64,000 bases of DNA from a virus (IMGVR_UViG_3300021256_000058:117823-181822); one strand, 5' to 3'. Numbered from the stretch's first letter, positions 1-64,000 are shown. The notes: a model not told the origin generated them from the sequence alone. Numbers and translations: made by a program.

Positions 1-698
1 CTACCTTTAGCGTTGCTAGCCCAGACACTCCCGCAAATAATTTCTTAGATACTTCCGGTCGTAAAGTATTGGTAGTTAATTGTACTTCTAATAGCGAATA
101 TGAACCAAAAGATCAGTTTAAGATTACTTGGAAAGATAAAGTTACTGGCGATGATTCAACTGAGACTCAGGTTGGTGTTGTTCAACAAGTAACCGAGGCT
201 TCTACTATTACTGCGGGCGGGGCTGAAGGTGTTCCTAGCGAAGCTCGTGCTCTCTATGATCACACCTTTAGTGCAAGCATTGTTGCTACTAGAAATGGTG
301 ATGATAGTGCAGTTCCAGAAATTAAGACCTTCCGTGTAACCGCAGATCCAGAGCAGTATCCTCCTCAGTTAGCTTTGACTTCTGAGAATGTTACTTTGGA
401 GTCTAATACTGACGTTAAGACTGTTACTGTAAGTGTTACTAATATTGATAACATTAATAGTGATGGTTATACCTATCAGTGGTATAAAGACCTTGGTACT
501 ACTAATGCTCACGTTGTTGATGATGTTGATATTGCGCTCCCTGGTGAGACCAGTGCAACAATTCAGTTCAGTGAGACTAATACTAACATTGGCCAAGGCG
601 GTATCGGTAACTGGTACTTCTGTGCTGTTACTAACACTTTGAACGGTAAGAATAAGACCGTTTACTCTAATAGCGTATATCTCGGTAAGAGCTACTAA
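1..698 (+). CDS. Ig-like domain structural protein, 5' partial (open to the window edge)
   Basis: The frame is open from nt 3 with no stop. The C-terminal ...GNWYFCAVTNTLNG... segment resembles an Ig-fold strand pattern. It ends in TAA, and an RBS-bearing gene follows. Confidence 0.5.
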   Translation, partial: TFSVASPDTPANNFLDTSGRKVLVVNCTSNSEYEPKDQFKITWKDKVTGDDSTETQVGVVQQVTEASTITAGGAEGVPSEARALYDHTFSASIVATRNGDDSAVPEIKTFRVTADPEQYPPQLALTSENVTLESNTDVKTVTVSVTNIDNINSDGYTYQWYKDLGTTNAHVVDDVDIALPGETSATIQFSETNTNIGQGGIGNWYFCAVTNTLNGKNKTVYSNSVYLGKSY

Positions 699-722
699 TA
701 TTAATGAAAGGAGCAAAATATT

Positions 723-1379
723 ATGTCTTTATCAAGTAATGTTAGAGAATATAATGAGTTACTGTGGAAAATTCAAGACCAAAACAAACCTGTAACTGCC
801 ATTTTGCTCCCTAGCGATGAACTGTTGGGTGAAATTGACTTGGAGGGTCGTACTGCGATCCTCCCGGTCCTTGATCCCACTGACCCAACATTTTTAAGTG
901 TACAGCATGACCATTATGCGGAAACTGTTTACTTTAAATGTGCAAGATACTTTGATAATACTGACTTAGCTACTACTGTATGTATCATTCAGTATGTCAA
1001 TGCAAATGGGAAGCAAGGTATCTATCGGGTTCCTTTCTATGATGTAGTGACTTATAGGGATGAAAATATAATGCTCGTTCCTTGGTGTATTGATGGTCTT
1101 GTTACCGAAGCAATGGGCGAAATTCAATTTGCTATCAGATTTTATTTGATCGATCCGGAGAGTATTGCGGTACTCGCGGATGGAACTCATGATGTCGATA
1201 GAATGCGTTATTTGTACAATTTAAATACGCTCCCTCAGACTGCGAAGGTTAAATATGGTTTGGATGCGTTGAGTACAAATGAGGAAACAGATGTTCCGCC
1301 TTCTGTTGTTGAATATTTGCTGCAGAGAGTGCAGGATTTGGAAGACAATACAGATTTATGGTGGACTGATATGTTTTAA
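723..1379 (+). CDS. hypothetical protein of the structural module
   Basis: A 218-codon ORF preceded by the RBS aaaggagcaaaatatt. It contains no internal TAG and ends in TAA. Confidence 0.55.
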   Translation: MSLSSNVREYNELLWKIQDQNKPVTAILLPSDELLGEIDLEGRTAILPVLDPTDPTFLSVQHDHYAETVYFKCARYFDNTDLATTVCIIQYVNANGKQGIYRVPFYDVVTYRDENIMLVPWCIDGLVTEAMGEIQFAIRFYLIDPESIAVLADGTHDVDRMRYLYNLNTLPQTAKVKYGLDALSTNEETDVPPSVVEYLLQRVQDLEDNTDLWWTDMF

Positions 1380-1392
1380 TTAAGAGATTAAG

Positions 1393-1460
1393 GGGGATGC
1401 GTGAAGCTGGCTTTAATGCTGCCATTAGGCGGCGGTCCGCGCATCCCCATTTTCTTTTTA
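1393..1460 (+). terminator. stem-loop with 9-bp GC stem plus T-rich tail
   Basis: gggggatgcg...cgcatcccc forms a 9-bp stem around a roughly 38-nt loop, followed by attttcttttt. A second 6-bp hairpin gcgagc-gaa-gctcgc lies at about 1505-1520. Confidence 0.4.
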
Positions 1461-1590
1461 CCTTTTGGTATTATATTAAAATAAAAAATAAAAAATATAA
1501 GCGAGCGAGCGAAGCTCGCGAGAAAGGAGACCCACTCCGTGTCACTTTAGGTATGGTTGCCCTTGGATGGCAATCTAAATAACTAGGGGA

Positions 1591-2799
1591 TTGCCTCTTG
1601 CTCGGCAACGGCCGGGGGGGGTATCCGTTTCAAATGATGGAAAGATTGGCTAGTGTTATTATTTTGATGGCTCTGGATATTTATAGTTTGATAGTACAAT
1701 AACTAATGTCATTAGTTCTCTTAATGAAATTACTTTTAGTTTTTGGGCAAAACCTACAACTACTACAGGTATTTAGGGTATTTTTCTTATTCGCCAAGGT
1801 GCTTCCTCTCATTAGATAAACTTTACTAATACTGGTATTGTATATAGAGATGCGGCTCACTCATCTCAGACTACTATTGCTTACCCTGCGGCAGTACAAG
1901 ATATATGGACTCATTATCTTTTTAGTTATGCTCATGGTAATTGGATTGTTTATATAAATGCAGCTCTTATTACAAATTAGGGATATACTGGTACAACTCA
2001 TTTAAATGCTAATCTTAATGAAGTAAGAATAGGACGTGCGCAATCATCTTCAGGCAATATTTATTATACTGGATATATAAATGATTTTCGTATTTATAAC
2101 CATGCATTAGCTGCTGAAGAAGTCCGTTCAATAGTTGCTAATGGTTTAATGATTCATTATCCTCTTAATGGTATGCCAGGAGATAGTGACAATATTGAAT
2201 ACGATATTTCGGGTTATCATAATGATGCGGAAATTGTAGGTATTGGCAAACAAGGATTTATTAGTTCATTAGCTGCACCTAGATATGCACAATCTTATGC
2301 CGGGTTTAGTTTAACTAAATACATAAAAAATGCTGATGTAGCATATGACAGTGGAATATGGTCAATATCTTGTTGGGCTCGTAGTGCTGTGCAACCAAGT
2401 GCTTATGAATCTATTTTTTGTTTAGCGAAAGCTGATGGTGAAGATGCTAATAAAAAAGCTTGTATATGTTATTCACCAACAGCTAATACAATATGGTATG
2501 AACTTGAAAATAAGTCCGGTAATATAGCTGGTATATCATATACAAAATGGTATCATTTTGTAATGACTTGTGATGGGTCTACTGGTAAAGTTTATATTGA
2601 TAATGAATTAAAAGCTACTCAAACAGGAATTACAGTTAGAACAGGATGCCATAATTTAGGTATAGGCTGTAGAAGTGAAAATGACGCATTTACTACTGGC
2701 GTTAGACCATTTACTGCTGGCAATCTTTCCGATTTTAGATTTTATACAAAATGTTTAACGGCTGATGAAGTCAGCCAACTTTATAATATGGGTGTTTAA
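1591..2799 (+). CDS. tandem LamG/ConA-like jelly-roll domain protein; TAG read as sense
   Basis: One frame runs from the TAA at 1576 to the TAA at 2797-2799. Its only internal stops are TAG, for example at 1651, 1684 and 1774. It contains two LamG_3-type C-terminal signatures, FRIYNHALAAEEVRSI and FRFYTKCLTADEVSQLYNMGV. The start is uncertain; the TTG at 1591 has poor SD spacing. Confidence 0.5.
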
Positions 2800-2846
2800 T
2801 GCCCCTTCTTCGGGTTATTAACGCCCGGAGAGGAGGATAAACTCTT

Positions 2847-5309
2847 TTGAGTTTACAAATTTGGTTACCATTAAATGGGGATGCTCGTAATATTGGTATT
2901 AACGGGACGGTTCCTACAGCTTAGAATATTACTTATGAAAATAATGGTAAAATTGGGAAAACTGCTTATTTTAATGGTTCTGATAGTGGTATATTAATCC
3001 CAGGTTATTCATTGCCTTCTGGCTCTAGTGATTGGTCATTTGCTGCTTGGGTAAAACCTACCGATGCTATGAGTGGAGCCGCATGTTTTTTAATGAGTTG
3101 TCGTACTGCATCATCTAATGCAGGATATGCTATATTTCTTTATCCTCCTAGTAGAGTGACCATATATAATGGCGGTGGTGGAGGAGATTATTCAGAAACA
3201 GATATTATAGAATTAAATAAATGGCATCATGTTGCTTATAGTATTACTGGAGCAATAATAAAATTATATATAGATGGAATTTTAAAGTATACTGCTAACA
3301 GTGGTAATAATCATATACCAAATACTTATGGTATTGCAATTGGCGGAGCGCAAAATAGTGGAGGGAATGCTAATATTACAAATTAGCGATTTAAAGGTTA
3401 TATGCAAGATGTACGCATTTATAATAATGCGCTTTCAGAAATTGAAATTCAAGAATTAGCAAAAGGATTAATTTTACATTATCCTATGTCTGGAACACCA
3501 TATAGTAATTTAAATAGTATAAGAACTAATTAGTTACCTTCTGACTATCAAGAAGTTGAATACGTAGAAAATGATAAAGATGGTTTAGCTTATATTAATT
3601 TAGGTTTAAGTTTTCCTGATCCATATAATGGTGAGATTAAAATGATTGGGACCGTAGCTTGTTCTAATTTAACAGGAGCACGATAGTTATTTGCTGGTTT
3701 CGGACCAGGAAATAAAGGTAATTATTTAGAATTTTATTCTAATAATAAAATAGGTGTATTTAATGCTTACAGTGGCCCAGCATGTATAGAAAATCATCCT
3801 TATCATTTTGAGTTTGGTTTAAATGCTAGTAGAACTTATGTTAAAGCCAATGGGGTTACTAATACTAGTACTGGTGCTTAGAGTGGCTCATATTTTAATA
3901 GCGGTTATATGTTTACTTTTGCTGGAAGTACTGGCTAGGCAAAAAATATTCGTTTTTATCATACTATTGTATATGATAGTGACATAAAAGTAAGAGATCT
4001 ATACCCTTGTTATCGTATATCTGATAATAAAGTAGGATTTTATGATATTGTAAGTAACACTTTCTTTTAGAATGCTAATACTTCTAGTACGCCAGGTGAA
4101 TTAACTTGTGGCCCATTGGTAAAAAAAATACCTGATACTTATTTGCCATTAGAATATATTTAGAGTGATGGTTAGCAATATATTGATACTGGTTATATTC
4201 CAAATACTAATTCAGAAGTAAGAACTACATTAATGCATTTAAGTAATACTTCAAGTGCTAATTTTTTGTATGGTTCTAGAACTGGTAGTAGTGTTGGTGA
4301 ATTTTATTTCTTTATTTATCCTTAGTTAAATAGTGTCCATTATGGTTATTCAAATAGTGGTAATCGAAGTATTGGTACAATACCAAAATTAAAAGATAAT
4401 GTATTTACTATTTATCATAATAAAGGTTTTGTTATCGTTAATATGAATAATATTAAAGTTACTACAAATGTAACTAATGGAGCATTCACGGGTACTCGTC
4501 CTATGTTTTTATTCGCGATATAGAGTGGTACTACATGGGATGGCCAAAGAGGGCCAGAAAGGATTTATAATTTTGAAATTTTAGAATCTGGTATCCCAAG
4601 AAGAGATTTCCGCCCTTCTTTACGGAAATCTGATTCTGTTCCAGGCATGTATGATTTAGTAAATGATGTATTTTATATTAAAGGTGCTAATTCTACAGGT
4701 GAATTTACTTATGGGTATATTGCAAATGGAGCTAAAGAATGGGACATTTCTGGCCATGGCTACAATTTAACTGCGAATCAAGATTTATCATTATTTATAA
4801 AAGATAATTCTAAGCGTTATAATTATAATTATTTAACTGCTTCTGGGAAATATTTTACTACACCAACAATAGGTAGCGCATGGAGGACTGTATCTTTTTG
4901 GTTTTATCCAGTAATAGCCCCAGCAACTATGCAAGTATTATGGGCAGATTACGAATCTCATGCTGCTTGTGGTTTTTATCCTAATAGCAATACTTTATTA
5001 GTTTCAAGAGATAATTATAAACTTGTTTTTACAATTAATAATATTAGTACAACTAATTGGAATCATATTGTATTAATATATAATGAAAATAAAGAACCGA
5101 TTAAAGCTTATTGTAATAATATAGCTTTAACTGGAACTGCAAGTGGAAGTGGTAATTATTGGAGACATAATGCTCAAATTTTGGAAATTAATGGACGTGA
5201 AAATACTGGAGAAAGTAGTTTAGCTTATTAGATTTCTGATTTTAGAGTATATGCAATAGAATTATCTGATATTGAAATAGAAAAATTATATAATATGAAA
5301 AAAGCATAA
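2847..5309 (+). CDS. LamG-like receptor-binding/fibre protein of about 820 aa with at least 11 in-frame TAG
   Basis: A TTG start follows the RBS ggagaggagga. The N-terminus reads SLQIWLPLNGDARN, and the LamG signatures are VRIYNNALSEIEIQEL and FRVYAIELSDIEIEKLYNM. The whole 2.46 kb frame is interrupted only by TAG and ends in TAA at 5307-5309. Confidence 0.6.
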
Positions 5310-5315
5310 TTATAT

Positions 5316-5352
5316 TGGGAGAACCAAATTAATTGGTTTTCCCAATTTTTTA
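5316..5352 (+). terminator. hairpin plus T-run
   Basis: gggagaaccaa-attaa-ttggttttccc, with one G-U pair, followed by aatttttta. Confidence 0.45.
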
Positions 5353-5388
5353 TTATATTATAGAAATCTAAGAGAGGTGGTAAAATAA

Positions 5389-7806
5389 ATGTCTTTATAG
5401 GTTTGGTTGCCTCTTAATGGAAATGCTAATAATTATGGGCTTATTAAAGGTTCTATTACAAATAATGGGGTTACTTTTTCTGGAGCTGGGAAAATAGGAG
5501 TAAATAGTGTATTTGCAAATAATAAAAATGTTGTAATTACTGGAATTAATATTACTAAAAATGAATGGACAGTTGCTATTTGGGCAAAACATAATAACGC
5601 TACTGCGACAGATCCTAATATGCTGTTTTCTTGTGGCACTAATGGTAATTATACGCATACTCAATTTGCTTTACATTTATAGTCAGACAGTAAACATTAT
5701 TATGGTGTTGTTAATACTAATGCTTATGCTTCTTTTATTCCCATAGACAATATTGCAGAATGGCATCATATTGTAATGAGTTATGATGGACAAACTCTTA
5801 AAGCTTATTTAAATGGTTAGCTAGTAAATACTATTAATGAAAATTTAACACTATTCCAAGGAAATAAAATCAGTATAGGATCTTATTATGCAAATAGTAC
5901 ATCTACTAATTGGCATGGCGGGCTATAGGATTTCCGTGTGTATGACCATGTTCTTACAGATTCTGAAATTTGGCATTTAGCTAACCCAGAAGTATATCAT
6001 TATCATATGAATGATATTAATAATGGTTATAAAAATTATATTTATAAAAAATTACCTGATGAGTACTAGGAAGTTAAATATATTGAATCAACTGGTACAT
6101 AGTATATTAATACTAATTATACAAATGATACAGCAACATCTATTAGAATGAAATATAGATTTTCTGCAACTGAAGTAGGCGCTAATAAAGTAATTGTTGG
6201 CTCTGAAACATCAGGGCATCAATATACTGGAGCATTAGTGCTTAATGGTAATTTATATAGTGGTACATCTATAAGTTATTTTAACACTGGTACATTAACA
6301 GTCAATACTGATTATATATATGATTATTATAGTAGTAATTCTGAAGCATATGTATATAAAAATGGAGTAAAATTTACTAAAACAAGTAATTTAGGGGTTA
6401 ATTGTACTTATGCACCTTGTATTTTTGCTCATAATGCTGGTGGCACAATTAATTAGTATTCTAAATGTAAATTATATTCTTTTTAGTTATATGTTAATAA
6501 TGTTTTATAGCGTAATATGCGTCCTTGCTATCGCAAATCTGATAATAAGCCTGGTATGTATGATTTAACTAATGGGGTATTCTATACTAATGCTGGTTCT
6601 GGAGAATTTATATATGGGCCTATTATAAAAGCTTTGCCAAAAGAATATGTGCCAGTTGAATATTTATAGAGTACTGGTACACAATACTTAGATATGAATA
6701 TGAAGCGTAATTCTGTTAATTTCAGAATTATTGTAGAACAAGAATTTCCAACTTCAACTGGAGAAAGAGATGTAGCTGGTTCATATTCTTCTGGAGCTGC
6801 AGCTGGGGCATTAGTATGCGGTTAGGCCTATGATCCAGCTAAATTATTTATATATAATAAAAGTTACACAAATGCTTAGATAGCTCAACCTATTTTTATG
6901 CAAAATGTGAAACAATAGGTTGAATATGGCACAACAGCTTCATAGCATTATATCCAAATTGGAACGACTAAAGACTTCAAGGCAACTACTAATTTGCCCG
7001 CATCAGATACTAATAATCTTTTTATATTCGCAGGAGGGCCTTCTAATTATTCCAATGCAATAAATGTAAAGATCTATTCATTAGATATAATAGAAGATAA
7101 TATTTTAAAAAGAGCATTACGTCCTTGTTTACGTATTTCTGATAAAAAACCTGGTATGTATGATCTTGCAAATGATATATTTTATATTAATCAAGGTTCT
7201 GGTGAATTCGTATATGGTTCTTAGAATGAATTAATAAAAAATAATAATGCATGGGGACAAAACTATCAAGGGATCTTAAATATAAAAACAGTATAGAATA
7301 ATAATACTCCGCGGTATAGCTCAAGTACCTTTATTGGCACCCCAGCTCGCAATCCGATGCTCACTTTTGGAGAAAGTAGTACTACTAAAAATGCATTAAC
7401 AGATTGTACTGTCAGTTTTTGGATAAAGAAAAAAGCTAATGAAGAAAATATGGTTTTAGGGTCTGGTCCTTATATAGGGGCTATTTCTGGGTCTAAGTTT
7501 TATACTTAGAATGCTGGCACTACTATACAATTATATAAAGATGGAATAGAATATCCTATAACTTCTACTGAATCTAATAACGTACTTTATTTTAACGGTG
7601 CGGCTACGCCAGACACTAATTGGCATCATTTTTGTTTAACTCATGTTAATTTTTCAGCATGGAGTTCAATTATCATGAATAATTATGGTTCTGGCTCAAC
7701 ATGGGATACAAATTCTGATATTTCAGATTTTCGTATTTTTGCAACGGTTCTAACCGCAGATGACATTCAAAAGCTCTATGCTATGGGTCATCCGCCAACA
7801 ACATAA
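5389..7806 (+). CDS. LamG-like receptor-binding/fibre protein, paralog of 2847..5309, with about 16 in-frame TAG
   Basis: An ATG follows the RBS gagaggtgg. The N-terminus is M S L TAG V W L P L N G, parallel to SLQIWLPLNG in the paralog. LamG signatures are FRVYDHVLTDSEIWHL and FRIFATVLTADDIQKLYAMG. The frame is broken only by TAG and ends in TAA at 7804-7806. Confidence 0.6.
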
Positions 7807-7897
7807 GGCCAAATATATTTAATTATAATTTTACTTTTTTCAAATTCTTTGAAAGAGGTAAGATACCAATTTCACCTACATTATTTTAAACATATAT

Positions 7898-7930
7898 ATA
7901 GGGGAGAGGTATAACCTCTCCCCTATTTTT
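7898..7930 (+). terminator. rho-independent terminator
   Basis: A perfect hairpin ggggagaggt-ataa-cctctcccc is followed by a T7 run. A second hairpin, ccctcc...ggaggg, lies just downstream. Confidence 0.7.
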
Positions 7931-7993
7931 TTATTATATGCCCTCCACCTGCTAAGGCCCGGAGGGACTTTAGCAGAAAGGAGATGCTGAAGA

Positions 7994-10900
7994 TTGGCAC
8001 TCTTCAAAATAAGTCAAGGTAATAGTAGCAACCTCCCTACAAATTATCATAATGGATATTGTTACTTTACTATTGATGAAGGTAAGTTATATATCGACTT
8101 TCCTGGCACAGGAGAAGATCAATAGGTAGTAGATGGCGAAACTTTAATACGCCGTCCATTGAATGCGAACCGTGCGGACTTCGTTGGATACGCTCTTACG
8201 CTCGAGTTTGATGGCGATGCACAGCCTAACTATAATGGTTCTACTCCTCGAACCTATAATATTACTCCAGAAGCAATTAGTGCGGTCCGCCGTAACGGAG
8301 ATACTATTCCAGGTCCATTAACTCTTAATGGCGTGTTCACAGTGAATAATGACGCATACATTGACAGTGCAACTGTAGGCGATTTACTTATCAATGGCGG
8401 GACACGTTTCATCGGAGACGTGAATGCAGGTAAGATTACCGCGTCTAGCTTTGTCGGTCCTCTTACCGGGAACGCCACAAGCGCAGATAAAGTAAACCAT
8501 TATATATCAATTCAAATTAATGGTACAGAAAAAGCTCATTATGATGGTTCGGCTAACCAATCGGTTAACCTGACCGCCGAATCCCTTGGTTTACTTGGAA
8601 ACACTACTAAGTATGCTCTTGGCGATGCAGTAGGCGGTAATGCGGTAGCCGCAAATAAATTAACTGTCAATGCAGGTTCTTTAACTCGTCCAGTTTACTT
8701 CTCTGCTGGTGTACCAGTAGCAATAAGTAATACTGATGAAATTGACTTAATTGCTAAACAAGCAAATAGTGTAAAGGAAAATCTTATTATAGAAGCCAGA
8801 GACACTGAGTTATGGCGTTATAATGGTAGTATTTCCCGCACACTAAATCTTACTCCAAGTTTAATTGGAGCTTTCGATATTATAGAAGGTTCTACTGTCC
8901 AAGGCGAATCTATTTTTAATAATGTAGTTTACTTAAATGATGAAACATATGCTGACTCAATGACTATTGAGAATGCAATCGTCACAGGCGCGCTTCGTGT
9001 AGTTGGTGACTTAAATGGTTCTGTTATTAATGCAACTACATTTAATGGAAATTTGAACGGAAATGCAACATCAGCCAACAAAGTAAATCATTGGTTGAAA
9101 ATCCAATTCGATGGTACAGATAAAGCTCAATATGATGGATCGGGAGATAACAAAACTGTTAATATCACCCCAGCTGCTATTGGAGCTTTGTCTACTACAA
9201 CCAAATATGCTGCTTCCGCATCTGTTGGTGGCTCAGCTCTTAGTGCGGAAAAGCTTAATGCTAATGCTGGCGATGCTACGCACCCAATATATTTCGCAAA
9301 TGGTGTCCCGGTTCAAGTCTCTGGAACCTAGGCTATTAACGTTTCATCTGCGGATAAAGTAAATCATTCTTTGCGAGTTGATTTAGACGGTACCACCGCA
9401 GTCACTTATGATGGTGATACTGAAAATAAAAGTGTAGATATTACCCCAGAAGCAATCAATGCTCTCCGCAATACTACGAAATATGCCGGGTCTAACTCGG
9501 TCGGTGGAGCAGCGATTAGCGCAAATAAATTAAATACAAATGCGGGCGATGCTACACATCCAGTTTACTTTGCTAATGGTGTTCCGGTCCAGGTTTCTGG
9601 TACTTAGGCAATTAATGTAGCAAGTGCTGATAAATTAAATCATTATGTAAGTATTTCAGCCGATGGAACTGAAAAAATCCATTTTGATGGATAGAATAAT
9701 GATTCATTTGATATAACCCCAGAAATAATCAATGCAGTAAGACGTAATGGTGATACGATCCCAGGTCCTCTTACTTTGAACGGGGTATTCACTGTAAATA
9801 ATGATGCTTACATTGATAGTGCTACCATCGGTGACCTCTTGGTTAATGGCGGCACTAGATTCGTGGACGATGTGAATGCAGGAAAAATTACTGCAAACAA
9901 TTTTGTTGGCCCATTAACAGGTAATGCTACAAGTGCGGATAAGGTAAATCATTACGTATCTATTCAAATCAACGGAACTGAAAAGGTTCATTATGATGGT
10001 TCCGCGAATCAGTCAGTGAATTTAACTCCTGAGTCTCTTGGTTTGTTAGGTGCTACAACAAAATATGCACTTGGTGATGCTGTTGGTGGCAATGCGGTCA
10101 AGGCTAACGCGCTGAACGTGTCAGCGGCAATTGGTTCTACGACCCGCCCCGTATACATCCCATCATCTGGCGTTCCCGCAGTAATCAGCAATACCGCTGA
10201 AATTGATTTAATCGCTAAGAAGGCTAATAGCCTTAAAGAGAGTTATATCTATTCATTACGTGGCACTGAACAGTGGCGTTATGATGGTTCTACTCAGCGC
10301 ACTTTGGATATTACTCCAAATGACATGGGTATCTTCGATACACTCGAAGGATCTACTGTTCAAGGCGAATCTGTTTTCAATAACGTCGTATATTTGAACG
10401 ATGAAACTTATGCAGATTCAATGACTATTGAAAATGCTATTGTAACAGGGGCCCTACGTGTTGTAGGCGATCTTAATGGTAGCGTAATTAATGCGACTAC
10501 TTTTAACGGTAGTTTGAATGGCAATGCGACTAGTGCAAATAAAGTTAATCAAACTCTTACTATTGAATTAAATGGTACAGCGCAGCCATCATATGATGGT
10601 AGTATTGCCAGACGTATTGAAATTACTCCTGCTTCAATCGGCGCTTTGGCAAGTACCGCAAACTATGCAGGTAGCTCTTCAACAGGAGGACCTGCAACAA
10701 GCGCCCAAAAGCTGAACACTAATGCAGGTTCAGATATTTTGCCTGTCTACTTTACTGGCGGTGTACCCGCAGCAGTAAGTACATCAAAACAAATAAACAT
10801 TCTTGCTCGTGAGGCAAGTAAAACAACTTATAATTTAGCCATCGCTTTTGATGGCACTAATGCTGTCACTTTTGATGGTAGCACTCAAAATAAATCAATT

Positions 10901-22288: not shown

Positions 22289-22628
22289 TGTTTATGCAAA
22301 TCTCGTCAGAGAGTTTGATATTTTTAAAATTTGACAGATCAATTGTCAAGGGAGCTTCCGAACTAATAGAAGTAGTAACGTTATTATGATCGTCTGTCTT
22401 ATGAGTGTAAGTAATACTGTCATTAGATGCATTTGTAATATTTATTGGATTACCAGTAGTAGTATTGGCAGTATAGTACCATGGATAACTTGGAGAAGTC
22501 CAGGTCCAACTCTACTTGCGGCCATCCGCATATCCTGCTTCATAAACTTCATCAAGAAGTTTTTCAAGCTCTTCTTTTGTGAATACGATCTGTCCCTTAC
22601 TATTAGGATAGAACACTTTTACTTTCAT
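22275..22628 (-). CDS. hypothetical protein with 1 in-frame TAG, missed by the ORF track
   Basis: Its ATG overlaps the permease stop as TAATG. The 354-nt frame contains a single TAG and no TAA or TGA, which is notable in AT-rich DNA. Confidence 0.35.
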
Positions 22629-23878
22629 TATTCACTTTTCTCCTTTAACACTAAATTGAGGATAACTCCAACAATCAGACCGAGCGCAGTTGCTGAGAAT
22701 GAAAGTGTAGTTCCTCCAACTGCAAGACCACTAATACCAAGAGAAAGAACAGTAGAGACAATGATTAAATTCTTCTGGATATTAAGGTCAATCTTCTGTA
22801 ACATCTTAATACCTGAGCAAGCGATAAAACCATAAAGGATTATTGCAGCTCCTGCAAATACGCAGCTTGGTATGCTTGCAATAAAAGCTTGTACTGGGGC
22901 AAGGAATCCAAGTAGGACTAGGAATAGCGCTGCTCCCAATGTGACTTTAGTCGACGCAACTCGCGAAAATCCAACACAAGCAACGCCTTCTCCATAGGAA
23001 CAAATTCCGAGAGAACCTACGGAAGTACCGACTACGTTTGCAAGTCCTTCACCGATAAAGAGGCGTCCAAGTCCAGGCTTTTTGTAAAGATCTACACCAA
23101 CAATTCCTCCAAGTGCGGCATGGTCGCTTAAACATTCCATCATTGCGGAAATAGTATATGCAATGTACATTACTATGATGGGCACAAGAGTTGTAAACTC
23201 TACAGCAGCCCAATGAGTAAATGCGAAGTCTGGTACGGAAATGAATTTTAAATTGGCAAATACACTAAAGTCAATCAGCGGGTAAATTCCGCACACAGTC
23301 AAGATGACCGCATATACATAACCAATCAGAGTGCCCAAAAGGAATGGTAGAATTCGAGCAATACCTTTAGCATAATGTGAGATAATAGCGATAGCAAACA
23401 TTGTGATTAGTGCTGCGCTAACGCCCCACATATTTGTAATACCATTTACTTGAACATAAGTAAGAATAAAAGGCATCAGATTTACGCCAATCACAACAGT
23501 GACCGCACCAATAAGAGCATGAGGGAAGATTTTATATATCTTCTCTACTGGTACTTTTGTAAAAATAATACCAAATAAGCAATATACTAAACAAGTTACC
23601 AAACCACCGATTGCAACTGCGGTATAGCCTCCTGCGGCCAAGGCTGCCATTACTGGCGCTACAAAAGCACCAGAACTGGACACAAACATCGGAGACTTAA
23701 ATCCTGTGACAATTAAGTACAGAATTGTAGAAAGCCCTGCCCCAACCAGTGCTCCAGAGACCGCAACACCGCAGATATTTGCAATCAAAACTGTTGCAAC
23801 GAAAACTGAAAGTACAAGTTGAATTGAGAAGACTATCAGTTTATTAAACGGCAATTTGTCTTCAATATTATAAATCAT
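22628..23878 (-). CDS. NCS2-family nucleobase:cation symporter (uracil/xanthine permease-like)
   Basis: It has about 12 predicted TM helices. The C-terminal half, ...GFSRVASTKVT..IPSCVFAGAAIILYGFIACSGIKML, fits the UraA/PyrP signature. It is free of TAG. Confidence 0.75.
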   Translation of the reverse strand: MIYNIEDKLPFNKLIVFSIQLVLSVFVATVLIANICGVAVSGALVGAGLSTILYLIVTGFKSPMFVSSSGAFVAPVMAALAAGGYTAVAIGGLVTCLVYCLFGIIFTKVPVEKIYKIFPHALIGAVTVVIGVNLMPFILTYVQVNGITNMWGVSAALITMFAIAIISHYAKGIARILPFLLGTLIGYVYAVILTVCGIYPLIDFSVFANLKFISVPDFAFTHWAAVEFTTLVPIIVMYIAYTISAMMECLSDHAALGGIVGVDLYKKPGLGRLFIGEGLANVVGTSVGSLGICSYGEGVACVGFSRVASTKVTLGAALFLVLLGFLAPVQAFIASIPSCVFAGAAIILYGFIACSGIKMLQKIDLNIQKNLIIVSTVLSLGISGLAVGGTTLSFSATALGLIVGVILNLVLKEKSE

Positions 23879-24138
23879 TCTTCTACTACTTCTCTTTCTT
23901 TATCTTCAATAATTTCATTTAGGAATGTCCTTAGACTTTTTAGCATATCGACAGGCATATCCCTAAATATTTCGACGCCTTTGGGAAGCATTAGAGGGAC
24001 ATGGCCTGGGAATGCTTTGCAATAAACGTCATACATATGCTTAGCTGTTTCAATATCATACAGCTCGCTATCATAGTAAAGGAGATCAACTATCATATTT
24101 TCCATATACTCTCTCCAGCTCCGCAATAGCTTCATCAA
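23875..24138 (-). CDS. hypothetical protein
   Basis: An intact 87-aa ORF ending in TGA. Confidence 0.45.
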   Translation of the reverse strand: MMKLLRSWREYMENMIVDLLYYDSELYDIETAKHMYDVYCKAFPGHVPLMLPKGVEIFRDMPVDMLKSLRTFLNEIIEDKEREVVEE

Positions 24139-24604
24139 TATTGCTGACTAATACGCCAGCCTGCTTGATAAGACCAGTTACATAGAGATTCTGGTATGAA
24201 TACTGTTGTTCGCCCAATGAAGCAGCTCCGCCAGCATCTTTGGCTTCACTATGAGTAATATAGCACTGACGAGTATCAGTACAAATACCAATAATGTACT
24301 TATTATCTCCGCGTGAGATCTTTTCATGGAACTTACCGATCTCAGCGCATGTTCCAGAAGGCAATACATCACCATCAATGCAAGCAATAAGAACATCTGT
24401 ATTATCAAGCCGAACATTGTCTCCATTGGCAATTTCCTGGCTTCCCGCAAATTTCTTCTTACCCTCGACACCATTTATATCTGTATTCTCAACTGGGGAG
24501 TATACATAGGCATCAGGAAACTTTTCTCTAATCTTAGTGGCCCATTCAATATTGCGGAGATAGTCTCCATAAAAGAAAATCGGACCAGCGAGGTATATTT
24601 TCAT
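24086..24604 (-). CDS. nucleoside 2-deoxyribosyltransferase / Rcl-like (PF05014-type)
   Basis: The N-terminal MKIYLAGPIFF signature is followed by an Asp/Glu-rich core. It ends in TGA. Confidence 0.7.
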   Translation of the reverse strand: MKIYLAGPIFFYGDYLRNIEWATKIREKFPDAYVYSPVENTDINGVEGKKKFAGSQEIANGDNVRLDNTDVLIACIDGDVLPSGTCAEIGKFHEKISRGDNKYIIGICTDTRQCYITHSEAKDAGGAASLGEQQYSYQNLYVTGLIKQAGVLVSNIDEAIAELERVYGKYDS

Positions 24605-24628
24605 ACTCCTTTTTCTCCTTTTTATTTA

Positions 24629-25240
24629 TTATCCAACAGCTTCGATCAAATCATCACGCGGAATATCAGCAATTACATCATAAGCTGCAATAATCTGCTC
24701 ATTATGACGGAAGCCAATCACAAGATGCTGAAGGAACATCTCTGTTTTAATTTCCTTTACAAACGCTTGATCGAGCATACCTTTTATAATTTCATTATAA
24801 GAAAGGCCAGTTTTAGCGAACTCTTTAACTTCTTCATCAGTCAGATTCTGGAAAATTAATACTGTGAAAGTATCAATATCAGTTTCAACTACTAATCCTT
24901 CAGCTTCAAGTTCTTTAATAAATTTTGCACCTTTGTTAGCAAATGCTTGACGCTTATCTGCTTCAGTGAAATCTTCAATGATAATAACAGCAGAAGTTGG
25001 ATCTGGCTTGATATTATCAATTATCGGATCTACTGAAGGACTTGCGCTCGGCTGTACTGTCGGTGTAGGACTGGCACTTGGCTCTGGGCTAACAGATGGA
25101 GCCGGAGAAGGAATCACAGCTTCCAGAGTAGGAGTTGGTGACACAACTGGCTAAACAGGGCTTCTATGGCCGGCAACCGCAGTCACAATAACCGCAATAA
25201 CCAAAAGTATAATAACTAGCCATTTATAATCAAATTTCAT
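24629..25240 (-). CDS. exported or membrane-anchored protein with a Pro/Ser/Thr-rich linker and 1 in-frame TAG
   Basis: The true N-terminus, MKFDYKWLVIILLVIAVIVTAVAGHRSPV-TAG-PVVSPTPT..., lies upstream of the track ORF 24629..25144. It ends in TAA. Confidence 0.45.
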
Positions 25241-25541
25241 TTTTCATATCCTCCCAATAAGCAACAGATTTTCCTGCTGCTTGAGCATATTCTATCTCGC
25301 TTTTGGTTGATGAACCAATATATCTTGTTTCATCTGTTATTACAACAACCGTATCAGCGAGATCAATTTTTTGTTTATGAAGCGCATCAAGTCTTTCCTT
25401 ATCTTCTGCGCTCATGTCAACATGATCTGTGTGATGGAAAACATGCGGCATTAGGATAATAGCTCCCTGCATTGTAAGTTTTTCTGCGGCCTCCATAAAC
25501 AGATCTTTGTAACGGGTACTCCCGCACAAGCAAACTATCAT
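25230..25541 (-). CDS. hypothetical protein
   Basis: An intact 103-aa ORF ending in TGA. Confidence 0.5.
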   Translation of the reverse strand: MIVCLCGSTRYKDLFMEAAEKLTMQGAIILMPHVFHHTDHVDMSAEDKERLDALHKQKIDLADTVVVITDETRYIGSSTKSEIEYAQAAGKSVAYWEDMKNEI

Positions 25542-26020
25542 TTTTGCTCCTTTAAATTAATAACTCTCTGATTAGTAGATCCACGCATCCAAAGGCTAAT
25601 ATCTCTCTGCTCTTGGATAAATGGCCCATCAATCAGTACATCTATCGTAGCTAAAATATCTTTTAAGCGAGGGCTACTATGATTTTGAAGCTCTTCATAC
25701 GTAAACCCTGTCCAAAGATAAATTTTTATATCTGGGTATTCTTCTCTTACCGCAGTTGCAACCATATAAGTAAGAAAAAGATTTTCTTCTGCTAATGGTT
25801 CTCCTCCCATAATGCAGAAATCTCTTTGAATACCATTGGCCTTTATACCATTAATAATTTCATTAATTGTATCTACTGTAAAAGTTTTTCCGCCGTCAAA
25901 GTCCCAAGTCTCTGGATTATGACATCCTGGGCAATGTCTGTGACATCCTTGGACGAAGAATGTCAAACAGACCCCAGGAGCTGCAGCAACATCGTTATAG
26001 ATTATGCCAGCGTATTTCAT
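25538..26020 (-). CDS. nrdG: anaerobic ribonucleotide reductase activating protein (radical SAM)
   Basis: Contains the Cys cluster FVQGCHRHCPGCHNPETW. Its ATG overlaps the nrdD TGA. Confidence 0.85.
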   Translation of the reverse strand: MKYAGIIYNDVAAAPGVCLTFFVQGCHRHCPGCHNPETWDFDGGKTFTVDTINEIINGIKANGIQRDFCIMGGEPLAEENLFLTYMVATAVREEYPDIKIYLWTGFTYEELQNHSSPRLKDILATIDVLIDGPFIQEQRDISLWMRGSTNQRVINLKEQK

Positions 26021-28293
26021 CGCATAATCCCCGTATGCTTGGTTCTTTCTTCAACTTCAGCTTGCTTTCCTTTATTAAAAGCAGTCTTATAGTTGCCTGT
26101 CAAATAACCAGTTACACGGCGGAGTTGCTGGATATTTTCACTACCACAAACTGGGCAATGGTCATTAAATTCACCAGTATAGCCGCAGTCAAGGCAGGTA
26201 TCATTTGGGACATTGATTGCAAAATATGGAATATCATGTTCCATAGCATAATTGACAATTTCTTCAACAGCATCAATATTGTTCAATACTGCACCATCAA
26301 GCTCCACATAAGTAATGCAACCACCATTAGAATAGCCAGTAAGCTGACTTTCAATGTCGATCTTCTCAAATGGAGACACTTCTTTCCATACAGGAACGTG
26401 CATTGAATTAGTGAAATACTCATGGTCAGAAACATTTTCAATTACACCATATTGCTCTTTAAACTTCTTCATAGCAGTATAGCAAAGATTCTCAGCAGGC
26501 GTATAATATACACCAAAGTTCAAACTATATTTCTTTTTGAATTCTGCGCAACGAGTATTAAACAATTGTTCAATATGTTTTGCAAGATTCATACCTTTAA
26601 CAGTAGTATGATCACATCCAATCAATAGCTGAAGAGCTTCGGCAAGGCCAAGTTGACCAATTACTAAAGTGCCGTGCTTAAGCGCGGAACGGATTCCCTC
26701 TTCAGGAATATAACCAGCCATTGTGCCATTTTCATACATGAATTTTGCACTTTCAGGGCTCTGGCTGCAAATCCATTCAAAACGCTCAATTAACATATCT
26801 CTTGCTTCTGCGATCTTCTGGTCAAGATATTTAAGGAAATGATCTTCAAGATTTGGATCACTAATACCATATTCATCAACTATTTGTTTTGCAAGAGTTG
26901 GAAGAATAATAGTAACAGGGCAAATATTACCACGACCATCTTTCTTAAAGCCCATACCATTAATATCGAAACCATTATAAGTTCTACAGCCCATCGTGCT
27001 TACATACTGTGTAGGATCATTTTTATCATATCCCGCATTTACTGACCAATCAACATTAGCGTAATTAGGATACAATCTCTTTGCGGTGCTTTCCAAAGCC
27101 ATGCGATAAAGATCATAGTTAGGAGTACCAGGTTTATCATTAACGCCTTTCATATACTGGAAAATACCACAAGGGAAAATAGAAGTTTTATGCAATTTAC
27201 CAAGTCCTTCAATAGAAACACTAAGGAGAGCCTTAGTTACCATTCTACCTTCTGGAAGCGTGCAAGTACCATAATTAATTGAAGTAAAAGGCAACTGATT
27301 GCCGCTACGGGATTGCAGAGTATTCAGATTATGATACATACCTTCTGCTGCCTGATGGACTTCTTTTTCAGTCATATCATAGGCATAACGATAAATATCT
27401 GCATCTTCTTTAAAATAATCATCTTCAATACCAAATTGCAAGCGTTTTGCATACCCAACTACTTCATTGATATTATGATCGTCAAGATTACCAATGTACT
27501 TGCATCCATCTGCATAATGTTTGTAGAATGATTTGCGGACATAGGGCACCATTGTCCAATCCAGATGAGTTGCACTTACTCCACCAAACTGCTGTAAACT
27601 TTGAAGCTGAAATAAAACTGCAACAAGCTGAAATGCAGTATTCACAGAACCGGCTGGCCGCACATCTGTCTGGCGAGTATTAAACCCATTAGCGAGCAAA
27701 TCATCTAATGGAAGACTTAGGCAATTATGGTCACCAACTGCATAATGATCTAAGTCATGAATGTAAATCATATTACCTTCATGGTTTGCTCTTGCCATGT
27801 CTGATACCAAATAATCAAGAGCATATTGTTTAGTCATATAACTTGTAGCTTCACCCATACGACCGCCAAATGAGTGTTCATCAATGTTAGCGTTCTGGTT
27901 CTGTACATTTCTTGCTTCGAGCTTCTCTCGAATTGGACGAATGAAATCGTCTTGTACATTACGAGCTACTTCTTTTTTATATCTATATCTAATATATGCG
28001 CGAGCCACATCACGGCGCTCTGAGCGCATCAAATAATCCTCAACCCAGTCTTGGATTAACTCTACTGGGATGGGAGCAACACTACCAATGACTTTTTTGC
28101 CAATTTCAAGCGCAATATCTGTTGCTGTATCGTTTTCATAAAGTTTTCCATCAACTTCAATGAAAGCCTTATTAATAGCATTAATAATTTTCTGCGCATC
28201 GAAGTTGACAGTTGAGCCATCACGCTTCAATACATGCATATAAATAAAACCTCCAAACCAAAATATTGTGTTAATTTTCGCGGACATCCACAA
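26017..28293 (-). CDS. nrdD: class III anaerobic ribonucleoside-triphosphate reductase
   Basis: 758 aa with an N-terminal ATP-cone (VLKRDGSTVNFDAQKI), a C-terminal Zn Cys cluster (CLDCGY...CPVCGS) and a glycyl-radical tail RVTGYL. Contains no TAG. Confidence 0.9.
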   Translation of the reverse strand: MWMSAKINTIFWFGGFIYMHVLKRDGSTVNFDAQKIINAINKAFIEVDGKLYENDTATDIALEIGKKVIGSVAPIPVELIQDWVEDYLMRSERRDVARAYIRYRYKKEVARNVQDDFIRPIREKLEARNVQNQNANIDEHSFGGRMGEATSYMTKQYALDYLVSDMARANHEGNMIYIHDLDHYAVGDHNCLSLPLDDLLANGFNTRQTDVRPAGSVNTAFQLVAVLFQLQSLQQFGGVSATHLDWTMVPYVRKSFYKHYADGCKYIGNLDDHNINEVVGYAKRLQFGIEDDYFKEDADIYRYAYDMTEKEVHQAAEGMYHNLNTLQSRSGNQLPFTSINYGTCTLPEGRMVTKALLSVSIEGLGKLHKTSIFPCGIFQYMKGVNDKPGTPNYDLYRMALESTAKRLYPNYANVDWSVNAGYDKNDPTQYVSTMGCRTYNGFDINGMGFKKDGRGNICPVTIILPTLAKQIVDEYGISDPNLEDHFLKYLDQKIAEARDMLIERFEWICSQSPESAKFMYENGTMAGYIPEEGIRSALKHGTLVIGQLGLAEALQLLIGCDHTTVKGMNLAKHIEQLFNTRCAEFKKKYSLNFGVYYTPAENLCYTAMKKFKEQYGVIENVSDHEYFTNSMHVPVWKEVSPFEKIDIESQLTGYSNGGCITYVELDGAVLNNIDAVEEIVNYAMEHDIPYFAINVPNDTCLDCGYTGEFNDHCPVCGSENIQQLRRVTGYLTGNYKTAFNKGKQAEVEERTKHTGIMR

Positions 28294-28311
28294 TATAATG
28301 ATTTTTGCAAT

Positions 28312-28902
28312 TTATTCTTTATCATTTTTCGTCCAAGCGCTGATCGCAGCCAGGACTTGTTCTACCGTTTCATCAAGCAATGCACCCGTACCATTCTGGA
28401 CTTCAACATGCTCAGGAAAACGATTATTTATCCATTTGAAGTCTTGTTCATCTGTGCCATAACGTCTAACGATTTCCGCACAGTCTGGATTCGTTTCACG
28501 CATTAGCTGGCGCAATAGCCTAATTTTATCATCAGCTACAATGTAAATAGGCAATACATCAATTGTAGGGTGCTCTATCAATAACTCCAACCCTTCTGGA
28601 TTCCATACGCCAATATTGATTTGATCGTATTTTAATTCATCAAGAGAGGTTCCATAACACCAGTCTCTAAATACTGTAGCTTCTAACATTCGATTATTCA
28701 ATACTAAATCAGTAAATTTTTCATTAGTAATAAAATGATAATCTACTCCGTCTTGTTCTCCCTCTCTCATGGGCCGAGTTGTACAAGAGACAATCTCATG
28801 GAAGCCGCCATTTGCAACGACTTCCTTAAGAATAGTATCTTTACCTGAACCGGCTTTTCCAAAGAGAGCGACTACCTTAATCTTCATCTTCTTCGCTCCC
28901 AT
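28312..28902 (-). CDS. P-loop deoxynucleoside monophosphate / nucleoside kinase
   Basis: Walker A motif ALFGKAGSGKDT in a 196-aa protein ending in TGA. Confidence 0.55.
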   Translation of the reverse strand: MGAKKMKIKVVALFGKAGSGKDTILKEVVANGGFHEIVSCTTRPMREGEQDGVDYHFITNEKFTDLVLNNRMLEATVFRDWCYGTSLDELKYDQINIGVWNPEGLELLIEHPTIDVLPIYIVADDKIRLLRQLMRETNPDCAEIVRRYGTDEQDFKWINNRFPEHVEVQNGTGALLDETVEQVLAAISAWTKNDKE

Positions 28903-31900
28903 AATATCTACTACTTCGTAATATTAATGTTCCATCCGGACTTACTTCATCAATTTTATACAGTTGATGTCCTCCTTGTGACTGATATTTCTTCGCCACA
29001 AAGTCATCCTCATTTCGCATTCCATTGACAACAATCATACTTCCTCTTGAAAACCAAGAGTTCTCAACAACATGCTTTACGCCATCGTCGCCAATTTGAG
29101 AAATTCTCTTATCAAACATACTGAAATGTTCTTTGCGGAATTTGACATTTACAACTCCATCAACTGTCAACAAAGAAACTGTACTCTTCGTTTTATTCTT
29201 GCCTAATACGGTTCCACAAATCTTTGACAACTGGAACATTTTACCGCCATTACCGAATCTTTTTGCAATTACTGGTTCTTTTGGTAAATCAAAGAAATTA
29301 ACGAAACCATATTTTTCATTTTGGACATGAGCTAATTCATGCTCATGATAATAAAAACATAATGAATCCATCTCCCAAGAAGAGAGATTACCTTTTGCGT
29401 ATTTATTCCAATCTTCCGTGAATATTAAGTTATTCAATTTATCAAGAATCGCTTGCTTATCTGCCGCAATCCAATTTCTGAATACATCCATCCACTTCTG
29501 ATAAATCTTATCCCAATCAGCTAATAAAATAAAATATCTTGTTGCATCTGCCATTACCAAATTCTCATAACCAATTTCAGTCAAGAAATCAATTGCGCGT
29601 TCATCAACTCGATACATAATTTTATCAAATGCACACTTTGCTTTGAGATAACGATTAAACTCATAAATACGTCTTGCCATTACTCTTTCTTCCGTGTCTT
29701 CTGGCAACAAACCATATTTCATTAAGCTTGGAAGATTTTGTAAAGTCAAATTCGATTTTTTATCACAGGTCTCCCATATATACCACGCCATCACAAAACG
29801 ACGATCATACATATCATCAAAAGCTCCGCCTTTAATCAATGAAACCATCGCCTGCTTTTGTGGTTTTACTTTATAATAAAAATCTTTCGGAGAAGTATAT
29901 GGACGTTTCTCAATAATTTTTGCTACCAATTCATCGCCCACATTTACCATACCTTTTAATCCAAAAAGAATCCTATTATTTTTTGCATCTGGAATAAACC
30001 CATAATCGGATTCATTTATATTAACAATACTAACATCAATGCCTGCAGACCGCACATCTCCGATCGCCTTCGCGATTTTCGCATAATCTGTTGCTTTCCC
30101 TGCTTCTGGGTCTGTGGCTCCACTATTAACGATTAAACAAGCCGTATTCCAATATACCGGACTAAAATTAATCGCTAAATAAATCATCTGAACTCCAACA
30201 AATGAATATGGCAATGAATGATTCTTACTAAACGCATATCCCAATGATGGAGCTACTGCAACTTCCCAGATATAACTTGCATAAAGATTGTTTGCTACTT
30301 TTTCATACAATTGTTTGCGCAATTCTGGGATTTTTTTCATCTGTTTCTTTGCAACAATCTTACGTGCGGCATTCGCTTCACCGAGCGTAAAACCTGCAAT
30401 ATTTTCATCCATAAGAATTTCCATCATTTGTTCTTGAAGTGGAACTGTCCCATAATATGCATCACAATGCTGATGAAACGCTGCTTTCTGCGCTTCTGTT
30501 AACTCATGAGCATCCATTTCATCTTCAAACATTTCTGGATTATTCTTAATTCTTACATATCTATCTTGTGGAGACTCTTTACCTTTTTCCGCCATCAAAC
30601 GCATCAACGCTGAAGCTGCGGTCATTTCCAAAATATTCTGCGGTCTAAGTTTCTTCGCGATCATCAAACCAACACCTGTCGCAAACTGGAATATATCAAG
30701 AACATCACCATTCCCAAGATGATCCCAAATTCTCTGATCGCTTAAATCCATTACTTCTGGGTGAAGATATTGATTATAAAACTCACGCAAACTAATATCT
30801 GGAATTTCGCCATCACGCTTTAACAATTCATAACACTGAATAATCTTATCACTTGCTTCTGTCAACAGAAAGTCATACTTTGTATCTCCTGCTGCTTCTG
30901 CTTCATGCAGATCAAAACAAGTAATCAAATCTCCACTTGGAGTTCGCATTACACTTGCCGTATCATATGGCTCGCCCGCATACAAAATTACACCACTTGC
31001 ATGTGAGCTGCGTTTATTGACAAGACCGCAAATATATGTTATGATATCCAATAGACCTGGATAACGATTTACTTCATTAATAAATACTGTTACCGGTTGA
31101 CGACCACGCTCTTCATTTCCATGAACAACATCATCAATATCCCACAAAAATCCACGTTCTTGCGGAATCAATGATGACATATATAACGCATCATCATTAT
31201 TAATTCCATCTGGATATTCATCACTTCTATATCCACGACATGCTGTTTGAATCGCACTTTTCGTGCCTTCGGTTCCAAAAGTTGCTACCTGAACTAATCC
31301 AAACTCTCCACGCTCTTTACGAATTGCATCAAAGATTGCTGGACGTTTTGATGGAGCCAGGTCAATATCAATATCAGGCAATTCCGCACGTTCTTTATTC
31401 AAGAAACGCCAATATGGTAACTGCCAACGGATCGGATCAAGCTGAGTAATACCCAAAAGATAATTAGACAAGAAACCTGTTGCACTTCCTCGTCCCGGTC
31501 CTACGATTGAACCGCACTCCCAGAACAAATCAATGTAATGTTTGAATGTGTTAAAATACGCAAACAAACAGTCATGAAGCTTCTCCCCAATGTAACTAAC
31601 TACATCAGCCTCAGTCTCAATCCGTTCAACATATTCAGTTTTTCCATCCAAACCTTTTTCGCATAATGCCTTTAAGACTTCATTAATCCAATATCTTTCT
31701 TGAATATTATCACTATCTAACAATCTACTAATTGTTGGATACTGTTCATATTTACCTGCGTTTTGTTTTGGATAATCAGTTACATCTACTTTTGGAATAA
31801 TTTGAGTTTTCTCCAGACTAAACCATGAGATTTTATTCTGGAGTTCCATCGTATTTTCAAAAATCCAATCAACAACAGAATCATCTTCAAAAGATGCATT

Positions 31901-32737
31901 TAAAAGCTCTCGGCATTCATCTGCATCCATTAATCTCGCAAATTCATAAAATGCATCTACTTCTCTTGATCCACTGTCTTTATCATCTTTTGAAGTTAAA
32001 TATGCCTTATGAATCGGCCTATCTGCTGCTGTTAAATAATGTGCATCAGTTCCTACTACCATCGGAATATTATAATACCTTGCAATACTTAATAATTTCT
32101 TATTAACCATTACTTGATCTTTTGAAGTCGACGGCGCGCACTCAATATAAAAATCATCACCAAATATATCTTGAACAAATTCAATAAAACTAATGATGTT
32201 ATTATAAAATTTCTGCGCGAGAACTGTATCACCTTTTGCCATCGCAAGTTCCATACCTTGAGCTGATTTTGAAAGTTCTCCACCAATACATGCTGAAGTC
32301 GCAATAACATGGCCTTTATATTTCGCCATTATTTCTTTCAATTCAGACTTTAGAGTTGGAACTCTGTCCATCTTTTGGGCATTATACATATTAAACCAAG
32401 CTGTTGAACTTAATTCTCTCAATGCACGATACCCAATCTCATCTTTCGCAATAACAATAAAGTGAAAATAATGCTGCTTTTGCGGGCTGCGCTCTTCAAT
32501 CAAATAAATCTCATTACCCAGCGCAATCGTAAAATCAGGATATTTTTCACGATATTCTTTTGCAATCTTATTAACTTCCATATGAGCTGACAGACATTCG
32601 TGATCTGTAATTGCTATACCTGTCAGTCCCAATTCGATCGCTTTATCTATCAACTCTTTAGGACGATTAATGCAATCAAGTAACCTAATATTTGAATACA
32701 TTGTATGATTATGACAATTAAAATATTTTGTTACCAT
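28877..32737 (-). CDS. dnaE: DNA polymerase III alpha subunit-type replicase (family C, N-terminal PHP domain)
   Basis: 1,286 aa. The N-terminal PHP signature is NCHNHTMYS..GIAITDHE, and the core is polIII alpha-like. It has zero TAG and ends in TAA. Confidence 0.8.
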   Translation of the reverse strand: MVTKYFNCHNHTMYSNIRLLDCINRPKELIDKAIELGLTGIAITDHECLSAHMEVNKIAKEYREKYPDFTIALGNEIYLIEERSPQKQHYFHFIVIAKDEIGYRALRELSSTAWFNMYNAQKMDRVPTLKSELKEIMAKYKGHVIATSACIGGELSKSAQGMELAMAKGDTVLAQKFYNNIISFIEFVQDIFGDDFYIECAPSTSKDQVMVNKKLLSIARYYNIPMVVGTDAHYLTAADRPIHKAYLTSKDDKDSGSREVDAFYEFARLMDADECRELLNASFEDDSVVDWIFENTMELQNKISWFSLEKTQIIPKVDVTDYPKQNAGKYEQYPTISRLLDSDNIQERYWINEVLKALCEKGLDGKTEYVERIETEADVVSYIGEKLHDCLFAYFNTFKHYIDLFWECGSIVGPGRGSATGFLSNYLLGITQLDPIRWQLPYWRFLNKERAELPDIDIDLAPSKRPAIFDAIRKERGEFGLVQVATFGTEGTKSAIQTACRGYRSDEYPDGINNDDALYMSSLIPQERGFLWDIDDVVHGNEERGRQPVTVFINEVNRYPGLLDIITYICGLVNKRSSHASGVILYAGEPYDTASVMRTPSGDLITCFDLHEAEAAGDTKYDFLLTEASDKIIQCYELLKRDGEIPDISLREFYNQYLHPEVMDLSDQRIWDHLGNGDVLDIFQFATGVGLMIAKKLRPQNILEMTAASALMRLMAEKGKESPQDRYVRIKNNPEMFEDEMDAHELTEAQKAAFHQHCDAYYGTVPLQEQMMEILMDENIAGFTLGEANAARKIVAKKQMKKIPELRKQLYEKVANNLYASYIWEVAVAPSLGYAFSKNHSLPYSFVGVQMIYLAINFSPVYWNTACLIVNSGATDPEAGKATDYAKIAKAIGDVRSAGIDVSIVNINESDYGFIPDAKNNRILFGLKGMVNVGDELVAKIIEKRPYTSPKDFYYKVKPQKQAMVSLIKGGAFDDMYDRRFVMAWYIWETCDKKSNLTLQNLPSLMKYGLLPEDTEERVMARRIYEFNRYLKAKCAFDKIMYRVDERAIDFLTEIGYENLVMADATRYFILLADWDKIYQKWMDVFRNWIAADKQAILDKLNNLIFTEDWNKYAKGNLSSWEMDSLCFYYHEHELAHVQNEKYGFVNFFDLPKEPVIAKRFGNGGKMFQLSKICGTVLGKNKTKSTVSLLTVDGVVNVKFRKEHFSMFDKRISQIGDDGVKHVVENSWFSRGSMIVVNGMRNEDDFVAKKYQSQGGHQLYKIDEVSPDGTLILRSSRYYGSEEDED

Positions 32738-32767
32738 AACTTCGTCCTTTCATAGTTTTCATATTAT

Positions 32768-32796
32768 ATTATAACATATTTTTTTCTAAAAAGCAA
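32768..32796 (-). promoter_or_regulatory. sigma70/sigmaA-type promoter TTGCTT-N17-TATAAT on the - strand
   Basis: Seen on the + strand as attata...aagcaa with an exact 17-nt spacer. It lies upstream of the polymerase start. Confidence 0.6.
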
Positions 32797-32797
32797 G

Positions 32798-34033
32798 TTA
32801 AGCTCCCACCATGATGAGAGTCTTACTTGCACGAGTCGCCAATGTATAGAGATATTGAGTATATTCAATTTTATCTCTATTTCTAAGCCAGGGGGCATCA
32901 AATCCAAGGACTAGATCCCATTCACTACCTTGAGCTTTCCAAGTAGTAATCGCATAACCATAAGCAAAGTCATAAGGCGCAAGTGGTGGTATAGTAGTAC
33001 CTTTGTAATTCTTTAGGTATGTATTAATACGATAGATTGTCTTAGGATCAAGGCTCGGAGTGCCTGTCCGCAGTTGGTCATAATCTATTGGCACCTGTTC
33101 AAATATATCTCCATCTTCCATAGTTATTTCACTAACCAGAAGATCAACAGGATGAGCGCGCAGGTGCTCTGGATAATGTTCTGTATACTTTTTGAATTTT
33201 GTAAGCTTTCCAATAGCGCCATTTGTAAGGGCGGTCATTTGAGTGCTAAGAAAATCCCAATGATTATGCAGACCGATAACTTTATCACCAATCTCAGGAT
33301 CAGCCCCTCTACCAAGGTATCTGCGGGCTGCCTGATTCAGGCTATTGCGCTGGGCATTTGTAGAACAAAGCACCTGGTCTGCGCCAAGTAAACAACCGAT
33401 ATAATCTTCTTCATTCGCATATAGTTCTTTTGAGCTTTTTATAATGCGGACTTCTCCACTCACGTTTCCGAAATCTTTAAAATCTTTACCAGCTCGAATA
33501 TCCATGGACAGGCGAATGATAGCAGAATCCTGGGCCTGCCGCATAATTTCATCAAGAAAGATATGCGGATGGTCCAGGACTCCGTTGATTTGTGTCTTGT
33601 CTATAGGCGGCAACTGACCAGGATCTCCGCAAGCCAAGACATAAATTCTATGTCTAAGCAGCAATTCCCACATATCTTTTGGTAACATTGATACTTCATC
33701 TACTACAATTAATTTATAATTATCTTCCAGTGATACTTTTGGTCGAAATATATATCCGCCACTCGGCATCTGCTTTGCATAGTAGAGAAGTTTATGAGCT
33801 GTTGTTGCATTGGGACAGCCTTTTTGTTTTAAAACATTGGCTGCCTTCCCAGTATATGCCACATATGCGATTTCAGATTCGTGAAGATTAAGAGCCGCAA
33901 TAATAAACTTAATTAGAGTAGACTTTCCACTTCCAGCATAGCCAGAAATAACAGTATAAGGTTCGCCATTTTTAAAGCGCTCAACCGCAATTTTAAGTCC
34001 CTCTTCCTGTTTTCTTGTTAGTTCCATCTTCAT
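32798..34033 (-). CDS. SF1 DNA helicase (RecD/Dda-like)
   Basis: Walker A GYAGSGKST, Walker B VVDEVSML and the C-terminal motif TTWKAQGSEWD. It ends in TAA. Confidence 0.7.
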   Translation of the reverse strand: MKMELTRKQEEGLKIAVERFKNGEPYTVISGYAGSGKSTLIKFIIAALNLHESEIAYVAYTGKAANVLKQKGCPNATTAHKLLYYAKQMPSGGYIFRPKVSLEDNYKLIVVDEVSMLPKDMWELLLRHRIYVLACGDPGQLPPIDKTQINGVLDHPHIFLDEIMRQAQDSAIIRLSMDIRAGKDFKDFGNVSGEVRIIKSSKELYANEEDYIGCLLGADQVLCSTNAQRNSLNQAARRYLGRGADPEIGDKVIGLHNHWDFLSTQMTALTNGAIGKLTKFKKYTEHYPEHLRAHPVDLLVSEITMEDGDIFEQVPIDYDQLRTGTPSLDPKTIYRINTYLKNYKGTTIPPLAPYDFAYGYAITTWKAQGSEWDLVLGFDAPWLRNRDKIEYTQYLYTLATRASKTLIMVGA

Positions 34034-34062
34034 TCCTCATATTTCATTTTCTTATTTATTAT

Positions 34063-34091
34063 ATTATATCATATTATTTATTAAAAGTCAA
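34063..34091 (-). promoter_or_regulatory. sigma70-type promoter TTGACT-N17-TATAAT
   Basis: + strand attata 34063-68 and agtcaa 34086-91, with a 17-nt spacer. It lies upstream of the helicase start at 34033. Confidence 0.65.
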
Positions 34092-34372
34092 TATATTACA
34101 TATCGAGTGATTACTTCTTCATATACATTAACATTATATTTCTTTTTTAAGTATCCAGAGAATTCGTCTACAGTATAAGAGTTCCATAAATCACCTTCGA
34201 AGAAATCATGATTTTGCTGATCTGCGAAATCATTATATTCGTCCTCTAATTCTGCCATCATATCTTCTAAATCAGTATGTTTCTTTATATATGGCGTTAA
34301 ATCAATTTGATCCAATACTTCTTCTGTAATACGAATGTCATCTTCATAGCTATATTTTTGGTAATGTTTCAT
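34088..34372 (-). CDS. acidic hypothetical protein
   Basis: An intact 94-aa ORF ending in TGA. Confidence 0.45.
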   Translation of the reverse strand: MKHYQKYSYEDDIRITEEVLDQIDLTPYIKKHTDLEDMMAELEDEYNDFADQQNHDFFEGDLWNSYTVDEFSGYLKKKYNVNVYEEVITRYVIY

Positions 34373-34448
34373 AATTTACCTCAAAAAATACCCAAAGGAT
34401 TTTTAATTCTTGCGAACGATATGGACGCTCCTCGCCGGCCGGAGCAGT

Positions 34449-36128
34449 TCAAAAGTCCCACTTGACTCGATTGATGATTTCATAATCTTCCATTTTAATT
34501 TGGGCGGATACGCGGCCATTAAATTCATTTCTATCGCACTGTCCAACAACATTTAAAGTAATTACTCCTGCTTCTGGTTGCAGAAGAGCTTTTTCTTCAT
34601 CTTTAATATTAAATTTAATTAATTCAATATCATTTGGAAGAGTGATTTTAACAGTACGTTGATTAGCTCCCATAAATGCAATATCTCGACTGTTAACTTT
34701 TATATTCTCAATGGCTACATAGGGTTTTTCAACGCCTTTACCCCAAGTCATCTCGAAATTGGCAAGGTTAAAGACACTTTCGGGGCTGACCGCAGACGCC
34801 TGATAAATAAAGTCAACATCATAGCGTGGGACAAATTCGAAATTAGCAAGTTTTTGCTCTATCCGTTCATGCAAACTTTCAAAATTATCATCTTTAACTC
34901 CAAATCCGAAGGCATTATCATGGCCTTCAGCATATTCTGTTTCTGGCATATCCAAGAGAAATCCACGAAAATCTCTTAAATCAGATTTATCATATCCTCT
35001 GCCCGATCCTTCCCAACGTTTAACTCCTTCTTTGTCTTCTGTTGGCCGAAGGATTAACACAGGACGTTGATATTTTCCCATTACTTGATTGGCAACATAA
35101 CCAGAAAGGTTTTTATCTAATTTATCAGGATCTATTTTGATAATAATTACTTTATCTTTATCAAGATGTTGGCTGATAATAATACTTTCAACGTATTCCA
35201 TACCTTCATCTTTTCGATCTGTCTGACGCCGTTTAATATTAGTGCAAGTACGGGCCGCCTGCTCAACGCGGGTCTCAACTTGGCCCTTACATCCTCGTTT
35301 TGTTGATGGAATTAATTCATTAGCTCTGAATTCAAGCATGCTTTCAAACAAAAGTAGTTTTTCATCATCTGTGCCTACACGAGTAACTGCATTAATATAA
35401 GGGGCAATATAAAATGCAACATTTGTATAATTCAACCCTTGATTAAAATGCATTTTATCTCGATCAAGCATCATTTGAAATAGAGGACTTTTAATATTCT
35501 CAAGTCCTGTCACTATTAAATGATGCGTCTCAAAAGCTTTTGTATCCATCATATCTGCAATAAGACCGAGCGCAGTCAAATCGCGAAAATCATCGGCATA
35601 ATTTGTCCCCATAAGTCTATCAATATAAGAACAAAATTTAAACACCATACCAACTCCAGACAGACTTTTAGTCGGGTAGTTATCCAATTGATTATTAATT
35701 ACACAAGCATAAGGACTAACCATCTCAGCATTATGGTGATCTATTACTAGTACATCAATACCTTGTTCCTTCAAATCTTTATGTACTTCATAATCATTAG
35801 AACTTGAATCTGGGGCTATTACCATTCTTACATCATGAATGGTTGCTTCAATCAATCCATGCACTTTTTCATCATGCATACGATAATGTATATTATTTTG
35901 AACAAATGATGGAAATAGTCTGTTTAGATAGTTAATTAAAACTGCTGCAGACGTATAACCGTCACAATCACTATCCACTTGAACTAAAATATGGTCATTT
36001 GCTTTGATATGCTTGATTAGCATCTCTACGCCTTCGCGCATATTATTAGCCAGTAGTGGATCAAGAATATCATCTTCCGTAGTATTAATATAATGTTTCA
36101 TATCTTCTTTTTTAATACCACGGTTCAA
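34449..36128 (-). CDS. DHH/DHHA1 phosphoesterase (RecJ-like exonuclease)
   Basis: Contains VQVDSDCDGYTSAAVL and VLVIDHHNAE, the DHH motifs. It is 559 aa and ends in TGA. Confidence 0.65.
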   Translation of the reverse strand: MNRGIKKEDMKHYINTTEDDILDPLLANNMREGVEMLIKHIKANDHILVQVDSDCDGYTSAAVLINYLNRLFPSFVQNNIHYRMHDEKVHGLIEATIHDVRMVIAPDSSSNDYEVHKDLKEQGIDVLVIDHHNAEMVSPYACVINNQLDNYPTKSLSGVGMVFKFCSYIDRLMGTNYADDFRDLTALGLIADMMDTKAFETHHLIVTGLENIKSPLFQMMLDRDKMHFNQGLNYTNVAFYIAPYINAVTRVGTDDEKLLLFESMLEFRANELIPSTKRGCKGQVETRVEQAARTCTNIKRRQTDRKDEGMEYVESIIISQHLDKDKVIIIKIDPDKLDKNLSGYVANQVMGKYQRPVLILRPTEDKEGVKRWEGSGRGYDKSDLRDFRGFLLDMPETEYAEGHDNAFGFGVKDDNFESLHERIEQKLANFEFVPRYDVDFIYQASAVSPESVFNLANFEMTWGKGVEKPYVAIENIKVNSRDIAFMGANQRTVKITLPNDIELIKFNIKDEEKALLQPEAGVITLNVVGQCDRNEFNGRVSAQIKMEDYEIINRVKWDF

Positions 36129-36184
36129 TAGTACCTATTCTACTGGGCTAAGCCCTGGCACCATTGGTGCTATCAATTCATATC

Positions 36185-37285
36185 TCATAAAAATATCCTA
36201 TTTTTAAATAATGTTAAGAATGTTTCTTTGTCTTTATCTACTGGTGCATCTTTATATCCTGTTATCATTGTTTTATCAAATATGAATGATAACTGAACAT
36301 AATTTTTATATTTCATATTGAACCTTGAAAGATTTGCGGTTAAATGCTTAAACTCTGGATCTCCAATAGCTTGAAATTGACGATCAAAAGCAACTATAAT
36401 TTCTTTAGCTCCAGCGTCTAAGAGCATTTGTACTTGATATGCTGATAATGATGAGCCACAACAAGCAACTGAAATATCATTTTCTATACCAAAATAAGTT
36501 TGATATAGTAATGTAGATTTTTCACCTTCAAATACAATCGCTTTACCAATAGCTTTTATATTATCTTTACTATTGTTTAAATTATAAAGGTTCATACCAA
36601 GAGGATGTGAATAAAGAGTTCCACAAATTTTCATTGGTCGATATTTGCCGAATCGTTCTGCATCTTCTTTACAAAGAGTGCGGCCGCGCAGTCCAATGAA
36701 TCTTCCGTTCTCATCAAAATGAGGAATCGTGATCTGGAGCGACCCAGGGTAATAACCGATTCGCGCATGTTTCATTACATCTTCGGCAATACCATCTTTA
36801 ATCCAAGGTCCAATTTTTACATCATAATTAAATCTGCTTAAAATTATATCATCATATTCTTTCAATTGAATATGATAATCTTTTATTTCGATACCATTTA
36901 ATTTATCATATGCGGTAAGGAGTTTCCAATCCTCCAGTGAATCGCCATCATCGTAACTAAATGATGTCGCTATACCGAATCTAAAAGCGATAAACCGCAC
37001 AGCTTCATTTAAATCATACACTTTATGCTGTTGGATTCCCATGACCTTAATAGTCAATTCAAAAATATCAAAGATACTATCGCATCCGGTATAGCATTTA
37101 AACAGTCCACTATTCTCATAATAATAGAGCTTATGGCTGCCTTCTCCTGGGGGGTTATGGCAGATTGTGGCACTTATGATGCCAAAATCTGCATACTCTG
37201 GCTCTCCACCCCATTCTTGTAACAACTCAAAGATATTATCAGTTGTGAGACTGTTTCTTATCTCTGACTTGTCATATGGCATCAT
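36185..37285 (-). CDS. DnaG-like DNA primase
   Basis: CHC2 zinc finger ICHNPPGEGSHKLYYYENSGLFKCYTGCDSIFD followed by a TOPRIM-like core. It ends in TGA. Confidence 0.7.
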   Translation of the reverse strand: MMPYDKSEIRNSLTTDNIFELLQEWGGEPEYADFGIISATICHNPPGEGSHKLYYYENSGLFKCYTGCDSIFDIFELTIKVMGIQQHKVYDLNEAVRFIAFRFGIATSFSYDDGDSLEDWKLLTAYDKLNGIEIKDYHIQLKEYDDIILSRFNYDVKIGPWIKDGIAEDVMKHARIGYYPGSLQITIPHFDENGRFIGLRGRTLCKEDAERFGKYRPMKICGTLYSHPLGMNLYNLNNSKDNIKAIGKAIVFEGEKSTLLYQTYFGIENDISVACCGSSLSAYQVQMLLDAGAKEIIVAFDRQFQAIGDPEFKHLTANLSRFNMKYKNYVQLSFIFDKTMITGYKDAPVDKDKETFLTLFKNRIFL

Positions 37286-37494
37286 AGGTCAGTTAAAACC
37301 CTCACACACTTACCTTTAACCATACCGGTTTTATTAACATAATCACAAAGGAACTTCTGAGGCGGCATCTTTGCGTCCTCTCCCTTGCGGCTATCCAAAA
37401 GACGTTTTGCAAATAGCTTAGTCATTTTATATTCAACCGGGCCATAGAACGGCTTGCTCCATACATGTTCTGCATTAGTCTCTACAATTTTCAT
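37282..37494 (-). CDS. hypothetical protein
   Basis: An intact 70-aa ORF overlapping the primase start. Confidence 0.4.
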   Translation of the reverse strand: MKIVETNAEHVWSKPFYGPVEYKMTKLFAKRLLDSRKGEDAKMPPQKFLCDYVNKTGMVKGKCVRVLTDL

Positions 37495-37639
37495 AATTAA
37501 TCTCCTATATAATTACTTGTATCAATATCTACAACAATTTTATCGCAATATTTATCAAATTCTTCTTGAGTAGGTCTATCCATTATCCAACGATTTTGAA
37601 ATTGAATAAAATCCTCTTCACTCTAAAAGCCAGTTCCCA

Positions 37640-39172
37640 TTAAAAAATAGTCTCCTGTTCAGTGATAATTTTTGTATCATTCAACGGAATGATTTCATAA
37701 TCATAAGTTGTACAAAATATTGGATTTACGCGACAAGTGCCGAGGTCTGCTTTACACCATAAAACTATACCTTTATATCTACCTCTACGGTTTTTATAAA
37801 TTGAAAGTTTTAAATTTGGTGTAGGAAATTTATTTGTTGCTAAAATTACTTCAAGACTTTGTAGATCCTCTTCTTTTACATTCAGAAGAATTGAACCAAA
37901 GTCAATTTTATCTGCGATAGCTTTTGCGCCACGAAGAAGATTCTGGTCTGGTGTTTTTGCTTCTTGATAATCTCCATTCAACTGGGTCGCAGACATAATA
38001 AATATTCCATATTCATTACACAAATCTTTCAATCTAATTGATAACATAAACAGAACATTATCTTCTCTTAATTTAATACCACCACTACGTTTGGTAATTT
38101 CTTCAAGAATTTTGAGACTTGTATGAATATAATCATGAAATACATATTTTACATCATGATCTCGAACATTTTTCTTAATACGATCTTCAATATCCTGCAA
38201 AGAAAAATCTGGCAGCTCTTCAATATAAAGTGGCGAATTTTTTAAAATATTTGCAGCTTCACGCACTCGCTTCTCTTCATCGCCTTCATATCTGCCATCC
38301 AAAATATGATCTTCATTTACATTTGCAAGAAATGCAAGCATCATAGTTTGAATTTCTTCTTTTTCCTGTTCTGTTGTGATATATAATGTCGGCTCAGCTT
38401 GACCATTAGGAACCCAACAACCGAAATCTTCATTAAATAATTTATTACATCCAATAAAACAGGCGTCTGCCACCATGGTACGAGACTTACCGACACCAGT
38501 AGGCGCTGACCGCAAATAAAACTTCTTCAATCTTGCGCCCCTTGTAACTGTATTAATTAATGGCCCATAAAGTGGTACACCTACTTCTGGATGTTCCATT
38601 AAATTATCAATAAGTTCATCAATACCATCACCAGCTTGATATGCTTCTCCATATGAATCATCTACATATTTCATGCGGATTTCATCAATTTTACCATCTA
38701 CTCGATCAGCAATTTGTTCAAGACTAACATTATCAAGCCAATCTTCTTGTTCTTGTTTTTTCTTTACGTCCAAAATATTATCTGGATCATAAATATCAGA
38801 AACATCTACACCAAAACTATCATATGCGCGTAATAGTGTAAACTTTTTTAACCGATTATAATAATAATCAAATGTTGCAGAATCAGCATTTTCACTAACT
38901 TGAGTAAGCCATTCAGCTCCTTTTTGTTTAGTAAAAATAGCCTCGTTTTTGGGACGAGAAGCCAAATAATCAGTAATAGAATTTAATGTAATCTTCTGAG
39001 AACCAAGATTATAGAGCTTATAAATACACCCAAAAACAACTTTATGAAACTGATCTGGGAAATCTTCTTCATTAATTGTATATCTATCAGTATAATCCAA
39101 AAGTTGCGGTTGATTAAATACACAACCTATAACTTGCATTATTGCTGATGTATCAACGTATTTACTACTCAT
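37640..39172 (-). CDS. DnaB-like replicative helicase
   Basis: An N-terminal DnaB-N-like region is followed by the Walker A motif LRSAPTGVGKSR. It is 510 aa. Confidence 0.65.
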   Translation of the reverse strand: MSSKYVDTSAIMQVIGCVFNQPQLLDYTDRYTINEEDFPDQFHKVVFGCIYKLYNLGSQKITLNSITDYLASRPKNEAIFTKQKGAEWLTQVSENADSATFDYYYNRLKKFTLLRAYDSFGVDVSDIYDPDNILDVKKKQEQEDWLDNVSLEQIADRVDGKIDEIRMKYVDDSYGEAYQAGDGIDELIDNLMEHPEVGVPLYGPLINTVTRGARLKKFYLRSAPTGVGKSRTMVADACFIGCNKLFNEDFGCWVPNGQAEPTLYITTEQEKEEIQTMMLAFLANVNEDHILDGRYEGDEEKRVREAANILKNSPLYIEELPDFSLQDIEDRIKKNVRDHDVKYVFHDYIHTSLKILEEITKRSGGIKLREDNVLFMLSIRLKDLCNEYGIFIMSATQLNGDYQEAKTPDQNLLRGAKAIADKIDFGSILLNVKEEDLQSLEVILATNKFPTPNLKLSIYKNRRGRYKGIVLWCKADLGTCRVNPIFCTTYDYEIIPLNDTKIITEQETIF

Positions 39173-39833
39173 CTATTACCTCATCTTCGTCTAAAAACGA
39201 GAACAATTCTTTTCTTTTAATTTTTCTTTGCGGTAAAGGGATATGAATCTCCCTAACTTCTGGTACATACTCATTCATATCCTTATCTTTATTTTTATTA
39301 TTGGCCAGCCATATACTATAATAATAATTATAAGCTGCTTTATATACAAATGGAACGATACCAATGCCATCATTAGCCTTTTCAATTCCATGCTCTTGAA
39401 TTTCATAAAAATATTTCAGAGCTTTTAAGATTCCACTATATGTAAAATTATAATCATTCACATATTGATTAATTTGTTTCTTAATCCTTGGAGAAACATA
39501 ATCAATATGAAATAGATTCATAATATAATCATCTAATTTTTCCGCATCAGTTTTTTCTCTTCTTTTTTCTTGTTCGTAACAAACTGAATGAGCATATTTA
39601 CCATTAAAAAATTGATATGGAGTTTTAGATTTACTAAATTGCTTTTTACAATATACACATGTTACAATATCAAGTGGATCAACTATAGGAACTGTTGGCC
39701 ATTCTGGATGTGATACTCGTCCTCTAAGGTAACAATCCGCATGAGCATAACGTCTTGTTTTCAATTCTACATATGCTGTACGATCTCGATCAAAACGCTC
39801 GCCGCAGATTTGACAAGTAACTTGATGGGCCAA
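39165..39833 (-). CDS. zinc-ribbon protein, possible helicase loader
   Basis: Contains two C..C...H..CY ribbons. Its end overlaps the helicase start by 8 nt. Confidence 0.45.
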   Translation of the reverse strand: MAHQVTCQICGERFDRDRTAYVELKTRRYAHADCYLRGRVSHPEWPTVPIVDPLDIVTCVYCKKQFSKSKTPYQFFNGKYAHSVCYEQEKRREKTDAEKLDDYIMNLFHIDYVSPRIKKQINQYVNDYNFTYSGILKALKYFYEIQEHGIEKANDGIGIVPFVYKAAYNYYYSIWLANNKNKDKDMNEYVPEVREIHIPLPQRKIKRKELFSFLDEDEVIDE

Positions 39834-39856
39834 ATTATCATTCCTTTCTATATAAT

Positions 39857-39885
39857 ATTATACCATATTTTTAGAAAAAAATCAA
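39857..39885 (-). promoter_or_regulatory. sigma70-type promoter TTGATT-N17-TGgTATAAT (extended -10)
   Basis: + strand tattataccat ... aaaaaatcaa with an exact 17-nt spacer. Confidence 0.65.
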
Positions 39886-39926
39886 CCCAAGGTGGAATTC
39901 ACCCTGGGTTGAGTTTTAGTTCTATT

Positions 39927-40910
39927 TTAGTTCAGCAAATCGCTCTTCATTTCTGAAACAATCAGATAGAGGAACTCCGCCTGATCGCGAGTGGTCTCAC
40001 TGACTTTCTTTCCCTTACCCAAGTATTTATCAACAATTTGAGTAATACGCGGAGTATAAAATGCCTGGTCTTTTTCCATGAGCTGACCAACAATTGATTC
40101 AAACTCTTTAATTAGAGCATCATAATCATAATCTACTACTTCTGGTACAACTTCACGAGCATCTGTTACCAGAGCATTTCCACTATTCTTCGCTTCTGCA
40201 TCAATTGCATCATTCAATGCTTTGACCAAAGCCTCATACTCAAAGTCAATAACTGGGGCAATATATTTAAAACGGCACCCAGTATCTGCGCTGTTGTCGA
40301 GAGAACGAATTACAAGACGAACCTTGGCAACACCATTATCTTCATACTTTTCAGCAAAAGCATAAATGTCAGCCATATTCTTCGCAATATCATTATAAGT
40401 TGTTGGGCATGAAGGAACCTGCTGGTTATATTTAGAACCATCCTTGCGGGTGAATTCCTTATCTTTCACATGGGAAATAAACACAACAGCATATCCCAAC
40501 TGAGTGATAGCACGAAAACTCTCTTCAAATTCTTTCTTAACCTTAGTCCATCCACCACCGTAGGGGATGTCACTGAGTTTCTCAACTCCAGCCTGCGCAC
40601 AAACATATTTTTCACAGCACGCTGCTGCAATATCGACAGTATCAACAACAATTGACTTGAAAGTTGCTTTTACTTCATCCTTCTTAAGATCCCGAAGCAC
40701 CTGCTTCAATTCACCCCAAGAAGTTACATCCTGCGCGATAATACCGGGAATTGCATTATATCCTTTTTCAAACGCGAGAAGTAGACAAGATGGCATCTTA
40801 GTTGCTAAGGTTGTTTTTCCTGTTTTACCTTCACCATAAATATATGTAATATATCCACTTAAATCTCTACTTACTTTATGTGGCTGTAGTGCCAAAAGAT
40901 TAATTGCCAT
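39927..40910 (-). CDS. P-loop ATPase (AAA_24 / Sak4-like recombination ATPase candidate)
   Basis: Walker A motif YGEGKTGKTTLA in a 327-aa protein. Confidence 0.5.
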   Translation of the reverse strand: MAINLLALQPHKVSRDLSGYITYIYGEGKTGKTTLATKMPSCLLLAFEKGYNAIPGIIAQDVTSWGELKQVLRDLKKDEVKATFKSIVVDTVDIAAACCEKYVCAQAGVEKLSDIPYGGGWTKVKKEFEESFRAITQLGYAVVFISHVKDKEFTRKDGSKYNQQVPSCPTTYNDIAKNMADIYAFAEKYEDNGVAKVRLVIRSLDNSADTGCRFKYIAPVIDFEYEALVKALNDAIDAEAKNSGNALVTDAREVVPEVVDYDYDALIKEFESIVGQLMEKDQAFYTPRITQIVDKYLGKGKKVSETTRDQAEFLYLIVSEMKSDLLN

Positions 40911-40951
40911 ATTATTTAATTCCTTTCACAACTAATTTTTCCAAGACTGGA

Positions 40952-41902
40952 TTAGAAATTAAATCCAGTCTGGGCTGCCTTTGGTGCTGCGGCAGGAGTT
41001 GCTGCAGGAATCGCAGTATTGGAATTACGATACTCTTCCCAACGCTGCTTTACATCAGCCAGCATAACCTCACGTTCAGCAAGCTTTGCCTTAATTTCGG
41101 TCTTGGTAATTGTCTCAGTACTACCAAACTCATAAGGCTCCTTATTTGCGTTATATACAACAAAATCCTTATGAGAAGTAGGAACTTCTGTTACAATGGT
41201 CTCACCCCAAGCACTCTCAGTTTCGATGGTACGAGTACCAGTCTGAGAAATCTGAGTTACATAAACCTGAGTAAACACAGGCTCATTTACGCTTGCATCA
41301 AGACCTTCAAAATATGCCATAGCCTGTGGCTTCAACACGGACAATTCCATTGGGAGAATTGCTCCACGGAAGTCAAAAGCATAACACTTCAAAATCATTT
41401 TATCCTGAGTATTTCTCTCAGGGTCACCTTCAATCATCGCGGTTCCATAAATAACAACATCAAGACGAGTTGTATTTCTCTGGAGTTCATCATCCTTCAG
41501 AGTAGGAACAACGTGAACAAATCCACCTTCATTACGCTTTGCGGAAACGAGTTCCTCTTTACCACTACGATCAGAATAAAAATCATTCAGACCAATTGCA
41601 CTGTCCACGGATACCTTAACTGCATTCTCTGCGCCAGCACCCATAACAGTACCATAAGTACCATTAATAATGTTGCTCAAAGTTGCAAAACGAGTATCCT
41701 GCTTACCAGAACTGGTAAGTGCGGTAATATAGGTGAAATGAACGGAAACAATATTCAACATTGCGTCATCAGTTGCAATCTCGATTGAACCAGTAATAAA
41801 CTGAGTTCCAGGATTCTTGGAACGCTCTCCAGTCACCTTAACTTCGAGACTGTGATTATACAAAAGACCCTCAATGTGAGCTCTATTCATTGTTGCTTTC
41901 AT
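40952..41902 (-). CDS. hypothetical protein
   Basis: An intact 316-aa ORF with no recognisable motif. The antisense + ORF 40904..41788 is its shadow. Confidence 0.5.
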   Translation of the reverse strand: MKATMNRAHIEGLLYNHSLEVKVTGERSKNPGTQFITGSIEIATDDAMLNIVSVHFTYITALTSSGKQDTRFATLSNIINGTYGTVMGAGAENAVKVSVDSAIGLNDFYSDRSGKEELVSAKRNEGGFVHVVPTLKDDELQRNTTRLDVVIYGTAMIEGDPERNTQDKMILKCYAFDFRGAILPMELSVLKPQAMAYFEGLDASVNEPVFTQVYVTQISQTGTRTIETESAWGETIVTEVPTSHKDFVVYNANKEPYEFGSTETITKTEIKAKLAEREVMLADVKQRWEEYRNSNTAIPAATPAAAPKAAQTGFNF

Positions 41903-41904
41903 TA

Positions 41905-42279
41905 TTAATTATTATCTCCTTCAAAATCATCAATATTAAATGTCTTACCTTTTTCAGTTAATACATAAACGACAGGGTCTTGTCCCACTTTTTCACAGAA
42001 ACCATCTGTGGTCAATTTTCTGAGTGTACCAGACACTCCACGTGAAGTAATCCCCATTCCTTCTGCAACTTCCTTTGCCTTAAACATCGGAAGACTTGAA
42101 TTCTGAAGATACTTCAAAACTTTTGCGCCATTTTCCGTAAGAACTGGCTTATCGGACTTCTGACCGGACAGCATATCAATATATGACTGAACATTTTCAG
42201 TCATGAGATCATTTGCAACATCCGGCGCAGCTTCCATCAACGCATTTAGAAACTTCAAAAATTCTTCTTTCATTTTCAA
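41905..42279 (-). CDS. winged-helix-like DNA-binding protein
   Basis: 124 aa. The C-terminal TSRGVSGTLRKLTTDGF..VYVLTEKG reads as a wHTH. Confidence 0.4.
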   Translation of the reverse strand: MKMKEEFLKFLNALMEAAPDVANDLMTENVQSYIDMLSGQKSDKPVLTENGAKVLKYLQNSSLPMFKAKEVAEGMGITSRGVSGTLRKLTTDGFCEKVGQDPVVYVLTEKGKTFNIDDFEGDNN

Positions 42280-42310
42280 TCTCCGTTTACTATTTTCACC
42301 TTATATAAAT

Positions 42311-42339
42311 ATTATACCATATTTTATTAATAAAATCAA
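42311..42339 (-). promoter_or_regulatory. sigma70-type promoter TTGATT-N17-TGgTATAAT
   Basis: + strand attataccat 42311-20 and aatcaa 42334-39, with a 17-nt spacer. Confidence 0.65.
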
Positions 42340-42371
42340 CTAAATGCGATTTATATTTAATTTAGGATTTT

Positions 42372-42650
42372 TTATTCGAGGCTTGCGTTATAACCTGCGA
42401 TATTTGGGTTAATATATTTTAAGAACGCTTCAAGTTCATCAATATATATCTTCCTATCACCAAGAGCTTCAGGGGTAATAAGAGCATGATACCCGGCAAA
42501 TTCCATACCAGAAGTATCCATATTATAATCTTTTGCTTTCTGTTCCATTGCTCTTGGATTAGCACTTACTACTACACCATTATTGCGCTGAGCAAGATAT
42601 AGTAGCTGCTTGGACTTGCCGGTTCCACGGCTTCCAAGGATGTAATCCAT
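42372..42650 (-). CDS. small P-loop protein
   Basis: GSRGTGKSKQ Walker A motif in a 92-aa protein. Confidence 0.45.
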   Translation of the reverse strand: MDYILGSRGTGKSKQLLYLAQRNNGVVVSANPRAMEQKAKDYNMDTSGMEFAGYHALITPEALGDRKIYIDELEAFLKYINPNIAGYNASLE

Positions 42651-42663
42651 AATTTCTCCCTTA

Positions 42664-43653
42664 CTTTATACTATATCCATATTCTTTAGCCTTGAAATAA
42701 TCCTACCAATAGTCTTCACGAGCATTGAGATCTTGTGGTTTACATTCTTCAATTATTTCAAATGTAAAATTCTCTACACCAAGAGCTAACATAGCAGGAT
42801 AAAGTTTATTGCGGGTAGGCTATTCTGCGCCTATACCGCGCTTAATGTGCTATTTCCATCTTTCTGCAATATTTATTGCTTGACCTACATAGCACATTTG
42901 ATTTTCTAAATTAGTTATTTTATAAATACCAGTTTTTGATTTTGCCCCTACGACTCGGCCAATCAAATCTGTGTAAGGTTTTTCATAATAAACTTTATAA
43001 ATAACTTTGTTGAGAGGCTCCTTATTTCTTAAATAAGGTTCAACAGATCTCAATTTTGCGATTTCTTCAATATCTATATCAGATAATTGTAACCGATAAA
43101 AATCTTTCTTTTCACGTTCAAGTTCTGCGCGCTTGGCTGCCTCTGTAGCAGCAGTAACTTTAGATTGAAATTCTGCAAGTTGAGCCTAAGCAGCTTCTAC
43201 TTGCTGGCCCATCTACCGCGCAGTAGCAAGGAGATCCGCAATAACCTGTTCATACTCAGCCCTACATTCTTCTTCTCCCTCCTGGTATTTAGCACCAGTT
43301 TTTTCAAGAGCATGTTCAAGCTTTTCTTCTGCAAGTTTCATCTAATTATCATAAAAAGTTTTTGCGGCATCTTCTGCTTGAGCCTATGAATTTTTATAAT
43401 ATCTATCGGTTTCATCTACTTTAGTGCGTAATATTTGAAGTTTTTTCTCTTCTTCTGCCTATTGGAGCTATTTAGTATTAATACTTACTTCAATATTACG
43501 CTATTGACTTTCTAATTCTTGTAGGGCAGCGCGCTCATGAGCAATATTCTCTTCATTTATCTTTCGGATTTGTTGCTGAGGTATAATCCGACAGATTATA
43601 AAGACTATTAAACCTACGATTATGCCCCCTACAAGCGCATATATCCACTACAT
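42664..43653 (-). CDS. N-terminal TM helix + long coiled coil + C-terminal GIY-YIG nuclease domain, about 330 codons with 11 in-frame TAG
   Basis: The start is ATG-TAG-TGG, giving M Q W IYALVGGIIVGLIVFIIC, a TM helix. A Q/E/A-rich coiled coil follows. The C-terminus reads GIYKITNLENQMCYVGQAINIAERWK-Q-HIKRG...FTFEIIEECKPQDLNAREDYW-Q-DYFKAKEYGYSIK, which is colinear with I-TevI-type GIY-YIG domains. It is in frame with the track ORF 42850..43053 and ends in TAA. Confidence 0.65.
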
Positions 43654-43672
43654 TTTTAGATAAAAAACAAAA

Positions 43673-43696
43673 GGGGTAAAAATATTATTTTACCCC
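43673..43696 (-). terminator. hairpin terminator
   Basis: ggggtaaaa / ttttacccc inverted repeat lying after the stop of the 43720 gene. Confidence 0.55.
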
Positions 43697-43719
43697 TTCA
43701 ATGCGACTTTATTTATAGA

Positions 43720-43986
43720 TTAGGTCTCGTCAGCATCTGGGTCAAGAGCCATACCAGCATCAGTGAGCTGGAGGAACTTAACCTGCTTATGAGTTCCATC
43801 TTCAAGCTCGATCTCGGCAGGAACGCGCACGCCATAGCCCTTGCGCTGAATAGCACTTGTGAAAATACCATCTACCTGGCGCTTCTCGAGGCCAACTGCA
43901 TTTGCAACATCCTCGGAAGTGAGATCAGCACCGTGATTCTGCTTCAAATAATTAAGTACGTTCTTAGAATTCTCTTTCATAGCCAT
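43720..43986 (-). CDS. small HTH DNA-binding protein
   Basis: 88 aa containing the helix-turn-helix-like segment LTSEDVANAVGLEKRQVDGI. Confidence 0.5.
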   Translation of the reverse strand: MAMKENSKNVLNYLKQNHGADLTSEDVANAVGLEKRQVDGIFTSAIQRKGYGVRVPAEIELEDGTHKQVKFLQLTDAGMALDPDADET

Positions 43987-44051
43987 AATAATCTTTTTCT
44001 CCTTAAAATTGTTTCAATAATTTTTTTTTGTCGTAGGCTTTTTACATATAT

Positions 44052-44080
44052 ATTATAGCAAAAAATTTTCTGATTGTCAA
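44052..44080 (-). promoter_or_regulatory. consensus sigma70 promoter TTGACA-N17-TATAAT
   Basis: - strand ttgacaatcagaaaattttttgctataat. Both hexamers are perfect, the spacer is 17 nt, and it sits about 60 nt upstream of the 43986 start. Confidence 0.75.
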
Positions 44081-44085
44081 AATTT

Positions 44086-44268
44086 TTATTCTAAATATTT
44101 TTGAATCAGTTCATCCAGTTGATCAATTTCAAAAATACTAACGTGTTCTGTCAACTTTAGGATTTCATCTTTTGCTTTTTCAACGACAGTTGAATCGGTT
44201 GAAGTTTGAATCTATTTTTCATACTCGGCAATTTTCTTCGCCAAGTTCTTCAACTCTTTTTGTTTCAT
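44086..44268 (-). CDS. small hypothetical protein of 60 aa with 1 in-frame TAG
   Basis: An ATG follows an aaaggaaagag RBS. The product is M K Q K E L K N L A K K I A E Y E K -TAG- I Q T ... and ends in TAA. Confidence 0.35.
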
Positions 44269-44301
44269 CGGGAATTTCTCTTTCCTTTATTTTACAAATA
44301 T

Positions 44302-44330
44302 ATTATACTACTTTTTTTTAAAAAAGTCAA
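44302..44330 (-). promoter_or_regulatory. sigma70-type promoter TTGACT-N17-TATAAT
   Basis: + strand attata 44302-07 and agtcaa 44325-30, with a 17-nt spacer. Confidence 0.6.
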
Positions 44331-46318
44331 AATTTTCCGTCAAACAAATCATCTAAATCTTTTTCAGTAATGATCTTGACTCCCAATTTTTTTGCTGTGA
44401 CATTTTTACTTGAAGTAGAATTAATATCATTATTGACCAAATAGGTCGTATTCTTTGTTACTGAACCAGTTACTTTGCCACCATGTGCTTCAATCGCAGC
44501 TTTTAATTCGTCACGATTCTTATATTTTTCAGTTTTCCCCGTAATTACAAAAGTCCAGCCTTTTAGTGGCGTAAAGGCAGGCTTGTCCGCATTCCATAGA
44601 CTATTTTTCAGTTGTCCAATTTCATTTACAAAACGATCTGCAGTTCTATAATCAAATGTCCGAATGGCTCTATCCATTTCTGGACCAAAACCATACCATT
44701 CCATAAAACAAAAACCATCTTCAATATCTTCACGAATATTATGCCAATCACATCTATGTTTACAGATTTCTTTTGCTACAGTAGATCCGATTAATGGAAT
44801 ACCAATAGCAGATATAAATTGCCATAATTCATTCGTTTTTGACTGTTCAATCGCATCTAAAATATTTTGAACAGATTTAGCACCGAATCCAGGCTTATTA
44901 ATCCATTCCTTTTGGTAATTATCCAAAAAGTATAAATCAATAAATGAATTCACCCAGCCCCATTCAATCAATTTTTCCAAAGTTGATGCAGAAAGTCCTT
45001 TTATGTCCATTCCTTTCTTTCCGCAGAAATGATCCAATTGATTAATTAGTTTTCCTGAACACTGAGGATTTGTGCAAACATAATTTTCAGTATCATTATT
45101 TTTAACTAATTCAACTTTTCCTCCGCATACTGGACAGGTATATGGTCTATGCCATATGTCCATACCCATCATACCTGGAGTAGATTTAATATATGCAATT
45201 TGAGGAATAATCATATTTGCTTTATATACACCGACAGTCATTCCAGTAGAAGCAAGTCCACCATTAGGCAGTAGTTTATTCATAATTGAAACATTATGCA
45301 TGCTCGCACGTTCAACAATACTGCCTTCTATTTCTACTGGTTCAAATACTGCAACTGGTGTCAATACTCCTGTGCGGCCCATGCTCCATTCAATATCTTT
45401 TAGATAAGTTTCATAAACTTCATCATAAAATTTATAAGCAAGTCCGCCCCGAAAATGATGTTCAGTATAGCCAAGAGACTGGTAATAGTTACAATCATCA
45501 TATTTAAATACTATCCCATCAATAGGATAACTCTCTTCTTTTGCCCAATTTTTAAGAAGAGCAATAACATGTTCAATACGAGACTTGTCTATCATATCTG
45601 CGGTTAGGGTGAGCCAAGGGGCCGGATCAAATTTCCATTCTTGACAAAGATCTATAAATTTATCCGACAAAAATTCGCGTTTCTCTAATCCCTTAATACA
45701 ATCCCATGCGACAAAACTTAATCCACGTTTTTCACACTCTTTATTATCAAGGAGTCTAATGCTACCTGCTGCGAAATTACGAGGATTTGCGAACATGTGA
45801 TTAAATTTCTCAAAGTTCTTGTATGTACAAATAATTTCGCCATCTACAATAACTTCATTTTTTTCTGGGATTGTTAAAGGCACCCCGTAAGCAAATACAA
45901 TATTGTGTAGAATATCTTCGCCAATAATACCATTACCACGGGTTTCCGCCGATACTAATTTTCCATCCACATATCGCAATGAACAGGTTAAACCATCCAT
46001 TTTTGCCATTGCAATAATTCGCTTATTTCCGCAAAACCTAATCACATCATCTATACTTTTGGTTTTATCCAATGAAAGCATAGGATGATTATGTTCTACT
46101 TTTTTAAGCTCATTTACAGAAAAATAATCTACTTTTACTGTTGGGGAATTGGATAAGATGATCCCTGTTTCTTTTTCCATTTCTTGAAGTTTAAAATAGA
46201 GATCATCATATTCTTTATCTGTCATAAATGGATGACCTTCATCATATGCTTTTATGGCATCGTTAAGAAGATCAACCAATTCATCTATTTGATTGTGCCA
46301 ATCAGGAATGTTACTCAT
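44327..46318 (-). CDS. ligA: NAD-dependent DNA ligase
   Basis: 663 aa. Adenylation motif KMDG (AMAKMDGLTCSLRY), Zn finger CPVCGGK...CTNPQC and a C-terminal BRCT-like tail. It contains no TAG. Confidence 0.9.
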   Translation of the reverse strand: MSNIPDWHNQIDELVDLLNDAIKAYDEGHPFMTDKEYDDLYFKLQEMEKETGIILSNSPTVKVDYFSVNELKKVEHNHPMLSLDKTKSIDDVIRFCGNKRIIAMAKMDGLTCSLRYVDGKLVSAETRGNGIIGEDILHNIVFAYGVPLTIPEKNEVIVDGEIICTYKNFEKFNHMFANPRNFAAGSIRLLDNKECEKRGLSFVAWDCIKGLEKREFLSDKFIDLCQEWKFDPAPWLTLTADMIDKSRIEHVIALLKNWAKEESYPIDGIVFKYDDCNYYQSLGYTEHHFRGGLAYKFYDEVYETYLKDIEWSMGRTGVLTPVAVFEPVEIEGSIVERASMHNVSIMNKLLPNGGLASTGMTVGVYKANMIIPQIAYIKSTPGMMGMDIWHRPYTCPVCGGKVELVKNNDTENYVCTNPQCSGKLINQLDHFCGKKGMDIKGLSASTLEKLIEWGWVNSFIDLYFLDNYQKEWINKPGFGAKSVQNILDAIEQSKTNELWQFISAIGIPLIGSTVAKEICKHRCDWHNIREDIEDGFCFMEWYGFGPEMDRAIRTFDYRTADRFVNEIGQLKNSLWNADKPAFTPLKGWTFVITGKTEKYKNRDELKAAIEAHGGKVTGSVTKNTTYLVNNDINSTSSKNVTAKKLGVKIITEKDLDDLFDGKF

Positions 46319-46349
46319 ATAATAAAAATCATCCTTTATTATTTTATTA

Positions 46350-46378
46350 TATTATAACATAAATTTTAAAAATTGTCA
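46350..46378 (-). promoter_or_regulatory. consensus sigma70 promoter TTGACA-N17-TATAAT
   Basis: - strand ttgacaatttttaaaatttatgttataat upstream of ligA. Confidence 0.7.
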
Positions 46379-46379
46379 A

Positions 46380-47219
46380 TTAAAGATTTTGTGTTTTCTG
46401 TTTAAGCTCAGCAATATCTTTCTCAATCTGAGTTAAACGGTCAGTTAAATTATATTGTGGGATGCTAGGATTTGAAGAAGTATTTTTAACATATAGATTT
46501 CCATCTATTAAATAATCACCTTTAAGGTTATCTCCTCCATTATTAGATACATACCCAAGATTTGTTTTTACGCCACTAATACTTGTGGCACCAGTACCTC
46601 CACGAGCAAGAGGAATAGCTGCACTTAGATTGTCTCCTATACCTAAAGCATTACTTAACGCAGGCAAAGAAGTAACTCCAGTACCTCCTCTAGTGACAGG
46701 AATGGCGTCAAAAGTTGCGTTAGCCCCAGATACACTAGCATTTCCTAGCCCAAGCAGATTAGTTAAAGCATTTAATGTTGTTACACCAGTGCCACCAAAA
46801 GCAACAGGAACTGTGCCGAATGACGGCTCTTGATTAGCAGAATTAACTTGTAATACTCCAGTGCCAGAAGTACCAATCATTTTAACTTGGCCAGTACCGT
46901 TACCCGCAAGTAAAGCATTATTGTCTAAACTTTGGCGACCAGTGCCGCCAGCCGCTACTCCGATCGCTTCACCAGAACCTCCAGCTAAAAGCAAACCTTT
47001 TAATTCAGGAATAGATGTAACTCCAGTTCCACCTTGTTCTGGAGCTAGTGGAGCTGTTGTAGAATCTCCTAACCCTAAACTGGCACGTAATGCATTTAAA
47101 TTAGTTACACCAGTACCACCATTATCAGTTTTTAATACTTGAGTACTAGTATCAAATGCAGACTATACTACATTTAATAAAGTATTAATGGTAGCAGTTG
47201 CAAAATTTAATTTACCCAT
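46380..47219 (-). CDS. phage tail-fibre repeat (Phage_fiber_2-like GGTGxTxLxALxxLGLG) protein with TAG at codon 19
   Basis: An ATG at 47217-19 follows the RBS aaggag. The GGTGVTNLNALRASLGLG-type repeat occurs 7 times, on both sides of the TAG at 47163-65. There is a C-terminal coiled coil. The track ORF starts artificially at an internal TTG. Confidence 0.55.
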
Positions 47220-47315
47220 ATATATCTCCTTCCTCTCAAATAAACAAATAAGGGGAAGATAATTCTTCCCCAATATTATAGATTATTATATTAATAAGAT
47301 TAATTAATTTTGCCC

Positions 47316-49691
47316 TTATACCTTAGATACGGTACGAATATTACTACCTTTAATAACTGTATTACCAAGAGCAATACGAGTTAGCTGTGGTACATCTGTT
47401 GCGGGGATACAAATAGATGCTTTATCTCCAACAAGAAGAATACTATCTTCATCGCTAATTAGTTGCGCACCTGCTAGCCCATTTGGGCCTTTAAAGAAGT
47501 TTAATCCTCTTCCTCCACGCTTTTGAGATACAACTTCTTTCTGAAGTACCTTTTTACCCAATCCACTAAATGAGAAGAGAGCAAGCTGGTCTTCTACGTG
47601 TCTAAGAGGCAGGGCCGCAATTACGTAATCTTCATCGCCCAATGCAATACCTTTAACTCCACGAGTCATACGAGAAGTCGCACTAACTTCATTAGAATCA
47701 AACTTAAGGACATATCCATCTTTAGTTACAATAATTAGGGGTTCATCTTTAATAAGAGTCACGACCGCCAAGCCGTCCCCATCAACCAAAGAAATAGCTC
47801 CGATTCCAGTTTTCTTTTTAGTTGCAACATATTCGTCCAAAGGCGTTTTCTTAACTAATCCATTTTTCGTAACAAACAAGACATATTTTGCATTAGTATC
47901 TCTATATATTGAATAAATTGTTACGGGATTTTCATTAGCCTCAAGCGCAACCAGAGATCTAATAGACTGACCTTTAGATACATTTGTGCCTACTGGGATA
48001 TCATTAACACTAATACGATACATTCTTCCTTGATCGGTAAAAATCATAATACTATCTACAGTATTAGTGCGGATTACTACAGAAGTAATATCGTCTTGAG
48101 TCTTAATTCCTTTACCAGCTCTCTTCTGAGTGCGGAAAGAAGTTGTCGGAATCCGTTTAATTAAACCACTTTCAGTCATTACAACAACACATTTTTCAGG
48201 TTCAACATAAACAGTTTCCTTTTCTTCCTTCACAGGATCAATTTGCGTAATTGTAGTACGACGAGCATCGCCATACTTTTTCTTCAGTTCTATGAATTGT
48301 CTAATAAGCTCTGGTACAGGATTTTTAAGGATCTCTGAAAGTCTCTCCACTTCTGCAATTAAATCTTTCTCTTCTGACTTTAAATCTTCAACTTCTAACT
48401 TAGTCAAACGACTGAGTTTCATGTCCAAAATTGCTTTTGCTTGCGCTTCACTAAGTTTATAAGCTGTCTGCAAAGCTGTTTTTGCCGCTACGGTTGATTC
48501 AGAAGACTTAATAATTTTAATTACATCATCAATATTTGCAAGAGCTATAATTAATCCTTCAATAATATGAAGTCTAGCTTTTGCTTTATCCAAATCAAAT
48601 TGTGTAACTCTTAAACAAACATCTTTTTGATGATCCAAATAAACATCAATTAATTGTTTAAGATTCATTAATCTTGGAGATTTACCAGTAAGAGCAACTT
48701 GGTTAAAACTATAAGTTGTTTCAAGATCAGTCAACTTGAAAAGCAAAGGAAGAATTGTATTTGCTGAAGCGTTCTTTTCAAGTTCTATAACAAATCTTAC
48801 ACCCTCATGGGTTGTTTCATCACGAATTGCTGCAATACCACCTAATTTGCCTTCATCGCATAATTTATCAATCTGAGTGATAAGAGTATCTTTTGATACT
48901 TTATAAGGAATACTTGTAAAGATAATTGAATCTTTACCTTTATCACTTTCAATCTCATATTCTCCACGAATACGAGCACGGCCTTTTCCAGTTAGATAAG
49001 CTGAAGCCAATTCTTTCTGGTTAATAACTAGACCACCAGTCGGAAAGTCTGGCCCTTTAACGAATTGAAGCAGATCACCGCACTCACAATCTGGGTTTTC
49101 AGCAACATGAATAATTGCATCCATAATTTCATTTAAATTATGTGGCGCAAAACTACATGCCATAGCTACTGCAATACCAGAAGTACCATTTACCAAAAGG
49201 TTTGGTACAATACCAGGTAAATATGCAGGTTCATCTTCTTCATCTGTATATGCGGGAAGCCAATCTACTGCATTTTTCTTAATATTATTAAGAGTTTCTT
49301 CACCCAGCTTGGCCAGTTTACACTCCGTATAACGATATGCAGCCGGTTCATCTCCATCTCTTGATCCATTGTTCCCATGAAACGCAATCAATGGATAACG
49401 CATATTCCATGGCTGAGAAAGCCATACTAATGCGCCATAAATGGAACTATCACCATGAGGATGGAAACGGCCCATCGTATCACCAACAGGCTGAGCGCAC
49501 TTAACAAACTTTTTATCGTTTTTGTATCCCTTATCCCACATATCCCACAGGATTCTGCGGGCTACTGGTTTTAGACCATCTTCAGCGGATGGAATGGCAC
49601 GATCGGTGATTACACTAAGACTATAATCGAGAAAGCTTTGTTCAACCTCTCCTATAATCGGGGTATCAAGAATTTCGCCCATACTTTTCAA
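47316..49691 (-). CDS. type II DNA topoisomerase A subunit (GyrA/ParC-like)
   Basis: 791 aa with N-terminal AEDGLKPVARRILW and the catalytic Tyr context AAYRYTECKL. Confidence 0.8.
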   Translation of the reverse strand: MKSMGEILDTPIIGEVEQSFLDYSLSVITDRAIPSAEDGLKPVARRILWDMWDKGYKNDKKFVKCAQPVGDTMGRFHPHGDSSIYGALVWLSQPWNMRYPLIAFHGNNGSRDGDEPAAYRYTECKLAKLGEETLNNIKKNAVDWLPAYTDEEDEPAYLPGIVPNLLVNGTSGIAVAMACSFAPHNLNEIMDAIIHVAENPDCECGDLLQFVKGPDFPTGGLVINQKELASAYLTGKGRARIRGEYEIESDKGKDSIIFTSIPYKVSKDTLITQIDKLCDEGKLGGIAAIRDETTHEGVRFVIELEKNASANTILPLLFKLTDLETTYSFNQVALTGKSPRLMNLKQLIDVYLDHQKDVCLRVTQFDLDKAKARLHIIEGLIIALANIDDVIKIIKSSESTVAAKTALQTAYKLSEAQAKAILDMKLSRLTKLEVEDLKSEEKDLIAEVERLSEILKNPVPELIRQFIELKKKYGDARRTTITQIDPVKEEKETVYVEPEKCVVVMTESGLIKRIPTTSFRTQKRAGKGIKTQDDITSVVIRTNTVDSIMIFTDQGRMYRISVNDIPVGTNVSKGQSIRSLVALEANENPVTIYSIYRDTNAKYVLFVTKNGLVKKTPLDEYVATKKKTGIGAISLVDGDGLAVVTLIKDEPLIIVTKDGYVLKFDSNEVSATSRMTRGVKGIALGDEDYVIAALPLRHVEDQLALFSFSGLGKKVLQKEVVSQKRGGRGLNFFKGPNGLAGAQLISDEDSILLVGDKASICIPATDVPQLTRIALGNTVIKGSNIRTVSKV

Positions 49692-50280
49692 CTACCTCCT
49701 TAGACGTCATCTTACCAGTAGCAAGTGAGTCAGCCAACTCATTCCATTGGTGTCCTTGATGACCTTTAATCTTCTGCAAATTTATTCTTTTTCCTTGATT
49801 ATATAATTTATAATATTCTTGAATTAAATCTAAATTCTCAGGTGTTTTATTATCAGATTTAAGCCATCCTTTATCTGCCCAAGTAAACATCCAATTATTA
49901 AATGTATTTACACAATAAGCAGAATCGCTATATACTGTTGGAATAAAGAAATTATCTTTATCTACTCCAAATTGTATAAAAGCCCAAAGAATAGCTTTTA
50001 ATTCTTCTCTATTATTTGTTGTATTTTCACTTGATTTATTATATGATACCATAACTTTTTGGTCTTTGTCAAGTACAATCACCCCAAAGCCACCTGTATT
50101 AGTATCTTTTCCATTTCCTAAGCAACTACCATCTGTATAGATGGTAGTTACATTATCAGGAATTAAACCAAGAGAGCAGAGCATATCAGTCCCGTCTGAA
50201 GAAATAATTATATTAGACATCAATATTTGCCCTCCATGCGTTATCTTCAATGAACTGTTTACGAGGACCGACTGACTCAC
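49666..50280 (-). CDS. rnhA: RNase HI
   Basis: Contains IYTDGSCLGNG, ...NNREELKAILWA and ...SDSAYCVNTF...IKGHQGHQWNELAD. The likely start is the internal Met near 50220, because the track start overlaps the upstream gene by 68 nt. Confidence 0.75.
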   Translation of the reverse strand: MSQSVLVNSSLKITHGGQILMSNIIISSDGTDMLCSLGLIPDNVTTIYTDGSCLGNGKDTNTGGFGVIVLDKDQKVMVSYNKSSENTTNNREELKAILWAFIQFGVDKDNFFIPTVYSDSAYCVNTFNNWMFTWADKGWLKSDNKTPENLDLIQEYYKLYNQGKRINLQKIKGHQGHQWNELADSLATGKMTSKEVVEKYGRNS

Positions 50281-52123
50281 CCATTAAACTCATAAACGTT
50301 TTTGCAACTTCTTCTGCATCATCCATTGTAATACGCTTTAAAGTACGAGTTTCTGGGTTCATAACTGTCTCTGCCATTTCTGCGGGATCCATTTCGCCAA
50401 GACCTTTCATGCGGCCCAGCTCAAATGATCTCCCAACTGTTTTACGAAACTGTTCCAAAGCTGCATCATCTTTGATATACTGAAATTTAGTCCCCATTGT
50501 AGCCTTGTAGAGAGGTGGAACTGCCGCATAGATATAGCCTTTTTCCAAAAGCTCAGGAGCGAACTTCCAGATGAAAGTAAGGAACAGTATGCGGATATGG
50601 CTTCCATCTACATCAGCATCGGCTGTAATGACTATCTTTCCATAACGAAGTTTAGATTCGTCTACAATGACTTTGCCATCTTTAACCTCCAAACCAAAAG
50701 CCTTAATCATACCATCAATTTCTTGATTTCCAAGAGCTTTGTGGAGATCAGCTTTAATTGTATTTAAAATTTTTCCTCGAACAGGAAATACCGCCTGAGT
50801 ATTGCGGTTGCGGGCCTCTTTAGTCGAGCCTGCAGCAGATTTACCTTCTACTATAAAGACCTCACACTCAGAACGATTTTTTGAACTGGCATCTGCGAGC
50901 GTACCAGGCAGGACCGCACGCGCTTTCGCATCGGCTTTCCGCACTGTTTCTTTAGCCTTTTTAGCTTTTTCTCTTGCAGTTCGCGCTAAAAGTGCTTTAT
51001 CAACAATAGCTTTTGCGTCTTTTGGATGATTATTCAGCCAAATACTTAATTCTGTTGATACCAAACGCTGCACAACTGTTCTGGCTTCACTTGAAGAAAG
51101 GACTTCTTTTGTTTGACCACTAAAGACTGGGTCTGGCATAATAAATGAAAGGACAAGAGACAGTCCTTCCTTCAGTTCATCGCCCAGGATATTTGCATCT
51201 TTTTCTTTCAATAAGTTGTTCGCTCTCGCATATTCATTAATTGACATGGTTAGAGCCGTTCTAAAACCAGTAAGATGCGTTCCTCCAGTATTTGGTATGC
51301 TATTGGTATACAGCTTATAAGTATCTGAATAGGTATCATTATACTGCATAGCCAGTTTAACACTAATTCTATCTTCGGTATTTTCACAAAAAAACACTGA
51401 AGTTAAAGGCTTTTTAGATTTATTTAAATCTTCGATATAATCCAAAATGCCATTTTTAGAAACAATAGTTTCTTGCTCTTTATTCTTATATTTAAGAGTA
51501 AATGTAAGACCCGGAGAAAGGTAAGCCAATTCTTGAATTTGCTTTTTTAAGGACTCATAATCTAATTCAATACCCTCTTTAAAGATCTCTTCATCAGGGG
51601 TAAATGAAATCTCAGTTCCAGTTTCTTTTCCGGTATATTTATTAACAATAAAATTAACTCTTTTACCTTTTTTAAATTCCATTGTGGCAATTTTACCATC
51701 ACGAATGGAAGTTACAGTAAAAGTTTTAGAAAGTGCATTTGTAGCTTTTGCACCAACGCCATTCATACCACCAGAAGTATTATATCCTGTTTTACCAGAA
51801 CTATCAAACTTTGCACCAGTATGAAGCTTTGTAAAAATATTCTCAAGAGTTTCAGATCCATCTTTTGCGGGACCAAACGGGACACCGCGTCCATTATCAG
51901 AAATGCAAACTGAATCATTATCTTCCACTCTTATTTTACATTCTGTGCAATAACCATTAAGATATTCGTCAACTGCGTTTGAAATAATCTCAAGAGTGAT
52001 ATGTTTTACGCCATCCGGCCCGACTGACCCGATATACATACCAGGACGCAGCCTGATCGCTTCAATACCTTCAAGTGTTTTTATGTCTTTAACGCCATAA
52101 TTAACCTTTACAGGCACTATCAT
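50213..52123 (-). CDS. type II DNA topoisomerase B subunit (GyrB/ParE-like)
   Basis: 636 aa with the GHKL ATPase motif EIISNAVDE, the EGKSAAGS motif and the TOPRIM motif PVRGKILN. Confidence 0.85.
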   Translation of the reverse strand: MIVPVKVNYGVKDIKTLEGIEAIRLRPGMYIGSVGPDGVKHITLEIISNAVDEYLNGYCTECKIRVEDNDSVCISDNGRGVPFGPAKDGSETLENIFTKLHTGAKFDSSGKTGYNTSGGMNGVGAKATNALSKTFTVTSIRDGKIATMEFKKGKRVNFIVNKYTGKETGTEISFTPDEEIFKEGIELDYESLKKQIQELAYLSPGLTFTLKYKNKEQETIVSKNGILDYIEDLNKSKKPLTSVFFCENTEDRISVKLAMQYNDTYSDTYKLYTNSIPNTGGTHLTGFRTALTMSINEYARANNLLKEKDANILGDELKEGLSLVLSFIMPDPVFSGQTKEVLSSSEARTVVQRLVSTELSIWLNNHPKDAKAIVDKALLARTAREKAKKAKETVRKADAKARAVLPGTLADASSKNRSECEVFIVEGKSAAGSTKEARNRNTQAVFPVRGKILNTIKADLHKALGNQEIDGMIKAFGLEVKDGKVIVDESKLRYGKIVITADADVDGSHIRILFLTFIWKFAPELLEKGYIYAAVPPLYKATMGTKFQYIKDDAALEQFRKTVGRSFELGRMKGLGEMDPAEMAETVMNPETRTLKRITMDDAEEVAKTFMSLMGESVGPRKQFIEDNAWRANIDV

Positions 52124-52150
52124 ATTCCTCCTTTTTTATTTTATACATAT

Positions 52151-52179
52151 ATTATACCATAATTTTTTTACTTTTGCAA
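52151..52179 (-). promoter_or_regulatory. sigma70-type promoter TTGCAA-N17-TGgTATAAT
   Basis: + strand attataccat 52151-60 and ttgcaa 52174-79, with a 17-nt spacer. Confidence 0.6.
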
Positions 52180-52208
52180 ATTTTTGTTTTCAAGACAAAA
52201 CAAAAAAA

Positions 52209-52235
52209 TCCCAAGGGATGTATTACCCCTTGGGA
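52209..52235 (-). terminator. hairpin terminator after the holin-like gene
   Basis: tcccaaggg / cccttggga inverted repeat followed on the - strand by a T-run. Confidence 0.6.
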
Positions 52236-52240
52236 TTAGT

Positions 52241-52558
52241 TTATCCGACTGGCGTATCGTCATAAGTTTCAACGCCACGAATCATTTTTTCATAATTAAT
52301 ACCATCTTTGGTATTCTCTTTCTCTGACTTTTTATAGAAAAAAGCCTAACTTACGCCATATGCTCCCCATGGCATTGACACCATGGCAGTTAGCCAGGGC
52401 AGTTCACCGAAATACTACTTGACAATACAATAAAATGCGAGTATAATAAAAGATAGAGTTGTAATCCAAATTAAAATTGATTCTTGTACAAGAAGTTTTT
52501 TGGAGAACTCAAGAGGTTTCTTTTTCTTTGTCTCTTGGGTTTTTTCTTCTTCAGACAT
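52241..52558 (-). CDS. holin-like 2-TM membrane protein with 2 in-frame TAG
   Basis: The ATG is embedded in the endolysin 3' end as gATGtcTGA. The product has the TM helices ILIWITTLSFIILAFYCIV and LPWLTAMVSMPWGAYGV. It is 105 codons, ends in TAA and was missed by the ORF track. Confidence 0.45.
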
Positions 52559-53861
52559 CGAGAGTGTAGGTTAAGTCAATCCAACCTTCACGGTCGGCCA
52601 ACTTACCATATACTCCTTCTTGTTTAGTGATTACAACTTCTTCACCCTGATGCACTAAACCAAGAACTTCAGAATGCTTATTTGACTCGGCACGAATGTT
52701 CAAAGATTGCGCGGTAATACGCACTTTCTGCCCAGCTGCTACTGATGGTTTTGCCGTGCCTACTCCCCAGCGTGGTACACCATAGCCAGCAATTGAACTA
52801 TAACCAATAGGATAAGTGCGTCTTGCTACTTGGTCAGAAGAGTTGCCTTCAATAGTAACTACAGTAGTTGGGGTGACAGATTCTACGATACCAGTATGGT
52901 TAATACCACCACTGTAATAGAAGAAAATTTGAGAACCAACAGCAGGAGTATTACTCCATTGGCCTGCTGCTTTATAATAATCTGCGGAATAAGAACAAGC
53001 TGCTCCGCAATCACCAGTTTGGCAGATTAGGCGTTCTGCTTTTGCGCGATCGCGTCCGCATAGCACCCAATAGCACCAGTCCGCAAAAACATCGCACCAG
53101 GCATAGCCGTTTTTGTTCCCGTTATAATAACCCGCATTAGCTAAATCACGGGCATATTTTGTCCAGTTATTACCGCCCGCGTTTGCAGTTTTATCATCAA
53201 GCTAAGAATTGCTATTTTTCTCCCGATAGCCAATTTCCGCAGCTGCAATCTTAACTAAATTTTGCGGGGTAATATCTCCACTAACCACAGGAGTTGTGTC
53301 ATCTTTTGGTGTAACATCTGTGGTCGAATCGTCATGCTTATTTTCCTGTGCCTCTTGGATTAATTGTAAATATTTTGGATGAACGTTACCAGTTACCAAT
53401 CCAGTTTTCATAGTAGAAATTGTAACGCTACTACTGTTATTAATATTACGAACATATAAGTTCATTTTAAATAACCAACTTGGAATCTTTTGACCGGTAG
53501 TATATGTTGCACCATCTTTAAGTTTTACAATATCTCCGACAGAGAAATTCTTTACTTGTACTTGGTCATCATCTACAATGACCACGGTTGTCTTAGGATA
53601 GCTTGGATTGGTTACAGTATCTCCAAGAGCTTCATAGAGAGCTGTCCAGCTTTGTGGGCCAAATTCTCCATCTGGATCTAAGGAGTGCTCGGTCTAGAAC
53701 TTTATAACTGCGGCTAGGGTATTTGCCCCAAAATCGCCATCAGCGCCATCTGGGCCAAGGTCGTAACCTAATTCAATCAATTTAGTTTGCATATTTTGAG
53801 TATTAGAGCGATCTCTATTATTCAAACGCAATATAACTGATGGAACCGTTCTTACTGCCAT
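52551..53861 (-). CDS. endolysin: PG_binding_1 + CHAP amidase/peptidase + SH3b, with 2 in-frame TAG
   Basis: An ATG follows the RBS aaaggag. PG_binding_1 reads LGYDLGPDGADGDFGANTLAAVIKF-TAG-TEHSLDPDGEFGPQSW, with the TAG at the conserved FQ position. CHAP reads NGYAWCDVF...NHTGIVESV...EGNSS. The C-terminal SH3b reads KVRITAQSLNIRAE...WIDLTY. The track pieces 52551..53066 and 53202..53585 share a frame. Confidence 0.7.
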
Positions 53862-53884
53862 ATTTATACTCCTTTCTTAATATA

Positions 53885-53915
53885 AAAAAGTAAGGTAGAA
53901 ATAAATTCTACCTTA
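53885..53915 (-). terminator. hairpin overlapping the phoH-like stop
   Basis: aaggtagaa-ataaatt-ctacctt. Confidence 0.5.
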
Positions 53916-55193
53916 CATCTGTTCTGCTATTGCTGCTATTCTGCTTCGATGAATCTTAGTAAGTGTTATTTCACCATAAATATCATGGCCTCTAAATACC
54001 TTTGATGCTCGACGCATACCGTTATTTATTCCAGCAAATGCGATATCATCTACCTAGGCTTTTTCGTCACCATCTATGATACAAATACTATCTTCACCAA
54101 TACGTTGTAATGCTAATTTCATCATCGCAATATCGAGGTTTTGAGCTTCTGAAATATAAATACCAGCTTTCATACCGGTAGTATCATAACCTCTAATATC
54201 AGATAATGGAAGTAGAAGTAATTTTTCTTCATCAATTAATTTTTCTACTTCAATTCTGCTGCCGATTTTACTAATAAGTAAATTACCTATCTAAGAATCA
54301 AGAAGTTTCTCTTCTCTTGTACCGGGCAGATAGCCCAATTTGGCAGCGCCTTTGACCGCAACCGTATTGCAAAATACAATTATCTTTTCAATTTTATGTT
54401 TCTCTAATAAGCTAAATAAATAGCCAAGAGAAAGAATGGTTTTACCAGTGCCCGCAGGACCTTTAATCATAGTAATTTTATTATGAACAAGACTATCTGC
54501 AACAAATTGCTGGTGAATATCACCTGGCATTGGTTTAACTGTTCCGAAATGATCGGATGTAAAAGATGTAAAATTAACTTGTCGCCATCCATCGACTGTG
54601 CGAACTAGTCTGTCTACTGGCTCGCCTTCTGGATTACGTAAGATAAGGTATTGATTTATTAAGCAGTCTATGTCGAATTTATGTGAATAGAAATCTGCCA
54701 TAGTTTGCTCATTGGGGCAAGTAAAATCCATTATACCCGTATATTCATCATCTTCTGGTTCTACTGATTCAAGCATTCCGTCGCCAAAGAAAATGTTAGC
54801 TATTTCAAATAAGCAAGCATCATTGGTTACAAAAATTACTTCATCAGTTCGGACATTATTATTATAATCTATCGCAGTTGCTAATATTTTTGTATCATTA
54901 TTTACAGAAAAATTCTTTTCTAAAATAGGAGCAAGCATATCTTCTGTAAAGATATGAACGTGATATTTACCTCTATTTTTTACTAATAAATTGGTTAAAA
55001 TTCTGGCTTTATATTTGGTATCATCATCTTTATTAGCATTAGTTTTGATAGATTCTAATTCTTGTAAAGTGATAGAAGAAATTACGAACTCTTCGTCAGT
55101 CTTAAAAAGAGTAGGAATTTTTAAGAGTAAAGAGCAAGTATCATAAAATCTTATATCAGTCATCATCGTCTTCTTCCTCCTCATAATATTCAT
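53913..55193 (-). CDS. PIN + PhoH-like ATPase (PhoH2/YlaK-type) with 2 in-frame TAG
   Basis: Walker A GPAGTGKT. The sequence continues across the TAG at 54291 into ..VDEAQN-type DIAMMKLALQRIGEDSICIIDGDEKA-TAG-VDDIAF.., and it ends in TAA. Confidence 0.65.
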
Positions 55194-55209
55194 CTTCTTC
55201 TGATGGGAT

Positions 55210-55422
55210 CTAGAACCCTATTACATGAGTATGTTGGGGTTCTGGCTCTGACATTTTATTGATCGTATTGTTCAATTCTGTGATTTTTACGGTGCAATAG
55301 CCTTTAAGAATTTCTAAGGCCGATAAAAATACAGCGCAGAGCGCATCCAAAAGAGGATAAATTAGAGTACAAAAAACTATACCTAATATAAAGAATATAA
55401 AGTAATTGAGAATAGTAACCAC
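55210..55422 (-). CDS. small membrane protein
   Basis: 70 aa with the hydrophobic core IFFILGIVFCTLIYPLL. Confidence 0.4.
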   Translation of the reverse strand: MVTILNYFIFFILGIVFCTLIYPLLDALCAVFLSALEILKGYCTVKITELNNTINKMSEPEPQHTHVIGF

Positions 55423-55462
55423 TCTCCCCTCATACTTTATATAATAATTATTCTATTTTGTT

Positions 55463-55972
55463 TTATTTATTTTGGCCTTTATTACGGTTTCGTCTAATTG
55501 CTTGATAAAATCCTTCTTTTTCAGCTAAATATAAACGTAAACTAACCTTATGTTTATTAATCATTTCTTTAAATGTTGCAAGATCATCTTCATAATTGTG
55601 AATTTGACGTTGAAGCATTTTGTTCTCATATGATTTGGGATTAAAGTGAGTTGAATGTTTCATTGAATAATAAAGTTGTCTGAGAGCATTATATGCTGGT
55701 CGAAGTTCACAGTCTCTAACATAGCATAAATAATCTATATAAGCGCGTCGATATGCTACTTCCTACCCAACAGTGCGATTCTTAAAATCTACATCATCTG
55801 GATGGCAAGTGGCCGTCCCGCAGAATGTTTTACCATTATATTCAATTATACAACTGGCTATGCCAGTACTTTCATCCCAAGTAAATAAGGGCTCCGTAAG
55901 CATATGGTGTCCTCCTTTATTTAGTATATTAATATTATACCATAAATTTATAGAAAAAGCAAATCCGGACAA
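55463..55972 (-). CDS. hypothetical Cys-rich protein with 1 in-frame TAG (fusion of two track ORFs)
   Basis: The TAG at 55763-65 lies exactly 102 nt, in frame, upstream of the 55663 start, which links 55763..55972 and 55463..55663. Confidence 0.4.
55934..55962 (-). promoter_or_regulatory. sigma70-type promoter TTGCTT-N17-TGgTATAAT
   Basis: + strand attataccat and aagcaa with a 17-nt spacer. Confidence 0.6.
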
Positions 55973-56051
55973 TTTGAAGAAAAAATTAGCCTATGCGGGA
56001 AAATTGCGGCAACGGTCGTTCACGCTGGCCAACTGTCAACAAAAAAGGCGC

Positions 56052-56285
56052 TCATAAAGAGCGCCCTCCCAGTACCTATTCAATAGCCTGCTGCCATTCA
56101 TAGTCATGTTTAATTTTCTTCAATTCTTCTATTGCATCATCAATAGAATAATAGCCATCGTGTTCAAATGAATCACCATAGCCAAGAGAGATCTCTACTT
56201 GCCCGTTAAATTTAAAATCTTGGTCTTCCATTATTACTCCACCACGTCCATGCGCATAGTCCACAATATAGTGCAATACCAACAA
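56052..56285 (-). CDS. hypothetical protein; the track ORF ends in TAG, and TGA follows 8 codons later
   Basis: The TAG at 56076-78 is followed in frame by VLGGRSL and then TGA inside the terminator hairpin aaggcgctc...gagcgcc. Confidence 0.4.
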
Positions 56286-56293
56286 TTACAATT

Positions 56294-56971
56294 TTATCCA
56301 TAATAGCCTCCATCAGGCGGGTCACGTTTAAAATCTTTACATCTTATAGCTTGCCCCGTATAAGCGTTTGCACATTGTAATTCTTTTACACATTTATCAC
56401 AATACACAAATTGTTGATTATAAACTTCTTCTTCAGCTTTTGCTTTAGCACGAAATTCATCAATTTCTTGAATTACAAATTCAAGATCGCAAGGGTAACA
56501 ATCATGAGCATCAACTGATACGTTATAAATCCCATCTTTACCATTATCAAATGGATCAGTTTTATGAGTATGCCCAGAAAGATTCCAGGTTGGATGTTTG
56601 TCTTTATAATTTCCCATTAGCATAGGGTAATGGGTTAGCCAAAGAGAATATTGCCCATACTTAATTCGATAACCAATTTCAATTTTATCAAAGATTTTTT
56701 CTTCATAAAATCTTTCAATGCGTTTATTGCTATCATGATTTCCGATTGCAAGATATTTATGCCCATTTAATCTTTTAAGACATTTAATCCCGGTTTCTGT
56801 ATCTTTAAGTGTGCAATCTCCAAGGATGTAAAGAGTATCTTCGGGGGTTACAATACTATTAAAGCGAGAAATGATTGCTTCATTCATTTCTTCAACAGTT
56901 TTAAACCCTCTTCGCTCATAAACAAAATCTTTATCGTGACAAAAATGCGGGTCACTGGTTACATAAATCAA
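56294..56971 (-). CDS. calcineurin-like metallophosphoesterase
   Basis: Contains IYVTSDPHFCH, ILGDC and GNHD motifs. It is 225 aa, with a C-terminal Cys cluster. Confidence 0.7.
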   Translation of the reverse strand: MIYVTSDPHFCHDKDFVYERRGFKTVEEMNEAIISRFNSIVTPEDTLYILGDCTLKDTETGIKCLKRLNGHKYLAIGNHDSNKRIERFYEEKIFDKIEIGYRIKYGQYSLWLTHYPMLMGNYKDKHPTWNLSGHTHKTDPFDNGKDGIYNVSVDAHDCYPCDLEFVIQEIDEFRAKAKAEEEVYNQQFVYCDKCVKELQCANAYTGQAIRCKDFKRDPPDGGYYG

Positions 56972-56978
56972 TCACTTC

Positions 56979-57473
56979 TCACTCCTTTACATAGATAATA
57001 TTATAATGGTCACTACAACCATCAGTTGCGGGGTCGGTCTGCTGATACCACATGCGGCGGACCGCAGAAACAGGAACAAATGAACGTCCATCTCGTTTCG
57101 CATTACGCTCAAGACAAGTTTCAAGAGGAACTTGAAATGATACTACATTAACATCGGCATTATCCAAATGAAGTCTCTTGAGAATTTTATTACGAGAATT
57201 AAAATTCAAATGAGTGGCATCAACATAAATATTGTCAGGGCCATTTTCATTATCAATTGCCGCATTTGCCGCATCAACAAATTTTTTGAAAACTTCATCT
57301 TCGCGCACAAAATAATATTCGCCTTCTTTAAGATTGGCAAATCTTACTGCATCACGAGAGATATGAATTCCACCATTCTCTGCAATCTGTTTGGCGATAT
57401 AAGTGCTTTTACCACATCCGGGTGCTCCCGACATAAGATATACTTGCTTGTGCTTCATTTTTGAACACTCCAT
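56979..57473 (-). CDS. P-loop polynucleotide kinase-like protein
   Basis: Walker A YLMSGAPGCGKST. It is 164 aa and lies immediately upstream of the metallophosphoesterase. Confidence 0.55.
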   Translation of the reverse strand: MECSKMKHKQVYLMSGAPGCGKSTYIAKQIAENGGIHISRDAVRFANLKEGEYYFVREDEVFKKFVDAANAAIDNENGPDNIYVDATHLNFNSRNKILKRLHLDNADVNVVSFQVPLETCLERNAKRDGRSFVPVSAVRRMWYQQTDPATDGCSDHYNIIYVKE

Positions 57474-57675
57474 TCTGAAAATCTTTTAAAAATTCTTGTA
57501 CTTCTTCTTCATTTGTGCATTCGATATGATTTACTGTTTGTTTACAATTCGGACAATAAAGCACCTTTCTGTGGAATTTACCGTGTTTATGATTATTTCT
57601 TCTACTAATTGGAATCCCGCGTTTACCGCAGTTCATACAATAAAATTCATGCGTTTCATAACTTGCCATCACCAT
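57409..57675 (-). CDS. zinc-ribbon protein
   Basis: CMNCGKR...CPNCKQT. Confidence 0.4.
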   Translation of the reverse strand: MVMASYETHEFYCMNCGKRGIPISRRNNHKHGKFHRKVLYCPNCKQTVNHIECTNEEEVQEFLKDFQNGVFKNEAQASISYVGSTRMW

Positions 57676-57698
57676 TACCTTCCTTTATCTTTAATTAT

Positions 57699-57727
57699 AT
57701 TATACCATATTTTAAATAAAAAATCAA
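57699..57727 (-). promoter_or_regulatory. sigma70-type promoter TTGATT-N17-TGgTATAAT
   Basis: + strand attataccat 57699-708 and aatcaa 57722-27, with a 17-nt spacer. Confidence 0.65.
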
Positions 57728-57744
57728 GAAAGGACTAAATATCT

Positions 57745-58110
57745 TTAGTCCTCTTCTCTCTCTTGGATTACAAAAATGTCTCCACGATGTTCCAACACAT
57801 CATATTTTTTAATTACTTCAATATAAGGCATATCTGAAAATTTAACCTCATAAATTGGTTTTTCTTTTGTAATAGGAACTTGATGGAAACAAGCTACTGA
57901 GCCGGCAATTGCTCCTGCTAAAATTAATATTAAAAACATTTCAGCTGGATCAAAATCTCCACGATTATTTATTCTATATCGCACATATGCAATTAGTCCA
58001 ATTAAAGCACCAATTCCCAGTAGTACTCCAAAAATCCACATATTATCAGGGTCTAGTCCCCAAGAACTTCCAATTTTAACTGTCTCTGTATACTGGTTCA
58101 CAATTTCCAC
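57745..58110 (-). CDS. membrane protein (2 TM)
   Basis: Contains the hydrophobic segments WIFGVLLGIGALIGLIAYV and LILILAGAIAGSVA. Confidence 0.45.
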   Translation of the reverse strand: MEIVNQYTETVKIGSSWGLDPDNMWIFGVLLGIGALIGLIAYVRYRINNRGDFDPAEMFLILILAGAIAGSVACFHQVPITKEKPIYEVKFSDMPYIEVIKKYDVLEHRGDIFVIQEREED

Positions 58111-58555
58111 TTTTAATTTCCTCCCGCACTTGCATTAAGATCTTACCAAGTCTATTTTCGCCAGGAATATTTTTGCATTTAGGACAATGACAATTTCCCC
58201 AAATATTATCATGCCATGTATTACCTTCCTCAAGTTCTTCATCACCAGTCTCCAGAAGCAATTCACGCAGATCAATCCAACGGAATTTCCCACGTACACC
58301 TTCCAACATTACGTCAGTTTTTATAGCGTTCCAGTCTGGGCGTAAGTCAACGTGTCTGCCTATACGCTTGGCTTCTCCTGGTGTGCTGGCCGCTGCTATT
58401 TCTCGCCTAATATTTAGGTCTTTTGTTTTCATAGCCTGAAAATAATGCTCTACTGTTGGGTAATCAATGATTTCTCCTTGACCCGGCTCTTCATGCACTG
58501 GAGATGGAGCAAAATTACTTAAAAAAGCATATTTCCCTTCAAAACTATCAATCAT
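58076..58555 (-). CDS. NADAR (YbiA/DUF1768) domain protein
   Basis: Contains YAFLSNFAPSPV...VEHYFQAMK...GEAKRIGR. It is 159 aa. Confidence 0.65.
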   Translation of the reverse strand: MIDSFEGKYAFLSNFAPSPVHEEPGQGEIIDYPTVEHYFQAMKTKDLNIRREIAAASTPGEAKRIGRHVDLRPDWNAIKTDVMLEGVRGKFRWIDLRELLLETGDEELEEGNTWHDNIWGNCHCPKCKNIPGENRLGKILMQVREEIKSGNCEPVYRDS

Positions 58556-58590
58556 ATTTTAAATCACCTTTATCTTTATTTTATATATAT

Positions 58591-58619
58591 ATTATACCAT
58601 ATTATTTAATAAAAATCAA
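58591..58619 (-). promoter_or_regulatory. sigma70-type promoter TTGATT-N17-TGgTATAAT
   Basis: + strand attataccat 58591-600 and aatcaa 58614-19, with a 17-nt spacer. Confidence 0.65.
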
Positions 58620-58631
58620 TATATAAAATAA

Positions 58632-58666
58632 ATACGGGACACATTATTATGTCCCGTATTTCTTAT
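58632..58666 (-). terminator. hairpin terminator
   Basis: atacgggaca-cattattat-gtcccgtat, followed on the - strand by a T-rich run. Confidence 0.6.
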
Positions 58667-58671
58667 TGACA

Positions 58672-59565
58672 TTATTCAGTTGGTACATTTTCAGTCGGTG
58701 TATTGGTAAGATCTAGCATAATACCAGTAGTATCACCAAGCATAGTAGTAGGCAGTTCACCATTCCACTGTTTAATCCAGTAGTAATCAATCAACTCTGG
58801 ACTCAAAGCTTCTGCGATGCGCTGGTTCATTTCTGCCTCACGCTGGCCTGCATACAGACTTGCTTCAGCTTGAATCTTTACTACCTCAAGATCCGCATTA
58901 GCCGCGATTACCGCCTGTTCAGCGTCTGCATTTGCAGTAATAATTGCACGTTTAGCTCTTGCTTCCTCTTCCATAGTGGCCTGCTCTTGTTCAGTCTGAG
59001 CTTTTAGTTTATTCTGGGCAGCAACCTGCTTTGCTTCTACGGCATTAGTAAAAGCATCAGTAAAGTCCAGATCTTCAATGGAAGTGCCAACAATTTCGAT
59101 ATTGTACTTCTGGAGTAATACAACAAGGATTTCCTCAATTTCAGTTGCAAGCTTATCACGATTATTAATTAGACCTTCAGCAGTATAATGAGCTGTGGCA
59201 GTCTTTACAGCTTCACTGATATTAGGAGCAATGACTGTATCGAAGTAGCCTTTGCCAATAGTGCGGTAAATAGTCATTGCATCACTCTTGCTGATCTGAT
59301 AGTTGATTGTATATGTAACTGCTGTTTCCTGAATGTCTTTAGAAAATGCGCTCATTTGAATTGTATGCTTCTGGATTCGGTTGTCCATTTTTACAACGCT
59401 TGTAAAAGGTGATTTTAGATGAAAACCACTATCAAGCGTATAGTCTGCGACTTTACCAAATGTGACTGGCACTCCAGTAAATCCTGCTGGAACTGAAGTA
59501 AAACATGACAGCCCAATCAGTGTTAGCAATGCAACAATGACAGCAATAACAATCAGTCTTTTCAT
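58672..59565 (-). CDS. SPFH/band-7 (prohibitin/HflC-like) membrane protein
   Basis: An N-terminal TM helix, then an SPFH core (..YTINYQISKSDAMTIYRTIG..), then an Ala/Glu/Gln-rich coiled coil. Confidence 0.65.
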   Translation of the reverse strand: MKRLIVIAVIVALLTLIGLSCFTSVPAGFTGVPVTFGKVADYTLDSGFHLKSPFTSVVKMDNRIQKHTIQMSAFSKDIQETAVTYTINYQISKSDAMTIYRTIGKGYFDTVIAPNISEAVKTATAHYTAEGLINNRDKLATEIEEILVVLLQKYNIEIVGTSIEDLDFTDAFTNAVEAKQVAAQNKLKAQTEQEQATMEEEARAKRAIITANADAEQAVIAANADLEVVKIQAEASLYAGQREAEMNQRIAEALSPELIDYYWIKQWNGELPTTMLGDTTGIMLDLTNTPTENVPTE

Positions 59566-59608
59566 TATTTAGTTTTCTCCTTTTATTCTATCTATAATGG
59601 CTTCCTTC

Positions 59609-60835
59609 TTAGCCGTGGAATTTAAGAAGGAAGCTATTGCTTACTGCTTTGAAAGATTTCTGACCATCAAGGCTACGCAAGACGAATCCCTCACGAGGTT
59701 TCCCATCGAGTTTAGAATTGCCTTCGGCCATAGCCAGAAGTCCATCAACATCAAGTCCATCGAACTTGAAATTACTATCTACTACTGGTACACAAGGTAC
59801 TTCATAGCCATTCAGCTCAATGATCATATCGAGAGTTCCCCAACGACCCTTATCTGAAGTGATTAGGTTAAAAGCCCGGAAATCATGATCTTCGATTGAA
59901 TAATCACGACGCTGGACTCCCGCGCCATAAGTTTCACCCTGGATAGTAACCCACTGAGCTTCTGGATGGTTCATCAGAAATTTATTGAGTACGTTGAACA
60001 TATCATATTTCTGAGCCATTTCCCAGTAAATATTGGTGTCATAATAGCAAGGTTTATCCACGCTATCAAAGCAGACGTTACGAGAACAAACGTAGAAATC
60101 ATTTTTTCTGTGTTTTCCACGCTTCATAGTGAAAGTAGTAGAACTACCATCAATTTTCTCGGTAACAATCCAATCCCCAGTATCATTAAGAATCCAAGGC
60201 ATATTCTGTACACGCTCTTCATCGGTTTTAGCTACCCATTCAGGCCAGCCATTTTTCTTATCTTTCTTTTTACCGAAAAGAACAAATAGAATCTTTTTAC
60301 CCCAAGTGCGTTTCATAAGCCAACGCACGAAAGGCTTACGGAAGATCGCAGGATGGCGCTGAGCCATCTTTTTATATTTATCTGCGGAAGGAGCTTTTCT
60401 CTGGTTATCTTCAGCATCAGCGTAAGTCACACCAAGTTCTTTAGTAAGAAAACGAGACTCACCATCAGCGTACCAAATACGAGAATTATCTTTAGGATCA
60501 TAAATAAGAACATGTCCATCTGCGTCAAGGCCATTTTTCCAACCAAAATCTTCTGCGTGCATAAGGAGACCCTGAGAAAGAACTTTACACATTTTAAGGG
60601 TTTTGACTTTATAATTGCGTTTCTCAAGAAATGCAAAGCATTCCTTATCTGCGGGAACACGAGAGTCAATTTCAAAATAGATTGCAGGATCACCAACTTT
60701 AAACTGGCCTTTCTGCACAATTACTCGCCAGCCACCAACGGTAGCATGTTCTACTCGGTCATAGCCAGGGATAGGATCAATTCCATCTATGGTTACTACA
60801 TATGCAAGCTCACGCTCGCTGTTTGCATTTAGCAT
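59609..60835 (-). CDS. ATP-dependent RNA/DNA ligase-family nucleotidyltransferase
   Basis: The KxDG adenylation motif, in WIVTEKIDGSSTTFTM, sits around residue 225 of 408. Confidence 0.55.
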   Translation of the reverse strand: MLNANSERELAYVVTIDGIDPIPGYDRVEHATVGGWRVIVQKGQFKVGDPAIYFEIDSRVPADKECFAFLEKRNYKVKTLKMCKVLSQGLLMHAEDFGWKNGLDADGHVLIYDPKDNSRIWYADGESRFLTKELGVTYADAEDNQRKAPSADKYKKMAQRHPAIFRKPFVRWLMKRTWGKKILFVLFGKKKDKKNGWPEWVAKTDEERVQNMPWILNDTGDWIVTEKIDGSSTTFTMKRGKHRKNDFYVCSRNVCFDSVDKPCYYDTNIYWEMAQKYDMFNVLNKFLMNHPEAQWVTIQGETYGAGVQRRDYSIEDHDFRAFNLITSDKGRWGTLDMIIELNGYEVPCVPVVDSNFKFDGLDVDGLLAMAEGNSKLDGKPREGFVLRSLDGQKSFKAVSNSFLLKFHG

Positions 60836-60856
60836 TTTTGAACACTCCTTTCTATT

Positions 60857-61090
60857 TTAATAATCTATTTCATCATATTGTTTTAATTCTTCGTTAAAAT
60901 AATATTGAATCTGATGAATTGTATAATCAATACCATTAGCATAGGCATTACAAGTTGCTTCATAATGCCATCCATTAGGTCTATTGCCTTGCTCATAACC
61001 GAGCCTTTCTTCTCTGCCTAATTTATAATGAAGTTCTTTTTCTCGTTTTAAACTTTCTACGAGATTACCTATTTTAATAAATGTTTCCAT
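60857..61090 (-). CDS. hypothetical protein
   Basis: An intact 77-aa ORF ending in TAA. Confidence 0.4.
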   Translation of the reverse strand: METFIKIGNLVESLKREKELHYKLGREERLGYEQGNRPNGWHYEATCNAYANGIDYTIHQIQYYFNEELKQYDEIDY

Positions 61091-61283
61091 TTATTTCTCC
61101 TTCAAGCAAGGCGCATACTCTATCACAAGCATCATCTTTCTCTGCTTCAGTTATTTTACGCCATTTCCAAGCCCAACTAATATAATCGGCTATGGAAGAA
61201 ATGGAACGCTCATAGTATCCATGTTTCTCATGCTGTTTAATGGCGCGATCAATTTTTTCATAGACAGTCATATTAATCCTCAC
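61074..61283 (-). CDS. hypothetical protein
   Basis: An intact 69-aa ORF. Confidence 0.4.
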   Translation of the reverse strand: MRINMTVYEKIDRAIKQHEKHGYYERSISSIADYISWAWKWRKITEAEKDDACDRVCALLEGEINGNIY

Positions 61284-61842
61284 ATTTTCTCAGCACATAA
61301 TTACCAAACTTAATTGATACAGTCGGATTGGCGGCCTTCTTCACTTTTTCAAACGTCTCAAGAACGCCTTTCGGGTTGCTCGACAAAGATTTATCTGCCA
61401 GCATAAGAGCTTTGGCAACATCGAACTCAACTTTGACCCCGTTCATAAAGACTTTTGTCACTGGAGCCGATTCCGCACCAGGGGCGCTGACCGCATGTAT
61501 CGCCTGATCTTCTTTAGCTCTTTTGGTGTTTTCTTCCTTAGTAACCCATTCCAAATTTTTGAGAGAGTTATCTCTGGTATTATGATTCAGATGATCGACG
61601 GTGAGATTCGCGTAGTTAGGAACTGGATTGAAAGTCTGCATAACCAGTCTATGTACGAGTTTCCCTTTATAGACAAGGTAATTATCTTTTACACCAACTG
61701 TCTGCAGAACGCCATTCTTATCTTTGATGCGCCCAAGAGAGGAAACATAAATATCCAAAGCCATACAATATTTCCATTTCTCAATCCCAAAATGGATCTG
61801 CGGACGCAAGAATTTAATCTTTTCTTTGACTGTCATAATCAT
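61273..61842 (-). CDS. HNH homing-endonuclease-like protein
   Basis: Contains LTVDHLNHNTRDNSLKNLEWVTKEEN, an HNH motif, and has a NUMOD-like N-terminus. Confidence 0.6.
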   Translation of the reverse strand: MIMTVKEKIKFLRPQIHFGIEKWKYCMALDIYVSSLGRIKDKNGVLQTVGVKDNYLVYKGKLVHRLVMQTFNPVPNYANLTVDHLNHNTRDNSLKNLEWVTKEENTKRAKEDQAIHAVSAPGAESAPVTKVFMNGVKVEFDVAKALMLADKSLSSNPKGVLETFEKVKKAANPTVSIKFGNYVLRKCED

Positions 61843-62024
61843 CAGCTCCTAACGGTTTTAGTATAATAAGCAATCGTCATAATATATCCAGGTAAAGATT
61901 CATGAGCATAACACATTGTCACACTAACAACTCGATCAGAGAAATGTAATTCTGACCAATATTTTAATTTCTCATTTGCGTCATTTTGATCTTGTACCCA
62001 TATATTTTCAACTTGAAGATACAT
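61842..62024 (-). CDS. hypothetical protein
   Basis: An intact 60-aa ORF. Confidence 0.35.
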   Translation of the reverse strand: MYLQVENIWVQDQNDANEKLKYWSELHFSDRVVSVTMCYAHESLPGYIMTIAYYTKTVRS

Positions 62025-62057
62025 AATTTTTTAATTCCTTATCAACTTTGTATATAT

Positions 62058-62086
62058 ATTATAACATTTTTTTTATTAAAAATCAA
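62058..62086 (-). promoter_or_regulatory. sigma70-type promoter TTGATT-N17-TATAAT
   Basis: + strand attataacat 62058-67 and aatcaa 62081-86, with a 17-nt spacer. Confidence 0.6.
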
Positions 62087-62093
62087 TAGAAAC

Positions 62094-62124
62094 AAAAAAA
62101 GGCAGACGAATTAATCGTCTGCCT
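62094..62124 (-). terminator. hairpin terminator
   Basis: aaaaaaa followed by ggcagacg-aattaa-tcgtctgcc. The stop of the Zn-ribbon gene lies in the loop and stem. Confidence 0.6.
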
Positions 62125-62320
62125 CAATAGCGTCTTGACCATCGAGTGGGCCGCCGATTAATTTCTTTGGTTTACTCTTCTCAAGACATTCGTCACAAAG
62201 GACGCCAGGTTCCCAATCTGATTTTCTGCGAACTGGGAACTATTTCCCGCATTTACTGCAAGTTATCATAGGGGTATTGTCCGGAACAATTTTAATTCTT
62301 CCATTTTCCTATATAACCAT
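62111..62320 (-). CDS. zinc-ribbon protein of 69 aa with 2 in-frame TAG, missed by the ORF track
   Basis: The RBS ggaggt is 7 nt upstream. The product is M V I -TAG- ENGRIKIVPDNTPMITCSKCGK -TAG- FPVRRKSDWEPGVLCDECLEK... and ends in TAA. Confidence 0.4.
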
Positions 62321-62332
62321 ACTCTACCTCCA

Positions 62333-63163
62333 TTAAGTATTATGGAGATAGAACTGCGGCCCTTTTACGAGCCACCAGTCGAGCTCACCAGTTTCATCAT
62401 AATGAGCCCACCGGTCCGCAATAACCTCAAGTTCTTCCATGTCTTTAAAGTACATTTCAGCATGAGGAGCCTCAATTCTATCCGCATGGAAGTGACCAAA
62501 ACACCAGACTTTAAACTTAATTTCATCTTTCAATCGGTCCATCCATGTTTCCATTGAATTATCTACTGTCTTTTGGTCAATTGCCCCAAGGAACATATCA
62601 GTAGGTTCCCAAGAGAGGGGGCAAGTATGACTCAAGACAAAATCAAAATGAGCATTATGATTATATACAAATAAATGTTCAGCTTTTGTCATTTCTTCAA
62701 AACTAAGCTGTTCATCTGCCCACCAACCAGTTTTCTTTGGATTATTATTTAACTCATTCATATTGGCTCGTTGGAGTCGCCACCATTTGTCAACAGAATA
62801 AGCCCCGCCAATAACTGCGCACTTAAATCCATTGATCCAATAGACACCATAATCTTCAAAATAACGAATATGCGGATACTCGTGTTCTAGCCATACATGA
62901 CCGCCAACATTCGCGTCCCAGATCTGGACCATGTCAGAAAGAGATTGCGGTCTTGCTTCATGATTGCCACGAACTACATAAATATAGTATCCTTTGGCAT
63001 CAACTTCTTTTTTAACTCTTATGTCAGTCTTATTAAGGTAGAAATTAAATCCAGCATCTCCCAGAATAATTATTCCTGTATCTTCTGGGGTATATTTATC
63101 AAGGCGCTCATTACACAGCCAAGTGAATTCACCATGACAATCGCCACGTATTAGAAATTTCAT
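62333..63163 (-). CDS. lambda-phosphatase-like metallophosphoesterase
   Basis: Contains GDCHG, ILGDAG and VRGNHEARP motifs. It is 276 aa. Confidence 0.65.
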   Translation of the reverse strand: MKFLIRGDCHGEFTWLCNERLDKYTPEDTGIIILGDAGFNFYLNKTDIRVKKEVDAKGYYIYVVRGNHEARPQSLSDMVQIWDANVGGHVWLEHEYPHIRYFEDYGVYWINGFKCAVIGGAYSVDKWWRLQRANMNELNNNPKKTGWWADEQLSFEEMTKAEHLFVYNHNAHFDFVLSHTCPLSWEPTDMFLGAIDQKTVDNSMETWMDRLKDEIKFKVWCFGHFHADRIEAPHAEMYFKDMEELEVIADRWAHYDETGELDWWLVKGPQFYLHNT

Positions 63164-63187
63164 TTAATTTTACGCCCCTTTCTGAAT

Positions 63188-63529
63188 TTATTTATTATAC
63201 CATAAGACATATTTTGCATTTTCTGGTTTATTTTTTATAAGCCAATCTTTATTACAATGGACTGACCCAAGTTTATTACCATTGGCATCACTCCAGTAGC
63301 CAGAGCCGTCATAATCAATAAAACCGCCATCGGCAACAATCTCTATAAAATCTTGAATAGAATAACAGTCGCCATAGCCAATTTTAGAAATAATGGCTAA
63401 AATTTCAGCACATTCTTCAATATCGGCTTGAACTGCCGCACTATTTAAAGAATTTCTTTTAAATTTACCTATACGACTAGCATAGCGTTTTAAAATCCAT
63501 TCAAAATCTTCTTTTATAAATAGTGACAT
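63188..63529 (-). CDS. hypothetical protein
   Basis: An intact 113-aa ORF ending in TAA. Confidence 0.45.
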   Translation of the reverse strand: MSLFIKEDFEWILKRYASRIGKFKRNSLNSAAVQADIEECAEILAIISKIGYGDCYSIQDFIEIVADGGFIDYDGSGYWSDANGNKLGSVHCNKDWLIKNKPENAKYVLWYNK

Positions 63530-64000
63530 TATTTTAGATCCTCTCGCACAGATTTTTTCATCATAGATAACTGTACTTCGTCTAAAAGAGCATCAACTTC
63601 AGCATTTTTTTCTTTAGAGCAAGTCTCTAAGAATTTATCACATATTTCATCAATATGGATAAGTGCCATAGCTGCTGCTTGTCTCGCATATGCAAGATCA
63701 TACTTGCCTAACTTTACATCTAATAAATACTCAGGGTTAGAAGGATGCAGGCATGATTCATATGATTCGCCTGCTATGTATCTTTCAATATAATCTTCAA
63801 CCCTTAAAAGATGATGGAGTTGTTTAGGATCATATCCATATTTAGCGAGAATATCTTCTTTGCCCTCAAAATGATGCTCTAACGCAGCATATTTTGTATG
63901 AGCAATACCACGCATAGAGTTCATAGCTTGCGGGAGATGATAACGAGCAATTTTTTCTCTATTATCAATTAATTTTTGCCAATCTTCCGCATAGGTTGGG
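63529..64000 (-). CDS. hypothetical protein, 5' end beyond the window
   Basis: The frame stays open upstream of the track ATG at 63924, reading ...PTYAEDWQKLIDNREKIARYHLPQAMNSMRG... It ends in TAA at 63529. Confidence 0.4.
   Translation of the reverse strand, partial: PTYAEDWQKLIDNREKIARYHLPQAMNSMRGIAHTKYAALEHHFEGKEDILAKYGYDPKQLHHLLRVEDYIERYIAGESYESCLHPSNPEYLLDVKLGKYDLAYARQAAAMALIHIDEICDKFLETCSKEKNAEVDALLDEVQLSMMKKSVREDLK

Follow-up and report, generated by a model that had tools for sequence, protein, structure and literature searches.

The window analysed here (the whole stretch of viral DNA, 64,000 nucleotides, of a large uncultivated phage) contained genes for a putative polynucleotide kinase (56979..57473), a putative metallophosphoesterase (56294..56971) and a putative RNA ligase (59609..60835), all three on the minus strand and exactly at the coordinates given in an earlier note on this DNA. 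The phosphoesterase gene started 7 nt past the stop codon of the kinase, directly after it as the earlier note had described, and the ligase gene, placed there about 2 kb from the kinase, was upstream, with 2135 nt from its end to the kinase start and four ORFs in between (SPFH, NADAR, membrane and zinc-finger proteins). The family matches of the three predicted proteins far exceeded chance. The genes were located within a replication/nucleotide-metabolism block (gyrase A/B, RNase H, LigA, DnaB, primase, RecJ, polymerase and NrdD). An NAD-dependent DNA ligase, LigA (44327-46318; adenylation, OB, Zn and BRCT domains), and a guanylate kinase encoded by a separate gene (28312-28902) already fill these two roles in the phage. 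The phage reads TAG as glutamine in late genes; in-frame TAG was absent from the genes of the candidate cassette, so early expression, ahead of any code switch, is possible. The sample used for linkage comprised 80 related metagenomic phage ligase loci.

The kinase ORF (164 aa) had been described as a polynucleotide-kinase-like P-loop protein, and comparison of sequence and structure confirmed it as a predicted stand-alone 5'-OH polynucleotide kinase of the T4 Pnk type with an intact active site. It has a P-loop, GAPGCGKST, at residues 16-24, matched Pfam AAA_33 (4.6e-15) and PHROG 505 “polynucleotide kinase” (1.3e-21), and showed ~33% identity to T4-like PseT; the closest solved proteins were Pnkp1 (4xrp, 1.2e-7, the best) and T4 Pnk (1ly1, 1.2e-6). 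The full catalytic set of T4 was present: K22, S23, D41, R44, R123 and R127 correspond to T4 K15, S16, D35, R38, R122 and R126. Across 120 homologs, these positions showed little or no variation; the P-loop lysine was invariant and the S/T conserved in these homologs and in 59 related loci, and D41, R44 and R127 were invariant, and R123 present in 44 of 60, in the window and the same 59 loci. The first 5 residues were absent in homologs, so the kinase probably starts at Met6 (57458; 159 aa). The 120 homologs listed of 265 were single-domain proteins, AAA_33-type only, of ~160 aa (range ~150-200 aa), and a fused C-terminal HAD (DxDxT) 3'-phosphatase domain was absent from them and from the 164-aa kinase. 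The same kinase domain forms the N-terminus of PHROG 8238, a 737-residue “RNA ligase” family. An alignment to dNMP kinases, the outcome that the earlier note had set against its reading, did not occur: NMP kinases scored well below Pnk. Assignment as a dNMP/NMP kinase was rejected (UMP/CMP kinase 3.4e-4 vs. 1.2e-7 for Pnkp1 in PDB), as was assignment as a guanylate or thymidylate kinase (1e-4 to 1e-3 vs. 1e-21 for polynucleotide kinase in PHROG).

The 408-aa ligase, recognized earlier by its KxDG motif, was identified by sequence and structure comparison as a predicted ATP-dependent RNA ligase of the Rnl5 family (NgrRnl/DraRnl type). It consists of an N-terminal OB domain (~residues 8-95), a linker or insert of ~100 aa and a nucleotidyltransferase domain (196-405), with matches to the Pfam families PHA02142 OB-fold (2.6e-21, residues 10-92) and RNA_ligase (3.3e-20, residues 221-398); no C-terminal module follows, the latter match ending at residue 398 and the protein at 408. 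The best PDB match was the Naegleria gruberi RNA ligase (5cot, E 1.3e-31), spanning both domains, and the match to NCBIfam TIGR02306 RNA_lig_DRB0094 was 1.1e-33 (116.5 bits, under the equivalog cut-off of 151.15). The protein is best described, from these matches, as a divergent phage branch of Rnl5 with an inter-domain insert. Motif I, KIDGS (residues 227-231, codons at 60143..60157, minus strand), aligned to NgrRnl K170-L-D172-G-S; K227 is the lysine nucleophile that is adenylylated, and the K and D of the motif were invariant in 81 sequences. Residues R8, D57, R208, K227, D229, E301, E382 and K396 correspond to the ATP/metal contacts R4, D53, R149, K170, D172, E227, E312 and K326 of NgrRnl and were invariant in the 80 relatives, a comparison that covers the eight alignable residues, NgrRnl K121 falling in the unaligned insert. 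A DNA ligase, considered earlier under the form of an enzyme with OB and Zn domains, was rejected, as the protein lacks C-terminal OB, Zn finger and BRCT/HhH modules and the true LigA is elsewhere in the window. Phage homologs of Rnl5 have been noted before (PMC4408790, PMC1807946), and the physiological partners and substrates of the family have been called uncharted (PMC5397189).

The phosphoesterase (225 aa, TTG start) showed every one of the motifs DxH, GD, GNHD, H and GHxH, all conserved, with the metal ligands of both sites complete, plus the GNH(D/E) histidine. Its match to Pfam Metallophos was weak (7.3e-5), that to PHROG 547 was 2e-45, and it has a C-terminal Cys4 tail ending in KRDPPDGGYYG. 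The calcineurin-type enzyme of the earlier note was therefore right as to an intact binuclear member of the superfamily, but the clade is that of aq_1665/COG4186, and a place in the lambda/CthPnkp clade was rejected. The GNH(D/E) histidine is reported to help determine whether enzymes of the superfamily act as 2',3'-cyclic phosphodiesterases (PMC3675462). We propose that the protein may be an end-healing enzyme for 2',3'-cyclic phosphates or 3'-phosphates, a role to which this histidine and the adjoining kinase gene point indirectly. Substrates are not known for any enzyme of the aq_1665/COG4186 clade. In the cultured phages examined, no kinase or ligase adjoined the COG4186 phosphoesterase; in Pseudomonas phage EM, it was 40 kb from the Rnl5 gene. 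A lambda-phosphatase-type enzyme, of the clade that includes the CthPnkp phosphatase, was found in the cassette of ~26 of the 80 relatives and could be the true 3'-healing enzyme in those carrying it; there was none in the window. A second metallophosphoesterase (62333..63163, minus strand; 276 aa), encoded upstream of the ligase, had a fold closest to CWF19L1, aq_1956 and Dbr1 and often neighboured the cassette in related phages.

Several smaller genes accompanied these three, all on the minus strand. A small zinc-ribbon protein (57409..57675; 88 aa, CxxC...CxxC, conserved GH(L/R)KK motif; PHROG 1257, 6.1e-11) is probably an accessory subunit whose translation is coupled to that of the kinase: the 3' end of its gene overlapped the kinase start by ~50 nt, the same 50-nt overlap was seen in the related contigs L084 and L087, and the gene immediately preceded that of the kinase in 28 of the 80 ligase loci, plus L084, L087, L092 and L093. 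Directly downstream of the ligase was a gene for an SPFH/Band 7 protein (58672..59565; Pfam Band_7, 7.3e-31), which recurs beside Rnl5-type ligases: 15 of 80 loci had it near the ligase, L084, L085 and L094 had it after the kinase pair, and in Pseudomonas phage PAK_P3 it was two genes from the Rnl5 gene. The NADAR-domain gene (58076..58555; Pfam NADAR, 1.9e-30) was shared by only 2 of the 80 related loci and looks like an accessory insertion, not part of the cassette core. Between the NADAR and zinc-finger genes, a small predicted membrane protein (57745..58110) gave no match in Pfam/PHROG family searches and was not conserved in relatives (1 of 80 loci).

Terminator-like hairpins were seen after the SPFH gene (58630..58661, 14-bp stem and T tract) and ahead of the zinc-finger-kinase-phosphoesterase run (57754..57729), each followed by a promoter-like site (58619..58591 and 57727..57699, the latter with an extended -10 and just upstream of that run), again all on the minus strand; these sites are consensus matches only, in regional number not above chance, both falling in intergenic gaps. 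Their positions suggest that the zinc-finger, kinase and phosphoesterase genes may form their own transcription unit, and ligase-SPFH, NADAR-membrane protein and zinc-finger-kinase-phosphoesterase appear to be separate units in the window.

Both the kinase and the phosphoesterase genes were found within 10 kb of the ligase in 59 of the 80 loci, on the same strand in every one, and adjoined each other in 51 of these 59. The pair was together on either side of the ligase (upstream in 16 loci, downstream in 43), often directly after it in relatives, and the kinase started less than 800 nt from the ligase end in 29 loci. Among the 35 loci with full flanks, the pair was kept in 31 and absent within 10 kb of the ligase in four, while the best of the 13 other neighbours in the window was kept in 18. 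Contig L093, with a ligase only 45% identical, kept the order ligase, zinc-finger, kinase, phosphoesterase; L084 and L094 had no close Rnl5, and in both a divergent gene of the RNA_ligase family preceded the same kinase pair; the pair of L085 had no recognisable ligase in the 8 kb around it. Evolution has kept the three genes linked, part of the synteny being inherited and not independently selected, since all related loci belong to one broad phage lineage.

We give about an even chance to the reading in which the three genes form a conserved phage cassette healing and sealing broken nucleic-acid strands. The kinase would phosphorylate the 5'-OH end using NTP, probably with its zinc-ribbon partner; the COG4186/aq_1665-type phosphoesterase would strip the 2',3'-cyclic phosphate or 3'-phosphate to give a 3'-OH; and the Rnl5 ligase, adenylylated at K227, would give AMP to the 5'-phosphate and join this end to the RNA 3'-OH. 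Characterised Rnl5 enzymes require a duplex whose nick has ribonucleotides on its 3'-OH side, and sealing of such 3'-OH(RNA)/5'-PO4 nicks by the family is Mn-dependent. The most likely substrates would therefore be RNAs with a nick in a base-paired stretch (stems of tRNA or rRNA, guide- or template-paired RNA). The nicks might be made by host metal-independent ribonucleases during infection, and the purpose may be counter-defence. Several findings count against this reading: the COG4186 phosphoesterases of cultured phages that have no adjoining kinase or ligase, the lambda-phosphatase-type enzyme of some relatives, the terminator- and promoter-like sites between the genes, the loci in which the pair and the ligase are not near each other, the single phage lineage, the Rnl5 physiology of D. 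radiodurans, and a window lacking tRNA genes and an anticodon-nuclease context.

In a T4-like version of counter-defence, the kinase and phosphoesterase would act as Pnkp and the ligase as Rnl1, rejoining tRNAs whose anticodon loop a host anticodon nuclease had cut. The enzyme set fits the T4 Pnkp/Rnl1 chemistry, relatives carry tRNA-related genes (Thg1-like, YqeY) near the cassette, the Rnl5 gene of Microbacterium phage Cece is beside a tRNA array and RtcB, and the N-domain of Rnl5 is similar to the OB domain with which PheRS binds tRNA (PMC1807946). We nevertheless consider it unlikely. Rnl5 is a sealer of duplex nicks and feeble on single-stranded RNA, loop sealing being the speciality of Rnl1 and Rnl4 (PMC4408790), so anticodon-loop repair is not the obvious task of this ligase; neither tRNA genes nor an anticodon-nuclease context was found in the window, and the host nuclease is not known; and the T4-like Aeromonas phage examined has Rnl5 besides Rnl1, which implies a different job for Rnl5.

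The same enzymes might serve replication-linked or DNA repair and act, within the phage genome, on 5'-OH/3'-phosphate nicks or on junctions of RNA with DNA (ribonucleotide patches, remnants of primers); the model is the part that DraRnl has been proposed to play when Deinococcus reassembles its genome. T4-type Pnk acts on DNA and RNA alike, and the cassette is inside the replication/nucleotide-metabolism block. Rnl5 tolerates DNA on the 5'-phosphate and template strands, with RNA strictly required at the 3'-OH, and loss of DraRnl delays genome reassembly in D. radiodurans, where the sole physiological evidence for the family points to repair of DNA after irradiation (PMC5397189). In that species the Rnl5 gene DR_B0094 is a few locus tags from the DR_B0100-DR_B0098 operon (LigB, ADP-ribose glycohydrolase and 5'-OH polynucleotide kinase), which parallels the ligase, NADAR and kinase genes found here. 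This parallel is not a conserved feature, since NADAR was present in only 2 of 80 relatives; the strict RNA requirement at the 3'-OH also counts against DNA repair, and the phage LigA, RNase H and RecJ already serve ordinary nick and primer processing, which leaves it a rather improbable role.

Least probable is that the genes are neighbours with no shared pathway, the kinase and ligase being independent, the phosphoesterase acting on cyclic nucleotides, oligonucleotide signals, Ap4A, nucleotide pools or phosphoproteins, and the clustering reflecting inherited order in an accessory-rich early region: COG4186 phosphoesterases are widespread in phages with no adjoining kinase or ligase, there are apparent transcription-unit boundaries between the ligase and the kinase pair, the region is an accessory mosaic (NADAR, SPFH, HNH, two or three different metallophosphoesterases, PIN-PhoH) and all 80 loci come from related phages, but the pair outlasts rearrangement with respect to the ligase, no other neighbour is retained nearly as often, a ligase of the same superfamily is upstream of it even in L084 and L094, and Pnk-type kinases are not known to have a small-molecule role.

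The putative healing-and-sealing cassette can be compared with several known systems. The earlier note had seen in it the Pnkp/Rnl-type enzyme set in the domain order of Clostridium-type Pnkp; the order kinase, then phosphoesterase holds, but the ligase is upstream and not C-terminal, and the proteins are separate and unfused. With Clostridium thermocellum Pnkp (Pnkp-Hen1) it shares a kinase followed by a calcineurin-superfamily phosphoesterase, an ATP-dependent RNA ligase, and metal-binding motifs including the GNH(D/E) histidine; the single polypeptide, the lambda-type phosphatase (GDxxDRG arginine), the Rnl4 ligase and the Hen1 partner of CthPnkp/TIGR04075 were not found, and no Hen1 was seen here. 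T4 Pnkp (PseT) is likewise phage-encoded and its kinase domain is related in sequence, with catalytic residues kept; the overall chemistry predicted from the genes (5' phosphorylation, 3' dephosphorylation, ATP-dependent sealing) is that of T4 Pnkp with Rnl1/Rnl2, whereas T4 joins kinase and HAD/DxDxT phosphatase in one protein where the window has a lone kinase plus a binuclear metallophosphoesterase, and the ligase here is an Rnl5 (N-terminal OB), not Rnl1 or Rnl2. The Capnocytophaga Pnkp1-Rnl-Hen1 system, source of the best solved kinase match (4xrp, 1.2e-7), likewise has an unfused ligase, whose gene lies upstream of that for the kinase-phosphatase, the two being co-translated (PMC4411300), but in Pnkp1 the kinase and a HAD-type phosphatase form one protein, and the Rnl4-like ligase requires Hen1. 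The window phosphoesterase adds a Cys4 tail, with KRDPPDGGYYG at its end, to the type of Aquifex aeolicus aq_1665 (PDB 1xm7)/COG4186 and, unlike those examined in cultured phages, is beside a kinase and near a ligase. DraRnl and NgrRnl share with the window ligase the order N-terminal OB then nucleotidyltransferase, the lack of a C-terminal module and the eight alignable active-site residues; the window ligase differs in length (408 aa vs. ~340), in its insert of ~60-100 aa between the domains and in its linkage to end-healing genes. In phages, polynucleotide kinases and phosphoesterases are generally found together with RNA ligases, and in a few cases the phosphatases are calcineurin-like (PMC7824862).

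The three open reading frames that the earlier note had proposed as a Pnkp/Rnl-type RNA repair module (56294-60835) were present as proposed, all on the minus strand. The transcription order was ligase (60835-59609), SPFH/Band 7 protein (59565-58672), NADAR-domain protein (58555-58076; NADAR, 1.9e-30), small membrane protein (58110-57745), zinc-ribbon protein of 88 aa (57675-57409), kinase (57473-56979), phosphoesterase (56971-56294) and, last in this order, a 69-aa ORF (orf69). The phosphoesterase followed the kinase directly (7 nt from kinase stop to phosphoesterase start), and the ligase lay about 2 kb away, with 2135 nt between the ligase end and the kinase start. A terminator-like hairpin with a downstream promoter-like site was located in the gap after the SPFH gene (58661-58591), and another such pair in the gap preceding the zinc-ribbon gene (57754-57699). 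These sites, which were consensus matches only and whose total count in the region was not above chance, suggest three transcription units: ligase-SPFH, NADAR-membrane protein, and zinc ribbon-kinase-phosphoesterase-orf69. About 50 nt of the zinc-ribbon gene, read in another frame, overlapped the start of the kinase gene (57409-57473, minus strand), likewise in two related phage loci (L084 and L087); this repeated overlap argues for translational coupling of the two genes, and their products perhaps form a complex.

The ligase carried the KIDGS motif at residues 227-231, an N-terminal PHA02142 OB-fold (2.6e-21) and a C-terminal RNA_ligase domain (3.3e-20), and its top solved match was the Naegleria gruberi RNA ligase (NgrRnl; 5cot, 1.3e-31), spanning both domains; its description as an RNA ligase was upheld. 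An N-terminal OB domain joined to a nucleotidyltransferase, with no module C-terminal to it, characterises the Rnl5 family (PMC4408790, PMC5397189). The match to TIGR02306, the model of the Deinococcus radiodurans Rnl5 (DraRnl), had an E value of 1.1e-33 and a score of 116.5 bits, below the equivalog cut-off of 151. NgrRnl residues R4, D53, R149, K170, D172, E227, E312 and K326 corresponded to R8, D57, R208, K227, D229, E301, E382 and K396, all of them invariant in 80 relatives, and an inter-domain insert made the ligase about 70 aa longer than NgrRnl. Elsewhere in the window (44327-46318) lay the gene for a genuine NAD-dependent DNA ligase, whose adenylation, OB, Zn and BRCT domains were all recognised. 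Given the Rnl5 layout and this separate LigA, the possibility raised in the earlier note, that 59609-60835 might encode a DNA ligase with OB and Zn domains, was therefore rejected.

The kinase had only a generic AAA_33 match in Pfam (4.6e-15), and matched “polynucleotide kinase” phrog_505 in PHROGs (1.3e-21). Its closest solved relatives were Capnocytophaga Pnkp1 (4xrp, 1.2e-7) and T4 polynucleotide kinase (1ly1, 1.2e-6), and the nearest relatives in cultured phages were the kinase domains of T4-like PseT proteins (about 33% identity). Alignment with T4 Pnk and 120 metagenomic homologs placed T4 residues K15, S16, D35, R38, R122 and R126 at K22, S23, D41, R44, R123 and R127, positions that were invariant or nearly so, and the assignment to the polynucleotide-kinase type was thus confirmed. 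A dNMP kinase, the other identity considered, was rejected: NMP kinase structures scored far lower than Pnkp1 or T4 Pnk, and a genuine guanylate kinase was encoded at 28312-28902. The first five residues were missing from the homologs, so the true start is probably Met6, at 57458. In all 120 matches listed, the homologs were stand-alone proteins of about 160 aa.

The phosphoesterase retained all the motifs of binuclear metallophosphoesterases in conserved form (D7xH9, G51D52, G77N78H79D80, H114 and G133H134xH136), and its AlphaFold model was confident, at a mean pLDDT of 91.6. Aquifex aq_1665 (1xm7, 2.6e-10) was the only solved relative detectable by sequence, and membership of the lambda-phosphatase clade that includes Clostridium thermocellum Pnkp (CthPnkp) was rejected. 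We know of no function for aq_1665 or the COG4186 phosphoesterases, and a literature search on 1XM7 found no paper. Matches among viral models were uncharacterised “COG4186 predicted phosphoesterase” proteins of many phages, the type being common in Herelleviridae, Vibrio, Escherichia and other phages. The histidine of the GNH(D/E) motif, a reported determinant of 2',3'-cyclic phosphodiesterase activity in the metallophosphoesterase superfamily (PMC3675462), was present. Judged from its neighbourhood, and not from homology to a known RNA end-healing enzyme, the protein is a putative 3'-end-healing enzyme. Its homologs were single-domain in all 120 matches listed, and no kinase-phosphoesterase or kinase-ligase fusion was found among the homologs searched (120 listed matches each, all single-domain).

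The C-terminus of the phosphoesterase (56294-56410, minus strand) comprised a CxxC...C...C tail followed by the terminal peptide KRDPPDGGYYG, modelled less confidently (pLDDT 54-80). About half of the metagenomic homologs shared this tail in strongly conserved form, but the phosphoesterases of the 80 ligase loci lacked it; it was not matched in cultured phages and was carried by no other protein of the window or loci; it may be a Zn knuckle plus docking peptide.

A second phosphoesterase (62333-63163) was rejected as a lambda/CthPnkp type, its nearest folds being CWF19L1, aq_1956 and Dbr1. An enzyme of lambda-phosphatase/ApaH type (GDxxDRG and GNHE motifs; best PDB match 1g5b, 3.6e-8) did occur in relatives, directly upstream of the zinc-ribbon and kinase genes in seven loci (L014, L052, L084, L085, L087, L092 and L094, in the last at 7215-7925) and, in about 26 of the 80 ligase loci, no more than a few kb away. 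The CthPnkp phosphatase belongs to the lambda-phosphatase-type clade (PMC3675462), so this enzyme may be the 3'-healing enzyme in those phages. No lambda-type phosphatase gene was found in the 64-kb window, where its position was taken by the NADAR and membrane protein genes.

The healing-and-sealing interpretation was upheld for the kinase and ligase identities and for the three active sites, which sequence and structure comparison showed to be intact, but not in its Clostridium-like form, as the phosphoesterase fell outside the CthPnkp clade and the ligase was an Rnl5. The best-supported reading, with about an even chance, is that the cassette is an end-healing and sealing set, in which the kinase would phosphorylate the 5'-OH end, the COG4186 phosphoesterase would clear the 2',3'-cyclic or 3'-phosphate, and Rnl5 would join the resulting 3'-OH/5'-PO4 nick; we infer the cooperation of the three enzymes, the phosphoesterase substrate and the biological target. 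Healing and sealing of broken RNA is an established counter-defence of phages (T4 Pnkp and Rnl1 against PrrC), and the earlier note had accordingly supposed a repair of cleaved tRNAs. A strict T4-like repair of anticodon loops is nevertheless unlikely: characterised Rnl5 seals 3'-OH(RNA)/5'-PO4 nicks in duplexes and is feeble on single-stranded RNA, loop breaks being the province of Rnl1 and Rnl4 (PMC4408790). This specificity makes nicks in RNA-DNA hybrids or base-paired RNA a likelier target than open anticodon loops.

A replication-linked or DNA-level repair, as suggested for DraRnl, would fit the placement of the cassette among genes for gyrase, RNase H, LigA, DnaB, primase, RecJ, polymerase and NrdD. 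On the Deinococcus megaplasmid, Rnl5 lies near an operon of LigB, an ADP-ribose-glycohydrolase and Pnk, and the sole genetic study of Rnl5 implicates it in genome reassembly after irradiation, its physiological function and substrates being described as uncharted (PMC5397189). We regard this explanation as rather improbable.

A DNA-level search with the 4.5-kb region detected no related cultured phage, only a 48-nt match in the NADAR gene, and a single-sequence kinase query found no match among viral contigs. The ligase query against IMG/VR returned 80 loci (56-76% identity, contigs up to 240 kb), in whose 10-kb flanks 16 window proteins were sought by tblastn. Kinase and phosphoesterase were both within 10 kb of the ligase in 59 of the 80 loci, on the ligase strand in every case, and adjacent to each other in 51 of these 59. 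The kinase was downstream of the ligase in 43 loci (up to 150 nt away in 5, 151-800 nt in 24, where the zinc-ribbon gene was often the sole gene between them, and further in 14) and upstream in 16; the pair was therefore kept together through rearrangements. As an internal control, retention was compared among the 35 loci whose flanks reached 8 kb or more on both sides of the ligase: kinase and phosphoesterase were each retained in 31, PIN-PhoH in 18, the second phosphoesterase in 15, the zinc ribbon in 13, SPFH in 8, NADAR in 2 and the remaining neighbours in 0-9. All these loci come from related phages, so part of the synteny is inheritance. In a more distant contig (L093) the ligase was only 45% identical, yet the order ligase-zinc ribbon-kinase-phosphoesterase was kept. 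Two loci found through the kinase (L084, L094) had no close Rnl5 by tblastn; a divergent RNA_ligase-family gene lay a few kb upstream of the pair in both (PF09414, 3.5e-9 in L094; in L084 at 2.7e-5, short of the Pfam gathering score, alongside a weak match to the PHA02142 OB domain).

The pair was missing from 4 ligase loci with full flanks, and in one locus that had the pair (L085) no ligase was recognised within 8 kb. Three cultured Herelleviridae and Streptomyces phages were inspected, and in them the phosphoesterase occurred without an adjacent kinase or RNA ligase; cultured Pseudomonas, Microbacterium and Aeromonas phages had Rnl5 without either partner adjacent. A kinase-profile scan of cellular genomes recovered three phage-like contigs, binned in Bacillota, Eubacterium and Bacteroides MAGs, and many stand-alone Acidobacteria kinases, which were judged uninformative because no cassette genes were detectable near them. 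A mere neighbourhood of unrelated accessory genes, compatible with these separate occurrences and with the inherited synteny, is quite unlikely beside the 31 of 35 loci that retain the kinase and the phosphoesterase.

Other genes of the region were more variable. The NADAR protein (58076-58555, minus strand), between ligase and kinase, was found in only 2 of the 80 relatives and is thus probably mobile and accessory, with a role connected to ADP-ribose or ADP-ribosylated nucleic acid. The same reasoning applies to an HNH homing-type endonuclease (61273-61842, minus strand; HNH_3, 5.1e-12) between the second phosphoesterase and the ligase, which occurred in 5 of 80 and is probably a mobile insertion. 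The SPFH/Band 7 protein (58672-59565) recurred beside Rnl5-type ligases or the kinase pair in this phage lineage (L084, L085, L094, and L089 at 2412-3263) and, independently, two genes from the Rnl5 ligase of Pseudomonas phage PAK_P3. Genes for a Thg1-like 3'-5' nucleotidyltransferase, YqeY, NAMPT and NAD synthase were located up to 6 kb upstream of the pair in close relatives (L084, 104-979; L085, 2290-3129 and neighbours), and are further tRNA- and NAD-related content of the same genome region. The closest cassette contigs in the species-genome collection (L092, L093, L094) belonged to MAGs labelled Bacillota (rumen “RUG”), Bacteroides and Eubacterium; these labels, together with the NrdD/NrdG genes and a CHAP/SH3 lysin, point to an anaerobic gut or rumen bacterium, possibly Gram-positive, as host.

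Part of the phage genome appears to be translated with TAG as a sense codon. PIN and PhoH together form an RNA helicase/RNase architecture, and the PIN-PhoH gene (53913-55193, minus strand), a frequent cassette neighbour (24 of 80 loci), was apparently truncated at 54291 (300 aa) under the standard code; it continued in frame through TAGs at 54293 and 54056 to about 425 aa, and a homolog aligned in a single frame over 55154-53916 (53% identity over 418 aa). Reading TAG as sense also joined plus-strand ORF fragments at 2.8-18.9 kb, giving lengths of 822, 805, 2497 and 1127 aa with 12-18 in-frame TAGs in every one; neither TGA nor TAA as sense gave ORFs of comparable length. The regions concerned were 1579-18883 (plus strand) and 20355-20900, 42661-43689 and 52551-55193 (minus strand). 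In-frame TAGs at 53696 and 53204 also divide the endolysin gene (52551-53861, minus strand), whose product has CHAP, SH3 and peptidoglycan-binding-like parts, into three ORFs that probably make up one gene of about 436 aa. Homologs most often had glutamine at the two PIN-PhoH TAGs, and glutamine is the most likely meaning. No tRNA gene, suppressor tRNAs included, was found in the 64-kb window. The cassette genes, gyrA, gyrB and ligA contained no in-frame TAG and ended in TAA or TGA, as would be expected of genes whose expression precedes a code switch.

To our knowledge, the worked-out cases of phage healing and sealing involve only HAD-type or lambda-type phosphatases and Rnl1 or Rnl4 ligases; here a large clade of uncultivated gut or rumen phages has conserved a different combination, of a T4-type kinase, a COG4186 metallophosphoesterase and Rnl5. 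That it represents an undescribed multi-component repair system around Rnl5, comprising ligase, zinc ribbon, Pnk kinase, COG4186 phosphoesterase and often SPFH, is a speculative and distinctly improbable reading; if true, the Rnl5 family would gain its first physiological partners and pathway, and the COG4186/aq_1665 phosphoesterases their first function. On this reading the cassette of these TAG-recoding phages might specifically protect the translation apparatus, for example tRNA or rRNA stems needed for the code switch, against host ribonucleases. Since Rnl5 substrates are uncharted and COG4186 is without known function, the linkage gives both families a hypothesis for which three small soluble proteins would suffice in vitro, and its main value is this concrete set of partners. 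It would leave the general picture of phage RNA repair as it is. A survey of jumbo phages had already noted phage RNA ligases in the company of polynucleotide kinases and phosphoesterases, with calcineurin-like enzymes as the phosphatase in a few phages (PMC7824862), so sets of this kind are known and only the combination is new. No Hen1 was seen with the window cassette. The cassette would work like T4 Pnkp plus Rnl and like the bacterial Pnkp-Hen1 and Pnkp1-Rnl-Hen1 systems, yet it belongs to none of these systems: its kinase is of the T4 Pnkp/Pnkp1 type but without the fused HAD phosphatase, the phosphoesterase shares a superfamily with the CthPnkp phosphatase but falls in a different, uncharacterised clade, and the ligase is an Rnl5 instead of the Rnl1, Rnl2 or Rnl4 of the known systems.
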